DNA of 64,000 nucleotides from Candidatus Micrarchaeota archaeon. GTDB lineage: Archaea > Micrarchaeota > Micrarchaeia > Anstonellales > Bilamarchaeaceae. The stretch spans positions 5,528 through 69,527 of the forward strand of contig JBFMEZ010000025.1 in the NCBI GenBank assembly GCA_040753215.1, in the 5' to 3' direction. Shown in pieces: positions 1 through 64,000 of this stretch. A program made the translations under genes and the position numbers. The notes under the pieces are model-generated. The model saw nothing but the letters and a program-made list of their open reading frames with translations, was not told where the DNA came from and ran no database searches. Numbering within the stretch: position 1 is the stretch's first letter; every line of letters starts with the position of its first letter.

Positions 1-20
1 CTGCTTATGCCGTGAAGCTC

Positions 21-100
21 GCCCCATCTCCTGTTTCCGGTTTCCTGTTTCGGGTTTCCAGCACCGTTACCGGCAACGGGGAACTGGAAACTGAAAACTG
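21..100. repeat. inverted heptamer-repeat arrays (CTGTTTC/CGGTTTC ... GGAACTG/GAAACTG) downstream of gap; potential hairpin/terminator
   Basis: TGTTTCCGGTTTCCTGTTTCGGGTTTCC then, inverted, GGGGAACTGGAAACTGAAAACTGG. Confidence 0.7.
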
Positions 101-156
101 GTATTTCCGTCAGGGATGATGGCGATATGGTTCGGCTTCTTGTTTTCCATATTCCA

Positions 157-1155
157 TTACCACTTCTTCATGTGCAATACGAAATCTATGAGCCTGTTCG
201 AGTAGCCCCACTCGTTGTCGTACCACGCAAACACCTTGGCGAAATTCCCGGTTGCGCTCGTGAGCTGGGAATCCACTATCGAGGAGTGCGGGTTCCCGAT
301 TATGTCGCATGAGACTATGGGGTCCTCGGTATACTGCAGTATCCCCTTCATCTTCCCTTCCGCGGCCGCCTTTAGCGCCGCGTTCACCTGCTCCCTTGTT
401 GATTCCCGCTCCAGCTCAACGGACAGATCAACTAGGGAGCCGTCGGGAACCGGGACGCGGAGGGCGATGCCGTCCATCCTCCCCTTCATCTGGGGAATCA
501 CTTCCCCGATTGCTTTCGCGGCGCCGGTCGTGGTGGGGATTATGGAGACGGCGGCTGCCCGCGCGCGCCTCCAGTCCTTGTGGCTTCCGTCCACTATGTT
601 CTGGTCGTTGGTGTATGCGTGGACCGTGGTCATGTAGCCGCGCCTCACCCCGAAGGAATCCACGAGCACCTTAAGGACCGGCGCAAGGCAGTTGGTGGTG
701 CAGGATGCGAGCGAGAACACCTTCGCATTCCTGTCCGCATGCTCCATGTTCACCCCTGGAACTACGGAGGGGCAGCCCTTTGCGGGAGCGGAGATGAGGA
801 CGCGCTTCGCGCCCGCCTCCAGATGCTTTGACGCCTCGGAAGCGTCCTTGAATATGCCTGTGGACTCAATCACCACGTCCACGCCGTGCGCCTTCCACGC
901 GATTCCTGAGGGCTCGGTCTCCTTTGCCCACGGGATTTCGTATCCGTCTATTACGATGGATTTGTCCGTTGCCTTCACCGTGCCTTCGAAAGGCCCCATC
1001 ACCGAATCGTACTTGAAGAGGTGCGCGTTCACGAACTGGTCGCTGCGGTTGTTTATCAGCGAAAGCTCAATCTCCTTCCCGACAAGCCCGCGCCCGAACG
1101 CGGCGCGGACGAACATCCTGCCTATCCTTCCGAATCCTGAAACTCCTACCCTCAT
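157..1155 (-). CDS. gap: glyceraldehyde-3-phosphate dehydrogenase, class I (bacterial/eukaryotic type)
   Basis: N-terminal GFGRIGR Rossmann motif and the SCTTNCLAP catalytic-Cys signature. The ASCTTN/TVHA(Y)T/WYDNEWGYS blocks are class I GAPDH. I take MRVGVSGFGRIGR as the start; the ORF track begins three codons earlier. Confidence 0.9.
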   Translation of the reverse strand: MRVGVSGFGRIGRMFVRAAFGRGLVGKEIELSLINNRSDQFVNAHLFKYDSVMGPFEGTVKATDKSIVIDGYEIPWAKETEPSGIAWKAHGVDVVIESTGIFKDASEASKHLEAGAKRVLISAPAKGCPSVVPGVNMEHADRNAKVFSLASCTTNCLAPVLKVLVDSFGVRRGYMTTVHAYTNDQNIVDGSHKDWRRARAAAVSIIPTTTGAAKAIGEVIPQMKGRMDGIALRVPVPDGSLVDLSVELERESTREQVNAALKAAAEGKMKGILQYTEDPIVSCDIIGNPHSSIVDSQLTSATGNFAKVFAWYDNEWGYSNRLIDFVLHMKKW

Positions 1156-1213
1156 CAAAAGCACCCCAGAACAGATTATTCTATATTAAGAGGAAAATTT
1201 TATAAGCAGATAA

Positions 1214-3238
1214 TTATGTGCGCCAGTTCCCAAGGAGCCATTCGATGAGCACCGGGGTGAGGAACTTCGCATCTATCAGCACGAAGGAAAAGCCGGGATG
1301 CGCCCTGTTGGTGAAAACCGCGGCAGCCGACATGGATGTAAGCTCCGGGTTGAGGTCTTCCAGACCGCACTTGAACCTGAAAAGCGCATACTCCTTTCCC
1401 TCCGAGGTTTTCATAATCAGGTACCAGCGCTTCTCGGCCGGCTTCACCTCCTCTATGGAATCCGGCTCCATGAAAACATCCGCCAGCCCGTCCAGCCCGT
1501 CCAGCCCCTCCCCGGCCGTCAGGCAAAGCTCGGCGCCGCGGATAAGCTCCACCGTGTTCTTGCGCATCGCTGCGGCCTCGGAGTCTTCCTTCTTCGGCGC
1601 GGGCACGCCTGCCGCAGCAAGAACATGCCTAGGAATCATCGGGAGCGTATGGGGGGTCGGCTCCCCGTTTTCCCCGGCCTTCCTTACGGACTTTACCGTG
1701 AGGGTTATCTGCCCGCCGGAGGGAAGGCTTGCGGTCGGCCTTCCGGAGCCGGACAACGCTTCCATCAGGCGTACAGCCCGCCCGTTTGCGTAAAGGTGCT
1801 CCTCCATCCTCCTGTGCGCTTCGTCCCAGTCGCCATCGGTTACGAGGTAGCTCTTCCCCCCGCTCGAAAAGAGAACCGCTATGTGCCTGCCGCCCCCGCC
1901 AAAGGCCACCTCATCGTCCGGCCCCCATTTTGCTCCGGGGAAGCGTGCCACGTACTCCCTCACAGCATCATGGGCTTCGCTTGTTCTTCTTTCTGAGGCG
2001 GGTGCATCCTCCCTTGCGGGCTCCGGGACCGGTTTTGGCTCCTCCGGCCGGCCATCAAGTATCCGGGCGGTATTATCGAGGCTGCCGGCGGTAAAATCAG
2101 TATGGCCTTCCCTTACTTTTATGTAATAGAGTGCTCTTCCCTTCCGGTCTACGACTTCCATATACGCAGTTGGGTCTATGTAGCCTATCTGCTCCGCCCC
2201 GATATTCACGAGGTCGTTCGGGTGCCTTGGGGTTGCGATAAGCCTTACTCCTTCCACACCGGGGCGGGTGAGGACTACCTCATAGCCCCCGAACAATTCC
2301 ACCGCTTTATGGTTGTCCACTTTCCTCATTCCGCGCAAATCTTCCGGCTTTAACTTCACGCCCGGCTTTATCTCCAGGCTGTTGTGCAGCCCGGAGGCGG
2401 CGTCTTCCGCGCGCTCCGGGAAAGGCGAGGTGCCGCGGAGGAACTCCGGCTCCCTCGGCTGCCTTGCGGAAACCGCGGGAAGGTCTACCCCGCTCGGGGA
2501 TGAATCGCCTGAAAGCGGCTTAAGCTCCCCCACGCGGGTGAGGACGAAATCGGTTGCAGGGTTTTTCCTGCAGATGCCCATCAGCGTCCTCTCGATGCCG
2601 AGCGGGGCGAGGAATATGTAGATGTCCCTCCGGTCCTTCCTGCCGGGCGCGGAGAGCTTTATGCTCCTCGCGGCCGTGAGCTGGCCGTAGAAATCCAGGT
2701 CTATGTCCCCGAGCCGCGGGAGGGGGGCGTTGGTGAGGAGGAAGAGGCGGTTGAGCTCCCCGCCGCAATAAAGCAGGAGCGCCTCCAGGCGCTCCTCCCC
2801 GAACTCCCCTGCGAAGGTCGCGGACTGGAGGAAATTCCTCACAAATGCGATGGAGCCGGCTATGCAGCCCTTTGCAGCGGGCTGCCCGGACTCTGTTTTT
2901 ACCCTCCCGCCGATCCGGTCGTCCTCCTTCGGGGGCGCGGGGTACGAATCGATAACCGTTCTTATGTATTTGATGAGCTTCGCGTTTGGCGCCCCGAGGG
3001 CGGCGAAAACATCCGGCGAAAGCCTTGATTTGCCCTCCAGGCCGTCCATGTCCATTCTCGCCTGGATTCTTTGGGGCGCCTGCAGCGGCTCCTCGGCCAC
3101 GTCCCTCACGCGGTATCCGCGCACATCGGAAGAGATGGGCGGCTTCGGGGGAAGCGCGCTCCTCCTGGGCGCATCCCCGGCAACGGGCCCCCTGATGGTT
3201 TCTTTGAAGTCTCTGCGCTCGGGCATGGGTATTCGCAT
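1214..3238 (-). CDS. hypothetical protein (674 aa), no recognisable motif
   Basis: Long uninterrupted ORF with coding-like composition, in tandem with gap. I see no Walker or other diagnostic motif. Confidence 0.45.
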   Translation of the reverse strand: MRIPMPERRDFKETIRGPVAGDAPRRSALPPKPPISSDVRGYRVRDVAEEPLQAPQRIQARMDMDGLEGKSRLSPDVFAALGAPNAKLIKYIRTVIDSYPAPPKEDDRIGGRVKTESGQPAAKGCIAGSIAFVRNFLQSATFAGEFGEERLEALLLYCGGELNRLFLLTNAPLPRLGDIDLDFYGQLTAARSIKLSAPGRKDRRDIYIFLAPLGIERTLMGICRKNPATDFVLTRVGELKPLSGDSSPSGVDLPAVSARQPREPEFLRGTSPFPERAEDAASGLHNSLEIKPGVKLKPEDLRGMRKVDNHKAVELFGGYEVVLTRPGVEGVRLIATPRHPNDLVNIGAEQIGYIDPTAYMEVVDRKGRALYYIKVREGHTDFTAGSLDNTARILDGRPEEPKPVPEPAREDAPASERRTSEAHDAVREYVARFPGAKWGPDDEVAFGGGGRHIAVLFSSGGKSYLVTDGDWDEAHRRMEEHLYANGRAVRLMEALSGSGRPTASLPSGGQITLTVKSVRKAGENGEPTPHTLPMIPRHVLAAAGVPAPKKEDSEAAAMRKNTVELIRGAELCLTAGEGLDGLDGLADVFMEPDSIEEVKPAEKRWYLIMKTSEGKEYALFRFKCGLEDLNPELTSMSAAAVFTNRAHPGFSFVLIDAKFLTPVLIEWLLGNWRT

Positions 3239-3323
3239 ATAAATGTGTTAATTTATGTTTAAATATCTATGCTTTGCTGTGGAAACCGTTAAAAACACAA
3301 AAGTCCCGATATGCCTGAGTGGT

Positions 3324-4079
3324 ATGATGAAAGTGAAAACCGGCATTTCGGGGCTGGACAGGCTCATGGACGGGGGGATACCTGAGGAATCAGTTGTGCT
3401 TCTCTCGGGATGCACGGGCACGGGGAAGACCATATTCGGGCTGCAGTTCCTTGCGGAAGGGGCAAGGAAATACGGGGAGAGGGGATTGTACATAACCTTT
3501 GAGGAGAGGGAGGACAAGATAAGGGAGCAGGCGGAGCAGTTCGGATGGGATTTCACGGGGCTGGAAAAGAAGAGGATGCTGAAGATACTGAACATCTCCA
3601 AATTCACCATAGGCGAGATATTCAGGGAACTGAGCAGCGCCATACGCACGTATAAGCCCAGGAGGCTCGTGGTGGATTCCATCACGAACATGTGCCTCGC
3701 CGCGCATGTGAGGACGAAGCTCTTTGACCTGGACAAGGCGGACATAGATGAGATGATTTACGGGGAGGGGAATAATGTGGGGACTCCGCTTGACTGGGAT
3801 GGGATTATAGTGAAGAAGATGATGGTCGACCTTGTGAAAATCCTCCAGAGCCACCGCATAACCGCGCTCCTTACTTCGGAAGTTTCAAAGGAAAGCGAAT
3901 GGTACAGCCGGGACACCATAAGCGAGTTCGCTTGCGACGGCGTGATGCTCCTGAAGGCGGTCTCCATAGGGGAGGAGACGCAGAGGACGCTGGAGCTTGT
4001 GAAGATGAGGAACACGCCCATAAGGGGCGGGATTTACAATTTCGAATTCACGAAGAGCGGGGTAAAAATTAGTGTATGA
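3324..4079 (+). CDS. KaiC-like / RadA-RecA superfamily ATPase (single-domain archaeal KaiC homologue)
   Basis: GISGLDRLMDGGIPE...SGCTGTGKT Walker A and an LVVDSIT Walker-B-like block, the KaiC/RadB architecture. ATG at 3324 is preferred over the upstream ORF-track start. Confidence 0.8.
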   Translation: MMKVKTGISGLDRLMDGGIPEESVVLLSGCTGTGKTIFGLQFLAEGARKYGERGLYITFEEREDKIREQAEQFGWDFTGLEKKRMLKILNISKFTIGEIFRELSSAIRTYKPRRLVVDSITNMCLAAHVRTKLFDLDKADIDEMIYGEGNNVGTPLDWDGIIVKKMMVDLVKILQSHRITALLTSEVSKESEWYSRDTISEFACDGVMLLKAVSIGEETQRTLELVKMRNTPIRGGIYNFEFTKSGVKISV

Positions 4080-4929
4080 GAAGGAGGGCGGCGACCAGGG
4101 CCGCCGGTACGATGTCCGCCTCTGCCACAACGCCGCATATGAAACGCAGGTCGGCGTTATTTTTCTGGGATTCGAGAAGGTAGTAGAGCCCGAAGAGCGA
4201 CGTGGCTGCGGACATGAATACGAATGCGTAGGGCAGCGCCCCGTAGGCCCAGGAAACCAATGCCAGAATGAATGTGCCTGCATTTATCATATTGAGCAGG
4301 AGGAGAGCGCTGCCCGCGCCTATTGCAACGGGTATGGTTGGTATCCCCAGCCTCGCATCGCCTTCGACATCCCGCATGTCGAATACGGCGCTCACTAGGA
4401 AGAGGCGTGCGGCTATGAAGACGAACACTATCCATGCGGCGGGAGACAGCGGTGCGCCTGCATATAAAACGGGGATGAGGGCGAATGCCGCGTACATTAC
4501 GCCAACGCAGATGTTCTTCCCTACAAAAAGCTCCTTGAGCCTTGTGAAGCCGAGGAAACCGGGCAGGACGGGAAAGCTGTATAGCATGCTCGCGATGAAA
4601 TTCGCGGAGAGCAGGAGGAAGGCGGGCAGGCTTGCAGCTGCGAAATATGCGAGCGAGGCGAGCAGGCCGAGGAGCGAGAAAACGAGGACGAGGCCGCCGT
4701 TCCTGACGACAAATTCCGTGCGCTCCGGGTTGTTTATGCGGTCTATGTCCCTGTCCACCGCCCTGTTGAGCGCGTATATCGCAAGGGATTCGAAGAATAC
4801 CGCAAAGGCAACCGCCGGCTCAAGCGAAAGGCCGAGCACCGCTGCGGAAATGACCGGTACCGCAACCGCTATCAGCGAGGCGTAGATGTCAGTTACTACC
4901 AGTAGGTGCAGGAATTTGCCAAGGCGCAT
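4069..4929 (-). CDS. UbiA-family prenyltransferase, probably digeranylgeranylglyceryl phosphate synthase (archaeal lipid synthesis)
   Basis: Polytopic membrane protein with the Asp-rich NRAVDRDIDRIN motif and a second DMRDVEGD motif typical of UbiA/DGGGPS enzymes. Its 3' end overlaps the KaiC-like gene by 11 nt, convergently. Confidence 0.7.
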   Translation of the reverse strand: MRLGKFLHLLVVTDIYASLIAVAVPVISAAVLGLSLEPAVAFAVFFESLAIYALNRAVDRDIDRINNPERTEFVVRNGGLVLVFSLLGLLASLAYFAAASLPAFLLLSANFIASMLYSFPVLPGFLGFTRLKELFVGKNICVGVMYAAFALIPVLYAGAPLSPAAWIVFVFIAARLFLVSAVFDMRDVEGDARLGIPTIPVAIGAGSALLLLNMINAGTFILALVSWAYGALPYAFVFMSAATSLFGLYYLLESQKNNADLRFICGVVAEADIVPAALVAALLLIH

Positions 4930-4933
4930 AGGA

Positions 4934-6037
4934 CTAGCTCCGGAGCATAAGGTCGAGCGAACCGCGCGAAATGACCGGCTCGGAGTTTTTCAGCTCCACA
5001 TCCCTCGGGCCGGCGGAGAGTATTCCGGAAACCATCCCGCGCATCAGCGGGAACGTCGTTTCCCTGTGATATCTGGTCCACGGATAGCCGAAGCAGACTG
5101 CCTTTGAACCATCAAAATGGATGTCGCCCCATCCGAACGGGGGAAGGATGTCCGTGAGGAAATTTTCGGAGCTGGCCCCGCCTGGAACGCATCTCCTGCA
5201 GTGCTTGAACGCGACTTCGAAAAGAAGCCGCTCGCCGCCTTTCAGCTTCTCCAAGACCGTCTCCAAGAAGTAGACGGAGCTTGCTTCGTTTAGTACGAGC
5301 CTGCTCTTTCCGTACCTGAAAAAGCCGCCTTCGTATGCAATGACCCTGTTCTCCAGGAGGTCCCTGAGCGAATTCTTCGCATAATGTGCCCTCTTCGGCT
5401 GGTTCATCAGGAAGTATTCGGCTTCTAGCCCCAGGCCGGGGGGAACCTTGACCACGTGCGCGATTCCCTTTTTGTGGCTCTCCGGCGGCGCGCATAGTAT
5501 TACGCACTTCTCCCCGCGCTTCTGGCAGGCGAGCTTGACCCCCTCGGTCTGCACGCCCATCATATATTCCCAGGTCCCGTTGAGCGTGCCGGTGAGGAAA
5601 TCGCCGAGCCCGCTCTCCTTGCACACAAGCAAATCCTTTGCGGCAAACTCCAGCTCGCTTTTTGCAAGGTCGACCCTGTATTCTACTTTTGAGGAGTATT
5701 CGGACTCCAGCAGGCGCATTATCGCCTCTATGACCTCAAGCAGCGCCTCATCCGGCATCGAGCCGCGCTTCGGAAGCGCGGATGTCGCCGCGAACCTGTA
5801 GCCCCACATCTTTCCCGCAACATAGACCGCCTTCCTTCCCTCCTTTCCGTATTTCTCTGCGAATGCGGTCTCTATGCCGGCCAGCATCGACTCCGGCATC
5901 AGCACCTCGCGCAAGTAGCAGTTTTTCTTTTTCGAGCCGAAGCGGTATACGATGTACCCGGGCTTGTCTATTATCTCATTATTGGGAAGTATTATGTTCT
6001 TCATGAACCAGGACCTTATCCTTTTCTTTTCACCCAT
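4934..6037 (-). CDS. hypothetical protein (367 aa)
   Basis: Long ORF with coding-like composition. Several Cys pairs (CRRC, CxxP) but no firm family assignment. Confidence 0.45.
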   Translation of the reverse strand: MGEKKRIRSWFMKNIILPNNEIIDKPGYIVYRFGSKKKNCYLREVLMPESMLAGIETAFAEKYGKEGRKAVYVAGKMWGYRFAATSALPKRGSMPDEALLEVIEAIMRLLESEYSSKVEYRVDLAKSELEFAAKDLLVCKESGLGDFLTGTLNGTWEYMMGVQTEGVKLACQKRGEKCVILCAPPESHKKGIAHVVKVPPGLGLEAEYFLMNQPKRAHYAKNSLRDLLENRVIAYEGGFFRYGKSRLVLNEASSVYFLETVLEKLKGGERLLFEVAFKHCRRCVPGGASSENFLTDILPPFGWGDIHFDGSKAVCFGYPWTRYHRETTFPLMRGMVSGILSAGPRDVELKNSEPVISRGSLDLMLRS

Positions 6038-6077
6038 AACGCATCAACTTGGGATGGGAGAAACGCGCTCACAAACC

Positions 6078-6098
6078 TTATAAATTTTCCCCCCCCCC
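6078..6098 (+). promoter_or_regulatory. TATA box (TTATAAAT) followed by a C8 homopolymer, 24-31 nt upstream of the ATG at 6109
   Basis: Archaeal TATA-like octamer at the right distance for a leaderless transcript. An eight-C tract lies between the TATA box and the start codon. Confidence 0.45.
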
Positions 6099-6108
6099 GA
6101 ATTGCAGC

Positions 6109-6438
6109 ATGGCGCACCTGACTGGGCTGGAAGGAATTCTGCATCTCACGCTGTTTGCAATAGCAATCGCCACGCCGCTGATTTTGTTCTACATAGTTTC
6201 AAGGATGAGAAAGCATGTTTTCCGGGACATCATCATGATTTATGCGTTCGCCTTCCTCTTTTCCGCATTCAGGTGGGCGGGAGGCTCGATGACCGCAATG
6301 GGATATGAATTTACAGGCACGCTGCTCTTCCAGTGGGCGTGGTTCCTCACCGGGCTGCTCGCGGCAGTGCTGGGCATTGCTGCAACCATCAAGATGTACT
6401 ACTGGCTGAAGGAAAACGCTTTTGAGGCGGTGAAATAG
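6109..6438 (+). CDS. small membrane protein (3 predicted TM helices), hypothetical
   Basis: Hydrophobic 109-aa ORF starting at MAHLTGLEG. The upstream part of the tracked ORF precedes the TATA box and is unlikely to be coding. Confidence 0.5.
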   Translation: MAHLTGLEGILHLTLFAIAIATPLILFYIVSRMRKHVFRDIIMIYAFAFLFSAFRWAGGSMTAMGYEFTGTLLFQWAWFLTGLLAAVLGIAATIKMYYWLKENAFEAVK

Positions 6439-6516
6439 CAGGCCAAAAGCACCACGGAACCTGATTTTGCAGACGTAGCAACTGGAAACCCGAAACTGGG
6501 AACGAAATCAATGATT

Positions 6517-6588
6517 TGGGCCCGAAGGGAATCGAACCCCTGGTCTCTACCATGTCAGGGTAGCGTCTTGCCATTCGACTACGGGCCC
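6517..6588 (-). tRNA. tRNA-Val (anticodon GAC)
   Basis: Reverse complement reads GGGCCCGTAGTCGAATGGCAAGACGCTACC-CTGACAT-GGTAGAGACCAGGGGTTCGATTCCCTTCGGGCCC-A. It has a 7-bp acceptor stem, the GG D-loop, anticodon loop CUGACAU with U33 and A37, and a GGTTCGATTCC T-loop. CCA is not encoded. Confidence 0.9.
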
Positions 6589-6799
6589 AGAACAATTGCC
6601 GGTTTAGAGTTTTCAGTTTCCGGATAACGTGTTGACAAATAAAGGCGCATAAGTCCTTAAAAAGGATAGCACACCCCCGTGCGTGCGTAAGGAGTGCGAG
6701 CGAAGAGTTGCGAAGCGAAGTGGAAAGGGGGTATGATTACCCTAAAGAGAGGGGGGAACGCCTTCCCCCTTCCTCTTGGTGCCATTCGACTACGGGCCC
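6569..6799. repeat. 20-bp direct repeat (TGCCATTCGACTACGGGCCC) at 6569-6588 and 6780-6799, which is nt 1-20 of tRNA-Val; the copies bound a 192-bp segment
   Basis: Exact 20/20 identity. The second copy lies just outside the tRNA, 192 bp from the gene's 5' end. This is the pattern of an att-site duplication or a mini-element insertion. Confidence 0.7.
6727..6784 (+). repeat. conserved ~58-nt element, copy 1 (hairpin GGGGGAACGCCTTCCCCC plus CTAAAGAGA TATA-like box), ending in TGCCA
   Basis: About 85% identical to 33219-33274. Both copies sit in divergent intergenic regions directly beside tRNA sequence. Confidence 0.6.
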
Positions 6800-6830
6800 T
6801 CGGCGGGATATGATAGTAATTGCGGAGTAA

Positions 6831-7628
6831 ATGATTATAAAGAATCGTTCTGAAAGGAAGCGCATGAAAAAATCATCGCGCGTTCCCGCATCGGCAAGGC
6901 GGGCAGAACCGAAACCGGAAACCGGAAGCTGGAAACTGGAAGCCGGCGGCCGCACGCCCACCGGGATATCCGGGCTGGATGATTTGCTTGAGGGAGGGTT
7001 CCCGGAAGGGAGCTTCGTCCTTCTCTCGGGAACGTGCGGCACGGGCAAGTCCATCTTCGGGATGCAGTTCGTTTGCCGGGGCGCGGAGAGGGGCGAGCCG
7101 GGAGTGTTCCTCTCCATGGAGGAGGAGCCGGAGAGGATCATTAAGGACATGTCCGGCTTCGACTGGGATATAAGGAAGCAGGTGGACGAGGGGCGGCTGG
7201 CGATAGCCAAGCCGGAGATTTACGAGAGCGACGCGATAAAGAGGATGATAGTGGATTCCGTGGAAAGGACCGGCGCGAGGAGGCTGGTGATAGACTCCTT
7301 CACGCTGCTCAGCTCCTACCTGGAGAATCCCTTCGACATAAGGAAGATGATTTTCGACATAAGCAGGGAGATAAAGAAGCTGAACTGCACCACCCTCTCC
7401 ATCTCGGACATGCCGGAGGGCGGCGCATCCTACTCCATAAACGGGTTCGAGGAGTTCGTCTCCGACGGCGTGGTCGTGCTGTCCCTTGCGCAGGCGGGCA
7501 CGACCGGGGCGTACACGCGCGCGCTGCTCGTGAGGAAGATGAGGGCGACGTCGCATTCGCTGAAGATGGTTCCGTTCAAGATTGAGAGGGAGGGAATAAA
7601 GCTCTACCCCGAGGCGGAGCTTTTCTGA
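6831..7628 (+). CDS. KaiC-like / RadA-RecA superfamily ATPase, second paralogue
   Basis: GISGLDDLLEGGFPEGS...SGTCGTGKS Walker A and an LVIDSFT Walker-B-like block. The N-terminal ~40 aa contain a heptamer-repeat stretch (KPETGSWKLEAGG), so the true start may lie downstream or use a non-ATG codon. Confidence 0.75.
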   Translation: MIIKNRSERKRMKKSSRVPASARRAEPKPETGSWKLEAGGRTPTGISGLDDLLEGGFPEGSFVLLSGTCGTGKSIFGMQFVCRGAERGEPGVFLSMEEEPERIIKDMSGFDWDIRKQVDEGRLAIAKPEIYESDAIKRMIVDSVERTGARRLVIDSFTLLSSYLENPFDIRKMIFDISREIKKLNCTTLSISDMPEGGASYSINGFEEFVSDGVVVLSLAQAGTTGAYTRALLVRKMRATSHSLKMVPFKIEREGIKLYPEAELF

Positions 7629-7634
7629 CGGCGG

Positions 7635-8048
7635 TCAGCCGGCCGGCCTTGGCTGTGCGTGCAGCATCCGGAGAATCTCCTCCCGGGATATCTCCTGCCT
7701 GTGCCTCTGCTCCGCCTGGAGCTTCCTGAAAAAGTAGAAATACTCGTAAAGGCTGCCCTCGTCCTCCGCCCATATAACCCTATGGCTGTCCATCACCTCC
7801 CATTTGAGATAGAGGGGGAGCTCTTCGAAGCAGTAAACGTCGTAGCCCTTTCCGTATACATCCACATTGTGGTATACTCTTTTCATAATGCCCGCGCTTT
7901 TCTTCCCTGGAGCGACTATGCAGATGTCTACATCCCTCGCTCCGGCTTCGCCCTTTGCTGCGGAGCCGAAGAGGAGGACCGCAAGCGCGTCCTTTTTCAG
8001 GAATGAGAACTCTTTCCTGAGCGCCCGCATCATTTTTTCCCCAGCCAT
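7635..8048 (-). CDS. minimal nucleotidyltransferase (MNT/MntA-type antitoxin of a HEPN-MNT pair)
   Basis: LFGSAAKGEAGARDVDI is the GS-x9-13-DxD Pol-beta nucleotidyltransferase motif. The protein is small (137 aa) and overlaps the HEPN gene by 19 nt. Confidence 0.75.
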   Translation of the reverse strand: MAGEKMMRALRKEFSFLKKDALAVLLFGSAAKGEAGARDVDICIVAPGKKSAGIMKRVYHNVDVYGKGYDVYCFEELPLYLKWEVMDSHRVIWAEDEGSLYEYFYFFRKLQAEQRHRQEISREEILRMLHAQPRPAG

Positions 8049-8443
8049 TCCCCCACCGCCTGCGCGAGCTCTTCGAAGAACGGCAGCAGCCCGAGCATTG
8101 ATTCGTATGCCGTGTTCTCATCAAGCCCGTTGTATTCGTGGACGACCCTGTTCCTGAGGCCGTTCGCCTCCTTGAGCGCCTTCCCCAGCCTTCCGCTTAT
8201 GACTTTCTTCCCGAGTGCGGAGTCTATGTTTGAGTAGTCGTCCTTCGGGGGCGTGTTCTCATCGCGGAGAACCATCGCAAGGATGTCCATCGCCGCCTCG
8301 ACCATCTCCTGAAAAGCCTTGTAGCAGGCGAGGGCGGTTTTTTCATCCCCGAGGAAGTCGCCCTCCCATTCCTCTATCTCCGCCTTCCTTTTCCGCAGCA
8401 GGTCAAGCTTGTCCTTGTACCTCTTCAGCCTGGCGGCCTCCAT
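8030..8443 (-). CDS. HEPN-domain protein (DUF86/HepT-like toxin)
   Basis: The R-x4-H motif RNRVVHEY near the C-terminus and a small all-alpha protein, immediately upstream of and overlapping the MNT gene. Confidence 0.75.
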   Translation of the reverse strand: MEAARLKRYKDKLDLLRKRKAEIEEWEGDFLGDEKTALACYKAFQEMVEAAMDILAMVLRDENTPPKDDYSNIDSALGKKVISGRLGKALKEANGLRNRVVHEYNGLDENTAYESMLGLLPFFEELAQAVGEWLGKK

Positions 8444-8494
8444 GCAACCATTTCCAGCAGAAACCTATAAAAACACGCGCGGAGTGTAAAAGCC

Positions 8495-9067
8495 GTGGAC
8501 ATCGGAAAAGCGTTCGAGGGCCTTCACGAAGGCTTCGTGGTTCTGGTTATGGCGTCTCCCGACGAGTACGGGAAGGCAATCATTGATATCGTAAAGTATT
8601 TCGCGAACAGGAGGGGGCTCCCGCTCATATATGTAACGGCGAACAAGCCGTATGCGGTGCTCAGGAAGGAGCTGGAGAGGGGCAGCGCAAAGACAGATAA
8701 GATGTTCTTCATAGACATGATAACGAAGAAGGCGGCTGGGGCATCCGTGCGCGAGAAGGACTGCCTTTACATAGCGTCCCCGGACTCGCTGACCGAGCTG
8801 ACGATTGCGCTGAACAGCGCGGTTGCCGCATTGCCGCAGAAGGGGAAGGTCATATTGCTGGACAGCGTTTCCACGCTCCTGATGTACAACAACGCGGGCG
8901 CGGTCGGCAAATTCGTGCATTTCTTCACCGCGAAGATGGCGTCGTGGGATGCAGAAGGGGTGCTCGTGAGCCTGGAAGACGGGACAGATCCGATGCTTGT
9001 TTCGCAGCTAAGCCAGTTCTGCAGCAGGACCGTGCACATAAAGGGAGGGAAAGTAAAATGGGTATGA
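8495..9067 (+). CDS. RecA/KaiC-like fold protein with degenerate P-loop (hypothetical)
   Basis: VLVMASPDEYGKAI sits in the Walker A position, and KVILLDSVSTLLMYN is a Walker-B-like strand. The protein resembles an inactivated KaiC/RadB domain. GTG start. Confidence 0.4.
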   Translation: MDIGKAFEGLHEGFVVLVMASPDEYGKAIIDIVKYFANRRGLPLIYVTANKPYAVLRKELERGSAKTDKMFFIDMITKKAAGASVREKDCLYIASPDSLTELTIALNSAVAALPQKGKVILLDSVSTLLMYNNAGAVGKFVHFFTAKMASWDAEGVLVSLEDGTDPMLVSQLSQFCSRTVHIKGGKVKWV

Positions 9068-9103
9068 TTACAAACCGAAAACTGGGAACCGGGGAACTGG
9101 TGT

Positions 9104-9751
9104 GTGGGTATGATGTGGATTGATTTGATTTTGGGCGCTGCCACCCTTCTGCTGGGTGCGGCAGGCCTGGTGTACGTGTACTACGCCATACAGAGGCTGG
9201 AAAAAGGCGAGCTTAAAGGGATGCTGGAATGGGTTTTCTATGCGTATTTCTTCGCTCTCATGCATCTTGCCGTGCTTCTCTGGAATGACTTTTTCCCGGG
9301 GGGCCTGGAACTCCCTGCATACCTATTATTCCTGGCAGCGGTTCTGTGTGCGCTCCAGTCCGGGAGGCTCATAATGCGGTTCTCCAGGGCATACGGGTTT
9401 GCAGGGGTGGAGCTTGGGAAGGACCCCTGGTATGCGCTTATGGAATCAGTGGTGCGCTCCGTATACGGGCTTGAAGGCGCTGAAGCAATCGTGCATGCGA
9501 ATTCCGTGAAGGGGCTGAAGGTTGATGAGGAGATGAGGGTTGTTGAAATCAGAGGGAACAGGAAGAAGGCGCTGGAGGAGCTTGTGAAGAAGTACGAGGA
9601 AGTATACGGGAAGGCTGCCCTCAACATGATGAGAAAGGGAGCGGAGGCGGTTCTGCGGGAAAATGAGTGGCTTAGGGCGGATGTGGCGGGCATTTTTGGG
9701 GCGGGCGCTGGACGGGAGGAAAAGTTCTCCAAAGCTTTTGAGGTGGGATGA
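9104..9751 (+). CDS. membrane protein (4 TM N-terminal) with cytoplasmic C-terminal domain, hypothetical
   Basis: Hydrophobic N-terminal half and a charged C-terminal half, with coding-like codon usage. Confidence 0.5.
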   Translation: MGMMWIDLILGAATLLLGAAGLVYVYYAIQRLEKGELKGMLEWVFYAYFFALMHLAVLLWNDFFPGGLELPAYLLFLAAVLCALQSGRLIMRFSRAYGFAGVELGKDPWYALMESVVRSVYGLEGAEAIVHANSVKGLKVDEEMRVVEIRGNRKKALEELVKKYEEVYGKAALNMMRKGAEAVLRENEWLRADVAGIFGAGAGREEKFSKAFEVG

Positions 9752-10063
9752 ATGTTTGAACTTCTGGGTTACGCCCTTCAGCTGGCCGGGGTTTTCCTTG
9801 CGTTCCTTGCGGCAGGGCTGGCGTTTATAATAGCGGACATGACAAAGGGCGGCGCAACGGCGCGCTCCACGAGGATGATTGCCTTCGGGCTTATGGTGCT
9901 TGCGCTGGGAATTTTCCTTACATATGCAGGGACCCTCACCGGAGCAATAGACCCGCTCAGCCCGACGCCCTGGTGGCCCCTCCTTGGGGCGGTTACTGCG
10001 CTGGGCTTCGCGCTTCTTCTCTCGGGCCTGTGGACCATGCTGAAGGCGCTGAGGGGTGCCTGA
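9752..10063 (+). CDS. small membrane protein (103 aa, 3 TM), hypothetical
   Basis: Immediately follows the previous gene (TGATG overlap) and is entirely hydrophobic. Confidence 0.45.
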   Translation: MFELLGYALQLAGVFLAFLAAGLAFIIADMTKGGATARSTRMIAFGLMVLALGIFLTYAGTLTGAIDPLSPTPWWPLLGAVTALGFALLLSGLWTMLKALRGA

Positions 10064-10890
10064 TGAACGAAATGCAGAAGAAGTTCCTTGCCGCCGGTGC
10101 GGCGCTTGTGGTGCTTTTTCTGCTCTGGGAGCTGTGGGCGGCGCCATTCCTGCTTATGAATATGGACCTGAGGGACCAGCAGGTATCTGGCGGGGTGCAG
10201 GAGCTCTGGGTTTTCCCGGAAGGGGAGGAAGGGCCGTACTTTGTGGATGTGAGGCAGGTGGAGACGATAGTGGAGGAGGCCCCGGAGAAGGTTGTGATAA
10301 ATTCCACGTATATTGAGATAGACCCGCTTACCGGCGAGCTCTCCTGGGGGCACGAAGAAATAGTGGCGATAGGCAAGGCAACAAGGATGCATACATCGGG
10401 AGGGGATGTGGAGAGGAGCGGATATGCGGCCTTCCCCCTGCATGTGGGAAAGAGGGATTATGAGATATGGTACAGGCACCTTCTCGGGAAGGGCGTCTGG
10501 CATTTTGAACGGGAGAGTGTGCGGGAAGGCCTTCCGGTTTATGTGTTCAGCTACAAAGTGGTTTCCAATGCGACAAAGGAATACCCCGAGTGGGCGCCCC
10601 ATGAAGTGGTAGTCGAGGATACGGGCGAGATGGAGGTGGAGCCGGCCTCTGGAATGGTTGTTAATTGGGTAGAAAGGTGGGAGGGGTACGTGATAAAGGA
10701 TGGGGGGAGGGAACTCATAGATGTATGGACCGGGGCGTTCTACAGGAGCACCATCATGGCGCGGGCCGGGGAGGCGGCGGAGCGGAAAAGCTTCATATTT
10801 ATTGTTGAATGGATAGTTCCAGCGATGCTGGCCGGGCTCGCGCTCCTGATGGGCCTGCTCTCCCGCATCGCAAAGGAGGAGGCGGTGTGA
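10063..10890 (+). CDS. N- and C-terminally membrane-anchored protein, paralogue A (DUF3068-like architecture)
   Basis: Start MNEMQKKFLAAGAALVVLFLLW (TM), an acidic extracytoplasmic domain, and a C-terminal TM (AMLAGLALLMGLL). TGATG overlap with the upstream gene. Confidence 0.55.
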   Translation: MNEMQKKFLAAGAALVVLFLLWELWAAPFLLMNMDLRDQQVSGGVQELWVFPEGEEGPYFVDVRQVETIVEEAPEKVVINSTYIEIDPLTGELSWGHEEIVAIGKATRMHTSGGDVERSGYAAFPLHVGKRDYEIWYRHLLGKGVWHFERESVREGLPVYVFSYKVVSNATKEYPEWAPHEVVVEDTGEMEVEPASGMVVNWVERWEGYVIKDGGRELIDVWTGAFYRSTIMARAGEAAERKSFIFIVEWIVPAMLAGLALLMGLLSRIAKEEAV

Positions 10891-11724
10891 ATGGAAGCGC
10901 ACAAGGCTCTCGCGAAAGCCGGGATTGCCGTCCTTCTGCTCATCCCTCTCTGGCATATGCTTGTGGCTGAGGAATTGTACAAAACCGGGGAGGATTTCTA
11001 TTTCTATGCGGAGGGGTTCGGGGAAAGGGAATACCTCGCGCCCGGGGCGAATGAAACCAGGGAGATGCAGGTTATAACCATCATCACCAAGAGGATTGTG
11101 GAGAGCCGCGGGGACGAAGCCAGAATGGCTTTTGAAGTGGAAAGCAGGGAGCTGGCAACCGGGGCCCCCATATTTCACGCAAGCGAGGTGCTGGATTACA
11201 ACAGGCGCACATTTTCATTCACAAAGGACGGGAGCGCTTACAACTGGTTCCCGAGAAACGTGGAGAAGAGGGCGTATGAGGACGTCTACTACTCCTCCGC
11301 CCTGCCTGTGGCGGACTACGAATTCGAAGGGGTGGAAGAAGTGGAGGGGCTGGAGGCGTATGTGTTCGGGTTTGAGGGGAGGATGGATGCCTCGGGGAAA
11401 TACCCGGACTATCCCGATGCGCGCATAACCAGGGATATGGAGGGCAGGATATGGGTGGAGCCCAGAACGGGCAGTGTGGTGGACGTGGAAGTGGAATGGG
11501 TTGCGTATATGGATGCTGAAGGCGGCCCCGTGGTGATAGACAGGGGAGGCACAGGGTACTCGGATGACACGGCTGCCATGCTCGCGGAGGAGGCTTCGGG
11601 CAGGAAAAACCACATGCGGTTTGCGCTCATATGGATGCCGCTGCTTTTCGTGTTTGCCGCAATAGCGGCGTTTGCAGCATCCTGGCTTGCTAAACCAGGG
11701 AGGGAAGGATATGGAAGCAGGTAA
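10891..11724 (+). CDS. N- and C-terminally membrane-anchored protein, paralogue B
   Basis: Same architecture as 10063-10890 (N-terminal TM, EEL/YxxxE-rich domain, C-terminal TM), directly abutting it. Tandem paralogues. Confidence 0.55.
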   Translation: MEAHKALAKAGIAVLLLIPLWHMLVAEELYKTGEDFYFYAEGFGEREYLAPGANETREMQVITIITKRIVESRGDEARMAFEVESRELATGAPIFHASEVLDYNRRTFSFTKDGSAYNWFPRNVEKRAYEDVYYSSALPVADYEFEGVEEVEGLEAYVFGFEGRMDASGKYPDYPDARITRDMEGRIWVEPRTGSVVDVEVEWVAYMDAEGGPVVIDRGGTGYSDDTAAMLAEEASGRKNHMRFALIWMPLLFVFAAIAAFAASWLAKPGREGYGSR

Positions 11725-12478
11725 GGCCGCCCTTGGGGCAGCGCTGGTGCTTTCGGCAATCCTGCTGGCAGCCGGATTTGTATGGTATTCTGAGCTGGGG
11801 GCAGATGAATTCAGGGAATTCCATGTTGCAGTGGAGATGCTCACAGTGCTCGCGGGGCTGGCAGTTTTCTATTTCGCCTACACAAGCTACGCGGCGGAGA
11901 AGAATGTGCGCGTGCTTCTGATAGCGCTCGCCTTCCTGGCGATGGCTGTTTTTGATATTTTCCATACATATGCCTTTACTGAGATAGACCGCCCGCACAC
12001 CATAACGGCCATCAATACCTCAATATACTTCTGGCTGGCGGCGAGGGTGGGCGGGGCAATCCTGCTGGGGATGGCGTTCCTGCTGCCTGGCAGAACACTG
12101 GGCGAAAGGTTCGGGAAGGCGGTGTTTGCCGCAACCCTCGTGCTAATTCCGCTTGCGGCATTCGCAATCCTTGAGAACGCAACAGAGCCTTTCCTGCCGC
12201 AGATGTTTGTTTACGGGCAGGGGCTTACGCAGCTCAAGGTTGCGCTGGAGGCCTTTGCCGCCGCTCTCTATGCGCTGTGCGCCTTTGCGGCATTCAGGAT
12301 TTGGCAGAAGAACGGGGAAGAGATTGCAATCATGTTTGCAGCTGGGCTCGTGTTCATGGCTTACAGCGGGCTCGCCCTTATGCTTTACTCAAGCCCCTAC
12401 GATTCCTTCATGGTAATCGGGCATGTGTTCAAGCTTCTTGCGTTTGGCGCATTCCTCTACGCGGCTCTGGAGCACTGA
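11711..12478 (+). CDS. polytopic membrane protein (about 7 TM), hypothetical sensor-like
   Basis: Highly hydrophobic 255-aa ORF. The start MEAGKAALG is chosen over the ORF-track start to reduce overlap with the upstream gene. Confidence 0.5.
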   Translation: MEAGKAALGAALVLSAILLAAGFVWYSELGADEFREFHVAVEMLTVLAGLAVFYFAYTSYAAEKNVRVLLIALAFLAMAVFDIFHTYAFTEIDRPHTITAINTSIYFWLAARVGGAILLGMAFLLPGRTLGERFGKAVFAATLVLIPLAAFAILENATEPFLPQMFVYGQGLTQLKVALEAFAAALYALCAFAAFRIWQKNGEEIAIMFAAGLVFMAYSGLALMLYSSPYDSFMVIGHVFKLLAFGAFLYAALEH

Positions 12479-13015
12479 TTACTGCACAACCCCGTTAAGC
12501 GTGCCCGCCTCTATATATGAGAAGCCGGTTACACGGTCCGTGTAATTTATCCTCATTACGACCTGGAAGGACGTGCCTGCGCCGGTCGTGTAGTTGAACG
12601 CGCCCACCGGGATGGTGTCGGATATCTCGCCCACGCCGAGCGAGATGTTGAGGTCTCCGGAGTCTATCATGTCGCCCGCGTATGTAGCGTTTATGGAATT
12701 CACGGAGATTGGTACTCCCACCTGGTTCTGGAGCTTCACCGAAAGGTCGCCGCCCGAATTAAGGATGAAGGCGGGGACCGCGACCTGCGTGAAAGCGACC
12801 GGCCTGTTGCCGATGAAGGAGCCGATGTCGAATATTCCCAGCACGAAAAGGGCAGCGGCTACAAGAAGAACAATGAGGAGCGCCCATCCGTATGTAATGA
12901 GGAAATCCAGGGCGGCTTGGCCCCTTCGGTTTCGGGTTTCCTGTTTTCCGTTTCCCGCTTCCGGAAACCGGGGGCCGGCAACTGGAAACCGGCTTGCAGC
13001 CTGGCCTTTTTTCAT
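12479..13015 (-). CDS. archaeal type IV pilin-like protein (class III signal peptide, DUF361-type), paralogue 1
   Basis: MKKGQAAS...RRG|QAALDFLITYGWALLIVLLVAAALFVLGIF is a prepilin-peptidase site (K/R-G|Q-x-x-x-D/E) followed by a hydrophobic helix. The leader carries an in-frame heptamer-repeat insertion (RFPVAGPRFPEAGNGKQETRN). The ATG at 13015 is preferred over the tracked 13171. Confidence 0.7.
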   Translation of the reverse strand: MKKGQAASRFPVAGPRFPEAGNGKQETRNRRGQAALDFLITYGWALLIVLLVAAALFVLGIFDIGSFIGNRPVAFTQVAVPAFILNSGGDLSVKLQNQVGVPISVNSINATYAGDMIDSGDLNISLGVGEISDTIPVGAFNYTTGAGTSFQVVMRINYTDRVTGFSYIEAGTLNGVVQ

Positions 13016-13234
13016 TTTTTTCACCGGGTGAATAATGATAATACGGATTATAAAAGTTAGCACGAGCCGTAGGAGCATCCCTGTATCTGGTCGTACGCGC
13101 ACACGTAGCCGGTGTCGGGCCCGCAGTGGTCGTAGGTGCATGGGTCGCCGTCGTCGCAGGATGGCGGGCACACGCAGCCGAGCAGCAGGAGCGCGAGGAA
13201 GAGCAGCAGGAATGCGGCGCGTATTTTCTCCATC

Positions 13235-13723
13235 TCAGCTCACCTCCCCGAAAACCGTTCCCTTCGAAGCATAAGCAAACCCGGTTGCGCGGTCTTCGTA
13301 CCCTATCTTTATCGCGATTGCATAGCGCATGTCCGGGCTGATGCCGGTGAGGTTTCCCACCGGGATTATGTTCGATACTTCGCCAATGCCCAGCCGTGTA
13401 TTTGTGCACCAGGCGGTTATGGTCTGGTTCTGGTACGTTGCATTTATGTAGTTTATCCTTATCGGCCTTCCCGCATCGTTCCTGAGCTTCAGGAGAAGCA
13501 GGCCAGAGGGCGAAACCCTGAAAGCCGGGACTGAGACCTCGCTAAACCCTGCCGCCCTGTTGCCTATGAACGAGCCGACGTCAAGTATGCCCAGGGAAAA
13601 GAGGGATGCGCCTATGAGGATGAGCAGCACAACCGCCCATCCGTAGGTCATCAGGAAATCAAGCGCCTGGCCTTTATGGTTTCCTGTTTCCGGTCTTCGG
13701 TTTCCGGAATGCATTACGGACAT
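13235..13723 (-). CDS. archaeal type IV pilin-like protein, paralogue 2
   Basis: MSVMHSGNRRPETGNHKG|QALDFLMTYGWAVVLLILIGASLF is a class III signal. Leader codons are made of GGAAACC-type repeats. The mature domain is similar to paralogues 1 and 3 (IGNRxxGF, SVPAF, INATY). Confidence 0.7.
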   Translation of the reverse strand: MSVMHSGNRRPETGNHKGQALDFLMTYGWAVVLLILIGASLFSLGILDVGSFIGNRAAGFSEVSVPAFRVSPSGLLLLKLRNDAGRPIRINYINATYQNQTITAWCTNTRLGIGEVSNIIPVGNLTGISPDMRYAIAIKIGYEDRATGFAYASKGTVFGEVS

Positions 13724-13765
13724 TGAGAAGATAAAGGAAGAAAAGAAAAATAAAGGAATTGCTTG

Positions 13766-14272
13766 CTATTCCACGATTCCGTTCAGCGTCCCGGTCTCCA
13801 CGTAAGTGAAGCTCGTTGTGCGGTCGGTGTAGCCAACCCTCATAGTAACCACGTAGGAGTCGCCGCTGCTCAGCCCGGTGAACGCGCCCACGTTTATGGT
13901 GCTGGAGGTCCGCCCGATGCCAAGGTTCGTGGAAGGCGCGACGCTCACCGTCTGGTTGGTGTAGGTCGCGTTTATGGAATCTATCCTTATCGGGTTCCCG
14001 ACCTGGTTCTGGAGCTGCAGCGTTAGCGTCCCGTTTGACGCGATTTTGAACGCCGGGACCGCCACCTGCGTGAAACCCACTGCCCTGTTCCCTACGAAGG
14101 AGCCGATGTCGAATATCCCGAGCACGAAGAGTGCCGCTGCAATCAGGACAATCAGCAGTATGGCCCATCCGTAGGTCATCAGGAAATCCAAAGCCGCCTG
14201 GCCCTTCCTGTTTCCTGTTTCGGGTTTCCGGTTCCCGGAAACCTCTCTCTCTTGGCTTTTTCCCGAATACAT
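13766..14272 (-). CDS. archaeal type IV pilin-like protein, paralogue 3
   Basis: MYSGKSQEREVSGNRKPETGNRKG|QAALDFLMTYGWAILLIVLIAAALFVLGIF. Same family as the two downstream genes. N-x-S/T sequons are present. Confidence 0.7.
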   Translation of the reverse strand: MYSGKSQEREVSGNRKPETGNRKGQAALDFLMTYGWAILLIVLIAAALFVLGIFDIGSFVGNRAVGFTQVAVPAFKIASNGTLTLQLQNQVGNPIRIDSINATYTNQTVSVAPSTNLGIGRTSSTINVGAFTGLSSGDSYVVTMRVGYTDRTTSFTYVETGTLNGIVE

Positions 14273-14354
14273 ACTGGTATCACCTTGGGGTGAATAGGTT
14301 AAAAAGTTTATAAAGCTTGCTCCAGAAGCCCTGTTCGGTGGGGTATTGAAGGTC

Positions 14355-14490
14355 TTGGGGTCTTGAATGGTCTACGGGTCCCGGGGGTCTTGAATGGTCT
14401 ACGGGTCCCGGGGGTCTTGAATGGTCTACGGGTCCCGGGGGTCTTGAATGGTCTACGGGTCCCGGGGGTCTTGAATGGTCTACGGGAGCT
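14355..14490. repeat. tandem repeat, 27-bp unit (TCTTGAATGGTCTACGGGTCCCGGGGG) x5
   Basis: Five head-to-tail copies at 14361, 14388, 14415, 14442 and 14469 with no spacers, so not CRISPR-like. Located in the divergent region between the pilin paralogues and the adhesin gene. Confidence 0.85.
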
Positions 14491-14531
14491 GAAGACTATG
14501 CAAGACACGGAGACTACCGGTTGGTGATGAG

Positions 14532-14909
14532 TTGGTCCAAAATCCAAAGAACCTGCGTGTCTACGGGCAGGCATTCATGCTGTCCGCTGATGTTTACAAC
14601 CGTTTCCGGGATATCAAAACAAGTCTCAGGCTCAAGGACCAGCTTTTCGGGTCTGTGTCTTCTGTCTGCGCAAACCTGGCCGAGATGGGCGCCTTTGAGA
14701 GCAAGACGCAGCAGAAGCAGAAACTCATAACCTGCGTGGGGGAATGTAACGAAGCTGAGTATTGGTTTGATTTGTGCAGGGAGGTCGGCTTGCTTGGGGA
14801 GAAGGAGCATGGGGAATTCACCGGCAAGCTCAGGAAGGTACGGGTAATGCTCTTCAACCTGCTTGGCTCGGTAAAAGAGGACATCGGAAAAGAGGGTAGG
14901 AAGGCATGA
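14532..14909 (+). CDS. four-helix-bundle protein (23S rRNA intervening-sequence protein family, TIGR02436-like)
   Basis: CANLAEM...ESKTQQ...LEEL-type helical pattern (VSSVCANLAEMGAFESKTQQKQKLITCVGECNEAEYWFDLCREVGLL) characteristic of this small protein family. Confidence 0.55.
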   Translation: MVQNPKNLRVYGQAFMLSADVYNRFRDIKTSLRLKDQLFGSVSSVCANLAEMGAFESKTQQKQKLITCVGECNEAEYWFDLCREVGLLGEKEHGEFTGKLRKVRVMLFNLLGSVKEDIGKEGRKA

Positions 14910-14962
14910 GAAGAAAAATGCAGAAACAAGACGTGAAGGCACCCAAGACCAGAAGACCACCG

Positions 14963-15150
14963 CAAGACCTGGAGACCACGGTTGTGCGGTCTCGGAGTCC
15001 TGGAGTCTCGAGAGTCTTGAGAAACGTGGGGACTACGCAAGACCCCCAAGACCTGGAGACCACGGTTGTGCGGTCTCGGAGTCCTGGAGTCTCGAGAGTC
15101 TTGAGAAACGTGGGGACTACGCAAGACCCCCAAGACCTGGAGACAGCCTC
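14963..15150. repeat. tandem repeat, 84-bp unit x2.2, directly upstream of and in frame with the adhesin start
   Basis: Copies at 14963-15046, 15047-15130 and a partial 15131-15150. Translates as PQDLETTVVRSRSPGVSRVLRNVGTTQD. Shares GCAAGAC/GGTCT motifs with the 27-bp array and with the 5' end of the pilin gene at 18230. Confidence 0.85.
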
Positions 15151-15160
15151 AAGACCGTGC

Positions 15161-17218
15161 ATGAAAGGACAGGCGAGCCTTGAGAATTTGATAATGCTCG
15201 GCATAGGGCTCGCGGTCGCGACAGTATTCTTCTATTTTGCGCTCACGATGCTGGACGACAGCATAGCCGCTTCGCAGGCGAAGGACGCGGTGAACAGGAT
15301 TGCGCAGGAGGCGGATTACGTATACGCGCTCGCGCCAGGGACGACGAGGTATGTGGATTTCACAATCCCGCGCGGGACGGAGCTGATTGAGATAAGCGGG
15401 AGGAGGGTGCACATGCAGGTGCAGCTCTCCAGCGGGCTGACTGATTTCTATGCGAACACGCAGGCTGAGCTTGTGGGGGCAATTGACCTGAACCCCGGGC
15501 CCGCGAGGGTGGTGGTGAAGCATACCGAATCGGGAAACGTGCTGGTTGGGAACAAGGAGCTTTCCCTTTCCCCGGAAGTGCTTGAATTCTACCTCCAGAG
15601 GGGGCAGGGCGACAGCGGTCAGATAAACGTAACGAATGGGGGGGAGAGGAACCTTACCGGGATTGCTGCGTACGTGCTCGGGGACATACTGGACATGGTG
15701 ACGATAACCCAGCCCTCTGCGACGCTTGCGCCCGGGCAGAACTCGAGCATTTCTGTTTCTGTCCTTATTCCTGCTGCGAAGCCTTTCGGAACCTATTACG
15801 GGAGCGTGTATGCAAACTCAACGGAAGGGAGCTGGGACGAGACTGCGGTAAAGATTGTGGTGAGCGGGGGGGCGGCTGTTTCATGCGCGCTCTCCCCGGC
15901 CGTTGCGAACGTTTCGATAGGGTTCACGCAGGATTTCACGAGCACGTGCTATGATTCCGGGAGCTACGAGACAACGTGCCAGAACCTGAACTGGTATTCA
16001 GATGCGGGGGACATGATTCCATCCACTTCTCCTACGGGAAGCACTCTCTATGTGAATACGTATGGGACCCTGGTTAATGCGACCTCAGGCTCTTTCACTT
16101 GCAGCGCTTCGCTGAATTATCCGGATGCGAACGGGCCTCTTGTGGCCAATCTTACCTACTATCCACCTTCTCCGCTCAATGCAACCGCGAACATAACCGT
16201 GAATGCTACGGGCGACGATAGCACCACCGGCGGCTCCACCATAAAGATGTGCAGGGTGAACGTGGACTCGGGAACATGGATGAACATGGATGCCGTGGAC
16301 GGGAGCTATGACGAGGTTGTGGAGCCGGTCACAAAAAATATAGGGAATTATTCCTCGGGAAACCATACGATATACGTGCAGTGCCAGGATTACTACAACA
16401 ACTGGGGGCCGGTTTCGAGCACCACGTTCTTCGTTACGGATACTTCGGGCCCGAGCGTGAGCAACATATTCATAGACCCTGCGGGGGTGTGCAACCTGGA
16501 GACCGCAACCGTGTATGCGACCGCGACGGATACGGGTGGGATAGTGAGCATGTGCCAGTTCAGGCTGGATGCGGGCGGATGGAGCAACATGGAGGCGGAT
16601 GATGGGGCGTATGATGAGCAGACGGAACTGGTGAGATACTACCAGACCTCCGGCTTCACTGCGGGGAACCATACATTGTGGGTGAGGTGCACGGACCAGT
16701 ACAACAATACAGGAACCCCTGCAAGCCAGGTGGTGGCCATTCCCACATGCAACCCCGAGCTTTTCATGAACCCCGGATTCGACACCTATACCGGCTCGGT
16801 GAACAATGCGAACTGGCAGTTCTGGAACGAGGACAGGTTTAGCGGAGGGATTCTCGCCCCGGACGATGGGAGGACGATATTCGGGACATCGGTGCTTATG
16901 GCAAATGCGCAGATATGGCAGGGAGTTAGCATCAGCGGGTCTACGAATTATACGATGAGGGTGTGGGTGAAGAGCAGCAGGCCGCTCTCGGTGCCGATGA
17001 AATGGGGGGCGAGGGACAACAGCGGAAGGTGGCTGCAGCCTGGCGGAGGATGGGCAACGAGCACGTATTATTTCACGCAATATGTGAGTTCCTCATGGAC
17101 GCAGTTCAGCACCACGTTCGTAACGAGGGCGGGGGCGAACGCGGTCAGGATATACTACAGGATGGACACGCCTCCGGGGTACATATGGATAGATGATGCA
17201 AGCCTGAGGCGGACTTAG
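15161..17218 (+). CDS. large pilin-like surface adhesin: class III signal peptide, repeated beta-sandwich (CARDB/Ig-like) domains and a C-terminal carbohydrate-binding-module-like domain
   Basis: MKG|QASLENLIMLGIGLAVATVFFYFAL is a textbook DUF361-type prepilin signal at ATG 15161. The tracked ORF starts at 14906 and runs through the 84-bp repeats without a stop, so a long leader is possible. It is Thr/Ser/Asn-rich with many N-x-S/T sequons. The C-terminal GFDTY...NWQFW...YTMRVWVKS...YYRMDTPPGYIWIDD resembles CBM_4_9. Confidence 0.7.
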   Translation: MKGQASLENLIMLGIGLAVATVFFYFALTMLDDSIAASQAKDAVNRIAQEADYVYALAPGTTRYVDFTIPRGTELIEISGRRVHMQVQLSSGLTDFYANTQAELVGAIDLNPGPARVVVKHTESGNVLVGNKELSLSPEVLEFYLQRGQGDSGQINVTNGGERNLTGIAAYVLGDILDMVTITQPSATLAPGQNSSISVSVLIPAAKPFGTYYGSVYANSTEGSWDETAVKIVVSGGAAVSCALSPAVANVSIGFTQDFTSTCYDSGSYETTCQNLNWYSDAGDMIPSTSPTGSTLYVNTYGTLVNATSGSFTCSASLNYPDANGPLVANLTYYPPSPLNATANITVNATGDDSTTGGSTIKMCRVNVDSGTWMNMDAVDGSYDEVVEPVTKNIGNYSSGNHTIYVQCQDYYNNWGPVSSTTFFVTDTSGPSVSNIFIDPAGVCNLETATVYATATDTGGIVSMCQFRLDAGGWSNMEADDGAYDEQTELVRYYQTSGFTAGNHTLWVRCTDQYNNTGTPASQVVAIPTCNPELFMNPGFDTYTGSVNNANWQFWNEDRFSGGILAPDDGRTIFGTSVLMANAQIWQGVSISGSTNYTMRVWVKSSRPLSVPMKWGARDNSGRWLQPGGGWATSTYYFTQYVSSSWTQFSTTFVTRAGANAVRIYYRMDTPPGYIWIDDASLRRT

Positions 17219-17677
17219 ATGGTTTTCAGTTCCCAGTTGCCAGTTTTCGGAAGCCGGAAAGCGCAGGCAAGTATTGAGTTTACAATAATGGCCTTCTTTT
17301 CGCTCATGCTCCTGCTGGCGGCAACATTCATCTACTCCTGGCAGAGCGCGGAGATTGCGGAGGCGCGCACTTTCTCGGAGATGCGCTCCATCTGCTCCTC
17401 GCTCTCCGCGCGGGTCTCCGGGCTTGTGATGGCTGGAAGCGGGGCGAGTGTGAAGCTGGATTACCCCGAGAAATTGTATGGGGACAACTATTCAATATGG
17501 GTGCAGGGAAACGAGAGCATAGTGAAGGTCATAAGGACGGACGCGCTTGGGGAGGTTTCATCGGTCGGGTGCTACCTGAAAACGAGGGGGGTTTCGAACG
17601 GGACTTCGTATGCATTTTTCGCCGGGGCGAACGATACGCTGAGGAATGATGAAGGGGTAGTTGTATTCGGGAGGTAG
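17219..17677 (+). CDS. archaeal type IV pilin-like protein (class III signal), paralogue 4
   Basis: MVFSSQLPVFGSRKA|QASIEFTIMAFFSLMLLLAATFIY. The leader codons are heptamer repeats. Starts one nt after the adhesin stop (TAGATG). Confidence 0.65.
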   Translation: MVFSSQLPVFGSRKAQASIEFTIMAFFSLMLLLAATFIYSWQSAEIAEARTFSEMRSICSSLSARVSGLVMAGSGASVKLDYPEKLYGDNYSIWVQGNESIVKVIRTDALGEVSSVGCYLKTRGVSNGTSYAFFAGANDTLRNDEGVVVFGR

Positions 17678-17682
17678 GGAGA

Positions 17683-18243
17683 GTGCTGGGCACTGGAAAC
17701 CGGAAACGGGAAACTGGAAACAGGAAAGGTTACGCGACGGGCGTGGACTTCGTGCTCTCAATACTCATATTCTCGATAGTGCTTGCATACTCCATTGGCT
17801 CGTATTACTACTATCTTGGGGAATACCGGGCGGTGGAAGCGAGGAAGAACCTTGAGGTTTCGGCGCTTGCGCTTACGGACACGCTGCTCAAAAGCCCGGG
17901 GATTCCGGGAGACTGGGAGGCGGCCGCGGATTGGGAGGAATGGATGGAGGAAGAGGAGGAGGAAGAGGAGTGGATTCCCACGGGCCTGGAATCCATAGGG
18001 CTTGTGCGGAGGGCGAATGTGCTCGAGCCGGCGAAGGTCTTCGCGCTGGATATGATGGACTATAATTATTCCAGGGAAGTGCTTGGGATTGGGGCGGATT
18101 ATTTCCTCTACATAACAACCGTGGGCGGGATTACAGTGATGGAGAAGGGGGTGCGGATGGAGAACGCGAGCGTCATCTCGGTGAGGAGGATGGCGCTGTA
18201 CAACGGGACGTACGCATGGGTGACTTTGGATGTTTATGGATAA
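17683..18243 (+). CDS. pilin-like protein (class III-type signal), paralogue 5
   Basis: GTG start preceded by GGAGGT 7 nt upstream. MLGTGNRKRETGNRKG|YATGVDFVLSILIFSIVLAY. The leader is repeat-encoded and an acidic EEEEEEE stretch follows. Confidence 0.55.
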   Translation: MLGTGNRKRETGNRKGYATGVDFVLSILIFSIVLAYSIGSYYYYLGEYRAVEARKNLEVSALALTDTLLKSPGIPGDWEAAADWEEWMEEEEEEEEWIPTGLESIGLVRRANVLEPAKVFALDMMDYNYSREVLGIGADYFLYITTVGGITVMEKGVRMENASVISVRRMALYNGTYAWVTLDVYG

Positions 18244-18295
18244 GGATCGTCTTGGAGTCTTGAGTAGTCTCCATGTCTCCCGAGACTTGAGGACC

Positions 18296-18757
18296 ATGCA
18301 AGACACGAAGACCCCAAAGACGCGGGGACTAAACAGGAAAGGGCAGGTATTCACCATCGATGCCCTTCTCTCGGTCACGGTCCTCCTGCTTTTCATCTCC
18401 GCACTTGTTGGATTTTCGGTGAGCGGGAGGTTTGTGCGCAGCAGCATGCACGATGAGAAGCTCGCAGAGGACGTGCTCGTGGTTCTGGACGAGAACGGGC
18501 TGCTCACAAGGAACGCCACCTACCTCAATGCGACGCTTTACAACATCCTGGACGGGACCAGGCACTACGGGGTGGAAACCAGCGACTACGAATACCACGG
18601 GGGCAGTTTCGTCCTGGTGGGGAACGGGAGCGCGGGGGAGGTGCCGGCGGAATTTGATGAAGTGAGCGTGAGCGAGAGGAGCGCGGCAAGCTACGAGCCG
18701 GGGAAGGGGCCGCAGTTCGCGAACTTAACTATTGTGAGGCTGTATATATGGAGATGA
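18296..18757 (+). CDS. archaeal type IV pilin-like protein, paralogue 6
   Basis: MQDTKTPKTRGLNRKG|QVFTIDALLSVTVLLLFISALVGF. The ORF track extends to 18230 through sequence related to the 84-bp repeat, so the start is uncertain. Confidence 0.6.
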   Translation: MQDTKTPKTRGLNRKGQVFTIDALLSVTVLLLFISALVGFSVSGRFVRSSMHDEKLAEDVLVVLDENGLLTRNATYLNATLYNILDGTRHYGVETSDYEYHGGSFVLVGNGSAGEVPAEFDEVSVSERSAASYEPGKGPQFANLTIVRLYIWR

Positions 18758-19599
18758 GGGGGAAGCAGGGGCAGGCAGGCCGAAACCGGAAAGGTTTTAC
18801 CGCCACGCTTTCCACGCTGCTGCTCCTCTCATCGGTTGTGCTGCTGCTCATGCTCATACTGCAGGTGGAAGGGAGGGCGGATAAGGAGAACCTGGACATC
18901 GCGCGGCTCGGGATAATAAACAGCATAGATACGAACATAGGCGGGATGGCCCGGGAGGTGTACTCGCAGTCGGGATTCGTGATTGCGGGCGCGGGCGGGG
19001 AGGTGAACATAAGCGAGGACCGCTCCGCGTCCGGGAAGCTCTCGCAGAACCTGGGGGCGCTTGAGGCGTGGTGGGATGCAAGCAGGAGTGCGAACATAAC
19101 CCTGGAAATACCCAACGATGCGAAGACGCCGCTCTTCTGGATTATGCCGCAGAACATAAGCGTGGAGATAAAGCCGGGGAAGACAACGGTGCTGCCCCAG
19201 GATGCTCCGGAGAGCGCCGGGCAGGTAGAGGCGTATTCCGTTTATGAGATAACAACCTGCGCAAACCTCTCCGCGCAGTGGAACAACCTCTCGCTCGGGA
19301 GCGGGCCGGGCGCGGTGAATTTCACCATCAATTTCACGTGCAGCAATTACACCTACAACGATTTCAGGCAGCTCAATAAGTATGGGTACAGCGAGCTCGT
19401 GCTGCAGGAGAATGCGTTCACCCCCCTGCTCACGGTGAGGGTTTACTCGCCCGCGAAGATGGAGCTGGAGAAAAACAAGCCCCCCACTTATTTAAATTTG
19501 GCGGTAGAGGTGAATGGCAGCGCGAGGGTTGAGATGCCGGGTGTGCTGAACATAAGCATCGGAGAGGCGAGAAGGGACGGGAGGGTGGTGGTAGGGTAG
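18748..19599 (+). CDS. pilin-like protein (class III-type signal), paralogue 7, 283 aa
   Basis: MEMRGKQGQAGRNRKG|FTATLSTLLLLSSVVLLLMLIL, with an N-glycosylation-sequon-rich extracellular domain. Confidence 0.55.
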   Translation: MEMRGKQGQAGRNRKGFTATLSTLLLLSSVVLLLMLILQVEGRADKENLDIARLGIINSIDTNIGGMAREVYSQSGFVIAGAGGEVNISEDRSASGKLSQNLGALEAWWDASRSANITLEIPNDAKTPLFWIMPQNISVEIKPGKTTVLPQDAPESAGQVEAYSVYEITTCANLSAQWNNLSLGSGPGAVNFTINFTCSNYTYNDFRQLNKYGYSELVLQENAFTPLLTVRVYSPAKMELEKNKPPTYLNLAVEVNGSARVEMPGVLNISIGEARRDGRVVVG

Positions 19600-19650
19600 A
19601 TGTTTCCGGTTCCCTGTTTCGGGTTTCCGGAAACTGGCAACGGGGAACTG
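19600..19650. repeat. inverted heptamer-repeat array (GTTTCCN)n...(GGAAACN)n forming a potential hairpin
   Basis: GTTTCCGGTTCCCTGTTTCGGGTTTCCGGAAACTGGCAACGGGGAACTG, between the pilin 7 stop and the CBS gene start. Confidence 0.7.
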
Positions 19651-19652
19651 AC

Positions 19653-20303
19653 ATGAACGGGGAAATGAAGGTAAGGGACATCATGCGGAAGGACTTCATA
19701 TACCTTGATGAGGAGGAGAAGCTGGACGCGATAATAGAGAAGTTCGCAAAATACGGCATCCACGAGGCGCCGGTGCTGAGCAGGGGGGAGCTGAGGGGGC
19801 TCGTGTCCGACAGGGAGATTGCGGATGCCCTCCTGAAAAAGAGGGCGCTTCCTTTCCTGAGGGGCAGGGAGCTGCTTTCCGCGGAAAAGGCGAAAAACAT
19901 AAGGGCACGGGACATACTGAACAGGCATTTCCTCACGCTCGAGCCAGGCATGGAGCTCGTGGATGCGATAATAGACATGGCGCGCAGGGAGACGAACGTT
20001 ATCCCGGTAGTGGAGGGCGGGAGGGTGCTGGGGATAGTGACCGGGAAGGACGTGGTGGGCTACGTGGCGAAGAAATTCATAAGCCACGAGGCGGAGGAGA
20101 AGGGCGGCGAGGGGCTGCAATCCGCGGTGGATGCGGTGCTTGCGCTCGTGAAGGAGAGGAAGAAGGTCTCTGCTGAGGAGGCCTCGAAAAAGCTCGGGAT
20201 TTCCAGGGAAAGGGTTGAGGCGATAGCGAAATCCCTCGCAAAGCACGGGCTCGTCGAGGTGAGGTATACGATAGGCGGAAGGATGGAAGTGAGGGGGATC
20301 TGA
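19653..20303 (+). CDS. CBS-domain pair protein with C-terminal winged-helix-like domain
   Basis: Two CBS repeats (VRDIMRKDFIYLDEE..., ARDILNRHFLTLEPG... with GIVTGKDV) and a C-terminal KLGISRERVEAIAKSLAKHGLV HTH-like segment. Confidence 0.65.
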   Translation: MNGEMKVRDIMRKDFIYLDEEEKLDAIIEKFAKYGIHEAPVLSRGELRGLVSDREIADALLKKRALPFLRGRELLSAEKAKNIRARDILNRHFLTLEPGMELVDAIIDMARRETNVIPVVEGGRVLGIVTGKDVVGYVAKKFISHEAEEKGGEGLQSAVDAVLALVKERKKVSAEEASKKLGISRERVEAIAKSLAKHGLVEVRYTIGGRMEVRGI

Positions 20304-21775
20304 TGGCCCAGCTGGAGGAATATGCGGTAAGGAGCGAGGAGATGGAGGGGAAGGTCACGGTGGCGCGCGGGCCGGAGGATTACGTGCCCAGGTACAGCCT
20401 GCAGGTGCAGAAGCTCTCCGGGCCTACGGCCGCATACCTGGAAGACGTCAAGAACGAGCTGCTCAAGAGGATTACAATAGGGACGAGGGAGCTTACCGAG
20501 CTCAGCGCGCTCGAGGCGCTGAAGGCGGAGATAAAGAGGAATGCGGTGAAGCTGCTCAAAAGCGGCCTTCCGGGGGAGAGCGAGGATGATTACGCCTTCT
20601 TCGCATCGAAGATAGTGCAGGACATGGTGGGGCTGGGGGACCTGGAGTTCCTCATAGCTGACGACTGGCTGGAAGAGATATGCGTAAACAGGGCAGGGGA
20701 GCCGGTCTGGGTGTACCACAGGAAATACGGATGGCTGAAGAGCAACGTCATAATACCGGACGAGGCGCAGGTGAGGAACTACGCGGCCGCGATAGGGAGG
20801 AAGGTGGGCAGGCAGATAACGATACAGGACCCGCTGCTCGATGCGAACATGGTCACGGGGGACAGGGTGAACGCGACGCTCTCGCCGGTGTCCATGCTGG
20901 GGAACACCATCACAATAAGGAAATTCGCGAGGAAGCCATGGACGATTACGGACATGCTGAAGCTGAACACCCTTTCCTACGAATCCGCGGCCTTCCTCTG
21001 GCTGTGCATGGAATACGAAATCAACATCCTGGTGGGGGGCGGGACCGGAAGCGGGAAGACCTCCTTCCTCAACGTGCTCACCGCGTTCATGCCCGCGAGC
21101 CACAGGCTGGTCAGCATAGAGCAGACGCACGAGATAAAGCCGCCGAAGCACCTCCAGTGGGTGCCGATGGTGGTGAGGGAGCCGACGAGCGAGGGGAAGG
21201 GGGAGGTCTCCATGCTGGACCTCATGATAAATGCGCTCAGGATGAGGCCGGACCGCATAATAGTGGGCGAGGTGAGGAGGGCGGACGAGGCGGAGGTGCT
21301 CTTCGAGGCGATGCACACCGGCCACAGCGTGTATTCCACGCTGCACGCGGAGACCGCGAGGGAGACCCTGAAGAGGCTCACGCACCCCCCGATAGACATC
21401 CCTCCGGTTGTGCTCGGCTCGCTGCAGCTGATAGCGGTCATGTACAGGGACAGGAGGGCGAACGTGAGGAGGTTGTTTGAGGTGGTGGAGCTCCTGCCGA
21501 GCGAGGAGAGGGAGCCGATGAGCAGGACGCTCTTCAGGTGGAAGCCGCTGAAGGACCAGGTGTTCAGGGAGGAGGCGAGCGTGCGCGTGCTGGAGACGCT
21601 GAAAACCTTCACAAGGATGGACGAGAAGGAGATAGGGAGGAGCATAGCGGAGAAGGAGGAGATGCTCAGGTGGATGGTGAAGAAGGACGTAAACGCGGTG
21701 GACGCTGTCGGGAAGCTCGTGGCGGATTACTACATGGAGCCGGAAGCCGTGCTTGCAAAGGTGAGGAAGAAATAG
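20303..21775 (+). CDS. type IV pilus / type II secretion family assembly ATPase (archaeal PilB/FlaI/ArlI-like, VirB11 superfamily)
   Basis: ILVGGGTGSGKTSFLN Walker A, RIIVGEVR Walker-B region and a His box (MHTGHSVYSTLHA). 490 aa with the N-terminal domain typical of FlaI-like ATPases. TGATG overlap with the CBS gene. Confidence 0.85.
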   Translation: MAQLEEYAVRSEEMEGKVTVARGPEDYVPRYSLQVQKLSGPTAAYLEDVKNELLKRITIGTRELTELSALEALKAEIKRNAVKLLKSGLPGESEDDYAFFASKIVQDMVGLGDLEFLIADDWLEEICVNRAGEPVWVYHRKYGWLKSNVIIPDEAQVRNYAAAIGRKVGRQITIQDPLLDANMVTGDRVNATLSPVSMLGNTITIRKFARKPWTITDMLKLNTLSYESAAFLWLCMEYEINILVGGGTGSGKTSFLNVLTAFMPASHRLVSIEQTHEIKPPKHLQWVPMVVREPTSEGKGEVSMLDLMINALRMRPDRIIVGEVRRADEAEVLFEAMHTGHSVYSTLHAETARETLKRLTHPPIDIPPVVLGSLQLIAVMYRDRRANVRRLFEVVELLPSEEREPMSRTLFRWKPLKDQVFREEASVRVLETLKTFTRMDEKEIGRSIAEKEEMLRWMVKKDVNAVDAVGKLVADYYMEPEAVLAKVRKK

Positions 21776-21782
21776 GTGTCGT

Positions 21783-22667
21783 ATGGGCGCGAGGATTCCG
21801 TTCTTTGTCCCGGAAAAGGCCTCCTACCCGCTGGGGAGGCTGTTCGCGGGGGTTGTGCAGCCCTTCACGAGGCTGATGCCCGAGCTCGGGGAGAGCCTTC
21901 CGGTGCTGGGGATAGAGCACGACGAGGCGGAGTATACCGGGGCTGCGCTGGTGAACGCGCTGTTCGCGGGGGTTGTGCTCGGCGCCGCATTCTACATGGT
22001 CGCGGTGAGGGTGGGCGCCGCGGAGAGCATACGCGTGCACGGGAGCCTGATCACGGGGCTTGCAATCTTCCTCATGAGCCTCGCATACCTCCTCGCGTTC
22101 CCGGTGTGGGTGGTGAGGAGGAGGGCGGACGAGATAGAGGAGAACCTCCTGTATGCGGTGAGGCACATCATGGTGCAGACGACCGCGGGGGTGCCCTTCT
22201 TCGAGGCGCTCTCCTCGGCCGCGTCCGGGTACGGCCCGGTTTCGGCGGAATTCAGGAACATCGTCAACCAGGTGAACGGCGGGAAGGACCTGGCGGATGC
22301 GCTTGAGGAGAGCGCGGCGAAGAGCGCCTCCAAATATTACAAGAGGATACTGTGGCACGTGGCGAATTCAACGAGGTCCGGATATAACATAGCGGACATA
22401 ATGAAGGAGCTGGTGACCTACCTCGCATACGAGCAGCAGATAAGGGTGAAGAAATTCGGCTCCGAGCTCAACGTGATGTCCCTGTTCTACCTCTCCACCT
22501 GCGTGATACTGCCCACGATGGGGCTGATACTGGCCGTGATACTTTCCTCTTTCGCGGTCGTTTCGCTCAGCCCCACGCTGCTCGGGGTTTTTGTATTCGT
22601 GATAGCCATATTCAACCTGATGTTCCTGGGGATGGTGCAGTCGAGGAGGCCGAGGGGGCTCATATGA
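21783..22667 (+). CDS. TadC/FlaJ-like pilus assembly membrane protein (T2SS-F domain), first of two
   Basis: Polytopic membrane protein with a cytoplasmic helical domain, directly after the ATPase. This is the PilC/TadC/FlaJ platform architecture. Confidence 0.65.
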   Translation: MGARIPFFVPEKASYPLGRLFAGVVQPFTRLMPELGESLPVLGIEHDEAEYTGAALVNALFAGVVLGAAFYMVAVRVGAAESIRVHGSLITGLAIFLMSLAYLLAFPVWVVRRRADEIEENLLYAVRHIMVQTTAGVPFFEALSSAASGYGPVSAEFRNIVNQVNGGKDLADALEESAAKSASKYYKRILWHVANSTRSGYNIADIMKELVTYLAYEQQIRVKKFGSELNVMSLFYLSTCVILPTMGLILAVILSSFAVVSLSPTLLGVFVFVIAIFNLMFLGMVQSRRPRGLI

Positions 22668-23620
22668 ATCCTGTTAAAAGCTATGTGAATTACATACGGC
22701 AACTCCTGGCGTACTGCGACATCTCCGCATCGCCCAACAAGTTCGCCCTCTTCACGCTATGGTTCCCCTTCCTGACCGCGCTCATAATCTCGGTTTTCTT
22801 CCTCAGGGAGCAGGGGCACATCCTCTTCGCGGTGGGCGCCGCCGCATTCGTGGCGGCGGAGGCTGGGATATTCGGGTTCCTCATCCTCGCAAAGAACAGG
22901 AGGGCCGAGGCGGCGGAGGAGGCGATGCCGGACTTCCTGCTGCTCGCTTCAAACAACATAAGGAGCGGGATGACCCCGGACAGGGCGCTGATAGCATCGG
23001 CGAAGGACGAGTTCGGGGTGCTGAGCAGGGAAGTCATGCGGGTGATGCGGGAGACGGTCTCCGGAAGGCCTTTTGAGGAGATGCTGATGAAGGTCACCGA
23101 GAGGATAGATTCGCGGACTATTGAGAACACCGTGAGGCTCGTTGTCGAGGGGATGTATTCGGGCGGGGAGCTCCCCTCTCTCCTTGAAAGGACCTCCTAC
23201 GACATAAGGACGATGAAGACGCTCAGGAAGGACGTGCAGGCGCTCATAGTCACGTACCAGATGTTCATAGCGTCCGCCGTGATGTTCGGGGCGCCTATCC
23301 TCTTCGCGGTGGCAACGCACATAGTTGAGATAATGATCGCGCTGAGGGCAAAGATAACAATAAGCGGGCTTGCCGTGGCGGGGGGGCTGATACCGCTCGG
23401 CAGCGCGGCCGGAGTGAGCGCCGACACGCTCATGCTGTTTGCGGTGAGCGCGATATTCGTGAACTCCCTCTTCGCATCGGTTGCGATAGGGCTCATTTCA
23501 AAGGGAAGGAAGGTGGAGGGGCTGGGCTATTTCCCGCTCGTGTTCCTGGTCTCGCTGGCGTTCTTCTTCCTTGTGAGGCTCGTGCTCAAGAGCGCCCTCG
23601 GCGGCGTCCTGCCTGTATAA
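22664..23620 (+). CDS. TadC/FlaJ-like pilus assembly membrane protein (T2SS-F domain), second of two
   Basis: ATGA overlap with the previous gene and a similar TM/cytoplasmic pattern. Together the two genes resemble a split FlaJ. Confidence 0.65.
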   Translation: MNPVKSYVNYIRQLLAYCDISASPNKFALFTLWFPFLTALIISVFFLREQGHILFAVGAAAFVAAEAGIFGFLILAKNRRAEAAEEAMPDFLLLASNNIRSGMTPDRALIASAKDEFGVLSREVMRVMRETVSGRPFEEMLMKVTERIDSRTIENTVRLVVEGMYSGGELPSLLERTSYDIRTMKTLRKDVQALIVTYQMFIASAVMFGAPILFAVATHIVEIMIALRAKITISGLAVAGGLIPLGSAAGVSADTLMLFAVSAIFVNSLFASVAIGLISKGRKVEGLGYFPLVFLVSLAFFFLVRLVLKSALGGVLPV

Positions 23621-24253
23621 CTAGGGCAATGCCTCTACTTCCAGCATGGAGCCGTATTTAAGCCTGAGCTCGCCCATCAGGAAGACGGGGGCTATCACCT
23701 CTATTATGGAAAGCCCGTGCTGGGAGCGCCTGGGGAATATGACGGCCCCGTCTATGCTCCCTATCCTGCACCTGTAGGCGTCTATGGGCCCGTATGAGCG
23801 GCCGTTGCGCACGAAGCCGGATATCCTTATGGGCCTCCGGGAGCGCAGTTCCACGCGTTTTTCTATAAAGTCCGGTAGAAGCTCTAGATTGAGCGTCCCT
23901 GCGTAGGGCAGAAAGCCCAGCTTTTTCTCCATCCTCCTCCTGTAGCCGGGAAGCGACATGTAGTGGCCGCCCTCCCCGAGGCCCCTGGCGACCTTTCCCC
24001 TGAGGATGATGTGCCTGGATTCGAGCGCCTCCCTGAGCTGGGCGTATGCCTTTCTCAGCACCGCCTCCCCTTTTTTGGATATCCTTGCCTGCCCGCCGCT
24101 GCGCTCGGCCAGCCCCGCATGCACGAGGGCTCGGAGGCGCACGGATGCGTTCTGCTGGCTCATGCCGAGCGTCCTCCCAAGCTCGGTGGTCGTTAGGCGG
24201 ACCGGGGCGCGGAGCGCGCCCTTTTTTGCGAGGAGAAGGAGAAGTTCGTCCAT
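23621..24253 (-). CDS. ribK: CTP-dependent riboflavin kinase (archaeal RibK, MJ0056 family) with N-terminal winged-HTH domain
   Basis: The C-terminal domain has the PYAGTLNL and GSIDGAVIFPRRS blocks of archaeal CTP-dependent flavokinase. N-terminal HTH segment (TTTELGRTLGMSQQNASVRLRAL). Start at MDELLLLLAKKG. Confidence 0.7.
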   Translation of the reverse strand: MDELLLLLAKKGALRAPVRLTTTELGRTLGMSQQNASVRLRALVHAGLAERSGGQARISKKGEAVLRKAYAQLREALESRHIILRGKVARGLGEGGHYMSLPGYRRRMEKKLGFLPYAGTLNLELLPDFIEKRVELRSRRPIRISGFVRNGRSYGPIDAYRCRIGSIDGAVIFPRRSQHGLSIIEVIAPVFLMGELRLKYGSMLEVEALP

Positions 24254-24300
24254 ATATATTCGGTTGGCACGGGAAATATTTTTAAATGGAGGAGGGATAA

Positions 24301-25037
24301 TGCAGAGCATGTTCGAATCGGTAGGCGAGGCGCTGGAGCATTTCTCAAGGGACCCCGTCGCATTCATGGTGCCTACAATCCTCTATCCCGTTTTCATGCT
24401 CATAACCCTGGGCGCGGCGATTGGTGTGCTGTTCATACTCTTCCTCGTGCTCACGCTGGCCGGTGCGGGGGGCACCATCATGACCTACGTGCTGGGCGCG
24501 GTGGGCGCGTTCCTCGCCCTGGCATACCTGATACTGGCTGCGGGCTACAAGGGGGCGATGGTAAGCGAATACAACAACGCAACGGAGAAGAGGGAGGTCG
24601 GGCTCGTCCACTACATGAATTACGCGTTCTCGAACGCGGGCGGGCTCTTCGTGATTTCCCTGGTGAAGCTGGCGATAACCGGGTTCGTGGTGATGCCGTT
24701 CGTGCTGCTGTATTACTTCCTGCTCGTGGACCTGTGGGAAGGGTGGACCTACATCTTCGGGCTTGCTGCGCTGTTCCTCGTTTTTGCGATAGAGTTCCTT
24801 TTTTCCTTTTCCTTCACGGCGTATGCGGTCAGGAAGGTGTCGCCGATAACCGCGATGATGATATCCTTCAATTTCATAAAGGAGAAGAATGTGAAGGCGT
24901 TCCTCATCTACGGCTTCTATGCCGCCGTGGCGCTCAGCGTATGGATACCCATCCTCAACATAATAACGTACCTGGTGTTCTACCCGATCGCATACGCCTC
25001 ACTTATCCTTTTCTTTAAGCGCGGCAGCAGCGGATAG
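24301..25037 (+). CDS. polytopic membrane protein (about 6 TM), hypothetical
   Basis: Start [15 protein letters not shown]. Strongly hydrophobic. The 3' end overlaps trxB convergently by 39 nt. Confidence 0.5.
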
Positions 25038-25934
25038 CGCACGGCCAGCCATCACGGCGGCTATTGTGCCGTCGGAAACCGCGGTGGATATCTGGCGCAC
25101 GTAGGAGGCGCGCACATCGCCGGCCGCATAAACGAGCGGGACGCTCGTCTCCATCTTTTCATCCGTTATTATGTAGCCGGCCGCATCCGTTTTCAGCGCC
25201 CCCCCGAGGAAATCCGTGTTCGGCATGAGGCCTATGTAGAAGAAGACGCCGTCCACCCTCAGCCCGGATTCCTTTCCGGTCCTGTTGTTTTTCAGCGTGA
25301 GGCTTTCCACCCTCCCCTTCCCGTTGACCGAGACCACTTCGGTGTCCAGGAGGAACTCCATCTTCGGGTTTTTCATTGCGCGGTCCAGTATCGCCTTCTC
25401 CGCGCGGAACTGCCCGCGCCTGTGTATAAGCGTGACTTTCGACGCGAATTTCGTGAGGTAATTGCCCTCGTCAACCGCTGAATTGCCGCCCCCGACGACC
25501 GCGACGCGCTTCCCCTGGAAAAAGGGCGCGTCGCAGGTGGCGCAGTAGCTCACGCCCCTCCCCTTCAGCCCGCTTTCCCCCGGCACGCCGAGCTTCTTTT
25601 CGCGGGCGCCGGTTGCGATTATTATCGCCTTCGCGGCGATTTCACCTTTTGAAGTGCTTATTGCCTTTCTGGCGAGGTCTATGCCGCGCACCTCGGTGGC
25701 CTCCTTCAGCTTCGCCCCGAAAGAGAGGGCGTGCTCCGAGAACCTTGCCGAGAGCGCCGGGCCGGAGATGCTTTTCTCGCCCAGCCAGTTTTCGACCAGG
25801 AGCGTTGTGGCTATCTGGCCTCCCGGCTGGCCGCGCTCCAGCACGCAGGTGGAGAGCCCCTCGCGGGAGGCGTAGAGGGCTGCGGCGAGGCCCGCGGGGC
25901 CTCCGCCTATTATTACAACGTCGTATTTTTCCAC
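24999..25934 (-). CDS. trxB: thioredoxin-disulfide reductase
   Basis: [19 protein letters not shown]-binding site, CATCD redox-active disulfide, and a second [14 protein letters not shown](P)H-binding Rossmann motif. Confidence 0.9.
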
Positions 25935-25943
25935 AGGAACACC

Positions 25944-26747
25944 TCATATGGGGACGCGCTTTCCGGACGCATCCCTCCCGTATTTCCCGAATTCGGCTAT
26001 CTTTTCCGCCAGTTCTTTTTTAATTACCGGGCCTTCGGTGCACATCCTTATCCCGAGGGGGTCCACCGAGCACTGGCCGCAGATGCCTATGCCGCACTTC
26101 ATGTATCTCTCAAGGCTCAGCTCGCAGGGGATGCGGAACCCGTCCGAAATATCCACGACCTTCTTCATCATTATTTCCGGGCCGCAGGTGTATATCTTTC
26201 CTATCTTCTCCTTCCGGAGGAGAATCTGAAGGATGTCGGTGGCAAAGCCCCTTGCGCCGCGCGAGCCGTCGGCCGTGGATATCATGACTTCGGCCCCCGC
26301 CTTCTTCATCCTTCCCAGGAAGAAGAGATAGCCCTTCGAGCGCACGCCCTCAAGGAAGAACACCCTCTTCTTTTTCTTCAGCGCCTCGTCCGCGAGGAAG
26401 GCGAGCGGCGCGCAGCCGCACCCTCCGGAGACAAGGGCGATTGTTTTTTCCCTGCCCAGGGAGAAGGAAGTGCCGAAGGGGCCGCGGAAGCCGAGGACGT
26501 CCCCTTCCCGCACTTTCATCACGGCGCCGGAGAAATGGCCTGCGCTGGCTATGCTCAGGCCGAACCTTTCTTCATCGCGATAGGAGATGCTGATGGGCTT
26601 CTCTCCGGTTCCGGGGAGCCAGAGCATAACGAACTGGCCTGGCTTCGCATCCAGCGCATAATCGAAATAGAGGGTTTTGACATAGGGGTTCTCCTGCACC
26701 GCGCGGGAAACCTTCATCGAAACCATCGGCTCATTTCTCATGCGCAA
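25944..26747 (-). CDS. pyrK: dihydroorotate dehydrogenase electron-transfer subunit (PyrK, FAD/2Fe-2S)
   Basis: Ferredoxin-reductase-like fold and a C-terminal CGIGICGQCSVD...C 2Fe-2S cluster motif, immediately downstream of pyrD. The start may be the MVSMKV Met at 26726. Confidence 0.8.
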   Translation of the reverse strand: MRMRNEPMVSMKVSRAVQENPYVKTLYFDYALDAKPGQFVMLWLPGTGEKPISISYRDEERFGLSIASAGHFSGAVMKVREGDVLGFRGPFGTSFSLGREKTIALVSGGCGCAPLAFLADEALKKKKRVFFLEGVRSKGYLFFLGRMKKAGAEVMISTADGSRGARGFATDILQILLRKEKIGKIYTCGPEIMMKKVVDISDGFRIPCELSLERYMKCGIGICGQCSVDPLGIRMCTEGPVIKKELAEKIAEFGKYGRDASGKRVPI

Positions 26748-27645
26748 TACCCCGCATCTCCTTTATGGAGGAGAAACCTTCCTTCTGCATGAATTCCCCT
26801 ATTTCCGCGCAAACCTTCCTGAAGATGCCCATCCCGCGGTAGTATACGCCGCTCCCGATGCCCACCGCTGAGGCGCCGGCCATTATGAATTCTATGGCAT
26901 CCGCGCCTGTTGTTGCCCCGCCCGTTCCGATGATGGGGAGCTTCGTTTCCCTGTAAATGTCATAGACGCATCTCACCGCTATGGGCTTTATCGCCGGGCC
27001 GGAAACCCCGCCGCACTTGTTGGAGAGGACGGGGCGCCTCGCAACGATGTCTATCTGCATCCCGGGGCCTGCGGTGTTGATTGCGGTTATGCCGTCCGCG
27101 CCTGCCGATTTTGCTGCGCGGGCGACTTCAACCAGGTCAGGGGTGTTCGGGGAGAGCTTTACGAATACTGGGATTTTTGTATTCCTCTTTGCGGCGCGGG
27201 TTGCCCATTCCGCGGCAGCAGGGTCGTGGGAGAATGGCTTCCCGAACTCGTCATTCACATTCGGGCAGGATAGGTTTATTTCTATGAGGGCGGGATTCGC
27301 CCTGCTTATCTCTTTGGCGAGGGGGCCGAAATTCTCCGCCTTGAATTCTACAAGCGAGGCGATTACGGGGACGCCCGCATTCTTTACGGCGTATTCTATT
27401 TCAGGAAGGGAGTCCTTTATGCCCGCGTTGGAAAGGCCAACCGCATTGAGCATCCCCTGTCCGTAAGTAAGGATTACCGGGTTGGGATGGCCTTTTCTCG
27501 GCTCAAGGGAGATGGATTTGGAAGTGACTGCGCCCGCACCGTTCTTTGCGATTAGGGAAAGGGATGCGCCTGAGACGCCCATTATTCCTGAAGCGAGGAT
27601 TGTGGGGTTGGCCAGCTTTACCCCTGCAAGTTCGGTCTCCAGCAT
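26731..27645 (-). CDS. pyrD: dihydroorotate dehydrogenase catalytic subunit (class 1B)
   Basis: TIM-barrel DHOD signature blocks: NAVGLSNAGI, NLSCPN, and GGVSGPAIKPIAVR with the IGTGG motif. Confidence 0.9.
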   Translation of the reverse strand: MLETELAGVKLANPTILASGIMGVSGASLSLIAKNGAGAVTSKSISLEPRKGHPNPVILTYGQGMLNAVGLSNAGIKDSLPEIEYAVKNAGVPVIASLVEFKAENFGPLAKEISRANPALIEINLSCPNVNDEFGKPFSHDPAAAEWATRAAKRNTKIPVFVKLSPNTPDLVEVARAAKSAGADGITAINTAGPGMQIDIVARRPVLSNKCGGVSGPAIKPIAVRCVYDIYRETKLPIIGTGGATTGADAIEFIMAGASAVGIGSGVYYRGMGIFRKVCAEIGEFMQKEGFSSIKEMRGIAHEK

Positions 27646-27760
27646 CAGAAATAATAGGTGGGAATTGTTTATATGGATTTGGGAAGGATGAAAATATAGA
27701 AGAAAAGCAAAAAAGAAAAATTAGGACGAAACTGGAAACCCAAAACGGGAAACTGGAAAC

Positions 27761-29422
27761 TCAGTACTCGCCCTCGCCCATCCCGCCTGGGCCTCCTGGA
27801 GGCATCGGCGGGCCCTTCGCGCCGCCCTTCGCCGCGATTATGTCGTCTATGCGGAGGATGAGCCGCGCGGTCTCCGTGGCGGAGCTGAGCGCCTGCTTCT
27901 TCACGCGCAGCGGCTCGAGCACGCCGAGTTCCTCCATGTTGTCTATTTTGCCTTTGAGCACCGCAACGCCCGAGGTCGTCTCCTTGCCGCCCTTGTGCTT
28001 GTTCCTGAGGGCGACGAGGGTGTCGATCGCATCCATCCCCGCATTCTCGGAAAGGGCCTTCGGGATGGACTCCAGGGATTCCGCGAACGCCTGGATTGCG
28101 AGCTGCTCCCTTCCCCCGATTTCAACAGCGTAGGACTGAAGGGCAGCGGAAAGGGCCATCTCCGTGCTCCCGCCGCCGGTAACGTAGGAGCCGTCCTCAA
28201 TAGTCGCGCCCACCGCGCCGATTGCGTCCTTTATCGCGCGCTCCACCTCGCTCACGACGTGGTCGGTCCCTCCGCGGAGGAATACGGAGACGGACTTCGG
28301 ATGCCTGCACTGCTTTGCGAACACCATCGCCTCGCCCGCAATCTTCTTCTCCTCCACGACGCCCGCCTCGCCGAGGTCTGCCTTGGAAAGGTCCTCGAGG
28401 GAGGAGGCGATCTTCGCGCCCGTTGCGCGCGAGAGCTTCTCCATGTCGCTCTTCTTCACGCGCCGAACAGCGGCGACGCCGTCCTTCGCGAGGTAGTGCT
28501 GGGCGAGGTCGTCTATCCCCTTCTGGCAGAAGACCACGGTGGCTCCGGTCGCCTTTATCTTCGCGACCATCTCCTTCAGCATCTTCTCCTCCTGCTTCAG
28601 GAAGGCCTCCATCTGCTCGGGGGAGGTGATTTCTATCTTCGCATCGGTCTCCGTCTTCTCTATCTCCAGCGCGGTGTCGAGAAGCGCTATCCTGGCGTCC
28701 TTAACCAGCTTGGGCATGCCAGCGTGGACAATCTCCTTGTCCACGACCACGCCCTGTATGAGCTCGCTGTCCATCACTTCCCCGCCGGCCTTCTTCTCTA
28801 TCTTGACGAGGTCGCCGTCCACCACGTACTGGCCGTTCTTCTCCTCCGCGACCTGCTTTATCGCGGAAACGATGAGGGAGGAGAGCTTCTTCTTCTCCTC
28901 TTCGCTCCCTATCCCCTTGGAGCCCATCGCGATTAGCGCTATCCTGGTGAGGATTTCCTCGTCCTCAGGTGTTACCTTCCTGCCAAACTTCCTCAGCAGC
29001 TCCTCTGCCCTGCGTGCGGCGAGCTCGTACCCCTTTATTATCGTGGTGGGGTGGACGTTCTGGTCCAGGAGGTCGCCCGCCTGCTTCAGGAGGTTCCCCG
29101 CGAGCACGACCGAGGTCGTGGTGCCGTCGCCCACCTCCTTGTCCTGCGTCTTCGCAATCTCCACCATCAGCTTCGCGGCCGGGTGGTCAACGTTCATCTC
29201 CTCGAGGATGGTCGCCCCATCGTTCGTAATCACGATGTCGCCCAGCTCGCTCACGAGCATCTTGTCCATCCCCTTCGGGCCGAGCGTGGTCTTTATTATG
29301 TTCGCCACCGCGTAGCCGATTGCGATGTTCACGCGCATCGCGTCGCGGCCGAGCACACGGGTGCTGCCCTCGCGCATCACATATCCGCCTTCTCCTCCTA
29401 CTTCCCTGGCCATAGTTTTCAC
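27761..29422 (-). CDS. ths: thermosome subunit (group II chaperonin)
   Basis: GPKGMDKML, ITNDGATIL and the VGDGTTT ATP-binding motif. 553 aa with a Gly/Met-rich C-terminal tail (GGPGGMGEGEY). Confidence 0.95.
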   Translation of the reverse strand: MKTMAREVGGEGGYVMREGSTRVLGRDAMRVNIAIGYAVANIIKTTLGPKGMDKMLVSELGDIVITNDGATILEEMNVDHPAAKLMVEIAKTQDKEVGDGTTTSVVLAGNLLKQAGDLLDQNVHPTTIIKGYELAARRAEELLRKFGRKVTPEDEEILTRIALIAMGSKGIGSEEEKKKLSSLIVSAIKQVAEEKNGQYVVDGDLVKIEKKAGGEVMDSELIQGVVVDKEIVHAGMPKLVKDARIALLDTALEIEKTETDAKIEITSPEQMEAFLKQEEKMLKEMVAKIKATGATVVFCQKGIDDLAQHYLAKDGVAAVRRVKKSDMEKLSRATGAKIASSLEDLSKADLGEAGVVEEKKIAGEAMVFAKQCRHPKSVSVFLRGGTDHVVSEVERAIKDAIGAVGATIEDGSYVTGGGSTEMALSAALQSYAVEIGGREQLAIQAFAESLESIPKALSENAGMDAIDTLVALRNKHKGGKETTSGVAVLKGKIDNMEELGVLEPLRVKKQALSSATETARLILRIDDIIAAKGGAKGPPMPPGGPGGMGEGEY

Positions 29423-29490
29423 CTTTTTTCAAATCCCAAGAGCATTTACTCTGAAGAAATTGTGAGTAAAATAGATGTGAAGAAAAAAAT

Positions 29491-30225
29491 TTAAATGGGT
29501 GGGTTGGCTACCTCGAAGCCGACCTCCCTTGCGGTCTGGCCGAGAAGCCAGGGCGGCCACCTCACGTTCACTGTGGCTCCGCTCATGTCAATCACCGCGG
29601 TTACCCTGCGGGTCGCGGCGTCCTCCTCCGAGTAGACCCTCTTTGCACCGGCGTAGGCCCGGCCCGGAACATAATCCTCCGGCGGCTGGAGCGCATGGTT
29701 TGCGTTGTAGGCCTCGAACACCAGGCTGGAAAAATCGCGCTGCTGGTCCGTGAAACCCTCGCTGATGAGGTTACCTTCATCATCCCTCTGAGGGCCAAGT
29801 GTAAATGATATTGACGAACTTCCCGTACCAGTCTTAACCCGGTTTATTGCCTGCTCCATAATCGCGCCCAACGAATCCTCGGTCTCGCGCCTCATCCCCC
29901 TTGCCCATTCCACAACCCCGCCGACGTCTATGCGGAAGCTCTCCTCTTCCGGGCTTCCCGCCGCAGGGAAGGATTCCTCGGGGATTCCATAGCTTATTAC
30001 GTCCCTGTATATCCTGCCTATTATTTCGGACCTCGCTTCCGGAGTGGTGGCGGCATCAAGCTCGCGGTTGTATGCTTCCGCACGCTGCTGCGCAAGCTCC
30101 ACCGCCTCATCGAACGAAGAGCTTACCGCCCTGGAAACGGCATGGTCAGTTATCCTTACCTCGGCCGCTTCTGTGGGCGCTTCCTTTGCCTTTACCTGTC
30201 CTCTTGCCATGTTCGCACCAGCCAT
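29491..30225 (-). CDS. hypothetical protein (244 aa)
   Basis: ORF with coding-like composition and no recognisable motif. Confidence 0.4.
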   Translation of the reverse strand: MAGANMARGQVKAKEAPTEAAEVRITDHAVSRAVSSSFDEAVELAQQRAEAYNRELDAATTPEARSEIIGRIYRDVISYGIPEESFPAAGSPEEESFRIDVGGVVEWARGMRRETEDSLGAIMEQAINRVKTGTGSSSISFTLGPQRDDEGNLISEGFTDQQRDFSSLVFEAYNANHALQPPEDYVPGRAYAGAKRVYSEEDAATRRVTAVIDMSGATVNVRWPPWLLGQTAREVGFEVANPPI

Positions 30226-30249
30226 ATCTGTTTATGAGTGAATATAAAC

Positions 30250-31203
30250 CTAATCTTCCGGAAGCTGAATCAGCCCAAGGCTGCTGAAATCGCCCGGCTC
30301 GGTCTCAGATGCGAGGAAGCGCCTGCCTCCGGTTATGATTATCGTCTCCATGCCCCTCCGCACCACGGTAAGCGGCGATTCGACTCCCGGGAGCTCCCGC
30401 TCCTGCGTAAGTATTGATTCTGTTCCGAAATCTGCCTTAAGGAAAGTGACTGCGTCCTCTCCGGGCTGGAAGTGCAGTGCCATGCCGTTTGTGAGCCCGA
30501 CAAGCACCGCATTCCCGGAGGCGGGCAGCCAGGCCGTGGCGACCGGGGGGTTCATCCGGTCCGTCCTCCTTGCGCGCACATATCCGTTCCTGTTGATGAA
30601 ATATAGAATGCCTTCCGTTCCGTCCGCATCCTTTACAACTGCCGAAGAAAGAAGGTTGCCGTTCCGGCAATCTTCAGGAAGCTGGAATTCCACCGAAGTG
30701 CTCGTCCTGAATCCACCATCCATCTTCAGAAGAAACTCCCCGCGGAATGTGGCATCATAGCCTATTGTTATTATTACGGAATTTTCAAACACGAGCACGG
30801 TCCTTTCTGCGCCGGGGAACTCCTGCAGCAGGGAGCCCATCCCGTCGTGTAGCGGGACTATCGGCCCTGCGGAGCGGCCCGAGCGGTCTTCGTAATCGAT
30901 AACGAGCAGCCTCTGGCCGTCTTCGTTTCTCGTGTATCTTATGGAAGTATCCACCGGGCCCTGCGACGGGCCAAGGCTTATTCCGGTTACGGGCGCCTCC
31001 GGCTTGTCCGTATCCGCGGTACGTGGCGGCTTGGATGGGGCGCTTACGCCGCGCGCCTCTGAAATGCCGGGACGTGCCAGCTCAAGCGCCGCAAGGGCGG
31101 CCGCAGCTGCGAACCTCCCCTGTTTCCTGAACGGCTTCCTCGGAGGGACGTATTTCGGGTCTTTTGCCTTCTCGGGTTTGCGCTCTTCGGGCCGCCTTTT
31201 CAT
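30250..31203 (-). CDS. hypothetical protein (317 aa), basic N-terminus with a hydrophobic anchor, possibly secreted
   Basis: MKRRPEERKPEKAK...AAAALAALELA hydrophobic stretch. No family recognised. Confidence 0.4.
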   Translation of the reverse strand: MKRRPEERKPEKAKDPKYVPPRKPFRKQGRFAAAAALAALELARPGISEARGVSAPSKPPRTADTDKPEAPVTGISLGPSQGPVDTSIRYTRNEDGQRLLVIDYEDRSGRSAGPIVPLHDGMGSLLQEFPGAERTVLVFENSVIITIGYDATFRGEFLLKMDGGFRTSTSVEFQLPEDCRNGNLLSSAVVKDADGTEGILYFINRNGYVRARRTDRMNPPVATAWLPASGNAVLVGLTNGMALHFQPGEDAVTFLKADFGTESILTQERELPGVESPLTVVRRGMETIIITGGRRFLASETEPGDFSSLGLIQLPED

Positions 31204-31234
31204 AGAGTTATACGCATTAAAACAGTTTAAATAA

Positions 31235-31741
31235 CTATTCTTCAGGATTCAGCTTCAGCGCCTCCCCCATCACGTGGCCGAAGTAGCCGAGGAAGAAGCC
31301 GCAGAGGGAGAGGAAGGAGGCGGCTGGCGGAAGGCGGAGGTAAAGGAGGAGCGCGGAATAAGCGAGCGTGAAGAGCGCCATCGGGATGAGGCCGTGGAGA
31401 GGGGGCTTGAGCGGGCTCATCAGGTCGAAAACGAGGAACAGGGCTGTGAGAAGGAGGAGGGCGTATAGGACGAGGTTCTCGCAGAACGGGATGATGAGGT
31501 ACAGGCATATCACGTAGCCCCCGGACCAGGCGAGATAGATTAGGAAGGCGGCGGAGAGGAGCACGAGGACCCTCAGGTGGCCCCGGTAACCCTTCAGGAG
31601 AGAATCGAGGTCCGGGAGGGCTGAGCCGAGGAGTATCCCGACTCCGGCGAGGGCTATCGAATAAGAATCATATTTCAGGAAATAAAGGGCGGTGGCGAAG
31701 AGCAGGAAGAGCCCGATTGCAAAGACCTGCCTGGGGCGCAT
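31235..31741 (-). CDS. polytopic membrane protein (168 aa), hypothetical
   Basis: Entirely hydrophobic. Abuts the glnA stop. Confidence 0.45.
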   Translation of the reverse strand: MRPRQVFAIGLFLLFATALYFLKYDSYSIALAGVGILLGSALPDLDSLLKGYRGHLRVLVLLSAAFLIYLAWSGGYVICLYLIIPFCENLVLYALLLLTALFLVFDLMSPLKPPLHGLIPMALFTLAYSALLLYLRLPPAASFLSLCGFFLGYFGHVMGEALKLNPEE

Positions 31742-31743
31742 AT

Positions 31744-33132
31744 TTACACATTATAGTAGGCCTCGAACTCGTAGGCGGAGGTGCGGAGGTTGTGCTCCTT
31801 CTGCTCGTTCATCTTCTGCTCAAGGTAGTCCTCCAGAAGCTCCGGGGAGAGCACGCCCTTTAGGAAGGCGTTGTCGGTCTCGAATTCGCTCACCGCCTCC
31901 AGCAGGCTGGACGGGAGATAGCCCACTCCCGCGTCCTTCCTCTCCTTCGCGCCCATGGAGGAGATGTCCTTGTCCACAGGGTCTCCGGGGTCCTTCTTTT
32001 TCTTTATGCCGTCAAGGCCCGCGGCTACTACAACGGAGTAGGCAAGGTAGGGATTGACGGACGGGTCCGCGCCCATGAATGCGACGCACTTGCCGAGCTT
32101 GTCGTTCTTCCTCTCGAACGGGATGCGGACCAGCGCCCCGTTGCTCCTCTTGCCCCATGCGATGTAGAGCGGGTCGCCGAGCAGCTTCTTGTAAGAGTTG
32201 GTCGTTGGCGCGGTGAAAAGCGAGAGGGCGGATGCGTGCTCGAGGATTCCGCCTGCGAAATAGCGGCCGTTCTGGCTGAGCTGCGCGTACGTGTCCGCGG
32301 GGTCGTAGAAGACGTTCTCGTCGCCCTTCCAGAAGGACTGCGAGACCCTGAGGGAGCTGCCCCTCTCGGTGTGTATCGGCAGGGGCATGAATGTGGATGT
32401 GCTGTTCGCTATGAAGGCGAGGTTGCGGACCACGTATTTTGCGGTGACCATCGCATCTGCGGCGGTGCGCAGCGGGTTCGGCTTGAGCGCCAGGGACTGC
32501 TGGGAGCTGGGAGCCCTGCCGTGCACGTGGCCCTGCACGAAGAAGCGGAAGTTGTCCTCAAGCACCTCGGACACCTGCGTGCGCGCGGAGTAGAGGGAAT
32601 CGAACGGCTGGCCTATGAACGCGCCGTTCTTCGCGTTCCAGAGCGGGGAGGGGTTCCACGGCGCCTCCCTGGAATCTATAAGGTAGTTGGGGCCCCTGCC
32701 GGGGGTCATCTTGTCCACGCTCACCGCGTCGAATACGTAGAATTCCATCTCTGTGGCTGCGGATACGTCGGTCAGCCCCATCGCCCTCGCATTCACCATA
32801 ACGCGCTCGGCGACGTAGCGGGGGTCCTTGAGGAAGCGCTCCATCTTCGGGGCGACTGCGACGTCGCAGAGGAAGCGGACTGTGTTCGCCTCCCACGGCA
32901 CCCTGCCGAAGGTGTCCGGGTCTGGCCTCAGGACGAGCTCGCCGTCCTCGCTGAAGCCGAAGAGCTCCTGCAGGTTGCCGCACTGCACGCCGGCTGCGAA
33001 GGAATCCACGCTGAAATCCCTCGCGTGCACGGTCGCGCGGTTCAGCCTTCCGGTCGTGTCCACGAACTGGAGGTCTATCCACTTTGTGTTGTTCACGCTT
33101 ATGAATTCCAGTGCCTCTTCAGGAGTCGGCAT
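31744..33132 (-). CDS. glnA: glutamine synthetase (type I-alpha-like)
   Basis: Beta-grasp N-domain plus the catalytic domain, with NPLRTAADAMV, GALVRIPFERKN and NPYLAYSVVVAAGLDG blocks. The start at MPTPEEALEF is preferred over the longer ORF-track start. Confidence 0.85.
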   Translation of the reverse strand: MPTPEEALEFISVNNTKWIDLQFVDTTGRLNRATVHARDFSVDSFAAGVQCGNLQELFGFSEDGELVLRPDPDTFGRVPWEANTVRFLCDVAVAPKMERFLKDPRYVAERVMVNARAMGLTDVSAATEMEFYVFDAVSVDKMTPGRGPNYLIDSREAPWNPSPLWNAKNGAFIGQPFDSLYSARTQVSEVLEDNFRFFVQGHVHGRAPSSQQSLALKPNPLRTAADAMVTAKYVVRNLAFIANSTSTFMPLPIHTERGSSLRVSQSFWKGDENVFYDPADTYAQLSQNGRYFAGGILEHASALSLFTAPTTNSYKKLLGDPLYIAWGKRSNGALVRIPFERKNDKLGKCVAFMGADPSVNPYLAYSVVVAAGLDGIKKKKDPGDPVDKDISSMGAKERKDAGVGYLPSSLLEAVSEFETDNAFLKGVLSPELLEDYLEQKMNEQKEHNLRTSAYEFEAYYNV

Positions 33133-33218
33133 ACATACACCCGCGGAGATACCGAAGAATACATAAATAAAGATTTCTATGGCAAATAGCCTAAGCGTAT
33201 AGCCCTTCAATCATAAAT

Positions 33219-33274
33219 GGGGGGTTATGATTACGCTAAAGAGAAGGGGGAACTCCCCCTTCTTCTTGCTGCCA
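33219..33274 (+). repeat. conserved ~58-nt element, copy 2, ending in GCCA, which forms the first four nt of the downstream tRNA
   Basis: GGGGGGTTATGATTACGCTAAAGAGAAGGGGGAACTCCCCCTTCTTCTTGCTGCCA. CTAAAGAGAA lies at -35 to -26 relative to the tRNA 5' end, like a TATA box. The hairpin is AAGGGGG-AAC-TCCCCCTT. Confidence 0.6.
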
Positions 33275-33414
33275 CGGTAGCTCAGCTGGGAGAGCACTCG
33301 AGGTCTTCTGAGATTAATTTCATTTGACCGGTGAAGCTGAAGTTCCGTTCCCGCAATGGGGCGGATATTCTCCCGGAAACCGAGGGGTCGCTGGTTCAAA
33401 TCCGGCCCGTGGCA
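33271..33414 (+). tRNA. intron-containing tRNA (144 nt precursor, intron about 70 nt); isotype not resolved
   Basis: 5' GCCACGG-TA-GCTCAGCTGGGAGAGC (acceptor and D arm) and 3' ...CCGAG-GGGTC-GCTGGTTCAAATCCGGC-CCGTGGC-A (anticodon 3' strand, variable loop, T arm, acceptor) are canonical. About 70 nt in between cannot be folded into an anticodon loop without a non-canonical splice. Confidence 0.7.
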
Positions 33415-33418
33415 ATTT

Positions 33419-34099
33419 TCATTTTATATAGATTCCTTTTTCTCTCGGGAAATCCACCCTGCGCACAAGGTTCAGCCCTGGCCTGCGCTCCGAATCGTAG
33501 TGCGCATATGCGAGGAGGGCGGCGGCGAGGAATTCCTTCGTGTAGCCGCCGTATGCCATTTTCTTGACCAGCCCTGCGAAGTCGAGGGAGAACGACTTCC
33601 CGCGGAATTCGAATGAGATTTCGCCCTTTTCGTAATCTATGCCGGCGTTGGACGCGCCCAGCTCCTCCAGGCATCTTTCGGCATAGCTGCTCATGTAGGG
33701 GAAGCTGAGGAGGATGTATGTCCCGAACAGCCCCTTCCTGACCGGGCCGGCGAAGGATTTTGGCAGCCATTTCCAGGGCGGCTCCTCCGCCTCTTCCTCG
33801 TTTTTCATTATGTCCCCGAAATGGAGTATCGTAGCAGGGCCGGATATCTTCCTCCCGGAGAACCTGACCATCTCCTCGAGCGGCTTCTTCCAGCCCTTTT
33901 CGCCTTTCTTTACCGGAGGCATCACGCCGATGTAATATGCGCCCTGCTCTATCTCGGCGAAAACCGGGGCCCTCTTCTTCAGGGAGAAATTTATTATGTC
34001 GATCCACGCGCCGCGGGCGGCCGAGGGGCCGGCGGCCGCATAGTTGCGCGAAAGCGCGCCGCGGGTTATCGATTCAGAAACGAAATACCCACTGTCCAT
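33419..34099 (-). CDS. hypothetical protein (227 aa)
   Basis: Start MDSGYFVSE; the upstream extension of the tracked ORF overlaps the tRNA. No family recognised. Confidence 0.4.
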   Translation of the reverse strand: MDSGYFVSESITRGALSRNYAAAGPSAARGAWIDIINFSLKKRAPVFAEIEQGAYYIGVMPPVKKGEKGWKKPLEEMVRFSGRKISGPATILHFGDIMKNEEEAEEPPWKWLPKSFAGPVRKGLFGTYILLSFPYMSSYAERCLEELGASNAGIDYEKGEISFEFRGKSFSLDFAGLVKKMAYGGYTKEFLAAALLAYAHYDSERRPGLNLVRRVDFPREKGIYIK

Positions 34100-34223
34100 G
34101 CTGGTATTTGGAGGGCAAAGCTTAAATATGAAAAGAGCCGCAATACAATAAATGATGAAATGTACAACCTCTGAGCCGTGCTTGCACGGCGTTGATGACA
34201 CCAACAGCGTCTGAATCGTAATT

Positions 34224-37200
34224 CTAGTGATGGAGCTTCCTTGCGCCCCTCGGGACGGGCGGAGGGCCCTGCACAAGCCCCCTGAATCTCTTAGGGAGCG
34301 GCAGGCCGGGACTCGGCGCCGGCCTCGGCGCATTCATGGAAGCGGCAATCCGCCCCCTAAGTTCGGGCCCGAAGTATCCTGCGTAGTATGCGGGCAGCTC
34401 CCTCCTGTCCCTCGCCATCATGCGCTCGTCTGCCAGCCTCTTGTCCACCGCATCCCTCATGAGCTCGCCTATTTCCGCAGCCGTGAACATGCCGGATGCT
34501 ATGAGCTGCGACGCCGCAGACGCCTCGCCGCGGTACACCACTGCCTTTACCGCCGCCCATTTTAGCAGCAGCTTCTGCCATTCTGCGGGCGGGCTGCCGG
34601 AGAACGCCGCGGACATCGGCACACCGACGTCCTTTCCGCACTGCACCGCGCATAGAAGCGCGGAGAATGGCGAATCCAGCTCTGCCGCGAAATTCAGCGC
34701 CTCGTATTTCTCCTCAAGGTCGCCCTGCCCCCCCCGGAGGGCCATTGGCTCGAGCAGCTTTTCGCCTATTGCCGGGCTGCCTGCTGCCACCCCGAGCACT
34801 TCGGAAATGACCTCGGGGAGCATCCTGGAATCGCCAATTATGGCTGCGAAATGCTCTGCCGCCGGCCCGCCTGCGGCCGCCATGAGCTGCGCCGCGGTTT
34901 TTCTTGAGGCGATTTCAAGGTCGAGCGGGAGAAGGTCCTGCGGATGAACCCTCAGGCGCACCATGCGCTCCAGCTCGTCAAGGGGCACGTACGGGCCAGC
35001 CGCCTTCAGCGCGTCTTCCGCGCACGTGCTGACCATCCCGTTCCTGTGCCTGAGCAGCCCTGCGAGGAGCCTCGTGTTCTCCCGGAACTCCGGGAGCACG
35101 CTGAGCTCCTTCGGCGTTTCCCTTCCGCTCTGCAGCACCCTGGTAAACAGCTCCGCGGCCTGCACCGCCTTGTTCTCGTCCCCGGAGCGCAGCATCGCGC
35201 CTATCTGCTCCTGTGCGCCCCTTCCCATCAGCCTCAGGACGTTGTACACCCTTGCGGCCAGCTTTTCCCCGCCTTCCGTGCTGAGGACGGCGGCGACGCT
35301 GTCGAGGAGGTTTATGTTCCTCATCTCGGAAAGGACCATCGCGACAACGCCCTCGGAAAGCTCCTTCATGCCTATCGCATTCAGCAGGCATTCCCTGGCC
35401 TTCTTTTCTGTCGCCTCGCTCTGCCTGTGGCCTTTCTTCTTTCTGGCGTAGCCGGCGAGCTCGCCTATGGTCACGAGCGCGTTCCTGCGGTATTCCGGCG
35501 GGTAGCGCGAAAAATCGACGGAAAGGACGATGTCCGAAAGCTGGCCAACCGCGAGGTCGCCGTTCCTCACCAGGATTGTGCGTGCCTCCCTGAGGCGGTC
35601 CGCATTGTCAGCGGCCTCCACATCCCCGAAGAGGTGCGCCTTCACGCACGCCTTTATCAGGTCCGCGCCGCAGTCCTTCTGCTCGCGGAAAATCTTGAAA
35701 GCCACGAGCCCGAGGTCTGAAAGCTCGCCCCTGTCGAAGGCTGCGCGCATCAGGCAGGGGCGGACCTCCCCCTTTCCGTAGGCAGCCGAGAGGGCTTCCT
35801 CCACCCTGCGGCCGGTCCTCACGGCCTCGTCCCCGAGGCTCTTCCCGGAAACGAGCCCGGAGAGGAGCCTGTATGAAGCGTCGGAATTTATGCGTGCGAG
35901 CAATACCGCGATTGCCGCGGCTTCCTTCGGGGCGATTCCCTCCTTCTCCCTGTCAGCCAGGAACCGCCCGGCATGCTTCGTTGCCCCTTCCGCGAAAACC
36001 GGCAGGGATGCGAAATCCTGCATAGCGGCAACATCTGCGGCATCCATGTCCTTTATGAGGGGAAGCATGTGGCCTGCGAGGGCGGCGCACCTGCCGCTCT
36101 CCAGCAGCCCGCCGAAGGCCGATGCGAGGCCGGAAAGCGCGAGCGCCTCCTTCGGGGTGAGTGCCCCTTCCCGGGATTTCCTTTCCGCGTATTCGAGGAG
36201 GATTGCTTCCCCGTGGGCCGCGTCCAGCTTGATTGCGAGGTCCTGCAGCTTCTCGAGCTGGGCAGGGTTCATTCTAACTGCCTCCGGGAGCGCATGCTTC
36301 AGGAACTCCACGCCCTCCTTTGCGCCTATGTCTTCAACGACTATGGAAAGGAGGTGGGCACCGTCTGCGCCGAGGCCCTCTGCGGCGGCTTCCGCATACC
36401 TCAGTATTACGGGGACCGCGCCCTTTCCTATCTTCCTGGCGAAGCGCGCGGCTGCGACAAGCTGCTCGTCGTCCATTCCCTTCAGTACCGGCAGGGAGCT
36501 GGCGAGGATGCGGTTTGCGTCATCATCCGCAAAGCCGGCTTCCATCGCAAGGGAAATCATGAAGCGGCATTCTTCCGCGGTCAGCGTGCCTTTTGAGGAT
36601 TCCGCCTCCGCGTAAGAGGCGAGGTGCGCGACAGGATTGCTGCCCTTTTCCGCCATCTCCATCACCAGCTGGCTGATGAGCGGGTCGTGCACGCGGCCGA
36701 GCGTCCTGCTTTCGGAAAGCGCGACTGCGAGCATTCCTGCGGGTTCCATTGCGGCGAGGAGGGATGCCACGCTTTCCCTGAGCTCCGGCTGCTGCTGGTA
36801 GGCGTTGAGGAGCAGCGGGACCGAGGTTCCTGCGGCCTGCCCGCCAACGAGCGCCGCGGCGCTCTTCCTTGCCGCGAAGGGGGCGTTGTAATCGCCCAGG
36901 ACTGCGCACACGCGGCCGAAATCGGCTTCGGCCTCCATGATTTCCATCGCCCTGGAGTTCCCGGAAGCCGCCTCCAGCAGCCTTGAATATGCGTAGTGCA
37001 CGTCGGCATCATCGCCCTTGGCCGAGAGGAACAGCTCGGCGGCCCTTTCAACCGCAACCTCAGGGCTGCCGGGGTCCAGAAGCGTATCCTCAAGGTGGCG
37101 CAGGGCATCGAAGCTGCCCTCGTGCAGCGCCTGCATTATGGTGTGGGAGGCCTCGGTGTCGCCCTCCGCAATCGCGGAGGCGAGGAGCGGGTATGCGTCC

Positions 37201-40200
37201 CTGTGCCCAGGGGCAAGCTCCGCAAGAAGGCCCGCGGCTCCGCGCCTGACATTAACATCTTCGTTGTGAGCCAGCAGCTCCCCGAGGAGGGGCCCTGCAC
37301 GGCTGAAATCCATCGCAAGGAAGTACCTCCGGGTGTCCAGGCCTTTTCCGCCCAAAAGTATGAGCCGGCTGGCCGCACCCTCTGCGACCTGCTGGGAATC
37401 GTGGGTGAGCATCGGGGCGAGCACATCGCACGCCTCTTCGGTGCCCATCTGTCCCAGCACGGATATCGTTCTGAGGTTTTCCCCGTCCTCCCTGCCTGCG
37501 TATATGGACGGCAGGAGGCGGAGGCCGCCGGAGTGTATGCTTGAAACCGCGAGCTTCCTGACTTCGGCGTTCCCGCCGGCTGTTGCGGAACAGAGCACGG
37601 GGTAAACATCTTCAGGGTAGCGCACCGCGAATTCCGAGAGCAGGGTGGCGGCTGAGACGCCGGCTGCTTCGCTGAGCTCGCTGCCATCGCTGTCCAGCAC
37701 CGCTTCCTTCAGGAGGGCGAGCGAGCGGTTGAAATCCAGGTTCCTGAAATATTTGTGGGTGTCAGTGCCATCTGCTCCGTGCGCGGCGAGCAGCACACGG
37801 GCCGCCTCTGCGGAAACTGCGGGCTCCGTGTCGAGCAGCACGGGCGAGAGCGCGGCAAGCGCCTCCTGCGTCCCTATCTCCCTCAGGACCGAGACCGCGT
37901 TTAGCTTGCCCTCCCTTGTGCATGAGCCGAATTCCTCGGACACGGCCCGTATCACTGCGCCGTCCCCCCGGGATATGAGCATGGAGCATACGCCCATCGC
38001 GACATCCGGGTAGTCCAGGGCTCCGGCGAGGCCGTTGAGCGCCGCCGGGTCGTTTATGTCCGCCAGCCTCTGGAGGGCTGCGAGGCGGGCATCGGAGTCC
38101 TTCGCCCTGTGGAGCAACTTCACGAGCCTTGCTACCTCCCTGCCGGATTCCCTGGAAGATGCGACCAGCTCCGGAGCGGGAGGCGAGTAAACTGTAGGCC
38201 CCGCGTTTTCTGGCCCGGATTTTCCCACAAGCCCCTGCGGAGGCGGGTATAGGGATGTCGGCCTCGCTTCCAGAGGTATTCCATCTGCATGGGCCTCTGC
38301 TGTTTGCGGCACCGGAGCTGGCGGCTCTGGTTCGGCCGCAGGAACATGCGAGGTTGCGCCCGGCGTTTCCGGAGCCGGCTGGCCTTCAGCGGCAGGTGCA
38401 GCAGGTTCCTCGCCCAAAACATCCTCTTCCCTCACCGGAGCAGGCGGCTGGGACGGGGTTTCTGGCAAACCAAACCCCCGCCCTCCCGGTCCCACTTCGG
38501 CTCTGGAGGTTTGGTTTGGTCTCCCGTTTCCTGTTTCCGGTTTCGCGTCCGCTGTTGGCTGCGGAGCGCCTGCTGCCTGCGCTTCTGCCTTTTCTCCTGC
38601 AAGCGCTGCGGCTATCTCTTCCGGTGTGGGGGCACGTCTCTGAAACGTCCTCCATTTATCCGGAGGCAGCAGTTTTCCATCGGGGCCGAGCAGCGCGGGG
38701 CCCACATCCGGCGCAGGTGCGGGGCCTTTCATTGTCGGGTGCGCGGAAGGAACATCAGCAACCGGCTGGGGAGTGGAAACTGTAGAGTGGGAACCGGGAA
38801 CCGGAAGCGGGGAACTGGTTGCTGGCTGCGCTGCGGGCATCCCTACTGCGGTCCCTCCCCTCGCAGCGTCTGCCATCTCTTGTGAACCTGAAACGGGCGG
38901 CTTTCCTGCCGTAAGGTCAATCACCCGCTGGAACTCGCCGCTTTCGGAAGCATCCGGCGCATGTGGCACAATTTCCAAGTGCAGCTTCTTTGCACCCGGT
39001 TTCCCGCTTTCTGTTTCGGAACTGGAAACCGGAGACAGGAAACCGGAAACTGCGCTGCCACCTGCGGGCGGGACTGCGTGACCGGCAACCGTTCTGCCTC
39101 TCAGCGCCTCTGCCATTGCGAGGCTCTCGGGGGCAGCGGAGGAAACCGGCCCGGAACCGGAAACTGGAAGCCGGGAACCGTGAACCGGCTCTGTTGGTGC
39201 AGCTGCGGTGGCGGCTCTTGGCGCTTCCGCTGGGGGAGTCGGCACTTCGGGAGTTTCCGGCAACCGGGAACCGGAAACTGGAAGCTGGGGTGCCGGGTAA
39301 GGAGGAGGAAGCGGCTTAAGGAGGCCTGAATCGCCTTCTGAGCCGGCTGCGATTGTGGCAGCGAGGCCTATGGGCGCGGCGATTTCGACCGCATGCACGC
39401 GCGGGCCGGAGCCGTTTGCAGGAGGGGCTGCTGGAACCGTGGGCCTTGCTTCACTCTCCTTTGCGGCCTCAAGCTCGCGCTCGACAACCTTAAGGAATTC
39501 CAGCACTGCCGGCCCGGAGGGAAGCCCTATCCTTTCGGAATTTATCTTGTCCAATGCCGCGTGCATCAGTTCCGGCGCAATGGAACCGTTGCCGCAGAGA
39601 AGGTAGATGTGGAGCTTTGCAGGGTAGGGGTGGCCCGCATCTATGCACAGCCCGGAGAAGAATGCCGTCTCCTCATCAATGCCGCTGAACTGCTTCCTCT
39701 CGGAAAGGAGGATTGCGAGTGCCTTCTTTCCCACATCCTCGGGAATGAAGCCCCTCTGCACCCTGTTGTCTATCTGCCTTTTCGTCCTTATTTCGGCCCT
39801 GCAGACCGTGAAGAGCTTGTCCGCCTCTTCGGGGGTTTTCACCGACGCCTCGCCTGCGCGAACACGCCTAAGGGCTTCCTCCGCGGCCATGGCAGCGTAG
39901 TTGTCGGCCGGCGGCTTCCATTCCTTTCCGACTGCGCGCATGAGTGCGGCGAGCCGCTCGGGCATCGCGAGAACTGCGTTCCAGCCCTCGAGTTCTGCCT
40001 CCTTTTCGGCAAGGGCTGCGGGAGCGGGTTCCTTCTTTCTCATGCCCCCAACAGACTTGCCGAGGGTTTCAACAAAACCTTCCGCGGTCCTGCGCAGCTT
40101 CTCGCCCTGGAAAATATTGAGCAGGCCGGAGCGGCCCACGCGCACTCCGCCCATGGTTCTCGGGCCTTCCGCGAGCATAGTATAAGCGTTATCTTCGGGC

Positions 40201-42500
40201 TCTGCGCCGAACGCTGCCTTCCACGCCTTCTGCAGGAGCTGGGCGAGCTCCGGGTCCGCCTGCTCTATTTCGAGGATGTGGAGCCTCCTGGCCGCCTCTC
40301 CCATTTTGATTACATAGGCAAGTGCAGCGGCCTTGACCAGGTCTTCGGCGGCCTTATCCGTTTCCGGTTTCCCGCTTCCAGTTTCCGGCAACGGAGAACC
40401 GGGAACTGGCAACTGCTGGGCGCCTTCTGCCGCCTCTTCCGTGCTGCCTGAATCGTACCATCCGAGATATCTCTCGTCCGCAACGAGCCGCCGCACCTGC
40501 TCCTCCCTCGGCAATCTGAGGAGTTCCGGCGGGACTATTGCGCCTGCCTTCTGCCTTATTGCCTGCTCCAGCCCGGCCGCAAGCGAATCCATGGAATCGT
40601 TCAGCCCTCCAACGGCATCCGGCCCCAGGATTTCGGCGTTTGCAAGGAAAACCCTGCAGGAATCCCTCACAAATGAGCGCACATCAGACTGGAATTCCTT
40701 TTCTTCCTTAAGGGAGGCGAGGACCTGCGGGCGGGTGAGCAGGATGCCTGAAGCGAGGTATCTCCTCTCTGCCTCAAATGCAACGGAATAGGAATAGCCG
40801 CCCTCTTCTGCAATCATCCATATGTATTCGCCGCTGCTGCCCTGCAGCTTAAAGCGTGCCTGGAGAAGAATGTCGCCGGCGGAATCCAGGTCGGACGGGA
40901 TGACGAAATGGGTCCCGGAGAGCCGGATTGCGGCATCGGCTTCCTCATCCGTATAGCCGGAACCCTCTGCGGCCTTACTTATCAGCTTTGCGGCATCCTC
41001 TTCTTTCAGGAGATACTCCTTTGCCGCTGCCAGGTATCCTGAGGCCGCTTCCTCATCCTGGAGAATAGTGCCCTTTGCCTCTGCAGCATTCTGGGCCGCT
41101 ATCCAGGCTTTCATCGGGAATCCGCCTTTATCACCGGCTTTTCCTACAAGGACATGGTTCTGGATTTTCTGCTCTTCGGTGAGGACTGGCGGCCTGGGCA
41201 TCACGGTTGTGGATTCGGATTCGTGGATGAGCATCTGCCTTGTTTCCTCAAGGACATGGCGGGAATATTCATCGGGATGCATGCTGGGGAGCTTTACCGG
41301 GACCGCGTCGCCTGAGCCGATGTCCGCCTTTCCTGAAAGGCGCTCGGCTGCGCGCATGTAAACCCTCCTCGGGAATCCGCCGGATTTCCCGGAACCGTAT
41401 ACGTAGGATGATGGGTTGCTGAGGAAGGAGTGCTCTGCCCTCATCTCTGCAAGCACCTCTTCGGAGACTATTCTCTTTCCTGAAGAGGAGTGCCTTCCGG
41501 CTACTGTGGTGATGACCGGGGTGCGGAGCGGGCCGGCGGGAACTCCCCTCCCGCCGAGCATCCTCACATATTCGTATCCGTGCCTCGCCTGCATTAGGAG
41601 GTCGAGCGCTTCGGATTCCAGCGCCTCGCGCCTTTCCTTGCGGCCGTGCGTGACGTGCATCCCGAGGGCCTTTGCAGGCGGCTTCGGGAACCAGTTGTAT
41701 TTTGCGCAGAGGGCGAGGGCTGAGGCGGCTTCCCTTGCGGTGAAGCCGTTCTTTTTCGCGAGCCTGCGGATGAATCTTTCAGTTGCATTCGGGATTCCGG
41801 CTTCCGGTGAAACAACCACTTTGGGGGGAGCGGGCTGCGGCGCGGGCGGCTGGGGCGGAATGGCAGGGGCAGTAACCGGCCGGGTTGCCATGGACGATAC
41901 AGAAGCTGGAGATGCGGACGAGACTGGGGTGGAAGCAGGAACTGGCAGCCGGGAACTGGAAACTGGAGACCGCGGGGCTGCCATGCCTTTTGGATGCGGC
42001 TGCGCTGCTTTGCTTAGGAGGCCGAGGGCTCCAGCCTCATCCGCCGGAATGCTGCCGGAGCAGAAGGAGATGCCCCTTGCCCTTAGGATGTCATCTTCCG
42101 TGAAACGGGTGTCCCTGCCGGCTGCCTTCCTGAGGAGGCGCATGAGCTTTTTTTCGGAGCCCGCCCATTCCTCTGCGCGCACGAGCAGGTCGCGGGCGCT
42201 GTTTCCTGTGAGCCTTGTGCCGGGCGGAAGGTCGAGGCACAGGTCCTTTGCAAGCCCGATTACGGCTGCTGTGCAAGGGTACCCTTTATTGCCTGTGTAT
42301 TCCACCACGTACCAGTTTGTGGCGATGTCGAGCAGGTTGCGCGCAGAGGATGCATCAAATGCCGAGCCTTCTGGCAGGCGCTTTACTAAGCCCTTGGCTG
42401 CCGCAAGCGCATCGTTGGTATATCCATCGTACTCTGCGACATTTTCAAGCAATGCAAGGTTCCTTTCGGTTCCAGCTGGGAGTGCAGTAGTGTCTCTCAT
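34224..42500 (-). CDS. giant protein (2758 aa): N-terminal globular regions, ~450-aa Pro/Ala-rich low-complexity linker, ~1500-aa array of PBS-lyase/HEAT-like repeats
   Basis: 8.3-kb open frame in 60% GC DNA, which cannot be chance. The C-terminal half is repeated helical units (e.g. DSDARLAALQRLADINDPAALNGLAGALDYPD, NEDVNVRRGAAGLLAELAPGH). The linker contains in-frame GGAAACC-family repeats giving PVSGS and PETGN peptides. Confidence 0.7.
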   Translation of the reverse strand: MRDTTALPAGTERNLALLENVAEYDGYTNDALAAAKGLVKRLPEGSAFDASSARNLLDIATNWYVVEYTGNKGYPCTAAVIGLAKDLCLDLPPGTRLTGNSARDLLVRAEEWAGSEKKLMRLLRKAAGRDTRFTEDDILRARGISFCSGSIPADEAGALGLLSKAAQPHPKGMAAPRSPVSSSRLPVPASTPVSSASPASVSSMATRPVTAPAIPPQPPAPQPAPPKVVVSPEAGIPNATERFIRRLAKKNGFTAREAASALALCAKYNWFPKPPAKALGMHVTHGRKERREALESEALDLLMQARHGYEYVRMLGGRGVPAGPLRTPVITTVAGRHSSSGKRIVSEEVLAEMRAEHSFLSNPSSYVYGSGKSGGFPRRVYMRAAERLSGKADIGSGDAVPVKLPSMHPDEYSRHVLEETRQMLIHESESTTVMPRPPVLTEEQKIQNHVLVGKAGDKGGFPMKAWIAAQNAAEAKGTILQDEEAASGYLAAAKEYLLKEEDAAKLISKAAEGSGYTDEEADAAIRLSGTHFVIPSDLDSAGDILLQARFKLQGSSGEYIWMIAEEGGYSYSVAFEAERRYLASGILLTRPQVLASLKEEKEFQSDVRSFVRDSCRVFLANAEILGPDAVGGLNDSMDSLAAGLEQAIRQKAGAIVPPELLRLPREEQVRRLVADERYLGWYDSGSTEEAAEGAQQLPVPGSPLPETGSGKPETDKAAEDLVKAAALAYVIKMGEAARRLHILEIEQADPELAQLLQKAWKAAFGAEPEDNAYTMLAEGPRTMGGVRVGRSGLLNIFQGEKLRRTAEGFVETLGKSVGGMRKKEPAPAALAEKEAELEGWNAVLAMPERLAALMRAVGKEWKPPADNYAAMAAEEALRRVRAGEASVKTPEEADKLFTVCRAEIRTKRQIDNRVQRGFIPEDVGKKALAILLSERKQFSGIDEETAFFSGLCIDAGHPYPAKLHIYLLCGNGSIAPELMHAALDKINSERIGLPSGPAVLEFLKVVERELEAAKESEARPTVPAAPPANGSGPRVHAVEIAAPIGLAATIAAGSEGDSGLLKPLPPPYPAPQLPVSGSRLPETPEVPTPPAEAPRAATAAAPTEPVHGSRLPVSGSGPVSSAAPESLAMAEALRGRTVAGHAVPPAGGSAVSGFLSPVSSSETESGKPGAKKLHLEIVPHAPDASESGEFQRVIDLTAGKPPVSGSQEMADAARGGTAVGMPAAQPATSSPLPVPGSHSTVSTPQPVADVPSAHPTMKGPAPAPDVGPALLGPDGKLLPPDKWRTFQRRAPTPEEIAAALAGEKAEAQAAGAPQPTADAKPETGNGRPNQTSRAEVGPGGRGFGLPETPSQPPAPVREEDVLGEEPAAPAAEGQPAPETPGATSHVPAAEPEPPAPVPQTAEAHADGIPLEARPTSLYPPPQGLVGKSGPENAGPTVYSPPAPELVASSRESGREVARLVKLLHRAKDSDARLAALQRLADINDPAALNGLAGALDYPDVAMGVCSMLISRGDGAVIRAVSEEFGSCTREGKLNAVSVLREIGTQEALAALSPVLLDTEPAVSAEAARVLLAAHGADGTDTHKYFRNLDFNRSLALLKEAVLDSDGSELSEAAGVSAATLLSEFAVRYPEDVYPVLCSATAGGNAEVRKLAVSSIHSGGLRLLPSIYAGREDGENLRTISVLGQMGTEEACDVLAPMLTHDSQQVAEGAASRLILLGGKGLDTRRYFLAMDFSRAGPLLGELLAHNEDVNVRRGAAGLLAELAPGHRDAYPLLASAIAEGDTEASHTIMQALHEGSFDALRHLEDTLLDPGSPEVAVERAAELFLSAKGDDADVHYAYSRLLEAASGNSRAMEIMEAEADFGRVCAVLGDYNAPFAARKSAAALVGGQAAGTSVPLLLNAYQQQPELRESVASLLAAMEPAGMLAVALSESRTLGRVHDPLISQLVMEMAEKGSNPVAHLASYAEAESSKGTLTAEECRFMISLAMEAGFADDDANRILASSLPVLKGMDDEQLVAAARFARKIGKGAVPVILRYAEAAAEGLGADGAHLLSIVVEDIGAKEGVEFLKHALPEAVRMNPAQLEKLQDLAIKLDAAHGEAILLEYAERKSREGALTPKEALALSGLASAFGGLLESGRCAALAGHMLPLIKDMDAADVAAMQDFASLPVFAEGATKHAGRFLADREKEGIAPKEAAAIAVLLARINSDASYRLLSGLVSGKSLGDEAVRTGRRVEEALSAAYGKGEVRPCLMRAAFDRGELSDLGLVAFKIFREQKDCGADLIKACVKAHLFGDVEAADNADRLREARTILVRNGDLAVGQLSDIVLSVDFSRYPPEYRRNALVTIGELAGYARKKKGHRQSEATEKKARECLLNAIGMKELSEGVVAMVLSEMRNINLLDSVAAVLSTEGGEKLAARVYNVLRLMGRGAQEQIGAMLRSGDENKAVQAAELFTRVLQSGRETPKELSVLPEFRENTRLLAGLLRHRNGMVSTCAEDALKAAGPYVPLDELERMVRLRVHPQDLLPLDLEIASRKTAAQLMAAAGGPAAEHFAAIIGDSRMLPEVISEVLGVAAGSPAIGEKLLEPMALRGGQGDLEEKYEALNFAAELDSPFSALLCAVQCGKDVGVPMSAAFSGSPPAEWQKLLLKWAAVKAVVYRGEASAASQLIASGMFTAAEIGELMRDAVDKRLADERMMARDRRELPAYYAGYFGPELRGRIAASMNAPRPAPSPGLPLPKRFRGLVQGPPPVPRGARKLHH

Positions 42501-42521
42501 AACATATATTTGTCGCTGAAA

Positions 42522-42534
42522 ATGTTTTTAAAGG
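42522..42534 (-). promoter_or_regulatory. TATA box (CTTTAAAAAC) 23-33 nt upstream of the giant-gene ATG; leaderless transcript likely
   Basis: A/T-rich box in otherwise GC-rich DNA at the canonical archaeal distance from the start codon. Confidence 0.5.
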
Positions 42535-42620
42535 GATGCTATTTATAAACATCCAAAACCACTACGGAAAAAAGGGCTGGAAACAGAAAACCGGAAACCT
42601 GGCGGAGGAAGGTTTATTAG

Positions 42621-42638
42621 TTTTATATGATATAATTA
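42621..42638 (+). promoter_or_regulatory. TATA box (TTTTATATGATATAATTA) upstream of PCNA
   Basis: AT-rich box 16-33 nt upstream of ATG 42654. Confidence 0.5.
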
Positions 42639-42653
42639 CGCGGGGTGGAGAAA

Positions 42654-43397
42654 ATGAAAATTGTGATGGATGACGCTACTTCTCTCAAGGATGCGGTGGA
42701 TACCATTGTGAACCTGGTGGAAGAAGGGCTGTTCGAATTCACGAACGAGGGCGTGCGGCTGAAGGCAATGGACCCTTCGCAGATTTCCATGATTTCCTTC
42801 TTCATGCCGAAGGAGGCGTTCTCCCACTACGGGATTGACGAGGAGAGGAAAATCGGGATAGACGTGGACAAGCTGAGCCGGGTGCTCGCGCGCGGGATGA
42901 AGGGCGAGAGCGCGGAGCTGGGGCTTGAGGAGGGGCGGCTGAAAATCACATTCAGCGGCGCCAAGAAGAGGAGGGTTTTCCGGCTTCCGCTCATAGACGT
43001 CGGCTCAGGGCTGGAGAGGGAGCCGAAAATAGAGTATAAGAACCATATAAAGGTGGATGCGGACGCGTTCAGGGAGGTGCTCAAGGACGCGAAGCTGCTG
43101 AGCAGCCACATACGGCTCATACTGGAGGACGGGAAGTTCAGGGTGGAGATACGGGGGGATGAGGGCGAAGTGAAGGAAGAGTTCGAGAAGGATTCGGATG
43201 CTGTGAAGGAGCTTAAGGCGGTGGACGGGGCGAGGGCCACATTCCCGCTGCAGTACCTCGAGGACATAGTCAAGGCGAGCAAGGGCGGCACCCCGCTCAC
43301 CATTTACATGGAGACGGACAGGCCGCTGAAAGTGGAGTACGAAGTGGTGGGCGCGAAGAGCGTGTATTACTTAGCGCCGAGGATTGAGAGCGCGTGA
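42654..43397 (+). CDS. pcnA: DNA polymerase sliding clamp (PCNA)
   Basis: Length about 248 aa. N-terminal MKIVMDDATSLKDAVDTIVNLVEEGLFEFTNEGVRLKAMDPSQISMISF is the PCNA N-domain pattern. The ORF track uses an upstream GTG. Confidence 0.85.
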   Translation: MKIVMDDATSLKDAVDTIVNLVEEGLFEFTNEGVRLKAMDPSQISMISFFMPKEAFSHYGIDEERKIGIDVDKLSRVLARGMKGESAELGLEEGRLKITFSGAKKRRVFRLPLIDVGSGLEREPKIEYKNHIKVDADAFREVLKDAKLLSSHIRLILEDGKFRVEIRGDEGEVKEEFEKDSDAVKELKAVDGARATFPLQYLEDIVKASKGGTPLTIYMETDRPLKVEYEVVGAKSVYYLAPRIESA

Positions 43398-43410
43398 ATT
43401 GCCCGGCACT

Positions 43411-44280
43411 TTAGGCAAGGGTGTCTATGGCTGCGCGGATTTCCGGGTTCCTCGTTGCCCGTTTCAGCTCCTGCAGAAGCGATTCCCTTTCGGGGGCTTC
43501 TCCGCGGGATGCGTGGCGCGAGGCAACGCGGCTGAGCATTTTCTCCAGTTCGGAGTTGAGGGCGGAGCGCGTATCAAAATCCATCTCCGCGTAGCCCGGG
43601 ACCGCTGCAGTTATGCTGTCTAACACCTCGCGGGCGAGGGCGGACAGCTGCTCGAGCGCCTGCACGTGCTCTGCGGATATTTCCCTCTTTGCATTTCCCA
43701 TGGAATCCACTTCAAAGTACCTGGTCTCGCCTGCGGCGTTTGTGGCGGACCTGACGCTCATTCCGTAGTAACCCGTCTGTGATACGTCCGTGTAGCCCTG
43801 CGTCTGGAGCTCTGCAATTGTGGGTGCATGCCTCCTCGGGGTGGCCCTGCGGGCTTCAGCCGCGGCCGCCTCCTCGCGCGCGGGCACCTCCTCAAGCGTG
43901 CGGGGCAGGGTGAGCGGCGGGGGCGGAAGCCCCAATATGGCAGGCCCCCTCTCTGCGCCCCTCAGCTCGTCTATCGCATATGCGAGGTCCGGGTTGCGCA
44001 CCCGGTTCGGGCCGAACCTGAGCTCCGTGAGGAGGGTGTCGCGCGTGGGGGCCGGGGCACCGCGGTGCGTGCGGTAGAATTCCGTGTAATGGAGCATCAG
44101 CGAACGGAGGGCGCGCTGCAACTCCGCCGCTGCATTCCGCTGCGCGGTTTCTTCCATTACCTGCGGCAGATGCCGGATTATGTCATTTGTGAGCGCATTC
44201 ATCTCGCGGCTTATTGAGTCCAGCTTTTCACCATAAACATCTGCGACGCGTGCCATATGGACACCGGATAAATAGCGCAA
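43411..44280 (-). CDS. hypothetical protein (289 aa), alpha-helical
   Basis: Coding-like ORF with no motif recognised. Confidence 0.4.
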   Translation of the reverse strand: MRYLSGVHMARVADVYGEKLDSISREMNALTNDIIRHLPQVMEETAQRNAAAELQRALRSLMLHYTEFYRTHRGAPAPTRDTLLTELRFGPNRVRNPDLAYAIDELRGAERGPAILGLPPPPLTLPRTLEEVPAREEAAAAEARRATPRRHAPTIAELQTQGYTDVSQTGYYGMSVRSATNAAGETRYFEVDSMGNAKREISAEHVQALEQLSALAREVLDSITAAVPGYAEMDFDTRSALNSELEKMLSRVASRHASRGEAPERESLLQELKRATRNPEIRAAIDTLA

Positions 44281-44292
44281 TGGAAGTTTTTA

Positions 44293-45609
44293 TTACTTCC
44301 TGCTTTTCGCAACCACAAGCAGAAAAGTTGAGACGAGCACCGCGGCGACGGGGCAGGCCGCGGAGCCCGGGGAACCTGAAACCGGGGGCTGGGAACGGGA
44401 GACCGTTATGCTGTCGCTTATCTCGGTGCCCTGGGTGCTTACGAGGTACGGGACGGAGTAGGTGCCGCTGCCCAGCGAATCAAGGTTGAGCGCGTATGAA
44501 AGGGCCTTCCTGCCGCCGGGGGGAAGGAAAAGGATTCCGGACTCCTCGCCGTGCACGTAGGGCGGGAACGTGATTATGTAGGTGGGCGTGAGGTAATTCG
44601 CGCCCGGGTTGCTTATCACAACGCTGAATTCTGTGCCGTCAAAAGCGGCATACGCGGAGGAAACGGGCGGGAAGGGCCCGCTCTGGAGTATACGTATCCT
44701 GGCGACCGTATCGAAAGAGAAGGGGCCTCCCCTCGCAGTGAGCCGGTCGGCAGCGCCGGACTGGTCCAGGGAATAGGTGCCCGCGATGCGGCGCGCATCC
44801 AGGTTCCCCAGCTCCCGGAATGTGGGGTCCGAGGGCACCCACTGGCCGCCCATATCCAGCTCGGCCCATGCGTGCTCCTGCCAGCCGTCGCCGCTGAAGA
44901 CGTAGCCTGAAACGTAGCGCGTGCCGATGCCGAGAGAGCGGGCAAGCGAGATGAGGAGGTGCGTGTAGCCCACGCAAACGGCGCGTCGGCCGGCATATAC
45001 CTCCTCTGCCGGGGCGTCGTCCCCCCAGAAATCCTCATCGTATTCCACGTTCCTGTGCACCCAGTCGGTGAGGACCGCCGCGGCCTCCAGCTGGCCGCTG
45101 CTCTCGGCAGTATGGGAGCGGGCGAAGGCGGCCATTGCTGTGGTGTATGTTGTGAGCGTCGTGCCCGGGATGGAAGCGTTGGGGAGGGGCGGGTTGGAGG
45201 AGAGGTCCGGCATATAGCGCGTCTCAACGACCGCAACGGCAGTTATCTTTTTGGGGGTGGAGAGGTTGGCGGAGCGGTAGATTATCCTTATCTCGTCGCC
45301 GTGGCGGACCGCCTCGCCGTCGCTCAGGTTTATCTGGATTATCCTCTGGAACGGTGATTCGACAAGGAAGGTCGCATTCAGGACCGCGTCGCGGAGGGTG
45401 CCGTTTGAGACTATGTTCCATTCCTTTTCGAACTCGGCTGCCATGTAGCCGGTGTATGTGGAAAAGGAGATTGGGAGGAGAAGGAGGAAAATGAGAGCCG
45501 GAAACCGTGGGCTCAAACCGTGAAGCCAGGGACGGACGGGGGGACGGGAGGGCGGCTTCACGTCTTGACGGGAAACAGGGAACTGGAGGCTGGCTGGCAC
45601 GGGTTTCAT
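44293..45609 (-). CDS. secreted/anchored transglutaminase-like (cysteine-protease-fold) protein
   Basis: RRAVCVGYTHLL (catalytic Cys), WQEHAWAELD (His) and SDPT (Asp) form the transglutaminase-like core. N-terminal signal/TM (ALIFLLLLPISF) and C-terminal TM (VAAVLVSTFLLVVA). The leader region is encoded by heptamer repeats. The start ATG overlaps the purD stop (ATGA). Confidence 0.6.
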   Translation of the reverse strand: MKPVPASLQFPVSRQDVKPPSRPPVRPWLHGLSPRFPALIFLLLLPISFSTYTGYMAAEFEKEWNIVSNGTLRDAVLNATFLVESPFQRIIQINLSDGEAVRHGDEIRIIYRSANLSTPKKITAVAVVETRYMPDLSSNPPLPNASIPGTTLTTYTTAMAAFARSHTAESSGQLEAAAVLTDWVHRNVEYDEDFWGDDAPAEEVYAGRRAVCVGYTHLLISLARSLGIGTRYVSGYVFSGDGWQEHAWAELDMGGQWVPSDPTFRELGNLDARRIAGTYSLDQSGAADRLTARGGPFSFDTVARIRILQSGPFPPVSSAYAAFDGTEFSVVISNPGANYLTPTYIITFPPYVHGEESGILFLPPGGRKALSYALNLDSLGSGTYSVPYLVSTQGTEISDSITVSRSQPPVSGSPGSAACPVAAVLVSTFLLVVAKSRK

Positions 45610-46901
45610 CTCTTCAGCCTGCGCATGTGCTCCACCCTCTTCCTCACGAGCAGCTGGGTGCCTATGTCGGGCCTGTGCCACAGCGGGCCGTGCACCGCGC
45701 GCGTGCAGCATTCCGCCTTCTCCTCGGCGCGCTCCAGCAGCGGGTCCTGCGCGGCGACCGCCACCGCGCGGGAGGAGGTTGTGAGTATCCTGCCATCCTT
45801 CTCATAAACCGAGCCGAGGTATGCCTTGCCGCCGCAGTCCCACACCGCCCTGTTGTCAACCTCCACGGCAGCATCCTTCTTCCCGTTCTCTGGATAGCCC
45901 TCCGGGACCAGGTATTTCACGACGGTGCAATTGGGCAGGAAGGAAGCGCCGGTGAGGCTGCCCTCCACTATGGACTGGAGCACGTCCGCGAGCTGCGTGC
46001 GCAGCACGAGCAGGGCGTTCAGCGCCTCGGGGTCGCCGAAGCGCGCGTTGTATTCTATCAGCTTCACGCCGCTGCCGGTTATCATGAAGCCGCCGTAGAG
46101 GACGCCGCGGAAGGTGTTCCCCTCTGCGCGCATCGCGTCTATGGTCTGCTGCATTATGGATTTCGCCTCCTCCAGGTCCCTGAGCTCCATGAAAGGGAGA
46201 AGGCGGCCGGTGGAGTAGGAGCCCATCCCGCCTGTGTTGGGGCCCATGTCGTTGGTGAACGCGCGCTTGTGGTCCTGGACCGGCGGCATCACGGAAAGGC
46301 GCTCGCCGTCGGAGAATGCCTGGAGGCTGAACTCCTCGCCGTCCAGCTTCTGCTCAAGCAGCGCCTGCTTGTCCTTCCGGAGGAGCTCCCTCACGTAGTC
46401 CAGGGCTTCCTCCGCAGAATTGAGGTGCTCGCCCATAACGCGCACGCCCTTGCCGCCGGTGAGGCCCACGGGCTTGACCACCACGTCGCCGAATTCGGAA
46501 ATGAAGGAGGATGCGTCCGATTCGCTCTTTGCTATGCGGAAGGCCGGGAGGCCCGGGATGCCGTGCTTCTGGAGCAGGGTGCGGGCGTATCCCTTGTCCC
46601 ATTCTATGCGCGCGGCCTCCTTCAGCGGCGAGGCGACCTTGAGGCCCGCGCCTGCGAGGATGTCCGTCACGCCCTTGGCCAGGAGAGCGTCGGGGCTTAC
46701 GAAGCCGAGTTCTATCCCCTTCTCTATGCACCATGCGCCGACGGTCTCCCTGTCCGCCGGGTCGCAGACGAGGACCTCGCCGGCGAGCCTGGCGATTCCG
46801 GGGTGCTTCTTCTCCATTATCGCGTAGAGCGACGAGCTCCGGGAGAGCTGCTCGGCGATTGCGTGCTCGCGCGCGCCGGAGCCTACGAGGACCACCTTCA
46901 T
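45606..46901 (-). CDS. purD: phosphoribosylamine-glycine ligase
   Basis: MKVVLVGSGAREHAIA N-domain and an ATP-grasp central domain. 431 aa. Confidence 0.9.
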   Translation of the reverse strand: MKVVLVGSGAREHAIAEQLSRSSSLYAIMEKKHPGIARLAGEVLVCDPADRETVGAWCIEKGIELGFVSPDALLAKGVTDILAGAGLKVASPLKEAARIEWDKGYARTLLQKHGIPGLPAFRIAKSESDASSFISEFGDVVVKPVGLTGGKGVRVMGEHLNSAEEALDYVRELLRKDKQALLEQKLDGEEFSLQAFSDGERLSVMPPVQDHKRAFTNDMGPNTGGMGSYSTGRLLPFMELRDLEEAKSIMQQTIDAMRAEGNTFRGVLYGGFMITGSGVKLIEYNARFGDPEALNALLVLRTQLADVLQSIVEGSLTGASFLPNCTVVKYLVPEGYPENGKKDAAVEVDNRAVWDCGGKAYLGSVYEKDGRILTTSSRAVAVAAQDPLLERAEEKAECCTRAVHGPLWHRPDIGTQLLVRKRVEHMRRLKR

Positions 46902-47193
46902 TGCTTACCACCCGGAACCGGAAACTGGATGGCGGAAACCAGCAGGTTTCTGCCATGGCGGAATCCCGAAGGATTCTGCCAGTCTTCTCCGCAGAGAAGC
47001 GGAGTCATCGCCGCAGCGATGCGGAAACTGGAAACCGTCATGGCTTACCACCAACTATCCTTGAGAAGGTCTGGGAGAGTATGGAGAGCATGTCCATCCT
47101 GTACTGGCGGGCTATCATGTAGGAGCGTGGGCGGGAGAGCTTCCTTATTATGTCGAACCTGAAGACGCCGGGCTTTGTTTCCCTTGCCATGGT

Positions 47194-47889
47194 TCACCTC
47201 TTCCTTATGAAGCCGTTCTTGATGAGGGCATCGAGCCCCTCCTCCACCCTGCCGGCCGCGACGCTGTTCAGCTTGGAGAATTCCAGTACGTCTATCTCGC
47301 CGTCGTGGGTGCGTATCCACTCGAAAAGCTGCGCCTGCAGCTCCGTGTCGCCCATGCCCTCGAGGCGCTGCATCCGCTCCAGCAGGTCCTCGTTCTTTCG
47401 CTCGTATTCCACGAGGAGGCGCGCGTTCTGCGCGCTTGCCTGCACCAGGTCGTTGTATTTCTTCTCCAGGGAGGCGTGCTTCTGGCCGAGGTCCTTGAGC
47501 CGCGAGTACATCTCCATCTTTTCGCTGTCGGTGGCCTCGCCCATGGATTTCAGCAGGCTGAAATAGAATGTGTATACGGACTGGATCGGCACATCATAGT
47601 ATGCGGTGAGTATCTGGAACAGGTTCAGGAGCATGACCCCCATGTCAAGCGAGCGCGAGAGGCGGTGCTCAAGCACGGGGGTGGTGTATTTCAGTATTAT
47701 GGCGTTCTTGAGCAGCTCTATGCGGTAGTAGAGGTAGGGCTTCCCGTTCAGGTCCTCGGACTCGACCTTTTCTATGATGAGGGCGTCGTCGGAATAGTCC
47801 ATCCTGTTGAAGCCGAGCGAGCCGAGCGTCTGGAGGAGCGGCTTGAGCGGCCTCTTCCTCTTCGTGCTTATGCGTATTATCTCTTCCAT
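47194..47889 (-). CDS. coiled-coil protein with C-terminal winged-helix-like domain; last gene of the ATPase operon
   Basis: Heptad-rich central region (KHASLEKKYNDLVQASAQNARLLVEYERKNEDLLERMQRLEG) and a C-terminal LEFSKLNSVAAGRVEEGLDALIKNGFIRKR. Starts 2 nt after the ATPase stop. Confidence 0.5.
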   Translation of the reverse strand: MEEIIRISTKRKRPLKPLLQTLGSLGFNRMDYSDDALIIEKVESEDLNGKPYLYYRIELLKNAIILKYTTPVLEHRLSRSLDMGVMLLNLFQILTAYYDVPIQSVYTFYFSLLKSMGEATDSEKMEMYSRLKDLGQKHASLEKKYNDLVQASAQNARLLVEYERKNEDLLERMQRLEGMGDTELQAQLFEWIRTHDGEIDVLEFSKLNSVAAGRVEEGLDALIKNGFIRKR

Positions 47890-47891
47890 TT

Positions 47892-50800
47892 CTACTCCTC
47901 CCTCAAAGAAAGGTCAACCATGCCCTTGGAAGCCTTCCGCCTGCGGGCCAGGGAGAATATCTCCACTATGTCCTTCTCGCCCACCTCGAGCTGGCGGAGG
48001 AACCCCATTACGGAAGAGGGCGAGTAGCCGAACTTCTCAAGTATGGACACGAATTCCGTGGCGTCCATCACCCCGTCATTCCTCTCGAACTCGTTCTTCA
48101 CAAGCCCTATCTGCTCGTCGGTAAGGCCGAGCTCGTAGAGCATGTTGCAGAACTGCTCCCTTTCCTTTTCGACAGACATTCCATCAGCCTCCAGCGCATA
48201 CACGAACAGCGGCTCCTCCCCGTCTATCTTGTTAAGAAGGAAGGTGTGCGAGCCGCCTGCCCGCTTCGCGAATATCATGTTGAGGGCCGCGTCGCCCACG
48301 CCGAATTTGGAGATTTCGCCGTCTATGTAATCCGAGTAGTTCAGCGACTGCCGGACGTAGTCCTTGAACTCGCGCAGGACCAGCCGCAGTATGAACATCG
48401 TGCCGACGTTGCTCAGGATCGTCTTGTGCATGTCGGTAGGGTTCTGGGAGGCGACGATGAGGGCGAAGTTGTATTTCCTGCCCTCGCGCACTATCGTAAT
48501 CACGTCGCTGCGCTCGTCGGAGGCGATCTTCCACGCCTCGTCCACCACCACGAAGAGGCGGACGCCCTTCTCCTCCTTCATCTGCTCCCTGCGCATCCTC
48601 TCCTTGAGGAACTGGAGGATCGTGAGGCCCGCGAGGGAGCGCATCTCCTCGGTGGGGAGGGAATGGAGGTCTATGCACACCAGGCCCGAGTCCGTGAGCT
48701 TCTCCAGGGCCAGCGTGGAGGGCTTCGCGAAGAAGTCGCTGCCCTGAGTGGTGAAGCGCTTCAGCAGGCGCGCGGCGCCCCTCTTCTTTTTCTCCTCAAG
48801 CCTTTTCACGACGTCGGTGAGCGTGGGGTTCTTCGCACCGTCGTATGTTTCCTCGAGCGCCTCCTCTATGTCGTAGCGCTCGGAGGGGAAGTTGTGCAGG
48901 TCCAGCAGGATTTCGAGCGCGGACATTATCTGCTTCATCCGCTCGGATGGCGTGAGGCCAGCGAGGTCGAGGAGGTTGAGGTGCTCCTCGCCCAGGTGGA
49001 TGACCTTGCCGCCCGCCTGCTTCACCCACTTGTCGTACTCGCCGACCCAGTCCAGGATGAGCGCGTTGGAATTCCAGACGAGCGAGGCGCGGGTTAGGAA
49101 TGTTTTGGTTAAGTACGAGTTGTGGACAAACAACCCGCCAAAGCCGGCCATGAAAACCTCGCTGTCAACGGAAAGATCGTAAACGAACTCATCCCCAGAA
49201 GGCTCTTCCGCCTTTTCCACTATGGGGTCCCAGAAGAGGTCGGATTGTGCGAGCAGGTTGAGGAATTCCACTTCCTTGTCCCCGGTTGCCTGCACCGAAA
49301 CCTGCTCCAGAAGGCTTGCAAGATATTTTTTGGTTGGCCTCCTCAAGCCGGTTTGTATGGAGTAAGTCATCTGTGTGCGCGGGAGAGAATATTTCTTCAT
49401 CACGGAAGCAACGACGCCTTCTATGTTCGGAATCACATCAACGTTGCTGTGGCCCTTCCCGCATCTCTGGAGCAGCAGAACGAGGTTGTGGTTTTTCCTT
49501 TGAGTTACGAAGCCGATGTTTTCCGTGTATTTTCTGATGTTCTCCTTGCCGGATACCGTAACACGGTAGTATAACCCTCCCTTATGCTTAGAGTTGGTTG
49601 CCCTCTTCTTGCTTGGGTGGACTCTAGCGATTATGCCGAACCTCAGGAGCATGTAGCACAGCTGGCTGGCGAGCTCTTTTGACTTGGTGGTAGCGCTTAT
49701 GCACTTCTGCTCAACGCCGCCATCACCCTCAAAGTAACCCTTTAGGAATTCTGCGAGGTATTCCAGCTTGGAGGCCATAATGGGCGCGGGTATTTTCTTG
49801 CTGCCGGCATTGCCCTCAAGGCCGATTCTTTTTAGTAGCCGGACTACCGCGCTCGCTGAAGTGCGAAGCCCATGAGGTATTGGGAAGAACTGGAAGCCGA
49901 CAATCCCAAAGCAGCTTTTCATGTCGTCAAGAAGTTCCGGCTCGGTCGTGTGCACGTTTATGAAATGCTTTGCAATTGTGCCTTCTGAAACTATGTAGCC
50001 GCACAGCCTTGCGAGTGCCATCGCCTTTTCATTTTCTATCTTCGGGAGCAGAAGGGCGGAGCCGCTGGGCGACCTGAGTTTCAGTCCGGGAATAATGCGT
50101 GCGTCCAGACCGAGGAGTTCCATGATCTGGCTGAAATACGCGAGTGGGATTGCCCTTCCGGCTTTGTAGAAGCGGAGGTACTTGTCATATTTTTTGTTTA
50201 TCGGGAGCCACTTGTGCAACCTTTCGCAGTTGTCCGCGATAACTCCGGCTGCGCCTACCACATGGACATCGTCGTGTTTAAGCAGCCCAAGGGTGTCTAC
50301 GGCGAACTCTTCGCCTTCGAATGACAGCTCTCGCGGGGTGGGAATGTAATCACCCGTGCGCACCTCCGAGCCCTTGGCCACCGAGATACCGCCATCGCGC
50401 AGGACGAGGATGTTGTGGTCACCTGTCGTCCTTATCTCCCTGCCACTTGCGGTTTTGAATGAGTACAGTGTGCTCGGGGACTTTTTCCGCCCGGCGAAAT
50501 TAACGGGCACCCATTTCGCCTTTAGATTGCCATCAAATGAGTATATCTCGATGCCGGGGCTGCTGACGCCCTCCACATCGTCAATCGTTTCTGCAGAACC
50601 GGAATTTTGGATGAGCCCGTCTATAAGTTCTCCGATTTTTGCGATGCGGACCTTTCCGTTTTGCCTTATTATCACCGGCTCGTTTCTATCAATCGACTTT
50701 CCGCTCCCCGTGATGCCGACGATGGCGATGTGCGGGTTGATGAGCTTCTGGTAGTTCCAGAAGACCGGAACGTTCAGCCAGCGGGTTTTTCCCACATATA

Positions 50801-50906
50801 TCCCGTCTCCGGAGGATGAGATGAGGTATTCGGGCCTGGGCTCCGGCGGGTGCACCAGGAAAAGGCGCTCTGCAAGCTGCGGGGTGTAGATTTTCTGCAC
50901 TTTCAT
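47892..50906 (-). CDS. HerA/FtsK/VirB4-superfamily ATPase (DUF87-like) interrupted by a large intein
   Basis: Walker A AIVGITGSGK|S is interrupted after GK. Walker B is LFVVVDEAW and the sensor is ALIVASQNPTD. The inserted segment carries two LAGLIDADG motifs (LARLCGYIVSEGT, LKGYFEGDG) and ends ...GGLFVHN|S (intein blocks F and G with +1 Ser). Confidence 0.8.
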   Translation of the reverse strand: MKVQKIYTPQLAERLFLVHPPEPRPEYLISSSGDGIYVGKTRWLNVPVFWNYQKLINPHIAIVGITGSGKSIDRNEPVIIRQNGKVRIAKIGELIDGLIQNSGSAETIDDVEGVSSPGIEIYSFDGNLKAKWVPVNFAGRKKSPSTLYSFKTASGREIRTTGDHNILVLRDGGISVAKGSEVRTGDYIPTPRELSFEGEEFAVDTLGLLKHDDVHVVGAAGVIADNCERLHKWLPINKKYDKYLRFYKAGRAIPLAYFSQIMELLGLDARIIPGLKLRSPSGSALLLPKIENEKAMALARLCGYIVSEGTIAKHFINVHTTEPELLDDMKSCFGIVGFQFFPIPHGLRTSASAVVRLLKRIGLEGNAGSKKIPAPIMASKLEYLAEFLKGYFEGDGGVEQKCISATTKSKELASQLCYMLLRFGIIARVHPSKKRATNSKHKGGLYYRVTVSGKENIRKYTENIGFVTQRKNHNLVLLLQRCGKGHSNVDVIPNIEGVVASVMKKYSLPRTQMTYSIQTGLRRPTKKYLASLLEQVSVQATGDKEVEFLNLLAQSDLFWDPIVEKAEEPSGDEFVYDLSVDSEVFMAGFGGLFVHNSYLTKTFLTRASLVWNSNALILDWVGEYDKWVKQAGGKVIHLGEEHLNLLDLAGLTPSERMKQIMSALEILLDLHNFPSERYDIEEALEETYDGAKNPTLTDVVKRLEEKKKRGAARLLKRFTTQGSDFFAKPSTLALEKLTDSGLVCIDLHSLPTEEMRSLAGLTILQFLKERMRREQMKEEKGVRLFVVVDEAWKIASDERSDVITIVREGRKYNFALIVASQNPTDMHKTILSNVGTMFILRLVLREFKDYVRQSLNYSDYIDGEISKFGVGDAALNMIFAKRAGGSHTFLLNKIDGEEPLFVYALEADGMSVEKEREQFCNMLYELGLTDEQIGLVKNEFERNDGVMDATEFVSILEKFGYSPSSVMGFLRQLEVGEKDIVEIFSLARRRKASKGMVDLSLREE
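49119..50696 (-). mobile_element. intein with LAGLIDADG homing-endonuclease domain (about 526 aa) inside the ATPase P-loop
   Basis: Boundaries inferred from extein continuity: GITGSGK-[S71...N596]-SYLTKTF restores a Walker A plus helix. Terminal HN with +1 Ser. The first residue Ser is unusual but known. Confidence 0.7.
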
Positions 50907-51686
50907 CTAGAACACTTCGTCCCTTAGCTGTTCCGCCTCGGGCGGCAGGAAGTATTCCCACTCGAAGCACCTCACCATGTCCAGGTCGAACAGCTCGTTG
51001 ACGTCCGCGCCGAGCGTGGAGGAGATTATGGTCTTCACTTCCTTCGACTGCCTGCGGACCTTGGAAAGCGCCTCCTCGCGCGTGACGCCGTATGCGGTGG
51101 TGGAGACGAAGGACGTGATTTCGAGCGGGCGGTCTCCCCGGCTTATGCGCTCGAGCTGGCGGTTGTACATCGCGATCTCGCGGTCTAGGCGCACGAGCTC
51201 CTCGCTGTTCGGGGGGAGCTTGCGGCGCTTGCCCTCCGCCGCAGCGCGGCGCGTCTTTATGTCGTCTATCTCGCGCGTGAGGTCGACCTCGGAGACCAGG
51301 AGGGATATCTTCACCGCGTGCTTGAGGGATGCGAGCGCCTTCTCGAACGAGGAGAGCATGGACGCGCGGTCCTGCGAGTCCTTGTCCATCGTGCTCTCGT
51401 AGTACTTTATCTCCAGGAATTTGGTGGCGTAGAAGCCGTTGCCCGCCTTCTTCACGATGCAGTCGCGGGTGGAGGGTATCTCATAGCCGCCGCGGATCTC
51501 GACTATGTTGGTCGCGGAAGTGAAGTATGGTATCAGGAGGTAGCCGTACTTCCAGACGACCAGCGAGAGGACGAAGAAGAGGGCTGAGAGGGCGGCGAAT
51601 ATGGGGTTGCCCATAACCACCGCAATCACCAGGGCCGCAAGCCCGCCTCCGAGCGACATCAGCGTCATCATCCTGTTTTCTATCAT
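50907..51686 (-). CDS. membrane protein: 2 N-terminal TM helices plus a ~190-aa cytoplasmic domain (VirB3/TrbD- or CedA-like position in operon)
   Basis: Start MIENRMMTLMSLGGG; the ATG overlaps the upstream gene's stop (ATGA). The cytoplasmic domain has a coiled-coil segment. It abuts the ATPase start. Confidence 0.5.
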   Translation of the reverse strand: MIENRMMTLMSLGGGLAALVIAVVMGNPIFAALSALFFVLSLVVWKYGYLLIPYFTSATNIVEIRGGYEIPSTRDCIVKKAGNGFYATKFLEIKYYESTMDKDSQDRASMLSSFEKALASLKHAVKISLLVSEVDLTREIDDIKTRRAAAEGKRRKLPPNSEELVRLDREIAMYNRQLERISRGDRPLEITSFVSTTAYGVTREEALSKVRRQSKEVKTIISSTLGADVNELFDLDMVRCFEWEYFLPPEAEQLRDEVF

Positions 51687-52612
51687 AGGGAGCCCACCGC
51701 GAAGAAGAATTCCCCGCCGAATATTTCTGTTACCTCCTTTATGAATATTGCGGTTACGATGAGGGAGAAGAGGGGGGCGAGCAGCACGAAGAGCGAGAGC
51801 GACGAGATGGATTCGCTTATGCGCTGGGCGGCGAGCGTGAGGTCGCCTGTGAAGTCGCCGGTGGTCATGTTGTCGAGCTTCCCGGCGATTGCGTAATTGT
51901 CGTTTAGGTCGAGGATGGGCGTGGTCCTGTAGAGCGTGCTGTTGGTGACGTTGGTGAGGTTTGCTGTCGTCACGTTCAGCTCCGGGACCGGGAATATGAG
52001 GATGAACGCCGGGTAGAAGAGGTACACCCCTATGGAGAGGGCGATCAGGAACCCGCCGAGCCTGCGGGTGGAGAAGAAGGAGCGGAAGATGAGCCCGACC
52101 GGGAGGAAGAACGTGAGCAGCTGCGGGGCGAAGAAGCCGAGCACCTGGACCTGGAACTGGGAGACTGTGAGCAGCGCCTGCAGCGTGAGTATCTGCGACT
52201 GCAGGACGGACGCGATTGAGGAGAGGCCCGACATCGGCTGGATGGAGAACGTGGAGAATTCCAGGTTTATCGTCTGGTAGTACGAAACCATCTGGTGGAG
52301 GCTCACCGCCTGGGCGAGCAGCGCGAAGATCTCTGAGGAGAGGCTGGAGAATATGCACTGGAGGTTCTCTATCGCGTCTCCCGCGGTGCACGCGCCCTCA
52401 GTTATTATCCCGCGGCTTATTTCTGTGGCTGCGGCGACTATTGCGGTGTAGGCGCCGACCAGCGCCGCGTTTATCACGGACTGGATGAGCTCCTCCGTGC
52501 CGAAGTGCTCAAGCCGCTTCGAGTTCAGCGTCCTGCCGAGCCCCATCAGTATGCCTGAGAGGATTATGGAAAGGCTTACGACTATGCCGGCGAGGGTAAG
52601 GTCAGCTGCCAT
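51683..52612 (-). CDS. polytopic membrane protein (309 aa, at least 6 TM), candidate translocon/VirB6- or CedA-like component
   Basis: Hydrophobic throughout, with an extracytoplasmic loop carrying N-x-T sequons. Same operon. Confidence 0.5.
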   Translation of the reverse strand: MAADLTLAGIVVSLSIILSGILMGLGRTLNSKRLEHFGTEELIQSVINAALVGAYTAIVAAATEISRGIITEGACTAGDAIENLQCIFSSLSSEIFALLAQAVSLHQMVSYYQTINLEFSTFSIQPMSGLSSIASVLQSQILTLQALLTVSQFQVQVLGFFAPQLLTFFLPVGLIFRSFFSTRRLGGFLIALSIGVYLFYPAFILIFPVPELNVTTANLTNVTNSTLYRTTPILDLNDNYAIAGKLDNMTTGDFTGDLTLAAQRISESISSLSLFVLLAPLFSLIVTAIFIKEVTEIFGGEFFFAVGSL

Positions 52613-52629
52613 TTTTCACCTTCCCTGGG

Positions 52630-52875
52630 TCAGGTCAGGAGGTTCGACGCCACCGTCTGTATCAGCTCTGCGGCGCCTATTATCGCGGCGATAAGGACGC
52701 CGCCTATGAAAAGCCCTATCGCGGTGTTCTGCCACCTTCCCCTTGTCTCCCCGGGCTGGAGCTGTGCAAGCCCGTAGGCGACGCCCCCGACTATTATCAG
52801 GAGCAGCGAGAGGGTGACGCCGGCGGACTTCATGACTTCCAGCCAGCTCGAGAGGAGCGTCTCTATATACGCCAT
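52630..52875 (-). CDS. small two-TM membrane protein (81 aa), VirB2/TrbC-pilin- or CedA1-like
   Basis: Two hydrophobic helices separated by a short polar loop. First gene of the co-directional cluster. Confidence 0.45.
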   Translation of the reverse strand: MAYIETLLSSWLEVMKSAGVTLSLLLIIVGGVAYGLAQLQPGETRGRWQNTAIGLFIGGVLIAAIIGAAELIQTVASNLLT

Positions 52876-52936
52876 GGCCTTCTAATCGTAAGGAAGCTAT
52901 ATAAAGCTTTTTCGGGGGCTTTAATTCGGGGAAAAC

Positions 52937-53686
52937 GTGAAAGTGGGCATTGGGCTTGGAAAGAGCATACATGAGAATGCAGCGCGCTACTACGAAGAGG
53001 CGAAGAGGGCGAGGGAGAAGGCGGAGGGCGTGCGGAAGGCCATGGAGCAGACGCGGAAGAGGATGAAAGAGGCGGCCGGGAGAAAGAAGGCGGCCGTGAA
53101 GGTCGCCCGGAGGAGGGAGTGGTTCGAGGAATTCCACTGGAGCTTCACGAATGAGGGAAAGCTTATTCTGGCGGGGAAGAATGCGCAGCAGAACGACAAA
53201 TTATTCGGGAAAATGGAGGAGGGGGACTTGTTTTTCCATGCGGACATACGCGGAGCCGCGGCGACTATTCTGAAGGGAGGGGTTGGCGCGGGCGGGGAAG
53301 AGAAGAAAACGGCCGCCACCATCGCCGCATCCTACTCGAAAGCGTGGGGAATGAGGATGGCGGCGGTTGATGTGTATGCGGTGAGGAGGGGGCAGCTTTC
53401 CAAGCATGTGAGCGGAGGGTTTGTTGGGGCTGGAGGGTTCGCGATTTCCGGGGAGAGGGAGTGGTTCGGGAATACAAAGCTGGTGCTCGCAGTCGGGGTG
53501 GAGGGGAACGGGCGGGTTTCGGCCGGGGCCGGGGATGCGGAGTGGATGAAGAAGAAAGTGCTCATTGTGCCGGGGAAGATGGAGAAGAAAGAGGCGGCGG
53601 GGAGGATTGGGGAATTGCTCGGGGTGCCGGGGAGCGAAGTGATGCCTGTCCTGCCTCCGGGCAGGATAAGTATTGCGCGGGGTTAG
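52937..53686 (+). CDS. NFACT-R (DUF814) domain protein, Rqc2/FbpA-family C-terminal-domain homologue
   Basis: WFEEFHWSFTNEGKLILAGKNAQQNDKLF...DLFFHADIRGAAATILK matches the DUF814/NFACT-R signature. Gly-rich C-terminal part. Confidence 0.55.
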   Translation: MKVGIGLGKSIHENAARYYEEAKRAREKAEGVRKAMEQTRKRMKEAAGRKKAAVKVARRREWFEEFHWSFTNEGKLILAGKNAQQNDKLFGKMEEGDLFFHADIRGAAATILKGGVGAGGEEKKTAATIAASYSKAWGMRMAAVDVYAVRRGQLSKHVSGGFVGAGGFAISGEREWFGNTKLVLAVGVEGNGRVSAGAGDAEWMKKKVLIVPGKMEKKEAAGRIGELLGVPGSEVMPVLPPGRISIARG

Positions 53687-54034
53687 GAAGGGAATGTGAA
53701 CCTCCACGGCTCGGTCACACCTTGTAGTCGCCTGCGTGGCGGCGATAGGTCTGCCTAGCCATTGGGTGCGGCTACAAGGTGTGAGGAAGCCTCGGCATTT
53801 ATGCCGGGGAGGAGAGCCGAGGCTTCCTCTAAAGGCAGCAGGAATACAGTTGCCCCTTCATCTATGAAGAAGCCACGGCCTTTGGACCGTGGAGGTTCAG
53901 TAACCATGGTTACATGCCAGTTTTCAGCTACCTGTTTTCAGTTTTCAGTAACGGATGCCGGAAACAGGAAACCGACAACGGGAAACCGCAGGAAGAAAAC
54001 AAGAGTTATATATCTTGCTCAATAAAAATGCGCC

Positions 54035-56965
54035 ATGGGGGGAGCACGCCGTATAGAGGTCAGGCCGAAGGGCGCACTGCGCGACCCGCGCTCAGCTTCG
54101 CTGGCGAAGGAGGCGGAGGAGCTTTCCAGAACGAAAGTCTCTGATTTTGCGATAGTAAAGGCGTACAATATAGATGGCGGGCTGGATGACGCGGAGATGG
54201 AGAAGCTGGGGAAGGAGCTCTTCGCGGACCCGGTAACCGAGGAGTTTTCGTACAGGGAGCCGTTCTACGGCGGTTACTGGCGCATTGAGGTGGGCTTCCT
54301 GCCGGGAATGACCGACAACGAGGGGAATACGAGCAGGCAGGGGATAAGGGACGTGCTCGGGAAGGATGCGGACGTCTATGCATCGCGCGTTTATGCGATA
54401 AAGGCGGATTTTGAAGACGATGCAGTGCTCGGCGAGATTGCCAGGAGGATGCTCGCAAACGAGGTGATACAGGCGTGGAAAGTGTACGAGCCGGAGAGCG
54501 GCAGCTTCGAGCCGTACATACCGAAGGTCGAGCTAGACCATGCCCCGGTCGCGGAAGAAATCGACCTCCAGGTCTCAGACGAGCACCTGATGCGCCTGAG
54601 CAGGGAGAGGACGCTCGCCCTCTCGCTGGAAGAGATGCGGGCGATAAAGGCGCACTTCTCAAAGGCGGGTGTCGCGAAGGAGAGGGAGAAGGTCGGGCTC
54701 GGGAAGGGCGTGACCGATGTGGAGCTGGAGGCGCTCGCGCAGTCGTGGAGCGAGCACTGCAAGCACAAGATATTCAACGCGAGGATACGCTACTCGGAGG
54801 AGGGGGAAGGGGCGGAGGGGGAGGAGATAGATTCCATATTCAGCACTTACATAAAGGCGGCAACAGACGAGGTGAGGAAGCCGTATGTGGTTTCGGTCTT
54901 CAGGGACAACGGGGGGATAATAAAGTTCGACCCGGAGAACGACATCGCGGTGAAGGTGGAAACGCACAATGCGCCTTCTGCCCTCGACCCTTATGGCGGA
55001 GCCCTGACCGGCATCCTTGGCGTGAACAGGGACGTGCTCGGAACAGGGCTGGGCGCAAAGCCAATCGCAAACATCAACGTGCTCTGCTTCGGGTTCCTTG
55101 ACGAGAAAGACGTGCCTAACGGATGCCTGCACCCGAAGAGGATTGCGAAGGGCGTGGTCAGGGGCATAGAGCACGGGGGGAACATGGTGGGCATCCCGAC
55201 CGTTAACGGTTCCGTAGTGTTCGAGAAGTGCTATGCGGCGAGGCCGCTCGTGTACGCGGGAACGGTCGGGCTTATGCCCCACGTGGTCGGGGAGCGGGAG
55301 ACCGCCCGCAAGGAGATAAGGCCCGGGTACCTCGCGGTGATGGCCGGGGGCAGGATAGGGAAGGACGGGATACACGGCGCGACGTTCTCGTCCCAGCAGC
55401 TCACGACCGGGCTTTCGGGGAGCGTGGTGCAGATAGGCGACCCGATAACCCAGAAGAAGGTCATAGACATGGTCCTCGAGGCGAGGGACCTGCGGCTCTA
55501 CGAGGCGGTCACGGACAACGGGGCCGGCGGGCTTTCTTCAAGCGTGGGCGAGCTTGCCCAGCTCAGCGGGGGCTGCGAGATATACCTCGACAAGTGCCCG
55601 CTGAAATACCCCGGGCTGGACCCGTGGGAGATACTGCTCTCGGAATCGCAGGAGAGGATGACCCTTGCGGTTCCTCCAGAAAAGCTCGATGAGATAATGA
55701 AGGTGGCGAAGAAACATGATGTCGAGGCGGCCGTTGTCGGGAAGTTCACGGATTCAGGGAAATTCCACGCGCTGTTTGGGAAGAGCACCGTTGCCTACCT
55801 TGGCATGGATTTCCTGCACGGCGGCGCGCCGCAGATGAGGCTCAAGGCAGTATGGAAGAAGAGGATGCTGAACCCTCCGGACAGGCCGCGGCTCGGGCAC
55901 GGCGAGGCGCTGAGGGCGCTACTCGCCTCCCCGAACATCGCATCAAAATGGTGGGTGATAAGGCAGTACGACCACGAGGTGCAGGGAGGGAGCGCGATAA
56001 AGCCGCTCATGTACAACGATGCGCCATCCGACGCCGGGGTTATAAGGCCAATCCTGGAGAGGAAGGACGGGATTGTGGTAGCCCACGGAATATGCCCGCG
56101 CTATATAGAAGATGCGTACTGGATGGCTGCAAATGCGGTGGATGAGGCGGTGAGGAACGCGGCCGCGGCCGGAGCCAAATTCGGCTACCTTGCATGCCTA
56201 GACAACTTCTCATGGCCCGACCCGGTAAAGGGGCCCAGGAACCCGGACGGGGACTTCAAGCTGGCGCAGCTCGTGCGCGCTGCGAGAGGGATGCACGACG
56301 CCGCGGTCGCATACGGCATTCCGATAATATCCGGGAAGGACAGCATGAAGAACGACTATTTCGCAGGAGAGGAGAAGTACTCAATAAACCCGACGCTGCT
56401 CGTCACCGTGGTGGGGAGGATTGATGATGTTTCTTCCGCGGTAAGCTCCGACTTCAAGGAAACGGGCGACCTGGTCTATCTGCTCGGGACAACCAGGGAC
56501 GAGATGGGGGGGAGCGAGTACAACAAGCTGCACGGCGGCGTGGGCGGAGGCATGCCCCGCGTTGATTTTAAGGAAAACGCGCCGCTTTACGCCGCGCTCT
56601 CCAGGGCCCTGGAGAAGGGGCTGGTGAAGAGCGCGCACGATGTTTCAGACGGAGGGGTTGCGGCCGCTTTCGCGGAATGCGCGATGGGCGGCGCTGTGGG
56701 GGCTGAGCTTGACCTGTCGCTGGCCGCCAGAGAGACTGATGACGAGGTGGCCCTGCTCTTCTCGGAAAGCGCGGGCAGGTTTATAGTGAGCGTCGCTGAA
56801 AAGGACGCGTTCAGGTTTGAGAAGATGATGTTCGGCACAAAAACCAGGAAGGTTGGCAGGGTGCGCGGGGACAAGCGGGTGGTGCTCCGCTACAGGGACA
56901 ACACGCTCGTGAACGAGGACGTCTTCGCGCTGCGAGACATCTGGAACGGGGGGCTGAAATGGTGA
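54035..56965 (+). CDS. purL: phosphoribosylformylglycinamidine synthase, PurS-PurL fusion (FGAM synthase II with N-terminal PurS-like domains)
   Basis: PurL blocks (SWSEHCKHKIFN, VETHNAPSALDPYGGA, AIRE-like domains duplicated) preceded by about 170 aa resembling PurS (RIEVRPKGALRDPRSASLAKE). 976 aa versus about 720 for stand-alone archaeal PurL. Confidence 0.9.
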   Translation: MGGARRIEVRPKGALRDPRSASLAKEAEELSRTKVSDFAIVKAYNIDGGLDDAEMEKLGKELFADPVTEEFSYREPFYGGYWRIEVGFLPGMTDNEGNTSRQGIRDVLGKDADVYASRVYAIKADFEDDAVLGEIARRMLANEVIQAWKVYEPESGSFEPYIPKVELDHAPVAEEIDLQVSDEHLMRLSRERTLALSLEEMRAIKAHFSKAGVAKEREKVGLGKGVTDVELEALAQSWSEHCKHKIFNARIRYSEEGEGAEGEEIDSIFSTYIKAATDEVRKPYVVSVFRDNGGIIKFDPENDIAVKVETHNAPSALDPYGGALTGILGVNRDVLGTGLGAKPIANINVLCFGFLDEKDVPNGCLHPKRIAKGVVRGIEHGGNMVGIPTVNGSVVFEKCYAARPLVYAGTVGLMPHVVGERETARKEIRPGYLAVMAGGRIGKDGIHGATFSSQQLTTGLSGSVVQIGDPITQKKVIDMVLEARDLRLYEAVTDNGAGGLSSSVGELAQLSGGCEIYLDKCPLKYPGLDPWEILLSESQERMTLAVPPEKLDEIMKVAKKHDVEAAVVGKFTDSGKFHALFGKSTVAYLGMDFLHGGAPQMRLKAVWKKRMLNPPDRPRLGHGEALRALLASPNIASKWWVIRQYDHEVQGGSAIKPLMYNDAPSDAGVIRPILERKDGIVVAHGICPRYIEDAYWMAANAVDEAVRNAAAAGAKFGYLACLDNFSWPDPVKGPRNPDGDFKLAQLVRAARGMHDAAVAYGIPIISGKDSMKNDYFAGEEKYSINPTLLVTVVGRIDDVSSAVSSDFKETGDLVYLLGTTRDEMGGSEYNKLHGGVGGGMPRVDFKENAPLYAALSRALEKGLVKSAHDVSDGGVAAAFAECAMGGAVGAELDLSLAARETDDEVALLFSESAGRFIVSVAEKDAFRFEKMMFGTKTRKVGRVRGDKRVVLRYRDNTLVNEDVFALRDIWNGGLKW

Positions 56966-57735
56966 AGGCGAACGCGCTCGTGCTGGACGGGTACGGGATA
57001 AACTGCCCGCATGAGACCGCATACGCGGTGAGGGCTTCCGGCGGCGCTGCGGAGATACGGCACGTGGGCGAGCTCGCCGGGAACCCCGGCATGCTGGGCG
57101 CCTACAACATGGTTGTTTTTCCGGGCGGGTTCTCGTTCGGAGACGACATAGCTTCGGCAAGGGTGCTGGCGAACAGGCTGAAATACCGGGCAAAGGATGA
57201 GCTGCGGGGATTCGTTTCAGACGGCAAGCTCGTGCTCGGGATATGCAACGGGTTCCAGGCGCTGGTTAAGATGGGGCTGCTGCCGAAGCCGGATTTCGTG
57301 CAGAGGGTTACGCTGACCTACAACGCTTCCGGGAAATTCGAGGACAGGTGGGTCAGGCTCAGGATGAACCAGAAGAGCCCGTGCGTATTCACAAAAGGCA
57401 TCGAATACCTCGACCTGCCGGTCAGGCACGGGGAGGGCAGGTTCATACCCGAAAGCAGGGAGGCGCTGGAAGAGATTGCGGCCGGCAACATGCTGGCGTG
57501 CCAGTACGTGGACTTCCGCGGCGAGCTGGCGGGATATCCGTACAACCCGAACGGCTCGGTTGCGAACACCGCGGGCATATGCGACCCCAGCGGCAGGATA
57601 TTCGGGTTGATGCCGCACCCCGAAGCGTTCAACCACTTCACGAACCACCCGGGATGGACAAGGGGCATTGCGAGACAGGGCGAGGGGCTGAAGATTTTCA
57701 GGAACGCGGTGGAGTACATAGAATCCAATTTATAG
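56959..57735 (+). CDS. purQ: phosphoribosylformylglycinamidine synthase glutaminase subunit
   Basis: Class I glutamine amidotransferase with GICNGFQAL (catalytic Cys) and HPE (His). Overlaps the purL end by 7 nt. Confidence 0.9.
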   Translation: MVKANALVLDGYGINCPHETAYAVRASGGAAEIRHVGELAGNPGMLGAYNMVVFPGGFSFGDDIASARVLANRLKYRAKDELRGFVSDGKLVLGICNGFQALVKMGLLPKPDFVQRVTLTYNASGKFEDRWVRLRMNQKSPCVFTKGIEYLDLPVRHGEGRFIPESREALEEIAAGNMLACQYVDFRGELAGYPYNPNGSVANTAGICDPSGRIFGLMPHPEAFNHFTNHPGWTRGIARQGEGLKIFRNAVEYIESNL

Positions 57736-57743
57736 GTGACTTA

Positions 57744-58223
57744 TTGAGGAGGCTCAAGACCTTCAGGGTTTCCGGGAAGAACTCCCTCAACCATTGGACG
57801 AGATTCAGGAATCCTTTGATGGTAGCGTATAATTTCCTGCTGGTGGAGGCATCGAGGTACGCGCCCTCCCTGGCGCTGAAGCGCTTCCTGCTGCGCATGA
57901 CCGGGATGAAGGTTGGCAGGGACGCGGCCGTCGGCCTGATGGCCATGTTTGACATATTCTATCCGGAGTTCATAGAGCTCGGCGACAACTGCATAATAGG
58001 ATACAACGCGACAATCCTGGCGCACGAGTTCCTGAGGGACGAGCTGCGCACCGGGAAGACCGCAATCGGGAGGGGCGCGATGGTCGGCGCGAATGCGACC
58101 GTGCTCGCTGGCGTAAATGTCGGGGAAGGGGCGGCGGTTTCGGCGATGACGCTGGTTGACCGGGACGTGCCCGCCGGCTCGTTCGCAAAAGGAAACCCGA
58201 TGAGGATAACCGGGCGCGGATGA
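57744..58223 (+). CDS. hexapeptide-repeat (left-handed beta-helix) acyl/acetyltransferase
   Basis: Repeated [LIV]GxxxxI hexapeptides (IGDNCIIGYNATILAHE..IGRGAMVGANATVLAGVNVGEGAAV). Probable TTG start at 57744 with GGTGA 8 nt upstream; the first in-frame ATG is at 57820. Confidence 0.6.
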   Translation: MRRLKTFRVSGKNSLNHWTRFRNPLMVAYNFLLVEASRYAPSLALKRFLLRMTGMKVGRDAAVGLMAMFDIFYPEFIELGDNCIIGYNATILAHEFLRDELRTGKTAIGRGAMVGANATVLAGVNVGEGAAVSAMTLVDRDVPAGSFAKGNPMRITGRG

Positions 58224-58270
58224 ATAATCTTTTATAATTAGGCATACCTGTTGAAACAGCTGGTGATGGG

Positions 58271-59740
58271 ATGAAGGTAGAATTCCTGAGAAAGGACTTT
58301 GGTGTGGTTTCTGCCGACGCCCTTGCGGTGCCTTGCTTCAGGGGGAGGATCCCGAAATGGGTGCACGAGGAGATGGAACGCGCGGGCGTGGCAGGGGATT
58401 TCAGCGGGGAAAAGGGGAAGACTTATGCGATTCCGGCAAAGGGAAAGCCGTACAGGCGGCTCATCCTTGTCGGGCTGGGGAGGGAGAAGAGCATAGAGCT
58501 GGATGAATTCCGGCTGGCCGCTGCGAAGATACTGAAAACCGCGAAGAACATGCGGCTGAAAAACATCGCGGTGTGGCTGGACTTTGACGGCGCAACCAGG
58601 CATTCGGAAAAAGACGTGGCCGCCGCAACCGCGGAAGGCATGCTGCTCTCCGGCCTGAGGCTCGAGCCGTATAAGAAAAAGAAGAAAGATGAGCGCGCGG
58701 TCGAGCGGGCGGTGCTCGTCTCAAGGACTGACCTTTCGGAAGCTGTGCGGGAAGGGAGGGTGCTGGCCGAATCGCAGAATTACGCGCGGCTTGTCGCCGT
58801 TGAGCCCGCGAACATAATGACACCGAAAAAGCTCGCCGGGGTTGCGCACGACTTAGCAAAGAAATACGGGCTCGCCTTCCGTGCGATTGGGAGCTCCGGG
58901 ATGGAGAAAATGGGCATGAACGGGATACTCGCCGTGGCGAGGGGGAGCGCTCAGGAGCCTGTGCTGGTCGAATTGCGGTATAATGGGGGCAGGAACCTGC
59001 CGCACGTGGTGCTCGTAGGCAAGGGCCTGACATTTGACAGCGGCGGCATCAGCATAAAGCCGGCGAAGGGGATGGAAACGATGAAGTTCGACAAGTGCGG
59101 GGCGGTCGTGATGCTTGGCGTCGTGAGGGCCGCCGCAGAGATGAAGCTTCCGCTGAGGATAACGGCACTGGTGCCGGCAACGGAAAACATGCCGAGCGGA
59201 AGCGCCACCAAGCCCGGCGACATTGTGCGGATGTATAATGGAAAAACCGTTGAGATACTCAACACGGACGCGGAGGGCCGGCTCGTCCTCGGGGATGCGC
59301 TTGCCTATGCCGCCGAGGCAGAACCAGACCTGATAATAGATGCGGCGACGCTGACCGGTGCGGTGCTGATCGTGCTGGGGAAGCATGGCATAGGGATGCT
59401 GGGGACAGACGACGGCGCGATGAAGCTGATGTACGATTGCGGGATGGAAACGAATGAGCGTGTATGGGGGCTGCCGCTATGGAAGGAGTATTCCGAAATG
59501 ATGAAGGGGGACTACGCGGACCTTAAGAACATCGGCAGCGAAACGGGAGAGGCGGGGACCATAACCGCGGCCGCGTTCCTGAAGGAATTTGTAGGCAAGA
59601 CTCCGTGGGTGCATCTCGATGTCGCTGGCGTCGAGTGGGTTGATAGCGAAGGGGGGTACTTCTGCAAGGGCCCCACGGGAAAGGGCGTCAGGCTGCTTGC
59701 CACCTTCCTGAAAGATTGGGCCAAGGCAAGGAAAAGGTAG
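58271..59740 (+). CDS. pepA: leucyl aminopeptidase (M17 family)
   Basis: NTDAEGRLVLGDAL and VGKGLTFDSGG signatures of the M17 dinuclear-metal site. 489 aa. Confidence 0.85.
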   Translation: MKVEFLRKDFGVVSADALAVPCFRGRIPKWVHEEMERAGVAGDFSGEKGKTYAIPAKGKPYRRLILVGLGREKSIELDEFRLAAAKILKTAKNMRLKNIAVWLDFDGATRHSEKDVAAATAEGMLLSGLRLEPYKKKKKDERAVERAVLVSRTDLSEAVREGRVLAESQNYARLVAVEPANIMTPKKLAGVAHDLAKKYGLAFRAIGSSGMEKMGMNGILAVARGSAQEPVLVELRYNGGRNLPHVVLVGKGLTFDSGGISIKPAKGMETMKFDKCGAVVMLGVVRAAAEMKLPLRITALVPATENMPSGSATKPGDIVRMYNGKTVEILNTDAEGRLVLGDALAYAAEAEPDLIIDAATLTGAVLIVLGKHGIGMLGTDDGAMKLMYDCGMETNERVWGLPLWKEYSEMMKGDYADLKNIGSETGEAGTITAAAFLKEFVGKTPWVHLDVAGVEWVDSEGGYFCKGPTGKGVRLLATFLKDWAKARKR

Positions 59741-59758
59741 GGAGACCCCCCACTTCCA

Positions 59759-59992
59759 CTATTCCAGCCTCTCTATCTGCCTGCAGCGTATCTTATACAC
59801 AACGCAGAATTTCGTGTACTCTTTGAAGAACCTGTCTACGGGCCGTTCCATATTTTTCGGGACTACGATTACTGACTTTGTTTTCCAGTAAAACCTGCCC
59901 AGGCCGTTTCTGTGCAGATTGTAGTAAAACACCCTTTTGAGGCGGTTGTAGTTCCTGACGCTGGATTTGAGGTCATAGAGATAGACAATCAT
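59759..59992 (-). CDS. small hypothetical protein (77 aa)
   Basis: MIVYLYDL...R.KRV...G.GR...SV gives a faint Cas2/ferredoxin-like-fold flavour, but the Cas2 signature is incomplete. Confidence 0.3.
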   Translation of the reverse strand: MIVYLYDLKSSVRNYNRLKRVFYYNLHRNGLGRFYWKTKSVIVVPKNMERPVDRFFKEYTKFCVVYKIRCRQIERLE

Positions 59993-60124
59993 CGAATCAC
60001 TATGTAACCATGGTTACAATATAATTAAATACCCATCGCCAAGCATAAGAGTATAATGCGGATTAGTGGAAACACACCCTCTCCACACCTCCTTCTTTTA
60101 ATCTCTTTACCTCAATATTAACTC

Positions 60125-61597
60125 ATGAATCTGGAGCCCCGGGCCTACCAGGCGCAGATAATCGATTCCGTAAAGAGGAACGGCAACACCCTCGTGGTCC
60201 TCCCAACCGGCCTTGGCAAAACCCTGATCGCGCTTTCATTGATGGAAAAAACCATTTCAGAAGGCGGGAATGCGCTGTTTCTCACACCAACAAAACCACT
60301 CGCAAGGCAGCACGCCGCAACCATACAAAACACACTCGATCTCGCCCAAAGCGACGTTGCATTTGTTACCGGCGAAATACCCGGCCATAAGAGGCAGGCA
60401 CTGTACTCTTCGAAAATATGCGTCTCCACCCCACAGACGATTAGAAACGACATCAGAAGCATGGTCTACCCCGCAAACAATACAAAATTTGTTGTCTTTG
60501 ACGAGGCGCACCGCGCTGTCGGGGGCTACGCTTATGTGGAAATCGCCGGCAGCATGCCAGAAGGATGCCTCTTTCTGGCCCTCACCGCTTCCCCGGGCGG
60601 CGACCTGGCCAGAATAAGGGAGGTGCTGTCCAACCTTAGGATAAGGAACATAGAGATACGGACCGAATCCGATGAGGACGTAAGGCCTTTCGTGAAAAAC
60701 CTGGCGCACAATTGGATATCCGTGGAACTTTCCCCGCGGATGAGGGAAGCAGATTCCATACTCTCGTCCCTTGCGGATGCGTACGCACAGAGACTGGCGC
60801 GCTCGTTCGCGAAGCCCCCGGTTATCTCCAAGCGGCAGTTTGTGCTTTACGGCCAGCGCCTCAGGGCCATGAGGCACCCGGCAAAATATACTCTGTTGTC
60901 GCACTATTACACACTACTTCATATAATACATATGCAGGAGCTCATGCAGACGCAGGGGCCGTACCCGTTCCTTTCCTACCTCCAAAAACTGGAAAACTCA
61001 AGCTCAAAATCAGCAAAGATTCTGGCGAAAAGCCAGGCGCTCTCGAGGGCAAAGCAGCTCCTGCTGGAAGCCGGCGACCACCCCAAGACAGAGAGGCTGC
61101 TGCGGCTCCTTTCCTCGCTCAGGGGGAAGAAGGTGATAGTGTTCGTGCAGTACAGGGACCAGATAAAAAGGATAAAGGAACTGCTTGACGCGCATGGCTT
61201 CTCATCCAGGATTTTTGTTGGGAAAAAGGATGGCTTCACAAGGAGAATGCAGGAAGAGACGATGGATGTATTCAGGAGGGATGGGTTCAGCATCCTGATA
61301 GCAAGCTCAATAGGTGAAGAGGGGCTGGACATACCCGCCGTGGATTCGGTGATATTCCACGAGCCGATACCCAGCGAGATACGCTCAATACAGAGAAGGG
61401 GGCGCGCGGGCAGGTTCAGGGACGGCTCTGTTTACATATTGATGGCGAAATCAACCAGGGACGAGCATTACTATTGGGCATCAAAAAAGCGCGAAATGAA
61501 GATGAAGGAGATACTTCTCTCGTTGCAGAAGGCGCTGGAAAGGAACAGGCCTGCCCTTCCCGGAAACGGTCAGTCCAAGCTAGGTTCGTTCATGTAG
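60125..61597 (+). CDS. Hef/ERCC4-type (RIG-I-like) superfamily 2 helicase, helicase module only
   Basis: Motif I LPTGLGKT, motif II VFDEAH, motif III TASP, motif VI QRRGRAGR. The inserted helical domain between the RecA lobes is typical of the Hef/FANCM family. No XPF nuclease domain. Confidence 0.7.
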   Translation: MNLEPRAYQAQIIDSVKRNGNTLVVLPTGLGKTLIALSLMEKTISEGGNALFLTPTKPLARQHAATIQNTLDLAQSDVAFVTGEIPGHKRQALYSSKICVSTPQTIRNDIRSMVYPANNTKFVVFDEAHRAVGGYAYVEIAGSMPEGCLFLALTASPGGDLARIREVLSNLRIRNIEIRTESDEDVRPFVKNLAHNWISVELSPRMREADSILSSLADAYAQRLARSFAKPPVISKRQFVLYGQRLRAMRHPAKYTLLSHYYTLLHIIHMQELMQTQGPYPFLSYLQKLENSSSKSAKILAKSQALSRAKQLLLEAGDHPKTERLLRLLSSLRGKKVIVFVQYRDQIKRIKELLDAHGFSSRIFVGKKDGFTRRMQEETMDVFRRDGFSILIASSIGEEGLDIPAVDSVIFHEPIPSEIRSIQRRGRAGRFRDGSVYILMAKSTRDEHYYWASKKREMKMKEILLSLQKALERNRPALPGNGQSKLGSFM

Positions 61598-63996
61598 TCT
61601 GCTTTTTTCAGCCGCCTCAGCTGGTGCTGCCCGCCTTTTGGCAGCCCCGGCCCTGCCTTTCCGAGAAGCAGGAACAGCACAACCCCTATCACAAGCAGCG
61701 CGGTCACGCCAAGCACGAGGATGCCGTCGTCCCCGCCGCCGCTTTCCCGCAGGGCTTCCAGCGCATTCTCATAGGCGAGTATCGCCTTTGCGTACTGTTT
61801 CCGTTCGTAATAGTCTTCAGCCATCCGGATTGCTTCGTCCATTCCCGCCCGCCCGCTTTCATCCATCCCTCCCCTGCTCTCTTCGTACAGCTCTCTAACC
61901 GACGCCCCAAGCCGCGCCCCCTCGCCTTCCAGAAATCCTATCACGCCATTCATCTCTCCGTTCAGGGCCGAAACCTCACCCATCGCCTCCCCCACATCAG
62001 CGCTTCCTGAAAGCGCATCGAGCCTGCCTTCGATCCACGACGGGCTCTTTTCAAAAAGCGAGACAAGGCGGTGGCTCCTCGGTATCGCATCCCTCTCTTC
62101 CCTGTATTCCGCGGCTGTCTCCCTCGCCTCGCCCAGCATCCTCTCAAGCGCGCTCTCCATCTCTGCGGATGCGGCATCCTGCCTGGCCTTCACATTCTGG
62201 AGCGCGGCGTCCGCTTCCTGCAGCGCCGCAAGCGCTGCAATCCCGTCCTCAAACATCATGGTTCCTGAGAAAGCGGCGTTCTTCTCTTCCATCGAATCCA
62301 CGGCGGCGCTCAGGTTCCTGTCATCGACGCCAAGGGCCATCCACTCCTTCTTTATCCTCTTCTCCCCATCTTTCAGGTATTTCTCAATCTTCTTCAATTC
62401 CCTGCCTTCCCACCCCAGATCCACGTCCTCAAGCGGGCTCGTGGTTGCCGCCGGGCTGAGGTTTTTCGCAAGCATCTCTTCCAGATACCCCTTCCTCGCA
62501 GCCATCTCGTCCACATAGCCGCCGGTTACTCCCGCCCTCTCCGCAGCCGCAATCGCTCCCCCGAGCTCCGCGGCCTTCCTGCTTGTCTCATCCACTAGCT
62601 TCTGGTGCTTCTCAAACAGCTTCGCATTTGCCCTGCCCTCCTTCTCAATCTGCGCATCCACATCCCCAAGCGCCGCTAGTGCGCCATCATAATCCCCTGC
62701 TCCGTATAGCGCCGATGCGTTGTTGAAGTATGCCTGCGCCTGCTGGCCCAGTGTCGCGTTTTCCAGTTCGGACAGCCTGCGTTCAACATAGCCTCGCGCA
62801 TCCAGGAACTCGTACCTCACCCGGACCTTGGCCAGTCTGCCTTCCTCGAGCCCGTTTACCTCAAAGTATGCAACACCACTGGATTCCCGCTTGTTTGTTA
62901 TGCGCTCGCCGGTGTATGCGAATATGTCCATCCGCCCAGGGCTCTTGCCGCTCTCGTCCACCCATACAGGCACGTAGTCCAGGCCCATGGCCGGCATTAT
63001 ATCAATCATGTATTCCACCGTTGTTTTCGTCCCGATCGTGGTGGCAGTTTCGGTCCCTTTGCTGATCGCGTAAGCGTCAGGCACTTCGCTCACGAGGATG
63101 AAGTCATGCCTGCCGGCCGGCAGCCTTGCCGTGAGCATGCCGTTATGCAGCACGTGCCAGCTGCCATCGATGCCTGCGCGTTCAGCGTCCTCGCCTACAT
63201 AAATGGAATCCACGCCCGCGGTGCAATAGAGTTCCATGCTTTCCGTGACCTTCGCATTCCCATACACATCCCCCACCGCGCTTCTCCCATAATCCGAGGC
63301 GGTGCACGGGGTGTAATTTTTCGAGAACGCCAGCATTATCTCTTCGTGCGGGCTTATGTTGTACAGCTGTATGGTTGCGACCCCTCCCTCATACGCCACC
63401 GTGCGCACGCGCTCCCTCCCTTCCACCAGGTCCATGGTTCTCAGTTCCGCTCCGGCAGGGACACCGAATGCGATATTTTCTCCGCCAATGCCCAGCCTGT
63501 TCTTCACTTCGATAAGCAGGGCATATGCACTCTCCCCGCTGAGGCTCGCAGCGGTGGTCGTCTCATGGTAATCAACAAACAAGGCATTGCCAACGGCGCC
63601 GTTTGCCCGCTGCACGACCTCATCCCGTATGCGCGAATACGAGGATTCCATCCCCCCCAGCCCGCCGAGTCCGCACCAGTAATCCAGCCTTTCCCCCGAA
63701 TAACATTCCTCGTTCTCAAACCACGTCCTCAGAAATGCCAGCTGCTGCCCGCCCCCGTCTATTACGGAAAGAAGCTCCTTCCTCTCTTCAGGAAGCCGGC
63801 CATACATCACCTCCGCCTTTCTGAGCAGCCCTTCCCTCACCCTCATAAGTATTGATATGGAATCCGCGGGCCTCTTTTCCTCCACTATCCCGAGAAGCGC
63901 CCTCTCCATGGCGGTGTCTATCCCATCTTCTTCCGCCTTTGCGATTGCGGACCTCGTTTCAGCGAGCGCAACCGCGAATTCCGTGGAATTCTCCAT
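61570..63996 (-). CDS. large coiled-coil-rich surface-associated protein (at least 808 aa) with C-terminal TM anchor; may start beyond the window
   Basis: Long helical/coiled-coil central region, and the C-terminal ILVLGVTALLVIGVVLFLLLGKAG TM followed by a basic tail. The first Met is 4 nt from the window edge. Confidence 0.5.
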   Translation of the reverse strand: MENSTEFAVALAETRSAIAKAEEDGIDTAMERALLGIVEEKRPADSISILMRVREGLLRKAEVMYGRLPEERKELLSVIDGGGQQLAFLRTWFENEECYSGERLDYWCGLGGLGGMESSYSRIRDEVVQRANGAVGNALFVDYHETTTAASLSGESAYALLIEVKNRLGIGGENIAFGVPAGAELRTMDLVEGRERVRTVAYEGGVATIQLYNISPHEEIMLAFSKNYTPCTASDYGRSAVGDVYGNAKVTESMELYCTAGVDSIYVGEDAERAGIDGSWHVLHNGMLTARLPAGRHDFILVSEVPDAYAISKGTETATTIGTKTTVEYMIDIMPAMGLDYVPVWVDESGKSPGRMDIFAYTGERITNKRESSGVAYFEVNGLEEGRLAKVRVRYEFLDARGYVERRLSELENATLGQQAQAYFNNASALYGAGDYDGALAALGDVDAQIEKEGRANAKLFEKHQKLVDETSRKAAELGGAIAAAERAGVTGGYVDEMAARKGYLEEMLAKNLSPAATTSPLEDVDLGWEGRELKKIEKYLKDGEKRIKKEWMALGVDDRNLSAAVDSMEEKNAAFSGTMMFEDGIAALAALQEADAALQNVKARQDAASAEMESALERMLGEARETAAEYREERDAIPRSHRLVSLFEKSPSWIEGRLDALSGSADVGEAMGEVSALNGEMNGVIGFLEGEGARLGASVRELYEESRGGMDESGRAGMDEAIRMAEDYYERKQYAKAILAYENALEALRESGGGDDGILVLGVTALLVIGVVLFLLLGKAGPGLPKGGQHQLRRLKKADYMNEPSLD

Positions 63997-64000
63997 CTCG

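Follow-up and report, generated by a model that had tools for sequence, protein, structure and literature searches.

A minimal T4SS-like operon as a probable Ced/Ted-like envelope machine of Micrarchaeota

A five-gene operon in a Candidatus Micrarchaeota genome (DPANN; a tiny symbiotic archaeon) probably encodes a minimal T4SS-like (Ced/Ted-like) envelope machine with a fixed place in Micrarchaeota chromosomes, a reading to which we give a probability of about 0.68. The operon combines a pilin candidate, a polytopic VirB6-like protein, a VirB4 motor that is split into two genes and carries an intein, and a cytoplasmic partner. It is vertically conserved across the phylum, and the same genomes hold a second, paralogous system. 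As a reduced relative of the bacterial conjugation and archaeal Ced-Ted machines, it is seemingly undescribed. Since it is kept at one chromosomal spot throughout the phylum and is related to those machines, the operon is a candidate route for Micrarchaeota to exchange material with other cells. A first-pass annotation of this DNA had proposed a DNA-transfer module; the T4SS-like component assignments held up, but DNA as the cargo is still a proposal.

Organization of the operon

The window, that is the whole stretch of DNA analysed, is 64,000 nucleotides long. The ORF check of the window confirmed all five minus-strand ORFs of the operon (47194-52875) where they had been annotated. From the promoter onward, the features are:

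52898..52905, minus strand: TATA box TTTATATA, about 26 nt before the ATG of g1, read from the sequence
52630..52875, minus strand: g1, a VirB2/TrbC/CedA1-like pilin candidate of 81 aa (family profile matches)
51683..52612, minus strand: g2, a polytopic VirB6/CedA/TedA-like protein of 309 aa (structural-model match)
50907..51686, minus strand: g3, 259 aa, an N-terminal TM hairpin and a cytoplasmic alpha/beta domain, overlapping g2 by ATGA
47892..50906, minus strand: g4, the 1004-aa precursor of a 478-aa VirB4/CedB-type ATPase (Pfam, NCBIfam)
49119..50696, minus strand: LAGLIDADG intein of 526 aa inside the g4 Walker A motif (GSGK/S...VHN/S)
47895..48203, minus strand: family-specific C-terminal domain of the ATPase, about 100 aa (jackhmmer)
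47194..47889, minus strand: g5, a 231-aa cytoplasmic partner, always next after the ATPase gene
47038..47190, minus strand: g6, a tentative sixth gene of 50 aa, 3 nt after g5

Two ATGA overlaps had been described, but there is a single one, at g2/g3, and the true ATG of g3 sits within a longer mechanical ORF. The g3/g4 junction reads TAGATG, the start codon of the ATPase gene abutting the g3 stop codon. The reported gaps of 0-2 nt apply to g3/g4 (0 nt) and g4/g5 (2 nt) but not to g1/g2, where a spacer of 17 nt holds a GGTGA ribosome-binding site. The TATA box is preceded by an A-rich BRE-like stretch, and TTTAWAWA was the sole block that 10 relatives had in common over the 100 nt preceding g1. 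We predict from the sequence that this box is the operon promoter and that it would give a leaderless or short-leader mRNA. The tentative g6 recurs in close relatives, lying between g5 and purD in 11 loci, 3 of which match more weakly, and it had no match in family searches including Pfam.

Pilin, platform and split motor

The product of g1 has two hydrophobic helices with a short basic loop (PGETRGRW) between them and no signal peptide. The window g1 by itself gave a sub-threshold match to Pfam T4SS_pilin (E 0.0032). Across the g1 family this model was matched in 10 of 19 members (best E 1.4e-7) and TrbC/VirB2 in 8 of 19 (best E 1e-6), and the best match of the PDB profile search was TrwL/VirB2 (E 0.03), which bears out the earlier description of g1 as a small two-TM protein of VirB2/CedA1 type.

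The VirB6/CedA-like assignment of g2 agrees with its structural model, for which TrwI/VirB6 was the best full-length match. An exposed loop of g2 carries two invariant Cys and four N-x-S/T sequons. For g3, previously noted as a 2-TM protein with a cytoplasmic domain, the TM hairpin is in a VirB3-like position and the cytoplasmic domain resembles the VirB4 N-terminal domain (NTD), with TrwK/VirB4 accounting for all eight best Foldseek matches in the PDB. This resemblance strengthens the T4SS-like reading. No sequence-level likeness of g2 or g3 to VirB6 or VirB4 was detected in Pfam, NCBIfam and PDB profile searches, and hhalign comparisons with small VirB6 and VirB4-NTD profiles were non-significant.

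The fourth gene encodes only the C-terminal motor domain and the family-specific C-terminal domain. As g3 has the VirB4-NTD-like fold and g4 the ATPase domain only, VirB4 is split here into two genes. The ATPase had been placed in the HerA/FtsK/VirB4 superfamily, and its five best NCBIfam models (CedB, VirB4-CD1110, VirB4_plasma, CedD and TraC) locate it on the CedB/VirB4 side. CedB matched with an E value of 2e-31, spanning CedB residues 251-570 of 590, and VirB4 CD1110 with 4e-26. All these matches are far under the curated family cut-offs, and at 109 bits against the 700 required for CedB, g4 is not a CedB orthologue. Homologues of g4 across Micrarchaeota are 59-90% identical.

The annotation had implied an intein by its word 'extein', and one was indeed found in the ATPase. 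It has Ser1, a block B TGDH motif, a terminal HN and Ser+1, and it matched Pfam LAGLIDADG_3 (4.7e-23) and Intein_splicing (1.9e-14). Excised in silico, it leaves a contiguous 478-aa g4 that is collinear with intein-free homologues. Among the 80 Micrarchaeota loci compared, the site is filled only in L007 and L055.

Comparison with known systems

Ced and Ted consist of VirB2, VirB6 and VirB4 components without mutual sequence similarity (PMC9905601). Like the Ced system of Sulfolobales/Desulfurococcales (CedA, CedA1, CedA2 and CedB, plus CedD/CedE), the operon is archaeal and chromosomal, has no relaxase or VirD4, and encodes a two-helix pilin without signal peptide (CedA1), a polytopic VirB6-like protein (CedA) and a HerA/VirB4-clade ATPase, for which CedB is the best NCBIfam model. 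In CedB and in CedD the N-terminal domain corresponds to a part of that of VirB4 (PMC11868833), so that this function is spread over two polypeptides there too. However, CedB and CedD each join TM, NTD and ATPase in one chain, whereas g3 (TM and NTD) and g4 (ATPase) are separate. The operon proteins also lack sequence similarity to CedA, CedA1 and CedA2, nothing in Ced corresponds to g5 or to the C-terminal domain of the ATPase, the lineage is DPANN and not Thermoproteota, and no UV-inducible Ups-type partner locus is linked here.

The Ted system of Thermoproteales (TedA, TedB and TedC) shares the core of VirB2-like pilin, VirB6-like protein and VirB4-like ATPase, and its pilin TedC has a signal peptide, as do the pilins of the second Micrarchaeota system. 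In Thermoproteales a full VirB4 (TedB) replaces CedB/CedD (PMC11868833), while in the operon the ATPase is split from the NTD. Ted loci often contain ParA/VirC1-like, HerA and Rad50 genes, none of which is present here, and no sequence similarity to the operon was detectable.

The chromosomal T4SS of Patescibacteria (CPR), which is MPF-FATA-derived, is essential, mostly relaxase-less and endowed with several VirB2-like pilin genes (PMC12102498, PMC12857230). It is near-universal in its phylum, both groups are ultra-small host-dependent cells, and among the models matched by g4 those of VirB4 CD1110/MPF-FATA rank second. It differs in being bacterial, in having VirB1, VirB8 and VirD4-like components and a VirB4 in one piece, and in that its essentiality was shown experimentally. 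Gram-positive conjugative T4SS have the order VirB6/CD1112, PrgI/VirB3 (a small TM protein), VirB4/CD1110, which the order pilin, VirB6, VirB3/4 of the operon matches. Unlike the operon, these and the archaeal plasmid systems (pNOB8, pT33-3) are mobile and have VirD4, relaxase and cell-wall hydrolase genes linked to them; VirB4 is there a single chain of about 780-800 aa, and a g5-like partner is absent.

Proposed mechanism and cargo

In the mechanism that we propose, g1 would be a VirB2-type pilin lying in the membrane as a two-helix hairpin, and g2 a VirB6-type polytopic platform or channel where pilin is extracted and cargo passes. Within the split motor, g3 would provide the membrane anchor in the VirB3 position and the NTD that docks on the platform, and g4 the ATPase domain, which would form a hexamer once the P-loop intein is spliced out. 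The g5 protein, with its coiled coil and winged helix, may bind the motor in the cytoplasm as an adaptor or regulator. The machine would build a short conjugative-type pilus or conduit and, upon cell-cell contact, move a macromolecule across the single archaeal membrane. Because the locus has neither a relaxase nor a VirD4 coupling protein, both of which are missing from Ced and Ted too, and a relaxase from most Patescibacteria T4SS clusters, its job is most likely import or exchange and not plasmid export. DNA, which Ced imports, is the leading candidate cargo, at somewhat less than even odds; other secreted macromolecules or host-derived ones, the latter a proposal made for Patescibacteria, are a little less probable, and we assign the remaining weight to no particular cargo. 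Nothing in the conserved neighbourhood (purD and a transglutaminase-like protein) indicates DNA cargo.

The same T4SS-like hardware could instead handle a cargo other than DNA, as a host-interaction device, or serve only as an adhesion pilus. Such a device would take up or deliver proteins, nucleotides or other molecules, an archaeal analogue of the Patescibacteria T4SS. We hold this to be a tentative alternative that deserves weight. Conservation of the ATPase exceeds that of purD or PCNA from the same loci and its position is fixed, which suits an essential function better than accessory gene exchange; the mostly relaxase-less, multi-pilin Patescibacteria T4SS is essential for epibiotic growth. 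The second system points the same way, as its loci (type 2) have multiple pilins together with large surface proteins; their tandem array of three pilin, six VirB6-like and two g3 genes supports the T4SS-like reading itself. The g1 paralogues of these loci bear a cleavable-looking signal peptide. Most of the deeper-branching type-1 loci have no pilin gene adjoining g2, which counts against the T4SS-like reading. Cryo-ET of a cultured member of the Micrarchaeota revealed intercellular nanotubes and an envelope docking complex, but those nanotubes were attributed to the host and not to the symbiont (PMC11329633). Also against a cargo other than DNA, the nearest archaeal systems that have been characterised (Ced and, as has been proposed, Ted) transport DNA, DNA binding is conceivable for g5 and for the C-terminal domain of the ATPase, and the locus has no conserved effector or toxin genes.

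The cytoplasmic partner

The fifth gene was found in 77 of the 80 loci, and its product is without counterpart in known systems. It consists of an N-terminal alpha/beta region, a middle coiled coil and a C-terminal winged helix, as the earlier coiled-coil/wHTH label had suggested. The Pfam EAP30/Vps36 winged helix was matched in 10 of 17 family members (best 5e-6), alongside scattered TrmB/GntR/MarR and coiled-coil matches. The top PDB match of the g5 profile was 2xvc (depositor name 'ESCRT-III'; E 0.008), covering positions 187-230 in the C-terminal region. Together with housekeeping-level conservation and a weak FtsK_SpoIIIE P-loop match in g4, these hits would fit an FtsK-like DNA pump anchored in the membrane, or a module that remodels membranes, serving cell division or chromosome segregation, with g5 as an ESCRT-like adaptor. 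We consider this improbable, since the FtsK match is limited to the P-loop (E 3e-4), the winged-helix matches are of a generic kind and stay under the threshold for the window g5, and a pilin family, a VirB6-like fold and tandem pilin/VirB6 expansions would be unexpected in such a module.

Conservation of the locus

The g2-g5 arrangement is conserved far beyond chance, as g3-g4-g5, usually with g2, are syntenic in nearly all of the 80 loci; several loci have 1-7.6 kb between g2-g3 and g4-g5. The order extends into purD and the transglutaminase-like gene (g4-g5-purD-TGase; 51 and 44 loci respectively, about 50 species-level genomes), and the sequence divergence of the operon parallels that of its housekeeping neighbours. 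In the window, purD lies on one side and NFACT-R and purL on the other, matching the pur flanks already described. This phylum-wide synteny with purD strongly backs the claim that the operon is chromosomal and non-mobile.

The operon is accordingly very unlikely to be part, active or left over, of an integrated conjugative plasmid or other mobile element. It is true that the ATPase has its closest annotated relatives on plasmids (23-30% identity; VirB4-like conjugal ATPases by annotation, which also backs the VirB4 assignment of g4), one of them on the Thermococcus plasmid NZ_OX281346 (103,230 bp, strain 33-3), apparently the conjugative pT33-3, and that Mia14 genomic islands were suggested to contain conjugative elements (PMC5498576). 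Against this stand the conserved gene order and the housekeeping-like divergence. The window contains no integrase or relaxase, in line with the annotation; no replication gene or compositional break was seen at the locus, and no tRNA flanks it, the only one in the window being about 40 kb off.

A connection with the type IV pilus locus of the window (about 13.2-23.6 kb, some 24 kb from the operon) had also been put forward, with conserved adjacency as a check. Only one of the 80 related loci has type IV pilus genes at 10 kb or less from the ATPase gene, so the association is unsupported.

HerA-like features of the ATPase

An ATPase clustering with NurA-partnered HerA proteins, with a nurA nearby, together with membrane proteins unlike any Ced or T4SS component, had been named as the finding that would overturn the T4SS-like reading, and this is not what the analysis gave. 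Some features do recall a HerA-type helicase acting in end resection and repair or in anti-phage defence: g4 shares the FtsK-HerA P-loop superfamily with HerA, its best Pfam match is DUF87 ('HerA central domain'; 6.5e-18; AAA_10, 3e-16), HerA proteins top its PDB phmmer list and PADLOC HerA models reach 96 bits. This explanation is highly improbable, as g4 has no HAS-barrel N-terminal domain (only about 45 residues precede Walker A), CedB and VirB4 models scored ahead of all HerA models in each of 21 family members, and the partners of g4 have no PADLOC matches and include membrane proteins with T4SS-like folds. Neither NurA nor a second HerA/FtsK/VirD4-like ATPase is encoded in the window, and no Mre11, Rad50, Sir2 or nuclease effector genes occur near the operon.

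The C-terminal domain of the ATPase has no Pfam match. By jackhmmer it was found in every one of the 80 ATPase ORFs and also in 5 short ORFs, free-standing genes of 96-101 aa in 5 type-2 loci.

Organization of the Operon

The first-pass annotation had read the locus as a five-gene Ced/Ted-like or minimal T4SS-like DNA-transfer operon. The five back-to-back minus-strand ORFs at 47194-52875 were recovered at exactly these positions, with a tentative sixth ORF behind them.

Features of the operon, in order of transcription, and of its 3' flank
52630-52875, minus strand: g1, 81 aa, VirB2-like pilin candidate
51683-52612, minus strand: g2, 309 aa, polytopic membrane protein
50907-51686, minus strand: g3, 259 aa, TM hairpin and putative VirB4-NTD-like domain
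47892-50906, minus strand: g4, 1004 aa (intein included), VirB4/CedB-type ATPase
49119-50696, minus strand: intein of 526 aa in the Walker A motif of g4 (Pfam Intein_splicing and LAGLIDADG_3)
47194-47889, minus strand: g5, 231 aa, coiled-coil/winged-helix protein
47038-47190, minus strand: g6, 50-aa ORF, 3 nt 3' of g5
44293-46901, minus strand: purD and a 472-aa transglutaminase-like membrane protein, 3' of g5

The operon had also been described as having two ATGA overlaps and gaps of 0-2 nt. The tight packing holds, but the sole ATGA overlap is that of g2/g3 and a second was not found. The g1/g2 junction is a 17-nt spacer that contains a GGTGA ribosome-binding site, the g3/g4 junction reads TAGATG, and g4 and g5 are 2 nt apart. 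The small ORF g6 is kept between g5 and purD in 11 of the related loci (the matches are weaker in three of these) and may be a sixth member of the operon; it has no family match. A TTTATATA box, with an A-rich element upstream of it, lies about 26 nt 5' of the g1 ATG and is the sole conserved block upstream of g1 in the ten relatives compared. Its placement and conservation suggest that the operon is read from a single predicted archaeal promoter as a near-leaderless transcript. Housekeeping genes flank the operon: NFACT-R and purL lie at one end, and PCNA, the transglutaminase-like membrane protein and purD at the other.

The g4 ATPase and Its Intein

The extein of g4 matches Pfam DUF87 and AAA_10 (AAA_10 3e-16). 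Its top NCBIfam model is CedB (E about 1e-32 to 2e-31), matched in one stretch over CedB residues 251-570 of 590, and the second is VirB4-CD1110 (2e-28), followed by CedD, VirB4_plasma and TraC/VirB4_CagE. In all 21 members tested, the five best models were T4SS or Ced ATPases and stood above the HerA models. Since the scores all fall far under the curated family cut-offs (109 bits against 700 for CedB), the g4 ATPases are, as judged by profile scores, a separate and distinct family within the VirB4/CedB neighbourhood. The N-terminal 250 residues of CedB are without counterpart in g4, which has about 45 residues ahead of Walker A and so lacks both the HAS-barrel of HerA and the N-terminal domain of VirB4. 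What g4 holds of the signature VirB4-family ATPase is the C-terminal motor domain only. The nearest plasmid-borne proteins, 23-30% identical to g4, mostly bear the annotation "VirB4-like conjugal transfer ATPase, CD1110 family". Among them is an ATP-binding protein from plasmid NZ_OX281346 (103,230 bp) of Thermococcus nautili strain 33-3, apparently the conjugative plasmid pT33-3. One g4 homologue bears the automatic NCBI name "DNA import protein CedB".

The insertion in g4 is a class 1 LAGLIDADG intein with boundaries GSGK/S...VHN/S, in which all splicing residues are present, Ser1, the TxxH block, the terminal HN and the +1 Ser among them, together with a homing-endonuclease domain. Without it, g4 is 478 aa long and collinear with intein-free 478-aa homologues at up to 90% identity. 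The intein is found at one shared site in 3 of 81 loci (the window, L007:2406-5483 and L055:4846-7890), which indicates a sporadically distributed mobile intein. A related intein lies in the Walker A motif (GKFGSGK/C...) of a different P-loop protein at L069:4008-6506 (minus strand).

Membrane Components and the g5 Partner

At the family level, g1 has the two hydrophobic helices and basic loop of a VirB2/TrbC-type pilin. Pfam T4SS_pilin is matched by 10 of 19 family members from related loci (best 1.4e-7) and TrbC/VirB2 by 8 of the 19 (best 1e-6), and the top match of the g1 profile in the PDB is TrwL, the VirB2 of plasmid R388. The g1 protein of the window by itself is under the Pfam T4SS_pilin threshold (E 0.003, 18 bits against 26.6).

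The polytopic protein g2 is a candidate VirB6/TrbL-type membrane protein, judged by its predicted structure and moderate fold-search scores. Searches of the window protein and eight type-2 paralogues (see below) against Pfam and NCBIfam gave nothing significant for VirB6, nor did hhalign against a five-sequence CD1112 VirB6 profile. Neither g1 nor g2 matched any Ced model of NCBIfam, those of CedA, CedA1 and CedA2 included; the likeness of g1 and g2 to Ced is only at the wider VirB2/VirB6 fold level. The components of Ced and Ted are likewise without sequence-level similarity to each other (PMC9905601).

The VirB4 N-terminal domain, which docks the motor to the membrane complex, has its candidate in g3, whose predicted structure is VirB4-NTD-like, again with moderate fold-search scores. 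No significant match to the VirB4 N-terminal domain or VirB3 was obtained with Pfam on 56 members or with a PDB profile search, and none to VirB4 with hhalign against single VirB4 proteins and a five-sequence NTD profile; the sole trace in NCBIfam is a faint VirB4_plasma match (E 0.24). When 1.84 billion representative proteins were searched exhaustively with the g3 profile, 184 clusters were recovered, the full-length ones of about 240-280 aa; the family is small and lineage-restricted. Among the matches listed, none was of the size that a fusion of g3 with the ATPase would have; P0412, an odd match of 466 aa, aligned over residues 237-392. In a separate observation, the Pontibacillus plasmid NZ_CP062975 (L083:4458-7137) carries a short VirB4-CD1110 protein of 621 aa. 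A hypothetical gene of 274 aa precedes and overlaps it, a pilin-like gene is found upstream, and the arrangement may be a bacterial case of a partly split VirB4.

The last protein, g5, combines a coiled coil in its centre with a winged helix at the C-terminus. Pfam EAP30/Vps36 is matched by ten of 17 family members, and the C-terminal part of the g5 profile matches PDB 2xvc, deposited as "ESCRT-III" (E 0.008). It is without counterpart among known T4SS, Ced and Ted systems.

Conservation across Micrarchaeota

A scan for relatives with one genome per GTDB species gave at least 402 confirmed ATPase relatives, and the best 80 loci (labelled L followed by a number) were analysed. All of these best 80 are labelled Micrarchaeota or near variants of that name, and the close homologues of g2-g4 all come from Micrarchaeota/Micrarchaeia. 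The g2 protein itself is 100% identical to one encoded in a metagenome-assembled "Candidatus Micrarchaeota archaeon" genome. Synteny of g3, g4 and g5 holds in nearly all of the 80 loci, in most of them with g2 as well; purD lies downstream of g5 in 51 loci and the transglutaminase-like gene in 44. The order of these two flanking genes argues that the locus has kept a single chromosomal position from early in the history of the phylum onwards. Within the same loci, purD and PCNA are consistently less conserved than the ATPase (58% and 48% identity against 71% in L010), the conservation of g3 is about that of purD, and g2 and g5 evolve faster.

Many of the deeper loci of the window's own kind (type 1) have no pilin gene adjoining g2. 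In about eight type-1 loci, 1-7.6 kb of unrelated DNA is inserted between g2-g3 and g4-g5 (L019, L023, L027, L035, L037, L044, L045 and L048; e.g. L027:2409-10001), which points to these two pairs, not the whole operon, as the tight units.

A Second, Paralogous System

Two paralogous systems were found, frequently within one genome. The type-1 ATPases are 58-90% identical to g4 and those of type 2 are 45-49% identical. The type-2 loci are L058-L080 except L072 (e.g. L077:785-12951, L064:127-13076, L065:7814-15483). Their gene order is g3, ATPase, a Zn-ribbon+TM protein or the ATPase C-terminal domain as a gene of its own, g5 and a protein of about 843 aa. The conserved Zn-ribbon+TM protein (about 129 aa) lies between the ATPase and g5 in 17 loci, and the free-standing C-terminal domain of 96-101 aa replaces it in 5; the protein after g5, conserved in 19 loci, is a bitopic membrane protein. 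Some type-2 loci hold three tandem signal-peptide pilins, six tandem VirB6-like genes and two g3 genes.

Alternative Readings

A repair helicase of the HerA-NurA kind had been named in the first-pass annotation as the relationship that would speak against DNA transfer. HerA models do match parts of the ATPase domain, but only parts; the HAS-barrel is lacking, the CedB/VirB4 models outrank HerA, and no NurA, Mre11 or Rad50 was found in the flanks within the window, so that this reading is weak. An FtsK/ESCRT-like division module was also found to be weak. An integrated conjugative or mobile element was rejected on synteny, on the lack of a nearby tRNA (the sole tRNA of the window is about 40 kb from the operon) and on base composition, in which no break was seen; the window contains no integrase. 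HerA-based anti-phage defence was rejected as well: the PADLOC HerA models match the ATPase only, g1, g2, g3 and g5 gave no PADLOC match, and no effector partner (Sir2, DUF4297 or a nuclease) was found nearby. A phage origin was rejected after a PHROGs search.

Proposed Function

The evidence best supports a minimal machine of T4SS type, like Ced and Ted. It is not an orthologous Ced system: g4 misses the CedB equivalog score and is without the single-chain TM+NTD+ATPase architecture of CedB. In the proposed mechanism, VirB2-like pilin subunits would be pulled out of the membrane, and a VirB6-like platform would be the site of their polymerisation. The VirB4-type hexameric motor would be built from two polypeptides, the membrane-anchoring N-terminal half g3 and the ATPase half g4, the latter after protein splicing, and g5 would act as a cytoplasmic adaptor or regulator.

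Neither a VirD4 coupling protein nor a relaxase, which together define conjugative DNA export, was found among the genes scanned with Pfam in and beside the operon, and the whole 64-kb window holds no second HerA/FtsK/VirD4-type ATPase. Their absence from the locus argues for import or exchange as the probable activity over plasmid-style export. Ced and Ted are also reported without relaxase and VirD4 (PMC9905601, PMC11868833), and most Patescibacteria T4SS clusters are reported without relaxase (PMC12102498, PMC12857230). By the precedent of Ced, DNA would be the favoured cargo, and an essential role in host interaction or uptake would be favoured by the housekeeping-level conservation and the Patescibacteria parallel. 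A bolder reading, which we consider rather unlikely, is that the operon corresponds, in DPANN, to the T4SS that is essential in Patescibacteria: a vertically inherited conduit present throughout the phylum, with a VirB3/VirB4 motor split in a unique way and a paralogous second system rich in pilins, which takes up DNA, nucleotides or other macromolecules from host or sister cells. It might form the proteinaceous tubes that cryo-ET shows between cells, or dock them.

Full-text searches of the literature on Micrarchaeota and DPANN turned up no description of this locus; an account in a subscription journal may exist. In the Mia14 genome paper the systems listed are type IV pili, Sec and Tat only, and pili or "cell pores" are raised as a speculative route for the extensive gene exchange with the host (PMC5498576), and the archaeal section of a 2025 review of T4SS nomenclature covers plasmid systems only (PMC12857230). 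The only cryo-ET study of a cultured member of the Micrarchaeota, ARM-1, left the nanotube and docking-complex proteins unidentified, and its supplements do not mention HerA, VirB4, CedB or DUF87 (PMC11329633). The novelty lies in a T4SS/Ced-like system in another phylum, in the division of VirB4 between two genes, in a new kind of partner protein, in vertical fixation throughout the phylum and in a duplicated sister system rich in pilins. Among the central questions about DPANN archaea is how they acquire DNA, nucleotides and other building blocks from their hosts, and a T4SS-like machine of four to five genes gives antibody work, proteomics, subtomogram fitting and heterologous expression something definite to aim at. 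The locus extends the story of domesticated conjugation told by Ced and Ted beyond the Thermoproteota, provides a natural example of VirB4 cleanly divided between an NTD gene and a motor gene, and has a parallel in the ultra-small Patescibacteria, where a mostly relaxase-less T4SS became fixed independently.

The Type IV Pilus Locus and Other Features of the Window

The window also contains an archaeal type IV pilus locus.

Features of the type IV pilus locus
13235-23620: whole locus, with class III signal-peptide pilins, a T2SSE ATPase and two T2SSF proteins
13235-14272 and 17219-17677: class III signal-peptide pilins
20303-21775: T2SSE ATPase
21783-23620: two T2SSF membrane proteins

The proposal that this locus is linked to the operon did not stand, as the two are about 24 kb apart and just 1 of the 80 loci has a pilus locus less than 10 kb from its ATPase. 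At L061:20277-21566, a VirB2-like pilin gene of the g1 family immediately precedes the gene of an ATPase of T2SSE (type IV pilus) type, an odd pairing of a T4SS-type pilin with a T4P-type motor.

Three further ORFs were recorded.

Other ORFs of the window
34224-42500, minus strand: giant ORF of 2758 aa, HEAT-repeat as its sole Pfam match
3255-4079, plus strand: ORF of about 270 aa with a GTGK[ST] P-loop
6831-7628, plus strand: ORF of about 270 aa with a GTGK[ST] P-loop

Homologues of the HEAT-repeat ORF lie at a comparable distance from the locus in L002, L003 and L007.

Follow-up and report, generated by a model that had tools for sequence, protein, structure and literature searches.

The closest structurally characterised relatives of the intein described here are PI-PkoII (intein 2 of the Thermococcus kodakarensis DNA polymerase, PDB 2cw7) and PI-PfuI (PDB 1dq3), in which a split Hint splicing domain is combined with an additional region for DNA recognition and a LAGLIDADG endonuclease of two motifs; their hosts are a family B DNA polymerase or an RNR. 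The Methanocaldococcus TFIIB mini-inteins (5o9j, 5o9i) represent a second related group; as crystallised they are devoid of an endonuclease, and their host is a transcription factor, not an ATPase. Among the ATPases of DNA transfer systems, five bacterial VirB4 inteins and 21 archaeal VirB11 inteins were catalogued by Novikova et al. (2015/2016; PMC4760082). In our searches of the literature on inteins with HerA, Micrarchaeota or DPANN, and on CedB with DPANN, neither the present intein nor its host operon was found to be described.

The 64,000-nucleotide stretch of DNA analysed (the window) very probably encodes a canonical class-1 intein that harbours a homing endonuclease of the LAGLIDADG type. 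The insert interrupts, without a shift of frame, the Walker A motif GITGSGK/S (the slash marks the insertion point) of a VirB4/HerA-superfamily ATPase of a Micrarchaeota archaeon (DPANN), separating Lys70 from the Ser that follows. The intein shares the domain layout of PI-PkoII and PI-PfuI. It is close to PI-PkoII in size (526 vs 537 aa) and resembles its C-terminus (...VYDLSV...GFG..HN), whereas the structural alignment reaches only about 22% identity and the host site is a VirB4-like P-loop. The N-terminal half of the Hint domain is very close to that of the TFIIB mini-inteins (E 9e-22), with residues 2-121 of the query (IDRNEPVIIRQNGKVRIAKIGELID...) aligning with VDYNEPIIIKENGEIKVVKIGELID... 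of the solved TFIIB intein chain. The region of blocks F and G aligns with the C-termini of PI-PkoII and of the TFIIB intein from M. jannaschii (Mja).

Precursor gene and intein-less alleles

The precursor gene has 1004 codons and zero internal stops (Table 1). An identical protein is deposited at NCBI (MEW5996806.1, from a Candidatus Micrarchaeota MAG) under the product name "LAGLIDADG family homing endonuclease", and this intein-bearing allele is known from one MAG contig. The junctions of the precursor read ...IAIVGITGSGK/SIDRNEPV...GFGGLFVHN/SYLTKTF.... They agree to the base with the sequence-only reading, which had placed an insert of about 526 aa (49119-50696) between GITGSGK and SYLTKTF; the Ser residues it had named as the first residue of the intein and as the +1 residue can both be read in the translation of the ORF. 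In the unspliced protein the Pfam matches to DUF87 and FtsK break off at residue 71.

Table 1. Features of the intein-bearing gene and its upstream neighbours, in positions of the window. A1, alignment of the intein with its relatives; invariance was judged among nine relatives.
Feature	Position	Strand	Evidence or remark
Precursor gene, VirB4/HerA-like ATPase with intein, 1004 aa, 112.5 kDa	47892..50906	-	one unbroken ORF
N-extein, aa 1-70, with the start of Walker A, GITGSGK (50697-50717), at its C-terminal end	50697..50906	-	Pfam matches end there
Intein, precursor residues 71-596, 526 aa, 58.1 kDa, pI 9.0	49119..50696	-	Pfam, AF2 model
Block A, SIDRNEPVIIRQN, with Ser1 as putative first nucleophile (50694-50696)	50658..50696	-	S1, E6 invariant in A1
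Block B, GREIRTTGDHNILV, TxxH motif T91-G-D-H94	50403..50444	-	T91, D93, H94 invariant in A1
LAGLIDADG motif 1 (block C), LARLCGYIVSEGTI, putative catalytic Glu238	49974..50015	-	E238, G239 invariant in A1
Conserved Lys300, just upstream of motif 2 in the protein	49779-49802	-	K300 invariant in A1
LAGLIDADG motif 2 (block E), LAEFLKGYFEGDGGV, putative catalytic Asp325	49713..49757	-	G324, D325 invariant in A1
Blocks F and G, EFVYDLSVDSEVFMAG FGGLFVHN, containing D507, His525 (penultimate) and Asn526 (last residue)	49119..49190	-	A1
C-extein, aa 597-1004 and stop	47892..49118	-	Pfam matches continuous after splicing
Ser597, putative +1 splicing nucleophile and Ser of Walker A GKS	49116-49118	-	
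Walker B, LFVVVDEAW, in the C-extein	48531-48557	-	
Upstream partner gene, 259 aa, with a soluble domain and membrane helices at the N-terminus	50907..51686	-	candidate VirB3/VirB4-N-domain equivalent
309-aa polytopic membrane protein, at least 5 hydrophobic helices	51683..52612	-	putatively in VirB6/CedA-like position
81-aa protein, two hydrophobic helices	52630..52875	-	weak T4SS pilin match

Removal of the intein in silico yields a protein of 478 aa (54.4 kDa), which runs co-linear with over 100 Micrarchaeota orthologues that are free of the intein and shares 87-90% identity, at 100% coverage, with those of 477-480 aa. The gap-free alignment of the exteins that had been proposed as a check was obtained from end to end and extends to the DNA level, where the extein and the empty alleles align ungapped (1437 vs 1437 nt, 81.8% identity). 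Two intein-less orthologues have exactly the junction sequence GITGSGKSYLTKTF of the spliced product, and the uninterrupted motif GITG[SA]GKSYxxK occurs in 119 of the 120 best orthologues. None of these 120 cluster representatives was found to carry an intein, and in the 90%-identity cluster of the window's protein it is the sole member of intein length among the 15 listed of 18. Around the empty alleles of four compared loci (L001-L004), the genes are arranged as in the window. Both the precise in-frame insertion into a conserved host motif and the existence of intein-less alleles are what is expected of a class-1 intein.

A long native insertion at the same position, which the sequence-only reading had named as an observation that would speak against an intein, was found in no homologue, the 120 best orthologues all being free of an insertion there. 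A native insertion domain was accordingly ruled out, the insert moreover possessing the full set of Hint blocks. The product name at NCBI could superficially suggest an endonuclease gene, and the locus might then represent a free-standing endonuclease gene fused to the ATPase by mis-assembly or mis-annotation, or else a lineage-specific domain native to the ATPase. The probability of either is negligible given that the endonuclease is bracketed by Hint blocks A, B, F and G, that the insertion is in frame and codon-exact relative to the empty alleles, and that inteins occupy the same site in independent assemblies.

Splicing in silico also makes the Pfam matches of the host protein stronger and unbroken across the junction (DUF87, 66.1 bits, cut-off 23.2; AAA_10, 59.9 bits, cut-off 27.5). 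The spliced ATPase possesses the Walker A (GITGSGKS) and Walker B (VVVDEAW) motifs of the HerA/VirB4 clade, and a PDB sequence search matched it to HerA proteins and to 4ag5, the C-terminal domain of VirB4. In the NCBIfam search the best hit was CedB (2e-31); the VirB4-like CD1110 family (4e-26) and CedD ranked next. Since the scores fall far below the curated equivalog cut-offs (CedB, NF041017, 109 vs 700 bits; conju_CD1110, 91.6 vs 325; VirB4_CagE, TIGR00929, 51.6 vs 643), we refer to the ATPase as VirB4/CedB-like and place it outside these curated families. The automatic product name masks this conserved VirB4/HerA-like ATPase, so that surveys of DPANN gene content that go by product names or 90% clusters mis-score the locus; the ATPase gene is restored once the intein is recognised.

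Splicing and endonuclease domains of the intein

The intein consists of a split Hint splicing domain, an extra region of the DNA-recognition type and a LAGLIDADG endonuclease. It matches Pfam Intein_splicing as a single split domain over intein residues 14-526 (E 3e-15, 56.7 bits, cut-off 35.8), TIGR01445 intein_Nterm over residues 3-98 (50 bits, cut-off 24.5) and Pfam LAGLIDADG_3 in two stretches (E 7e-24, 84 bits, cut-off 22.5). As judged by these profiles, the domain-signature scores of the insert are far in excess of chance. Alignment to blocks A, B, F and G, likewise proposed as a check, located all four, together with both LAGLIDADG blocks, and they proved invariant across the relatives. 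Invariant in the C-terminal part are Y506, D507, H525 and N526, arranged as VYD507L...FVH525N526 and followed by S597. The features of class-1 inteins are present in the form of the Ser1 nucleophile, the TxxH of block B, the Asp of block F and the terminal His-Asn with Ser+1. Ser1 had been singled out as departing from the usual Cys; the residue itself was confirmed but is not unusual here, as 60 of the 75 mapped relatives start with Ser, and on this sequence comparison Ser1 is the norm within the clade.

Both of the LAGLIDADG-type motifs that the first reading had reported were located, at the positions given for blocks C and E. The corresponding helices end in ...YIVSE238G and ...YFEGD325G, each with an acidic residue predicted to be catalytic. 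The AF2 model of the intein (pLDDT 88.2, pTM 0.89) found PI-PkoII (2cw7) as its best Foldseek match (E 1.5e-31, TM 0.74), with the TliVMA intein (7qss) and PI-PfuI (1dq3) next; the fold matches of the endonuclease core comprise PI-PkoII, TliVMA, PI-PfuI, I-DmoI and I-Tsp061I. The sequence matches in the PDB were PI-PkoII (8e-24) and the Mja TFIIB intein (9e-22). A tblastn search of the intein against the window returned only the self-match, with the next match at E 0.075, and revealed no further intein or free-standing LAGLIDADG gene in the window.

With the residues for class-1 splicing and LAGLIDADG catalysis all present, we infer that the protein splices and that its endonuclease is active. 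The 112.5-kDa precursor would be made as a single chain and undergo an N-O acyl shift at Ser1, presumably helped by Thr91 and His94 of block B, after which the ester would pass to Ser+1. Cyclisation of Asn526, helped by His525, would free the intein, and an O-N shift would create a normal peptide bond. The predicted products are a 54.4-kDa ATPase with the whole GITGSGKS P-loop and a free, basic endonuclease of 58.1 kDa. The latter would cut intein-less alleles around ...GGC AAA/AGT TAT..., and homing would follow as recombinational repair copies the intein into them. A candidate target is the empty site GCGATAGTGGGCATAACCGGCTCGGGCAAA/AGTTATTTGGTCAAAACC in locus L001. Normal Mg-ATP binding is not expected of the unspliced precursor, and since the Walker A motif is split between Lys and Ser, the activity of the ATPase should depend on splicing.

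Same-site inteins in Micrarchaeota and Patescibacteria

The same insertion site is filled in no fewer than two further Micrarchaeota lineages and in many VirB4 proteins of Patescibacteria, and in another Micrarchaeia cluster an intein at this site is present in five of the 15 members listed. Inteins of two other lineages agree with that of the window in host gene, codon position, Ser1 and HN/S: those of P0326/P0121 (531 aa; 61% intein and 71% extein identity to the window's) and those of the P0158/P0310 cluster (673 aa; 40% and 46%), the P0158-type intein being 147 aa longer than the window's. In the P0121 allele (locus L005) the C-extein is frameshifted, and since an intact P0326 version (1011 aa) exists on six contigs, the frameshift is local to one contig.

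The composition of the intein is foreign to its host, with a GC3 of 0.64 against 0.78-0.87 in the extein and every neighbouring gene. As its GC3 lies part-way between that of the low-GC relative in L005 (0.36) and that of the host (0.86), a long residence is suggested. A recent invasion is not claimed, because the closest empty alleles share only about 82% DNA identity and the GC3 of the intein is partly ameliorated; an empty allele from the same population was not seen. Long-resident inteins frequently show decay of the endonuclease domain. The intermediate GC3 and the frameshifted P0121 allele would fit a decayed intein that is dead for splicing or for its endonuclease, with the ATPase gene being in effect a pseudogene, or with an element that persists only because its precise deletion is hard. 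Such decay seems very unlikely for the window's intein, since the ORF is intact over its 1004 codons, the residues for splicing and endonuclease catalysis are all kept despite the suggested long residence, the extein is still 87-90% identical to functional-looking orthologues, and the frameshift is limited to one contig while the intact version occurs on six.

Other P-loop inteins are reported to splice conditionally. The intein may have been co-opted as a switch that responds to a cue such as redox state, temperature, DNA or host contact and gates the T4SS/Ced-like apparatus post-translationally, which would agree with the necessarily inactive precursor that a split catalytic P-loop entails and with the occupation of one site in three Micrarchaeota lineages and many Patescibacteria VirB4 proteins. 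We assign this possibility a very low probability, however, because the distribution is sporadic (0 of the 120 best orthologue cluster representatives with an intein), the apparently intact homing endonuclease and the foreign composition suit a selfish element better, and the sequence indicates no sensor. A switch function would be compatible with the presence of a canonical class-1 intein and does not exclude it.

In Patescibacteria, the inteins of VirB4/TraC-type T4SS ATPases (for example P0306/MBU2052314.1, P0161/MFV1917327.1 and P0169) interrupt Walker A at the same GK/S point. They resemble the window's intein in their junctions (xSGxGK/S ... HN/SYxVK) and LAGLIDADG motifs, and nearly all start with Ser1. 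The hosts differ in being bacterial, full-length VirB4 proteins with a fused N-domain, located in T4SS clusters with PrgI/TraC-like genes, and most of these inteins are enlarged by a further insert of some 100-150 aa, which has no counterpart in the window's intein. The sequence-only reading had called an intein in a DNA-transfer ATPase uncommon, which was overstated in view of the catalogued VirB4 and VirB11 inteins and the same-site recurrences in Patescibacteria and Micrarchaeota. In a neighbour-joining tree the Patescibacteria VirB4 inteins group with the window's, apart from the P-loop inteins of UvrB and VirB11/PilT, a placement to be read as an indication only, the tree being without support values and P0156 having been cut at a wrong N-boundary before column trimming.

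The inteins of the window and of Patescibacteria are more alike (35-38% identity) than their host exteins (21-27%), which gives a hint of inter-domain intein traffic between ultra-small symbionts. It is conceivable, though improbable, that the VirB4 Walker A intein is one allele family that moved across domains, between Patescibacteria (CPR), with their chromosomal T4SS ATPase, and Micrarchaeota (DPANN), with their VirB4-like ATPase, that the interrupted apparatus was itself the route of DNA exchange, and that splicing additionally gates an as yet undescribed Ced/Ted-like DNA-uptake system near-universal in Micrarchaeota. The window's intein is an ordinary example of a well-known selfish element at a most typical kind of site and leaves the general knowledge of inteins unchanged. 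It adds a further case of P-loop targeting and extends the VirB4 P-loop allele from bacteria to DPANN archaea.

Host operon

Of greater interest than the intein is probably its host operon, which in Micrarchaeota forms a conserved T4SS/Ced-like cluster without a relaxase. The host gene is part of this conserved operon on the chromosome, whose make-up is similar to that of Ced/Ted or type IV secretion systems (T4SS). Gene context was compared with four loci free of the intein (L001-L004) and two that bear one (L005 and L008), and the gene order of the operon is kept in L001-L004.

Ced (CedA1/CedA, PMC9905601) likewise combines a small protein with two transmembrane helices and a polytopic membrane protein. 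The window's ATPase differs from CedB, TedB and VirB4 in being without a fused N-domain, and its organism belongs to DPANN and not, as for Ced/Ted, to the Thermoproteota. The 259-aa gene adjoins the ATPase gene in L001-L004, and a 260-aa gene is located just upstream of it in L005. Its protein showed a weak match to the N-region of NF045975 VirB4_plasma (E 0.0036), and a BLASTP comparison with the N-terminus of a Patescibacteria VirB4 detected no similarity. Based on the weak NCBIfam match and the gene position, the 259-aa protein may supply the VirB4 N-domain that is absent from the ATPase, resulting in a "split VirB4". Profile searches with the 309-aa protein returned no family match. The 81-aa protein matches Pfam PF18895 T4SS_pilin below the cut-off (E 0.0032, 18 bits, cut-off 26.6), and a weak match to T4SS_pilin was likewise detected upstream of the ATPase orthologue in L008.

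Identity of the insert as an intein

The precursor is encoded by a single reading frame whose minus-strand translation reads ...NPHIAIVGITGSGK/SIDRNEPVIIRQNGK......VYDLSVDSEVFMAGFGGLFVHN/SYLTKTFLTRASL... across the two junctions (slashes mark the intein ends). The intein boundaries proposed by the sequence-only reading are exact to the base, and Ser597 of the precursor has a double role as the +1 nucleophile and as the Ser of the Walker A GKS. At NCBI the protein is entry MEW5996806.1 with the label 'MAG: LAGLIDADG family homing endonuclease [Candidatus Micrarchaeota archaeon]', a name given to all 1004 aa. Since this name covers only the homing endonuclease, the ATPase is hidden from name-based searches. 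The intein allele is hidden from cluster-level searches, because clustering at 90% identity places MEW5996806.1 under an intein-less 478-aa representative.

Features of the window and of locus L008, a 228-kb Micrarchaeia contig
Feature	Coordinates	Strand	Description
Precursor ORF (ATPase, cluster gene)	47892-50906	minus	1004 codons, uninterrupted; VirB4/HerA-like
Intein	49119-50696	minus	precursor residues 71-596, 526 aa
Conserved cluster	47194-52875	minus	five genes, ATPase fourth
81-aa protein, cluster gene			two hydrophobic helices; weak T4SS_pilin match, E 0.0032
309-aa protein, cluster gene			polytopic membrane protein, at least five hydrophobic helices
259-aa protein, cluster gene			N-terminal membrane helices; weak VirB4 N-region match, E 0.0036
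231-aa protein, cluster gene			after ATPase in listed order
rqcH	52937-53686	plus	one flank of cluster
purD	45606-46901	minus	other flank of cluster
L008 intein-bearing feature	1585-4107	minus	Micrarchaeia contig
L008 intein-bearing feature	8001-11591	plus	Micrarchaeia contig

On the isolated insert, Pfam Intein_splicing scored 56.7 bits (cut-off 35.8) as one domain split over aa 14-526, the layout expected when an endonuclease interrupts a Hint domain. Pfam LAGLIDADG_3 matched in two stretches (84.3 bits, cut-off 22.5) and NCBIfam TIGR01445 intein_Nterm reached 50.2 bits (cut-off 24.5), while the strong sub-threshold NCBIfam matches were all intein-containing versions of other proteins, e.g. 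RpoA'', RFC, DnaB, IF-2, Tes, PolII and V-ATPase A. Among solved structures the best sequence matches were PI-PkoII (2cw7, 8e-24) and the Methanocaldococcus TFIIB inteins (5o9j, 9e-22), each aligning over the N- and C-terminal splicing regions. An AlphaFold2 model computed from a 9-sequence alignment was confident (mean pLDDT 88.2, pTM 0.89), and its top PDB fold matches were the full-length intein endonucleases PI-PkoII (E 1.5e-31, TM 0.74), TliVMA intein and PI-PfuI. By part, the predicted model matched mini-inteins in the Hint domain and I-DmoI and I-Tsp061I in the endonuclease core.

The two LAGLIDADG motifs recognised by the sequence-only reading are present, as are blocks A, B, F and G, and their key residues are invariant in an alignment of the window's intein with eight relatives (intein numbering): Ser1 (block A), Thr91, Asp93 and His94 (block B, TxxH), Glu238-Gly239 and Gly324-Asp325 (ends of LAGLIDADG helices 1 and 2), Lys300, Tyr506-Asp507 (block F) and His525-Asn526 (block G). 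Judged from these positions, the residue set for class-1 splicing and LAGLIDADG catalysis is complete. Ser1, regarded in that reading as a departure from the usual Cys, is indeed present but is the rule in this clade, being found in 60 of the 75 relatives with a mapped N-junction. The insert is a clean, well-supported intein.

Splicing in silico and empty alleles

With residues 71-596 deleted, the protein is 478 aa long and its GITGSGKSYLTKTF is unbroken. As the query against 5.8 billion proteins, it gave 1154 matches at E ≤ 1e-5, the best 120 of which all lack the intein, are nearly all 463-532 aa long and, where the source is named, come mostly from Candidatus Micrarchaeota, Micrarchaeia or Bilamarchaeaceae. 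The top orthologues share 87-90% identity at 100% query coverage; GITG[SA]GKSY[LT]xK is uninterrupted in 119 of the best 120, with the window's exact junction in two. The extein DNA (1437 nt) has the length of the intein-less genes in four other Micrarchaeota loci (L001-L004) and aligns to them without gaps at 81.8% identity, the empty site reading ...GGCTCGGGCAAA/AGTTATTTGGTC... in the DNA of the intein-less loci. Matches to Pfam DUF87 and AAA_10 cross the junction in the spliced protein and are stronger than in the unspliced one. In-silico splicing, which the sequence-only reading had set in advance as a refutation test, left an extein gap-free against intein-less homologues, and the intein reading stands.

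Following the established class-1 scheme, the 112.5-kDa precursor would first fold, whereupon Ser1, assisted by Thr91 and His94, would perform the N-O shift by attacking the carbonyl of Lys70. The N-extein would then be passed to Ser+1 by transesterification, Asn526 would cyclise with the help of His525, and the final ester would rearrange to a peptide bond. Splicing is predicted to leave an ATPase of 54.4 kDa whose P-loop is intact and to release a basic endonuclease (58.1 kDa, pI 9.0), which may cut empty alleles and drive homing. In the precursor, 526 residues separate Lys from Ser of GKS, so the ATPase should be active only once spliced.

Host ATPase and its gene cluster

The spliced ATPase belongs to the HerA/VirB4 branch of FtsK-HerA ATPases: both DUF87 and AAA_10 exceed their cut-offs, and the PDB sequence matches comprise HerA proteins and the VirB4 C-terminal domain 4ag5. 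Its best NCBIfam matches, CedB (2e-31), the VirB4-like CD1110 family and CedD, all score far under the equivalog cut-offs, so that we refer to it as 'VirB4/CedB-like', outside those curated families.

Loci L001-L004, which have no intein, share the gene order of the cluster and also have purL and PCNA close by. From weak matches and gene order, the cluster resembles a minimal, relaxase-less T4SS-like apparatus encoded on the chromosome. Analogous systems are Ced/Ted in Thermoproteota (PMC9905601) and the T4SS that Patescibacteria carry on their chromosomes (PMC12102498), and on the same basis the host protein is a reasonable but unproven candidate DNA-transfer ATPase. The literature search, which covered some of the papers on both DPANN and VirB4, brought up none linking CedB to DPANN. 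The uncharacterised host operon is one of the less ordinary angles here. The window also holds a giant open frame, 2767 codons without a stop (34227-42527, minus strand). L001 (from 16564) and L002 each have a giant gene at one end, of 2784 and 2386 aa, truncated by the locus boundary; the only match recorded is a faint one to HEAT_2.

Distribution, transfer and age of the intein

The window's protein is a member of an 18-member 90%-identity cluster, and among the 15 members listed all others are intein-less with 478 aa (one 424-aa partial). A second Micrarchaeota lineage (P0121 and its intact 1011-aa counterpart P0326) has a 531-aa intein inserted at the same codon, with 61% intein identity to the window. 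The C-extein of P0121 (locus L005, 4694-7225) is garbled past about residue 690 by a frameshift or assembly error; P0326 occurs on six other contigs. In a third lineage (P0158 cluster) the intein has 673 aa, and 5 of the 15 listed members are intein-plus (1193-1196 aa) and 10 intein-minus (523 aa). On L008, the orthologous ATPase has a 673-aa same-site intein, and RadA, about 4 kb from it, has a second LAGLIDADG intein, so that several inteins occur in at least some Micrarchaeia genomes.

The P-loop is a textbook intein insertion site. It has been described for DnaB, MCM, RFC and 'many other ATPases', with survey counts of 5 bacterial VirB4 and 21 archaeal VirB11 inteins (Novikova et al., PMC4760082). 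These counts, together with abundant Patescibacteria VirB4 inteins, make the earlier view that an intein is uncommon in a DNA-transfer ATPase an overstatement. Of 1.84 billion cluster representatives searched exhaustively with HMMER, 5063 were relatives at E ≤ 1e-3, 148 of them at E ≤ 1e-30. The top matches were mostly ATPases of VirB4/TraC type in which the intein interrupts Walker A at the same position (xSGxGK/S...HN/SYxVKLExLRSL), their named carriers being the Patescibacteria Parcubacteria, Uhrbacteria and Gottesmanbacteria; other relatives occupy P-loops of UvrB, VirB11/PilT-type ATPases and MCM. In the T4SS clusters of Patescibacteria, the VirB4/TraC ATPase often carries a Walker-A intein (P0156-P0169, P0306; L006 10001-14281), and its neighbours include T4SS_pilin and PrgI/TraC-like genes. 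Neither an intein in a VirB4/HerA-like ATPase of Micrarchaeota or DPANN nor the abundant Patescibacteria VirB4 inteins came up in any paper found by the literature search, and a 2025 Patescibacteria T4SS survey leaves inteins unmentioned (PMC12102498); JGI and NCBI pipelines already mark such proteins as intein or homing endonuclease.

A neighbour-joining tree (no support values) sorts the inteins by host family and places those of Micrarchaeota inside the VirB4-site group. Between the window and Patescibacteria proteins the inteins are 35-38% identical and the spliced hosts only 21-27%, whereas within Micrarchaeota the extein is more conserved than the intein (71% vs 61%, and 46% vs 40%). The higher identity of the intein than of its host suggests, short of proof, that the intein moved horizontally between distant VirB4 homologues, and CPR-DPANN sharing of the VirB4-site allele is possible.

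With a GC3 of 0.64 compared to 0.86 in its own extein and 0.78-0.87 in five neighbouring genes, the window's intein is compositionally foreign but partly ameliorated. A recent invasion is not claimed, because of this partial amelioration and because the closest empty alleles are from other species. The L005 intein is again more AT-rich than its host gene (GC3 0.36 vs 0.49), and composition suggests a long residence with partial amelioration of both inteins. Although more AT-rich than their hosts, both follow each host's overall composition.
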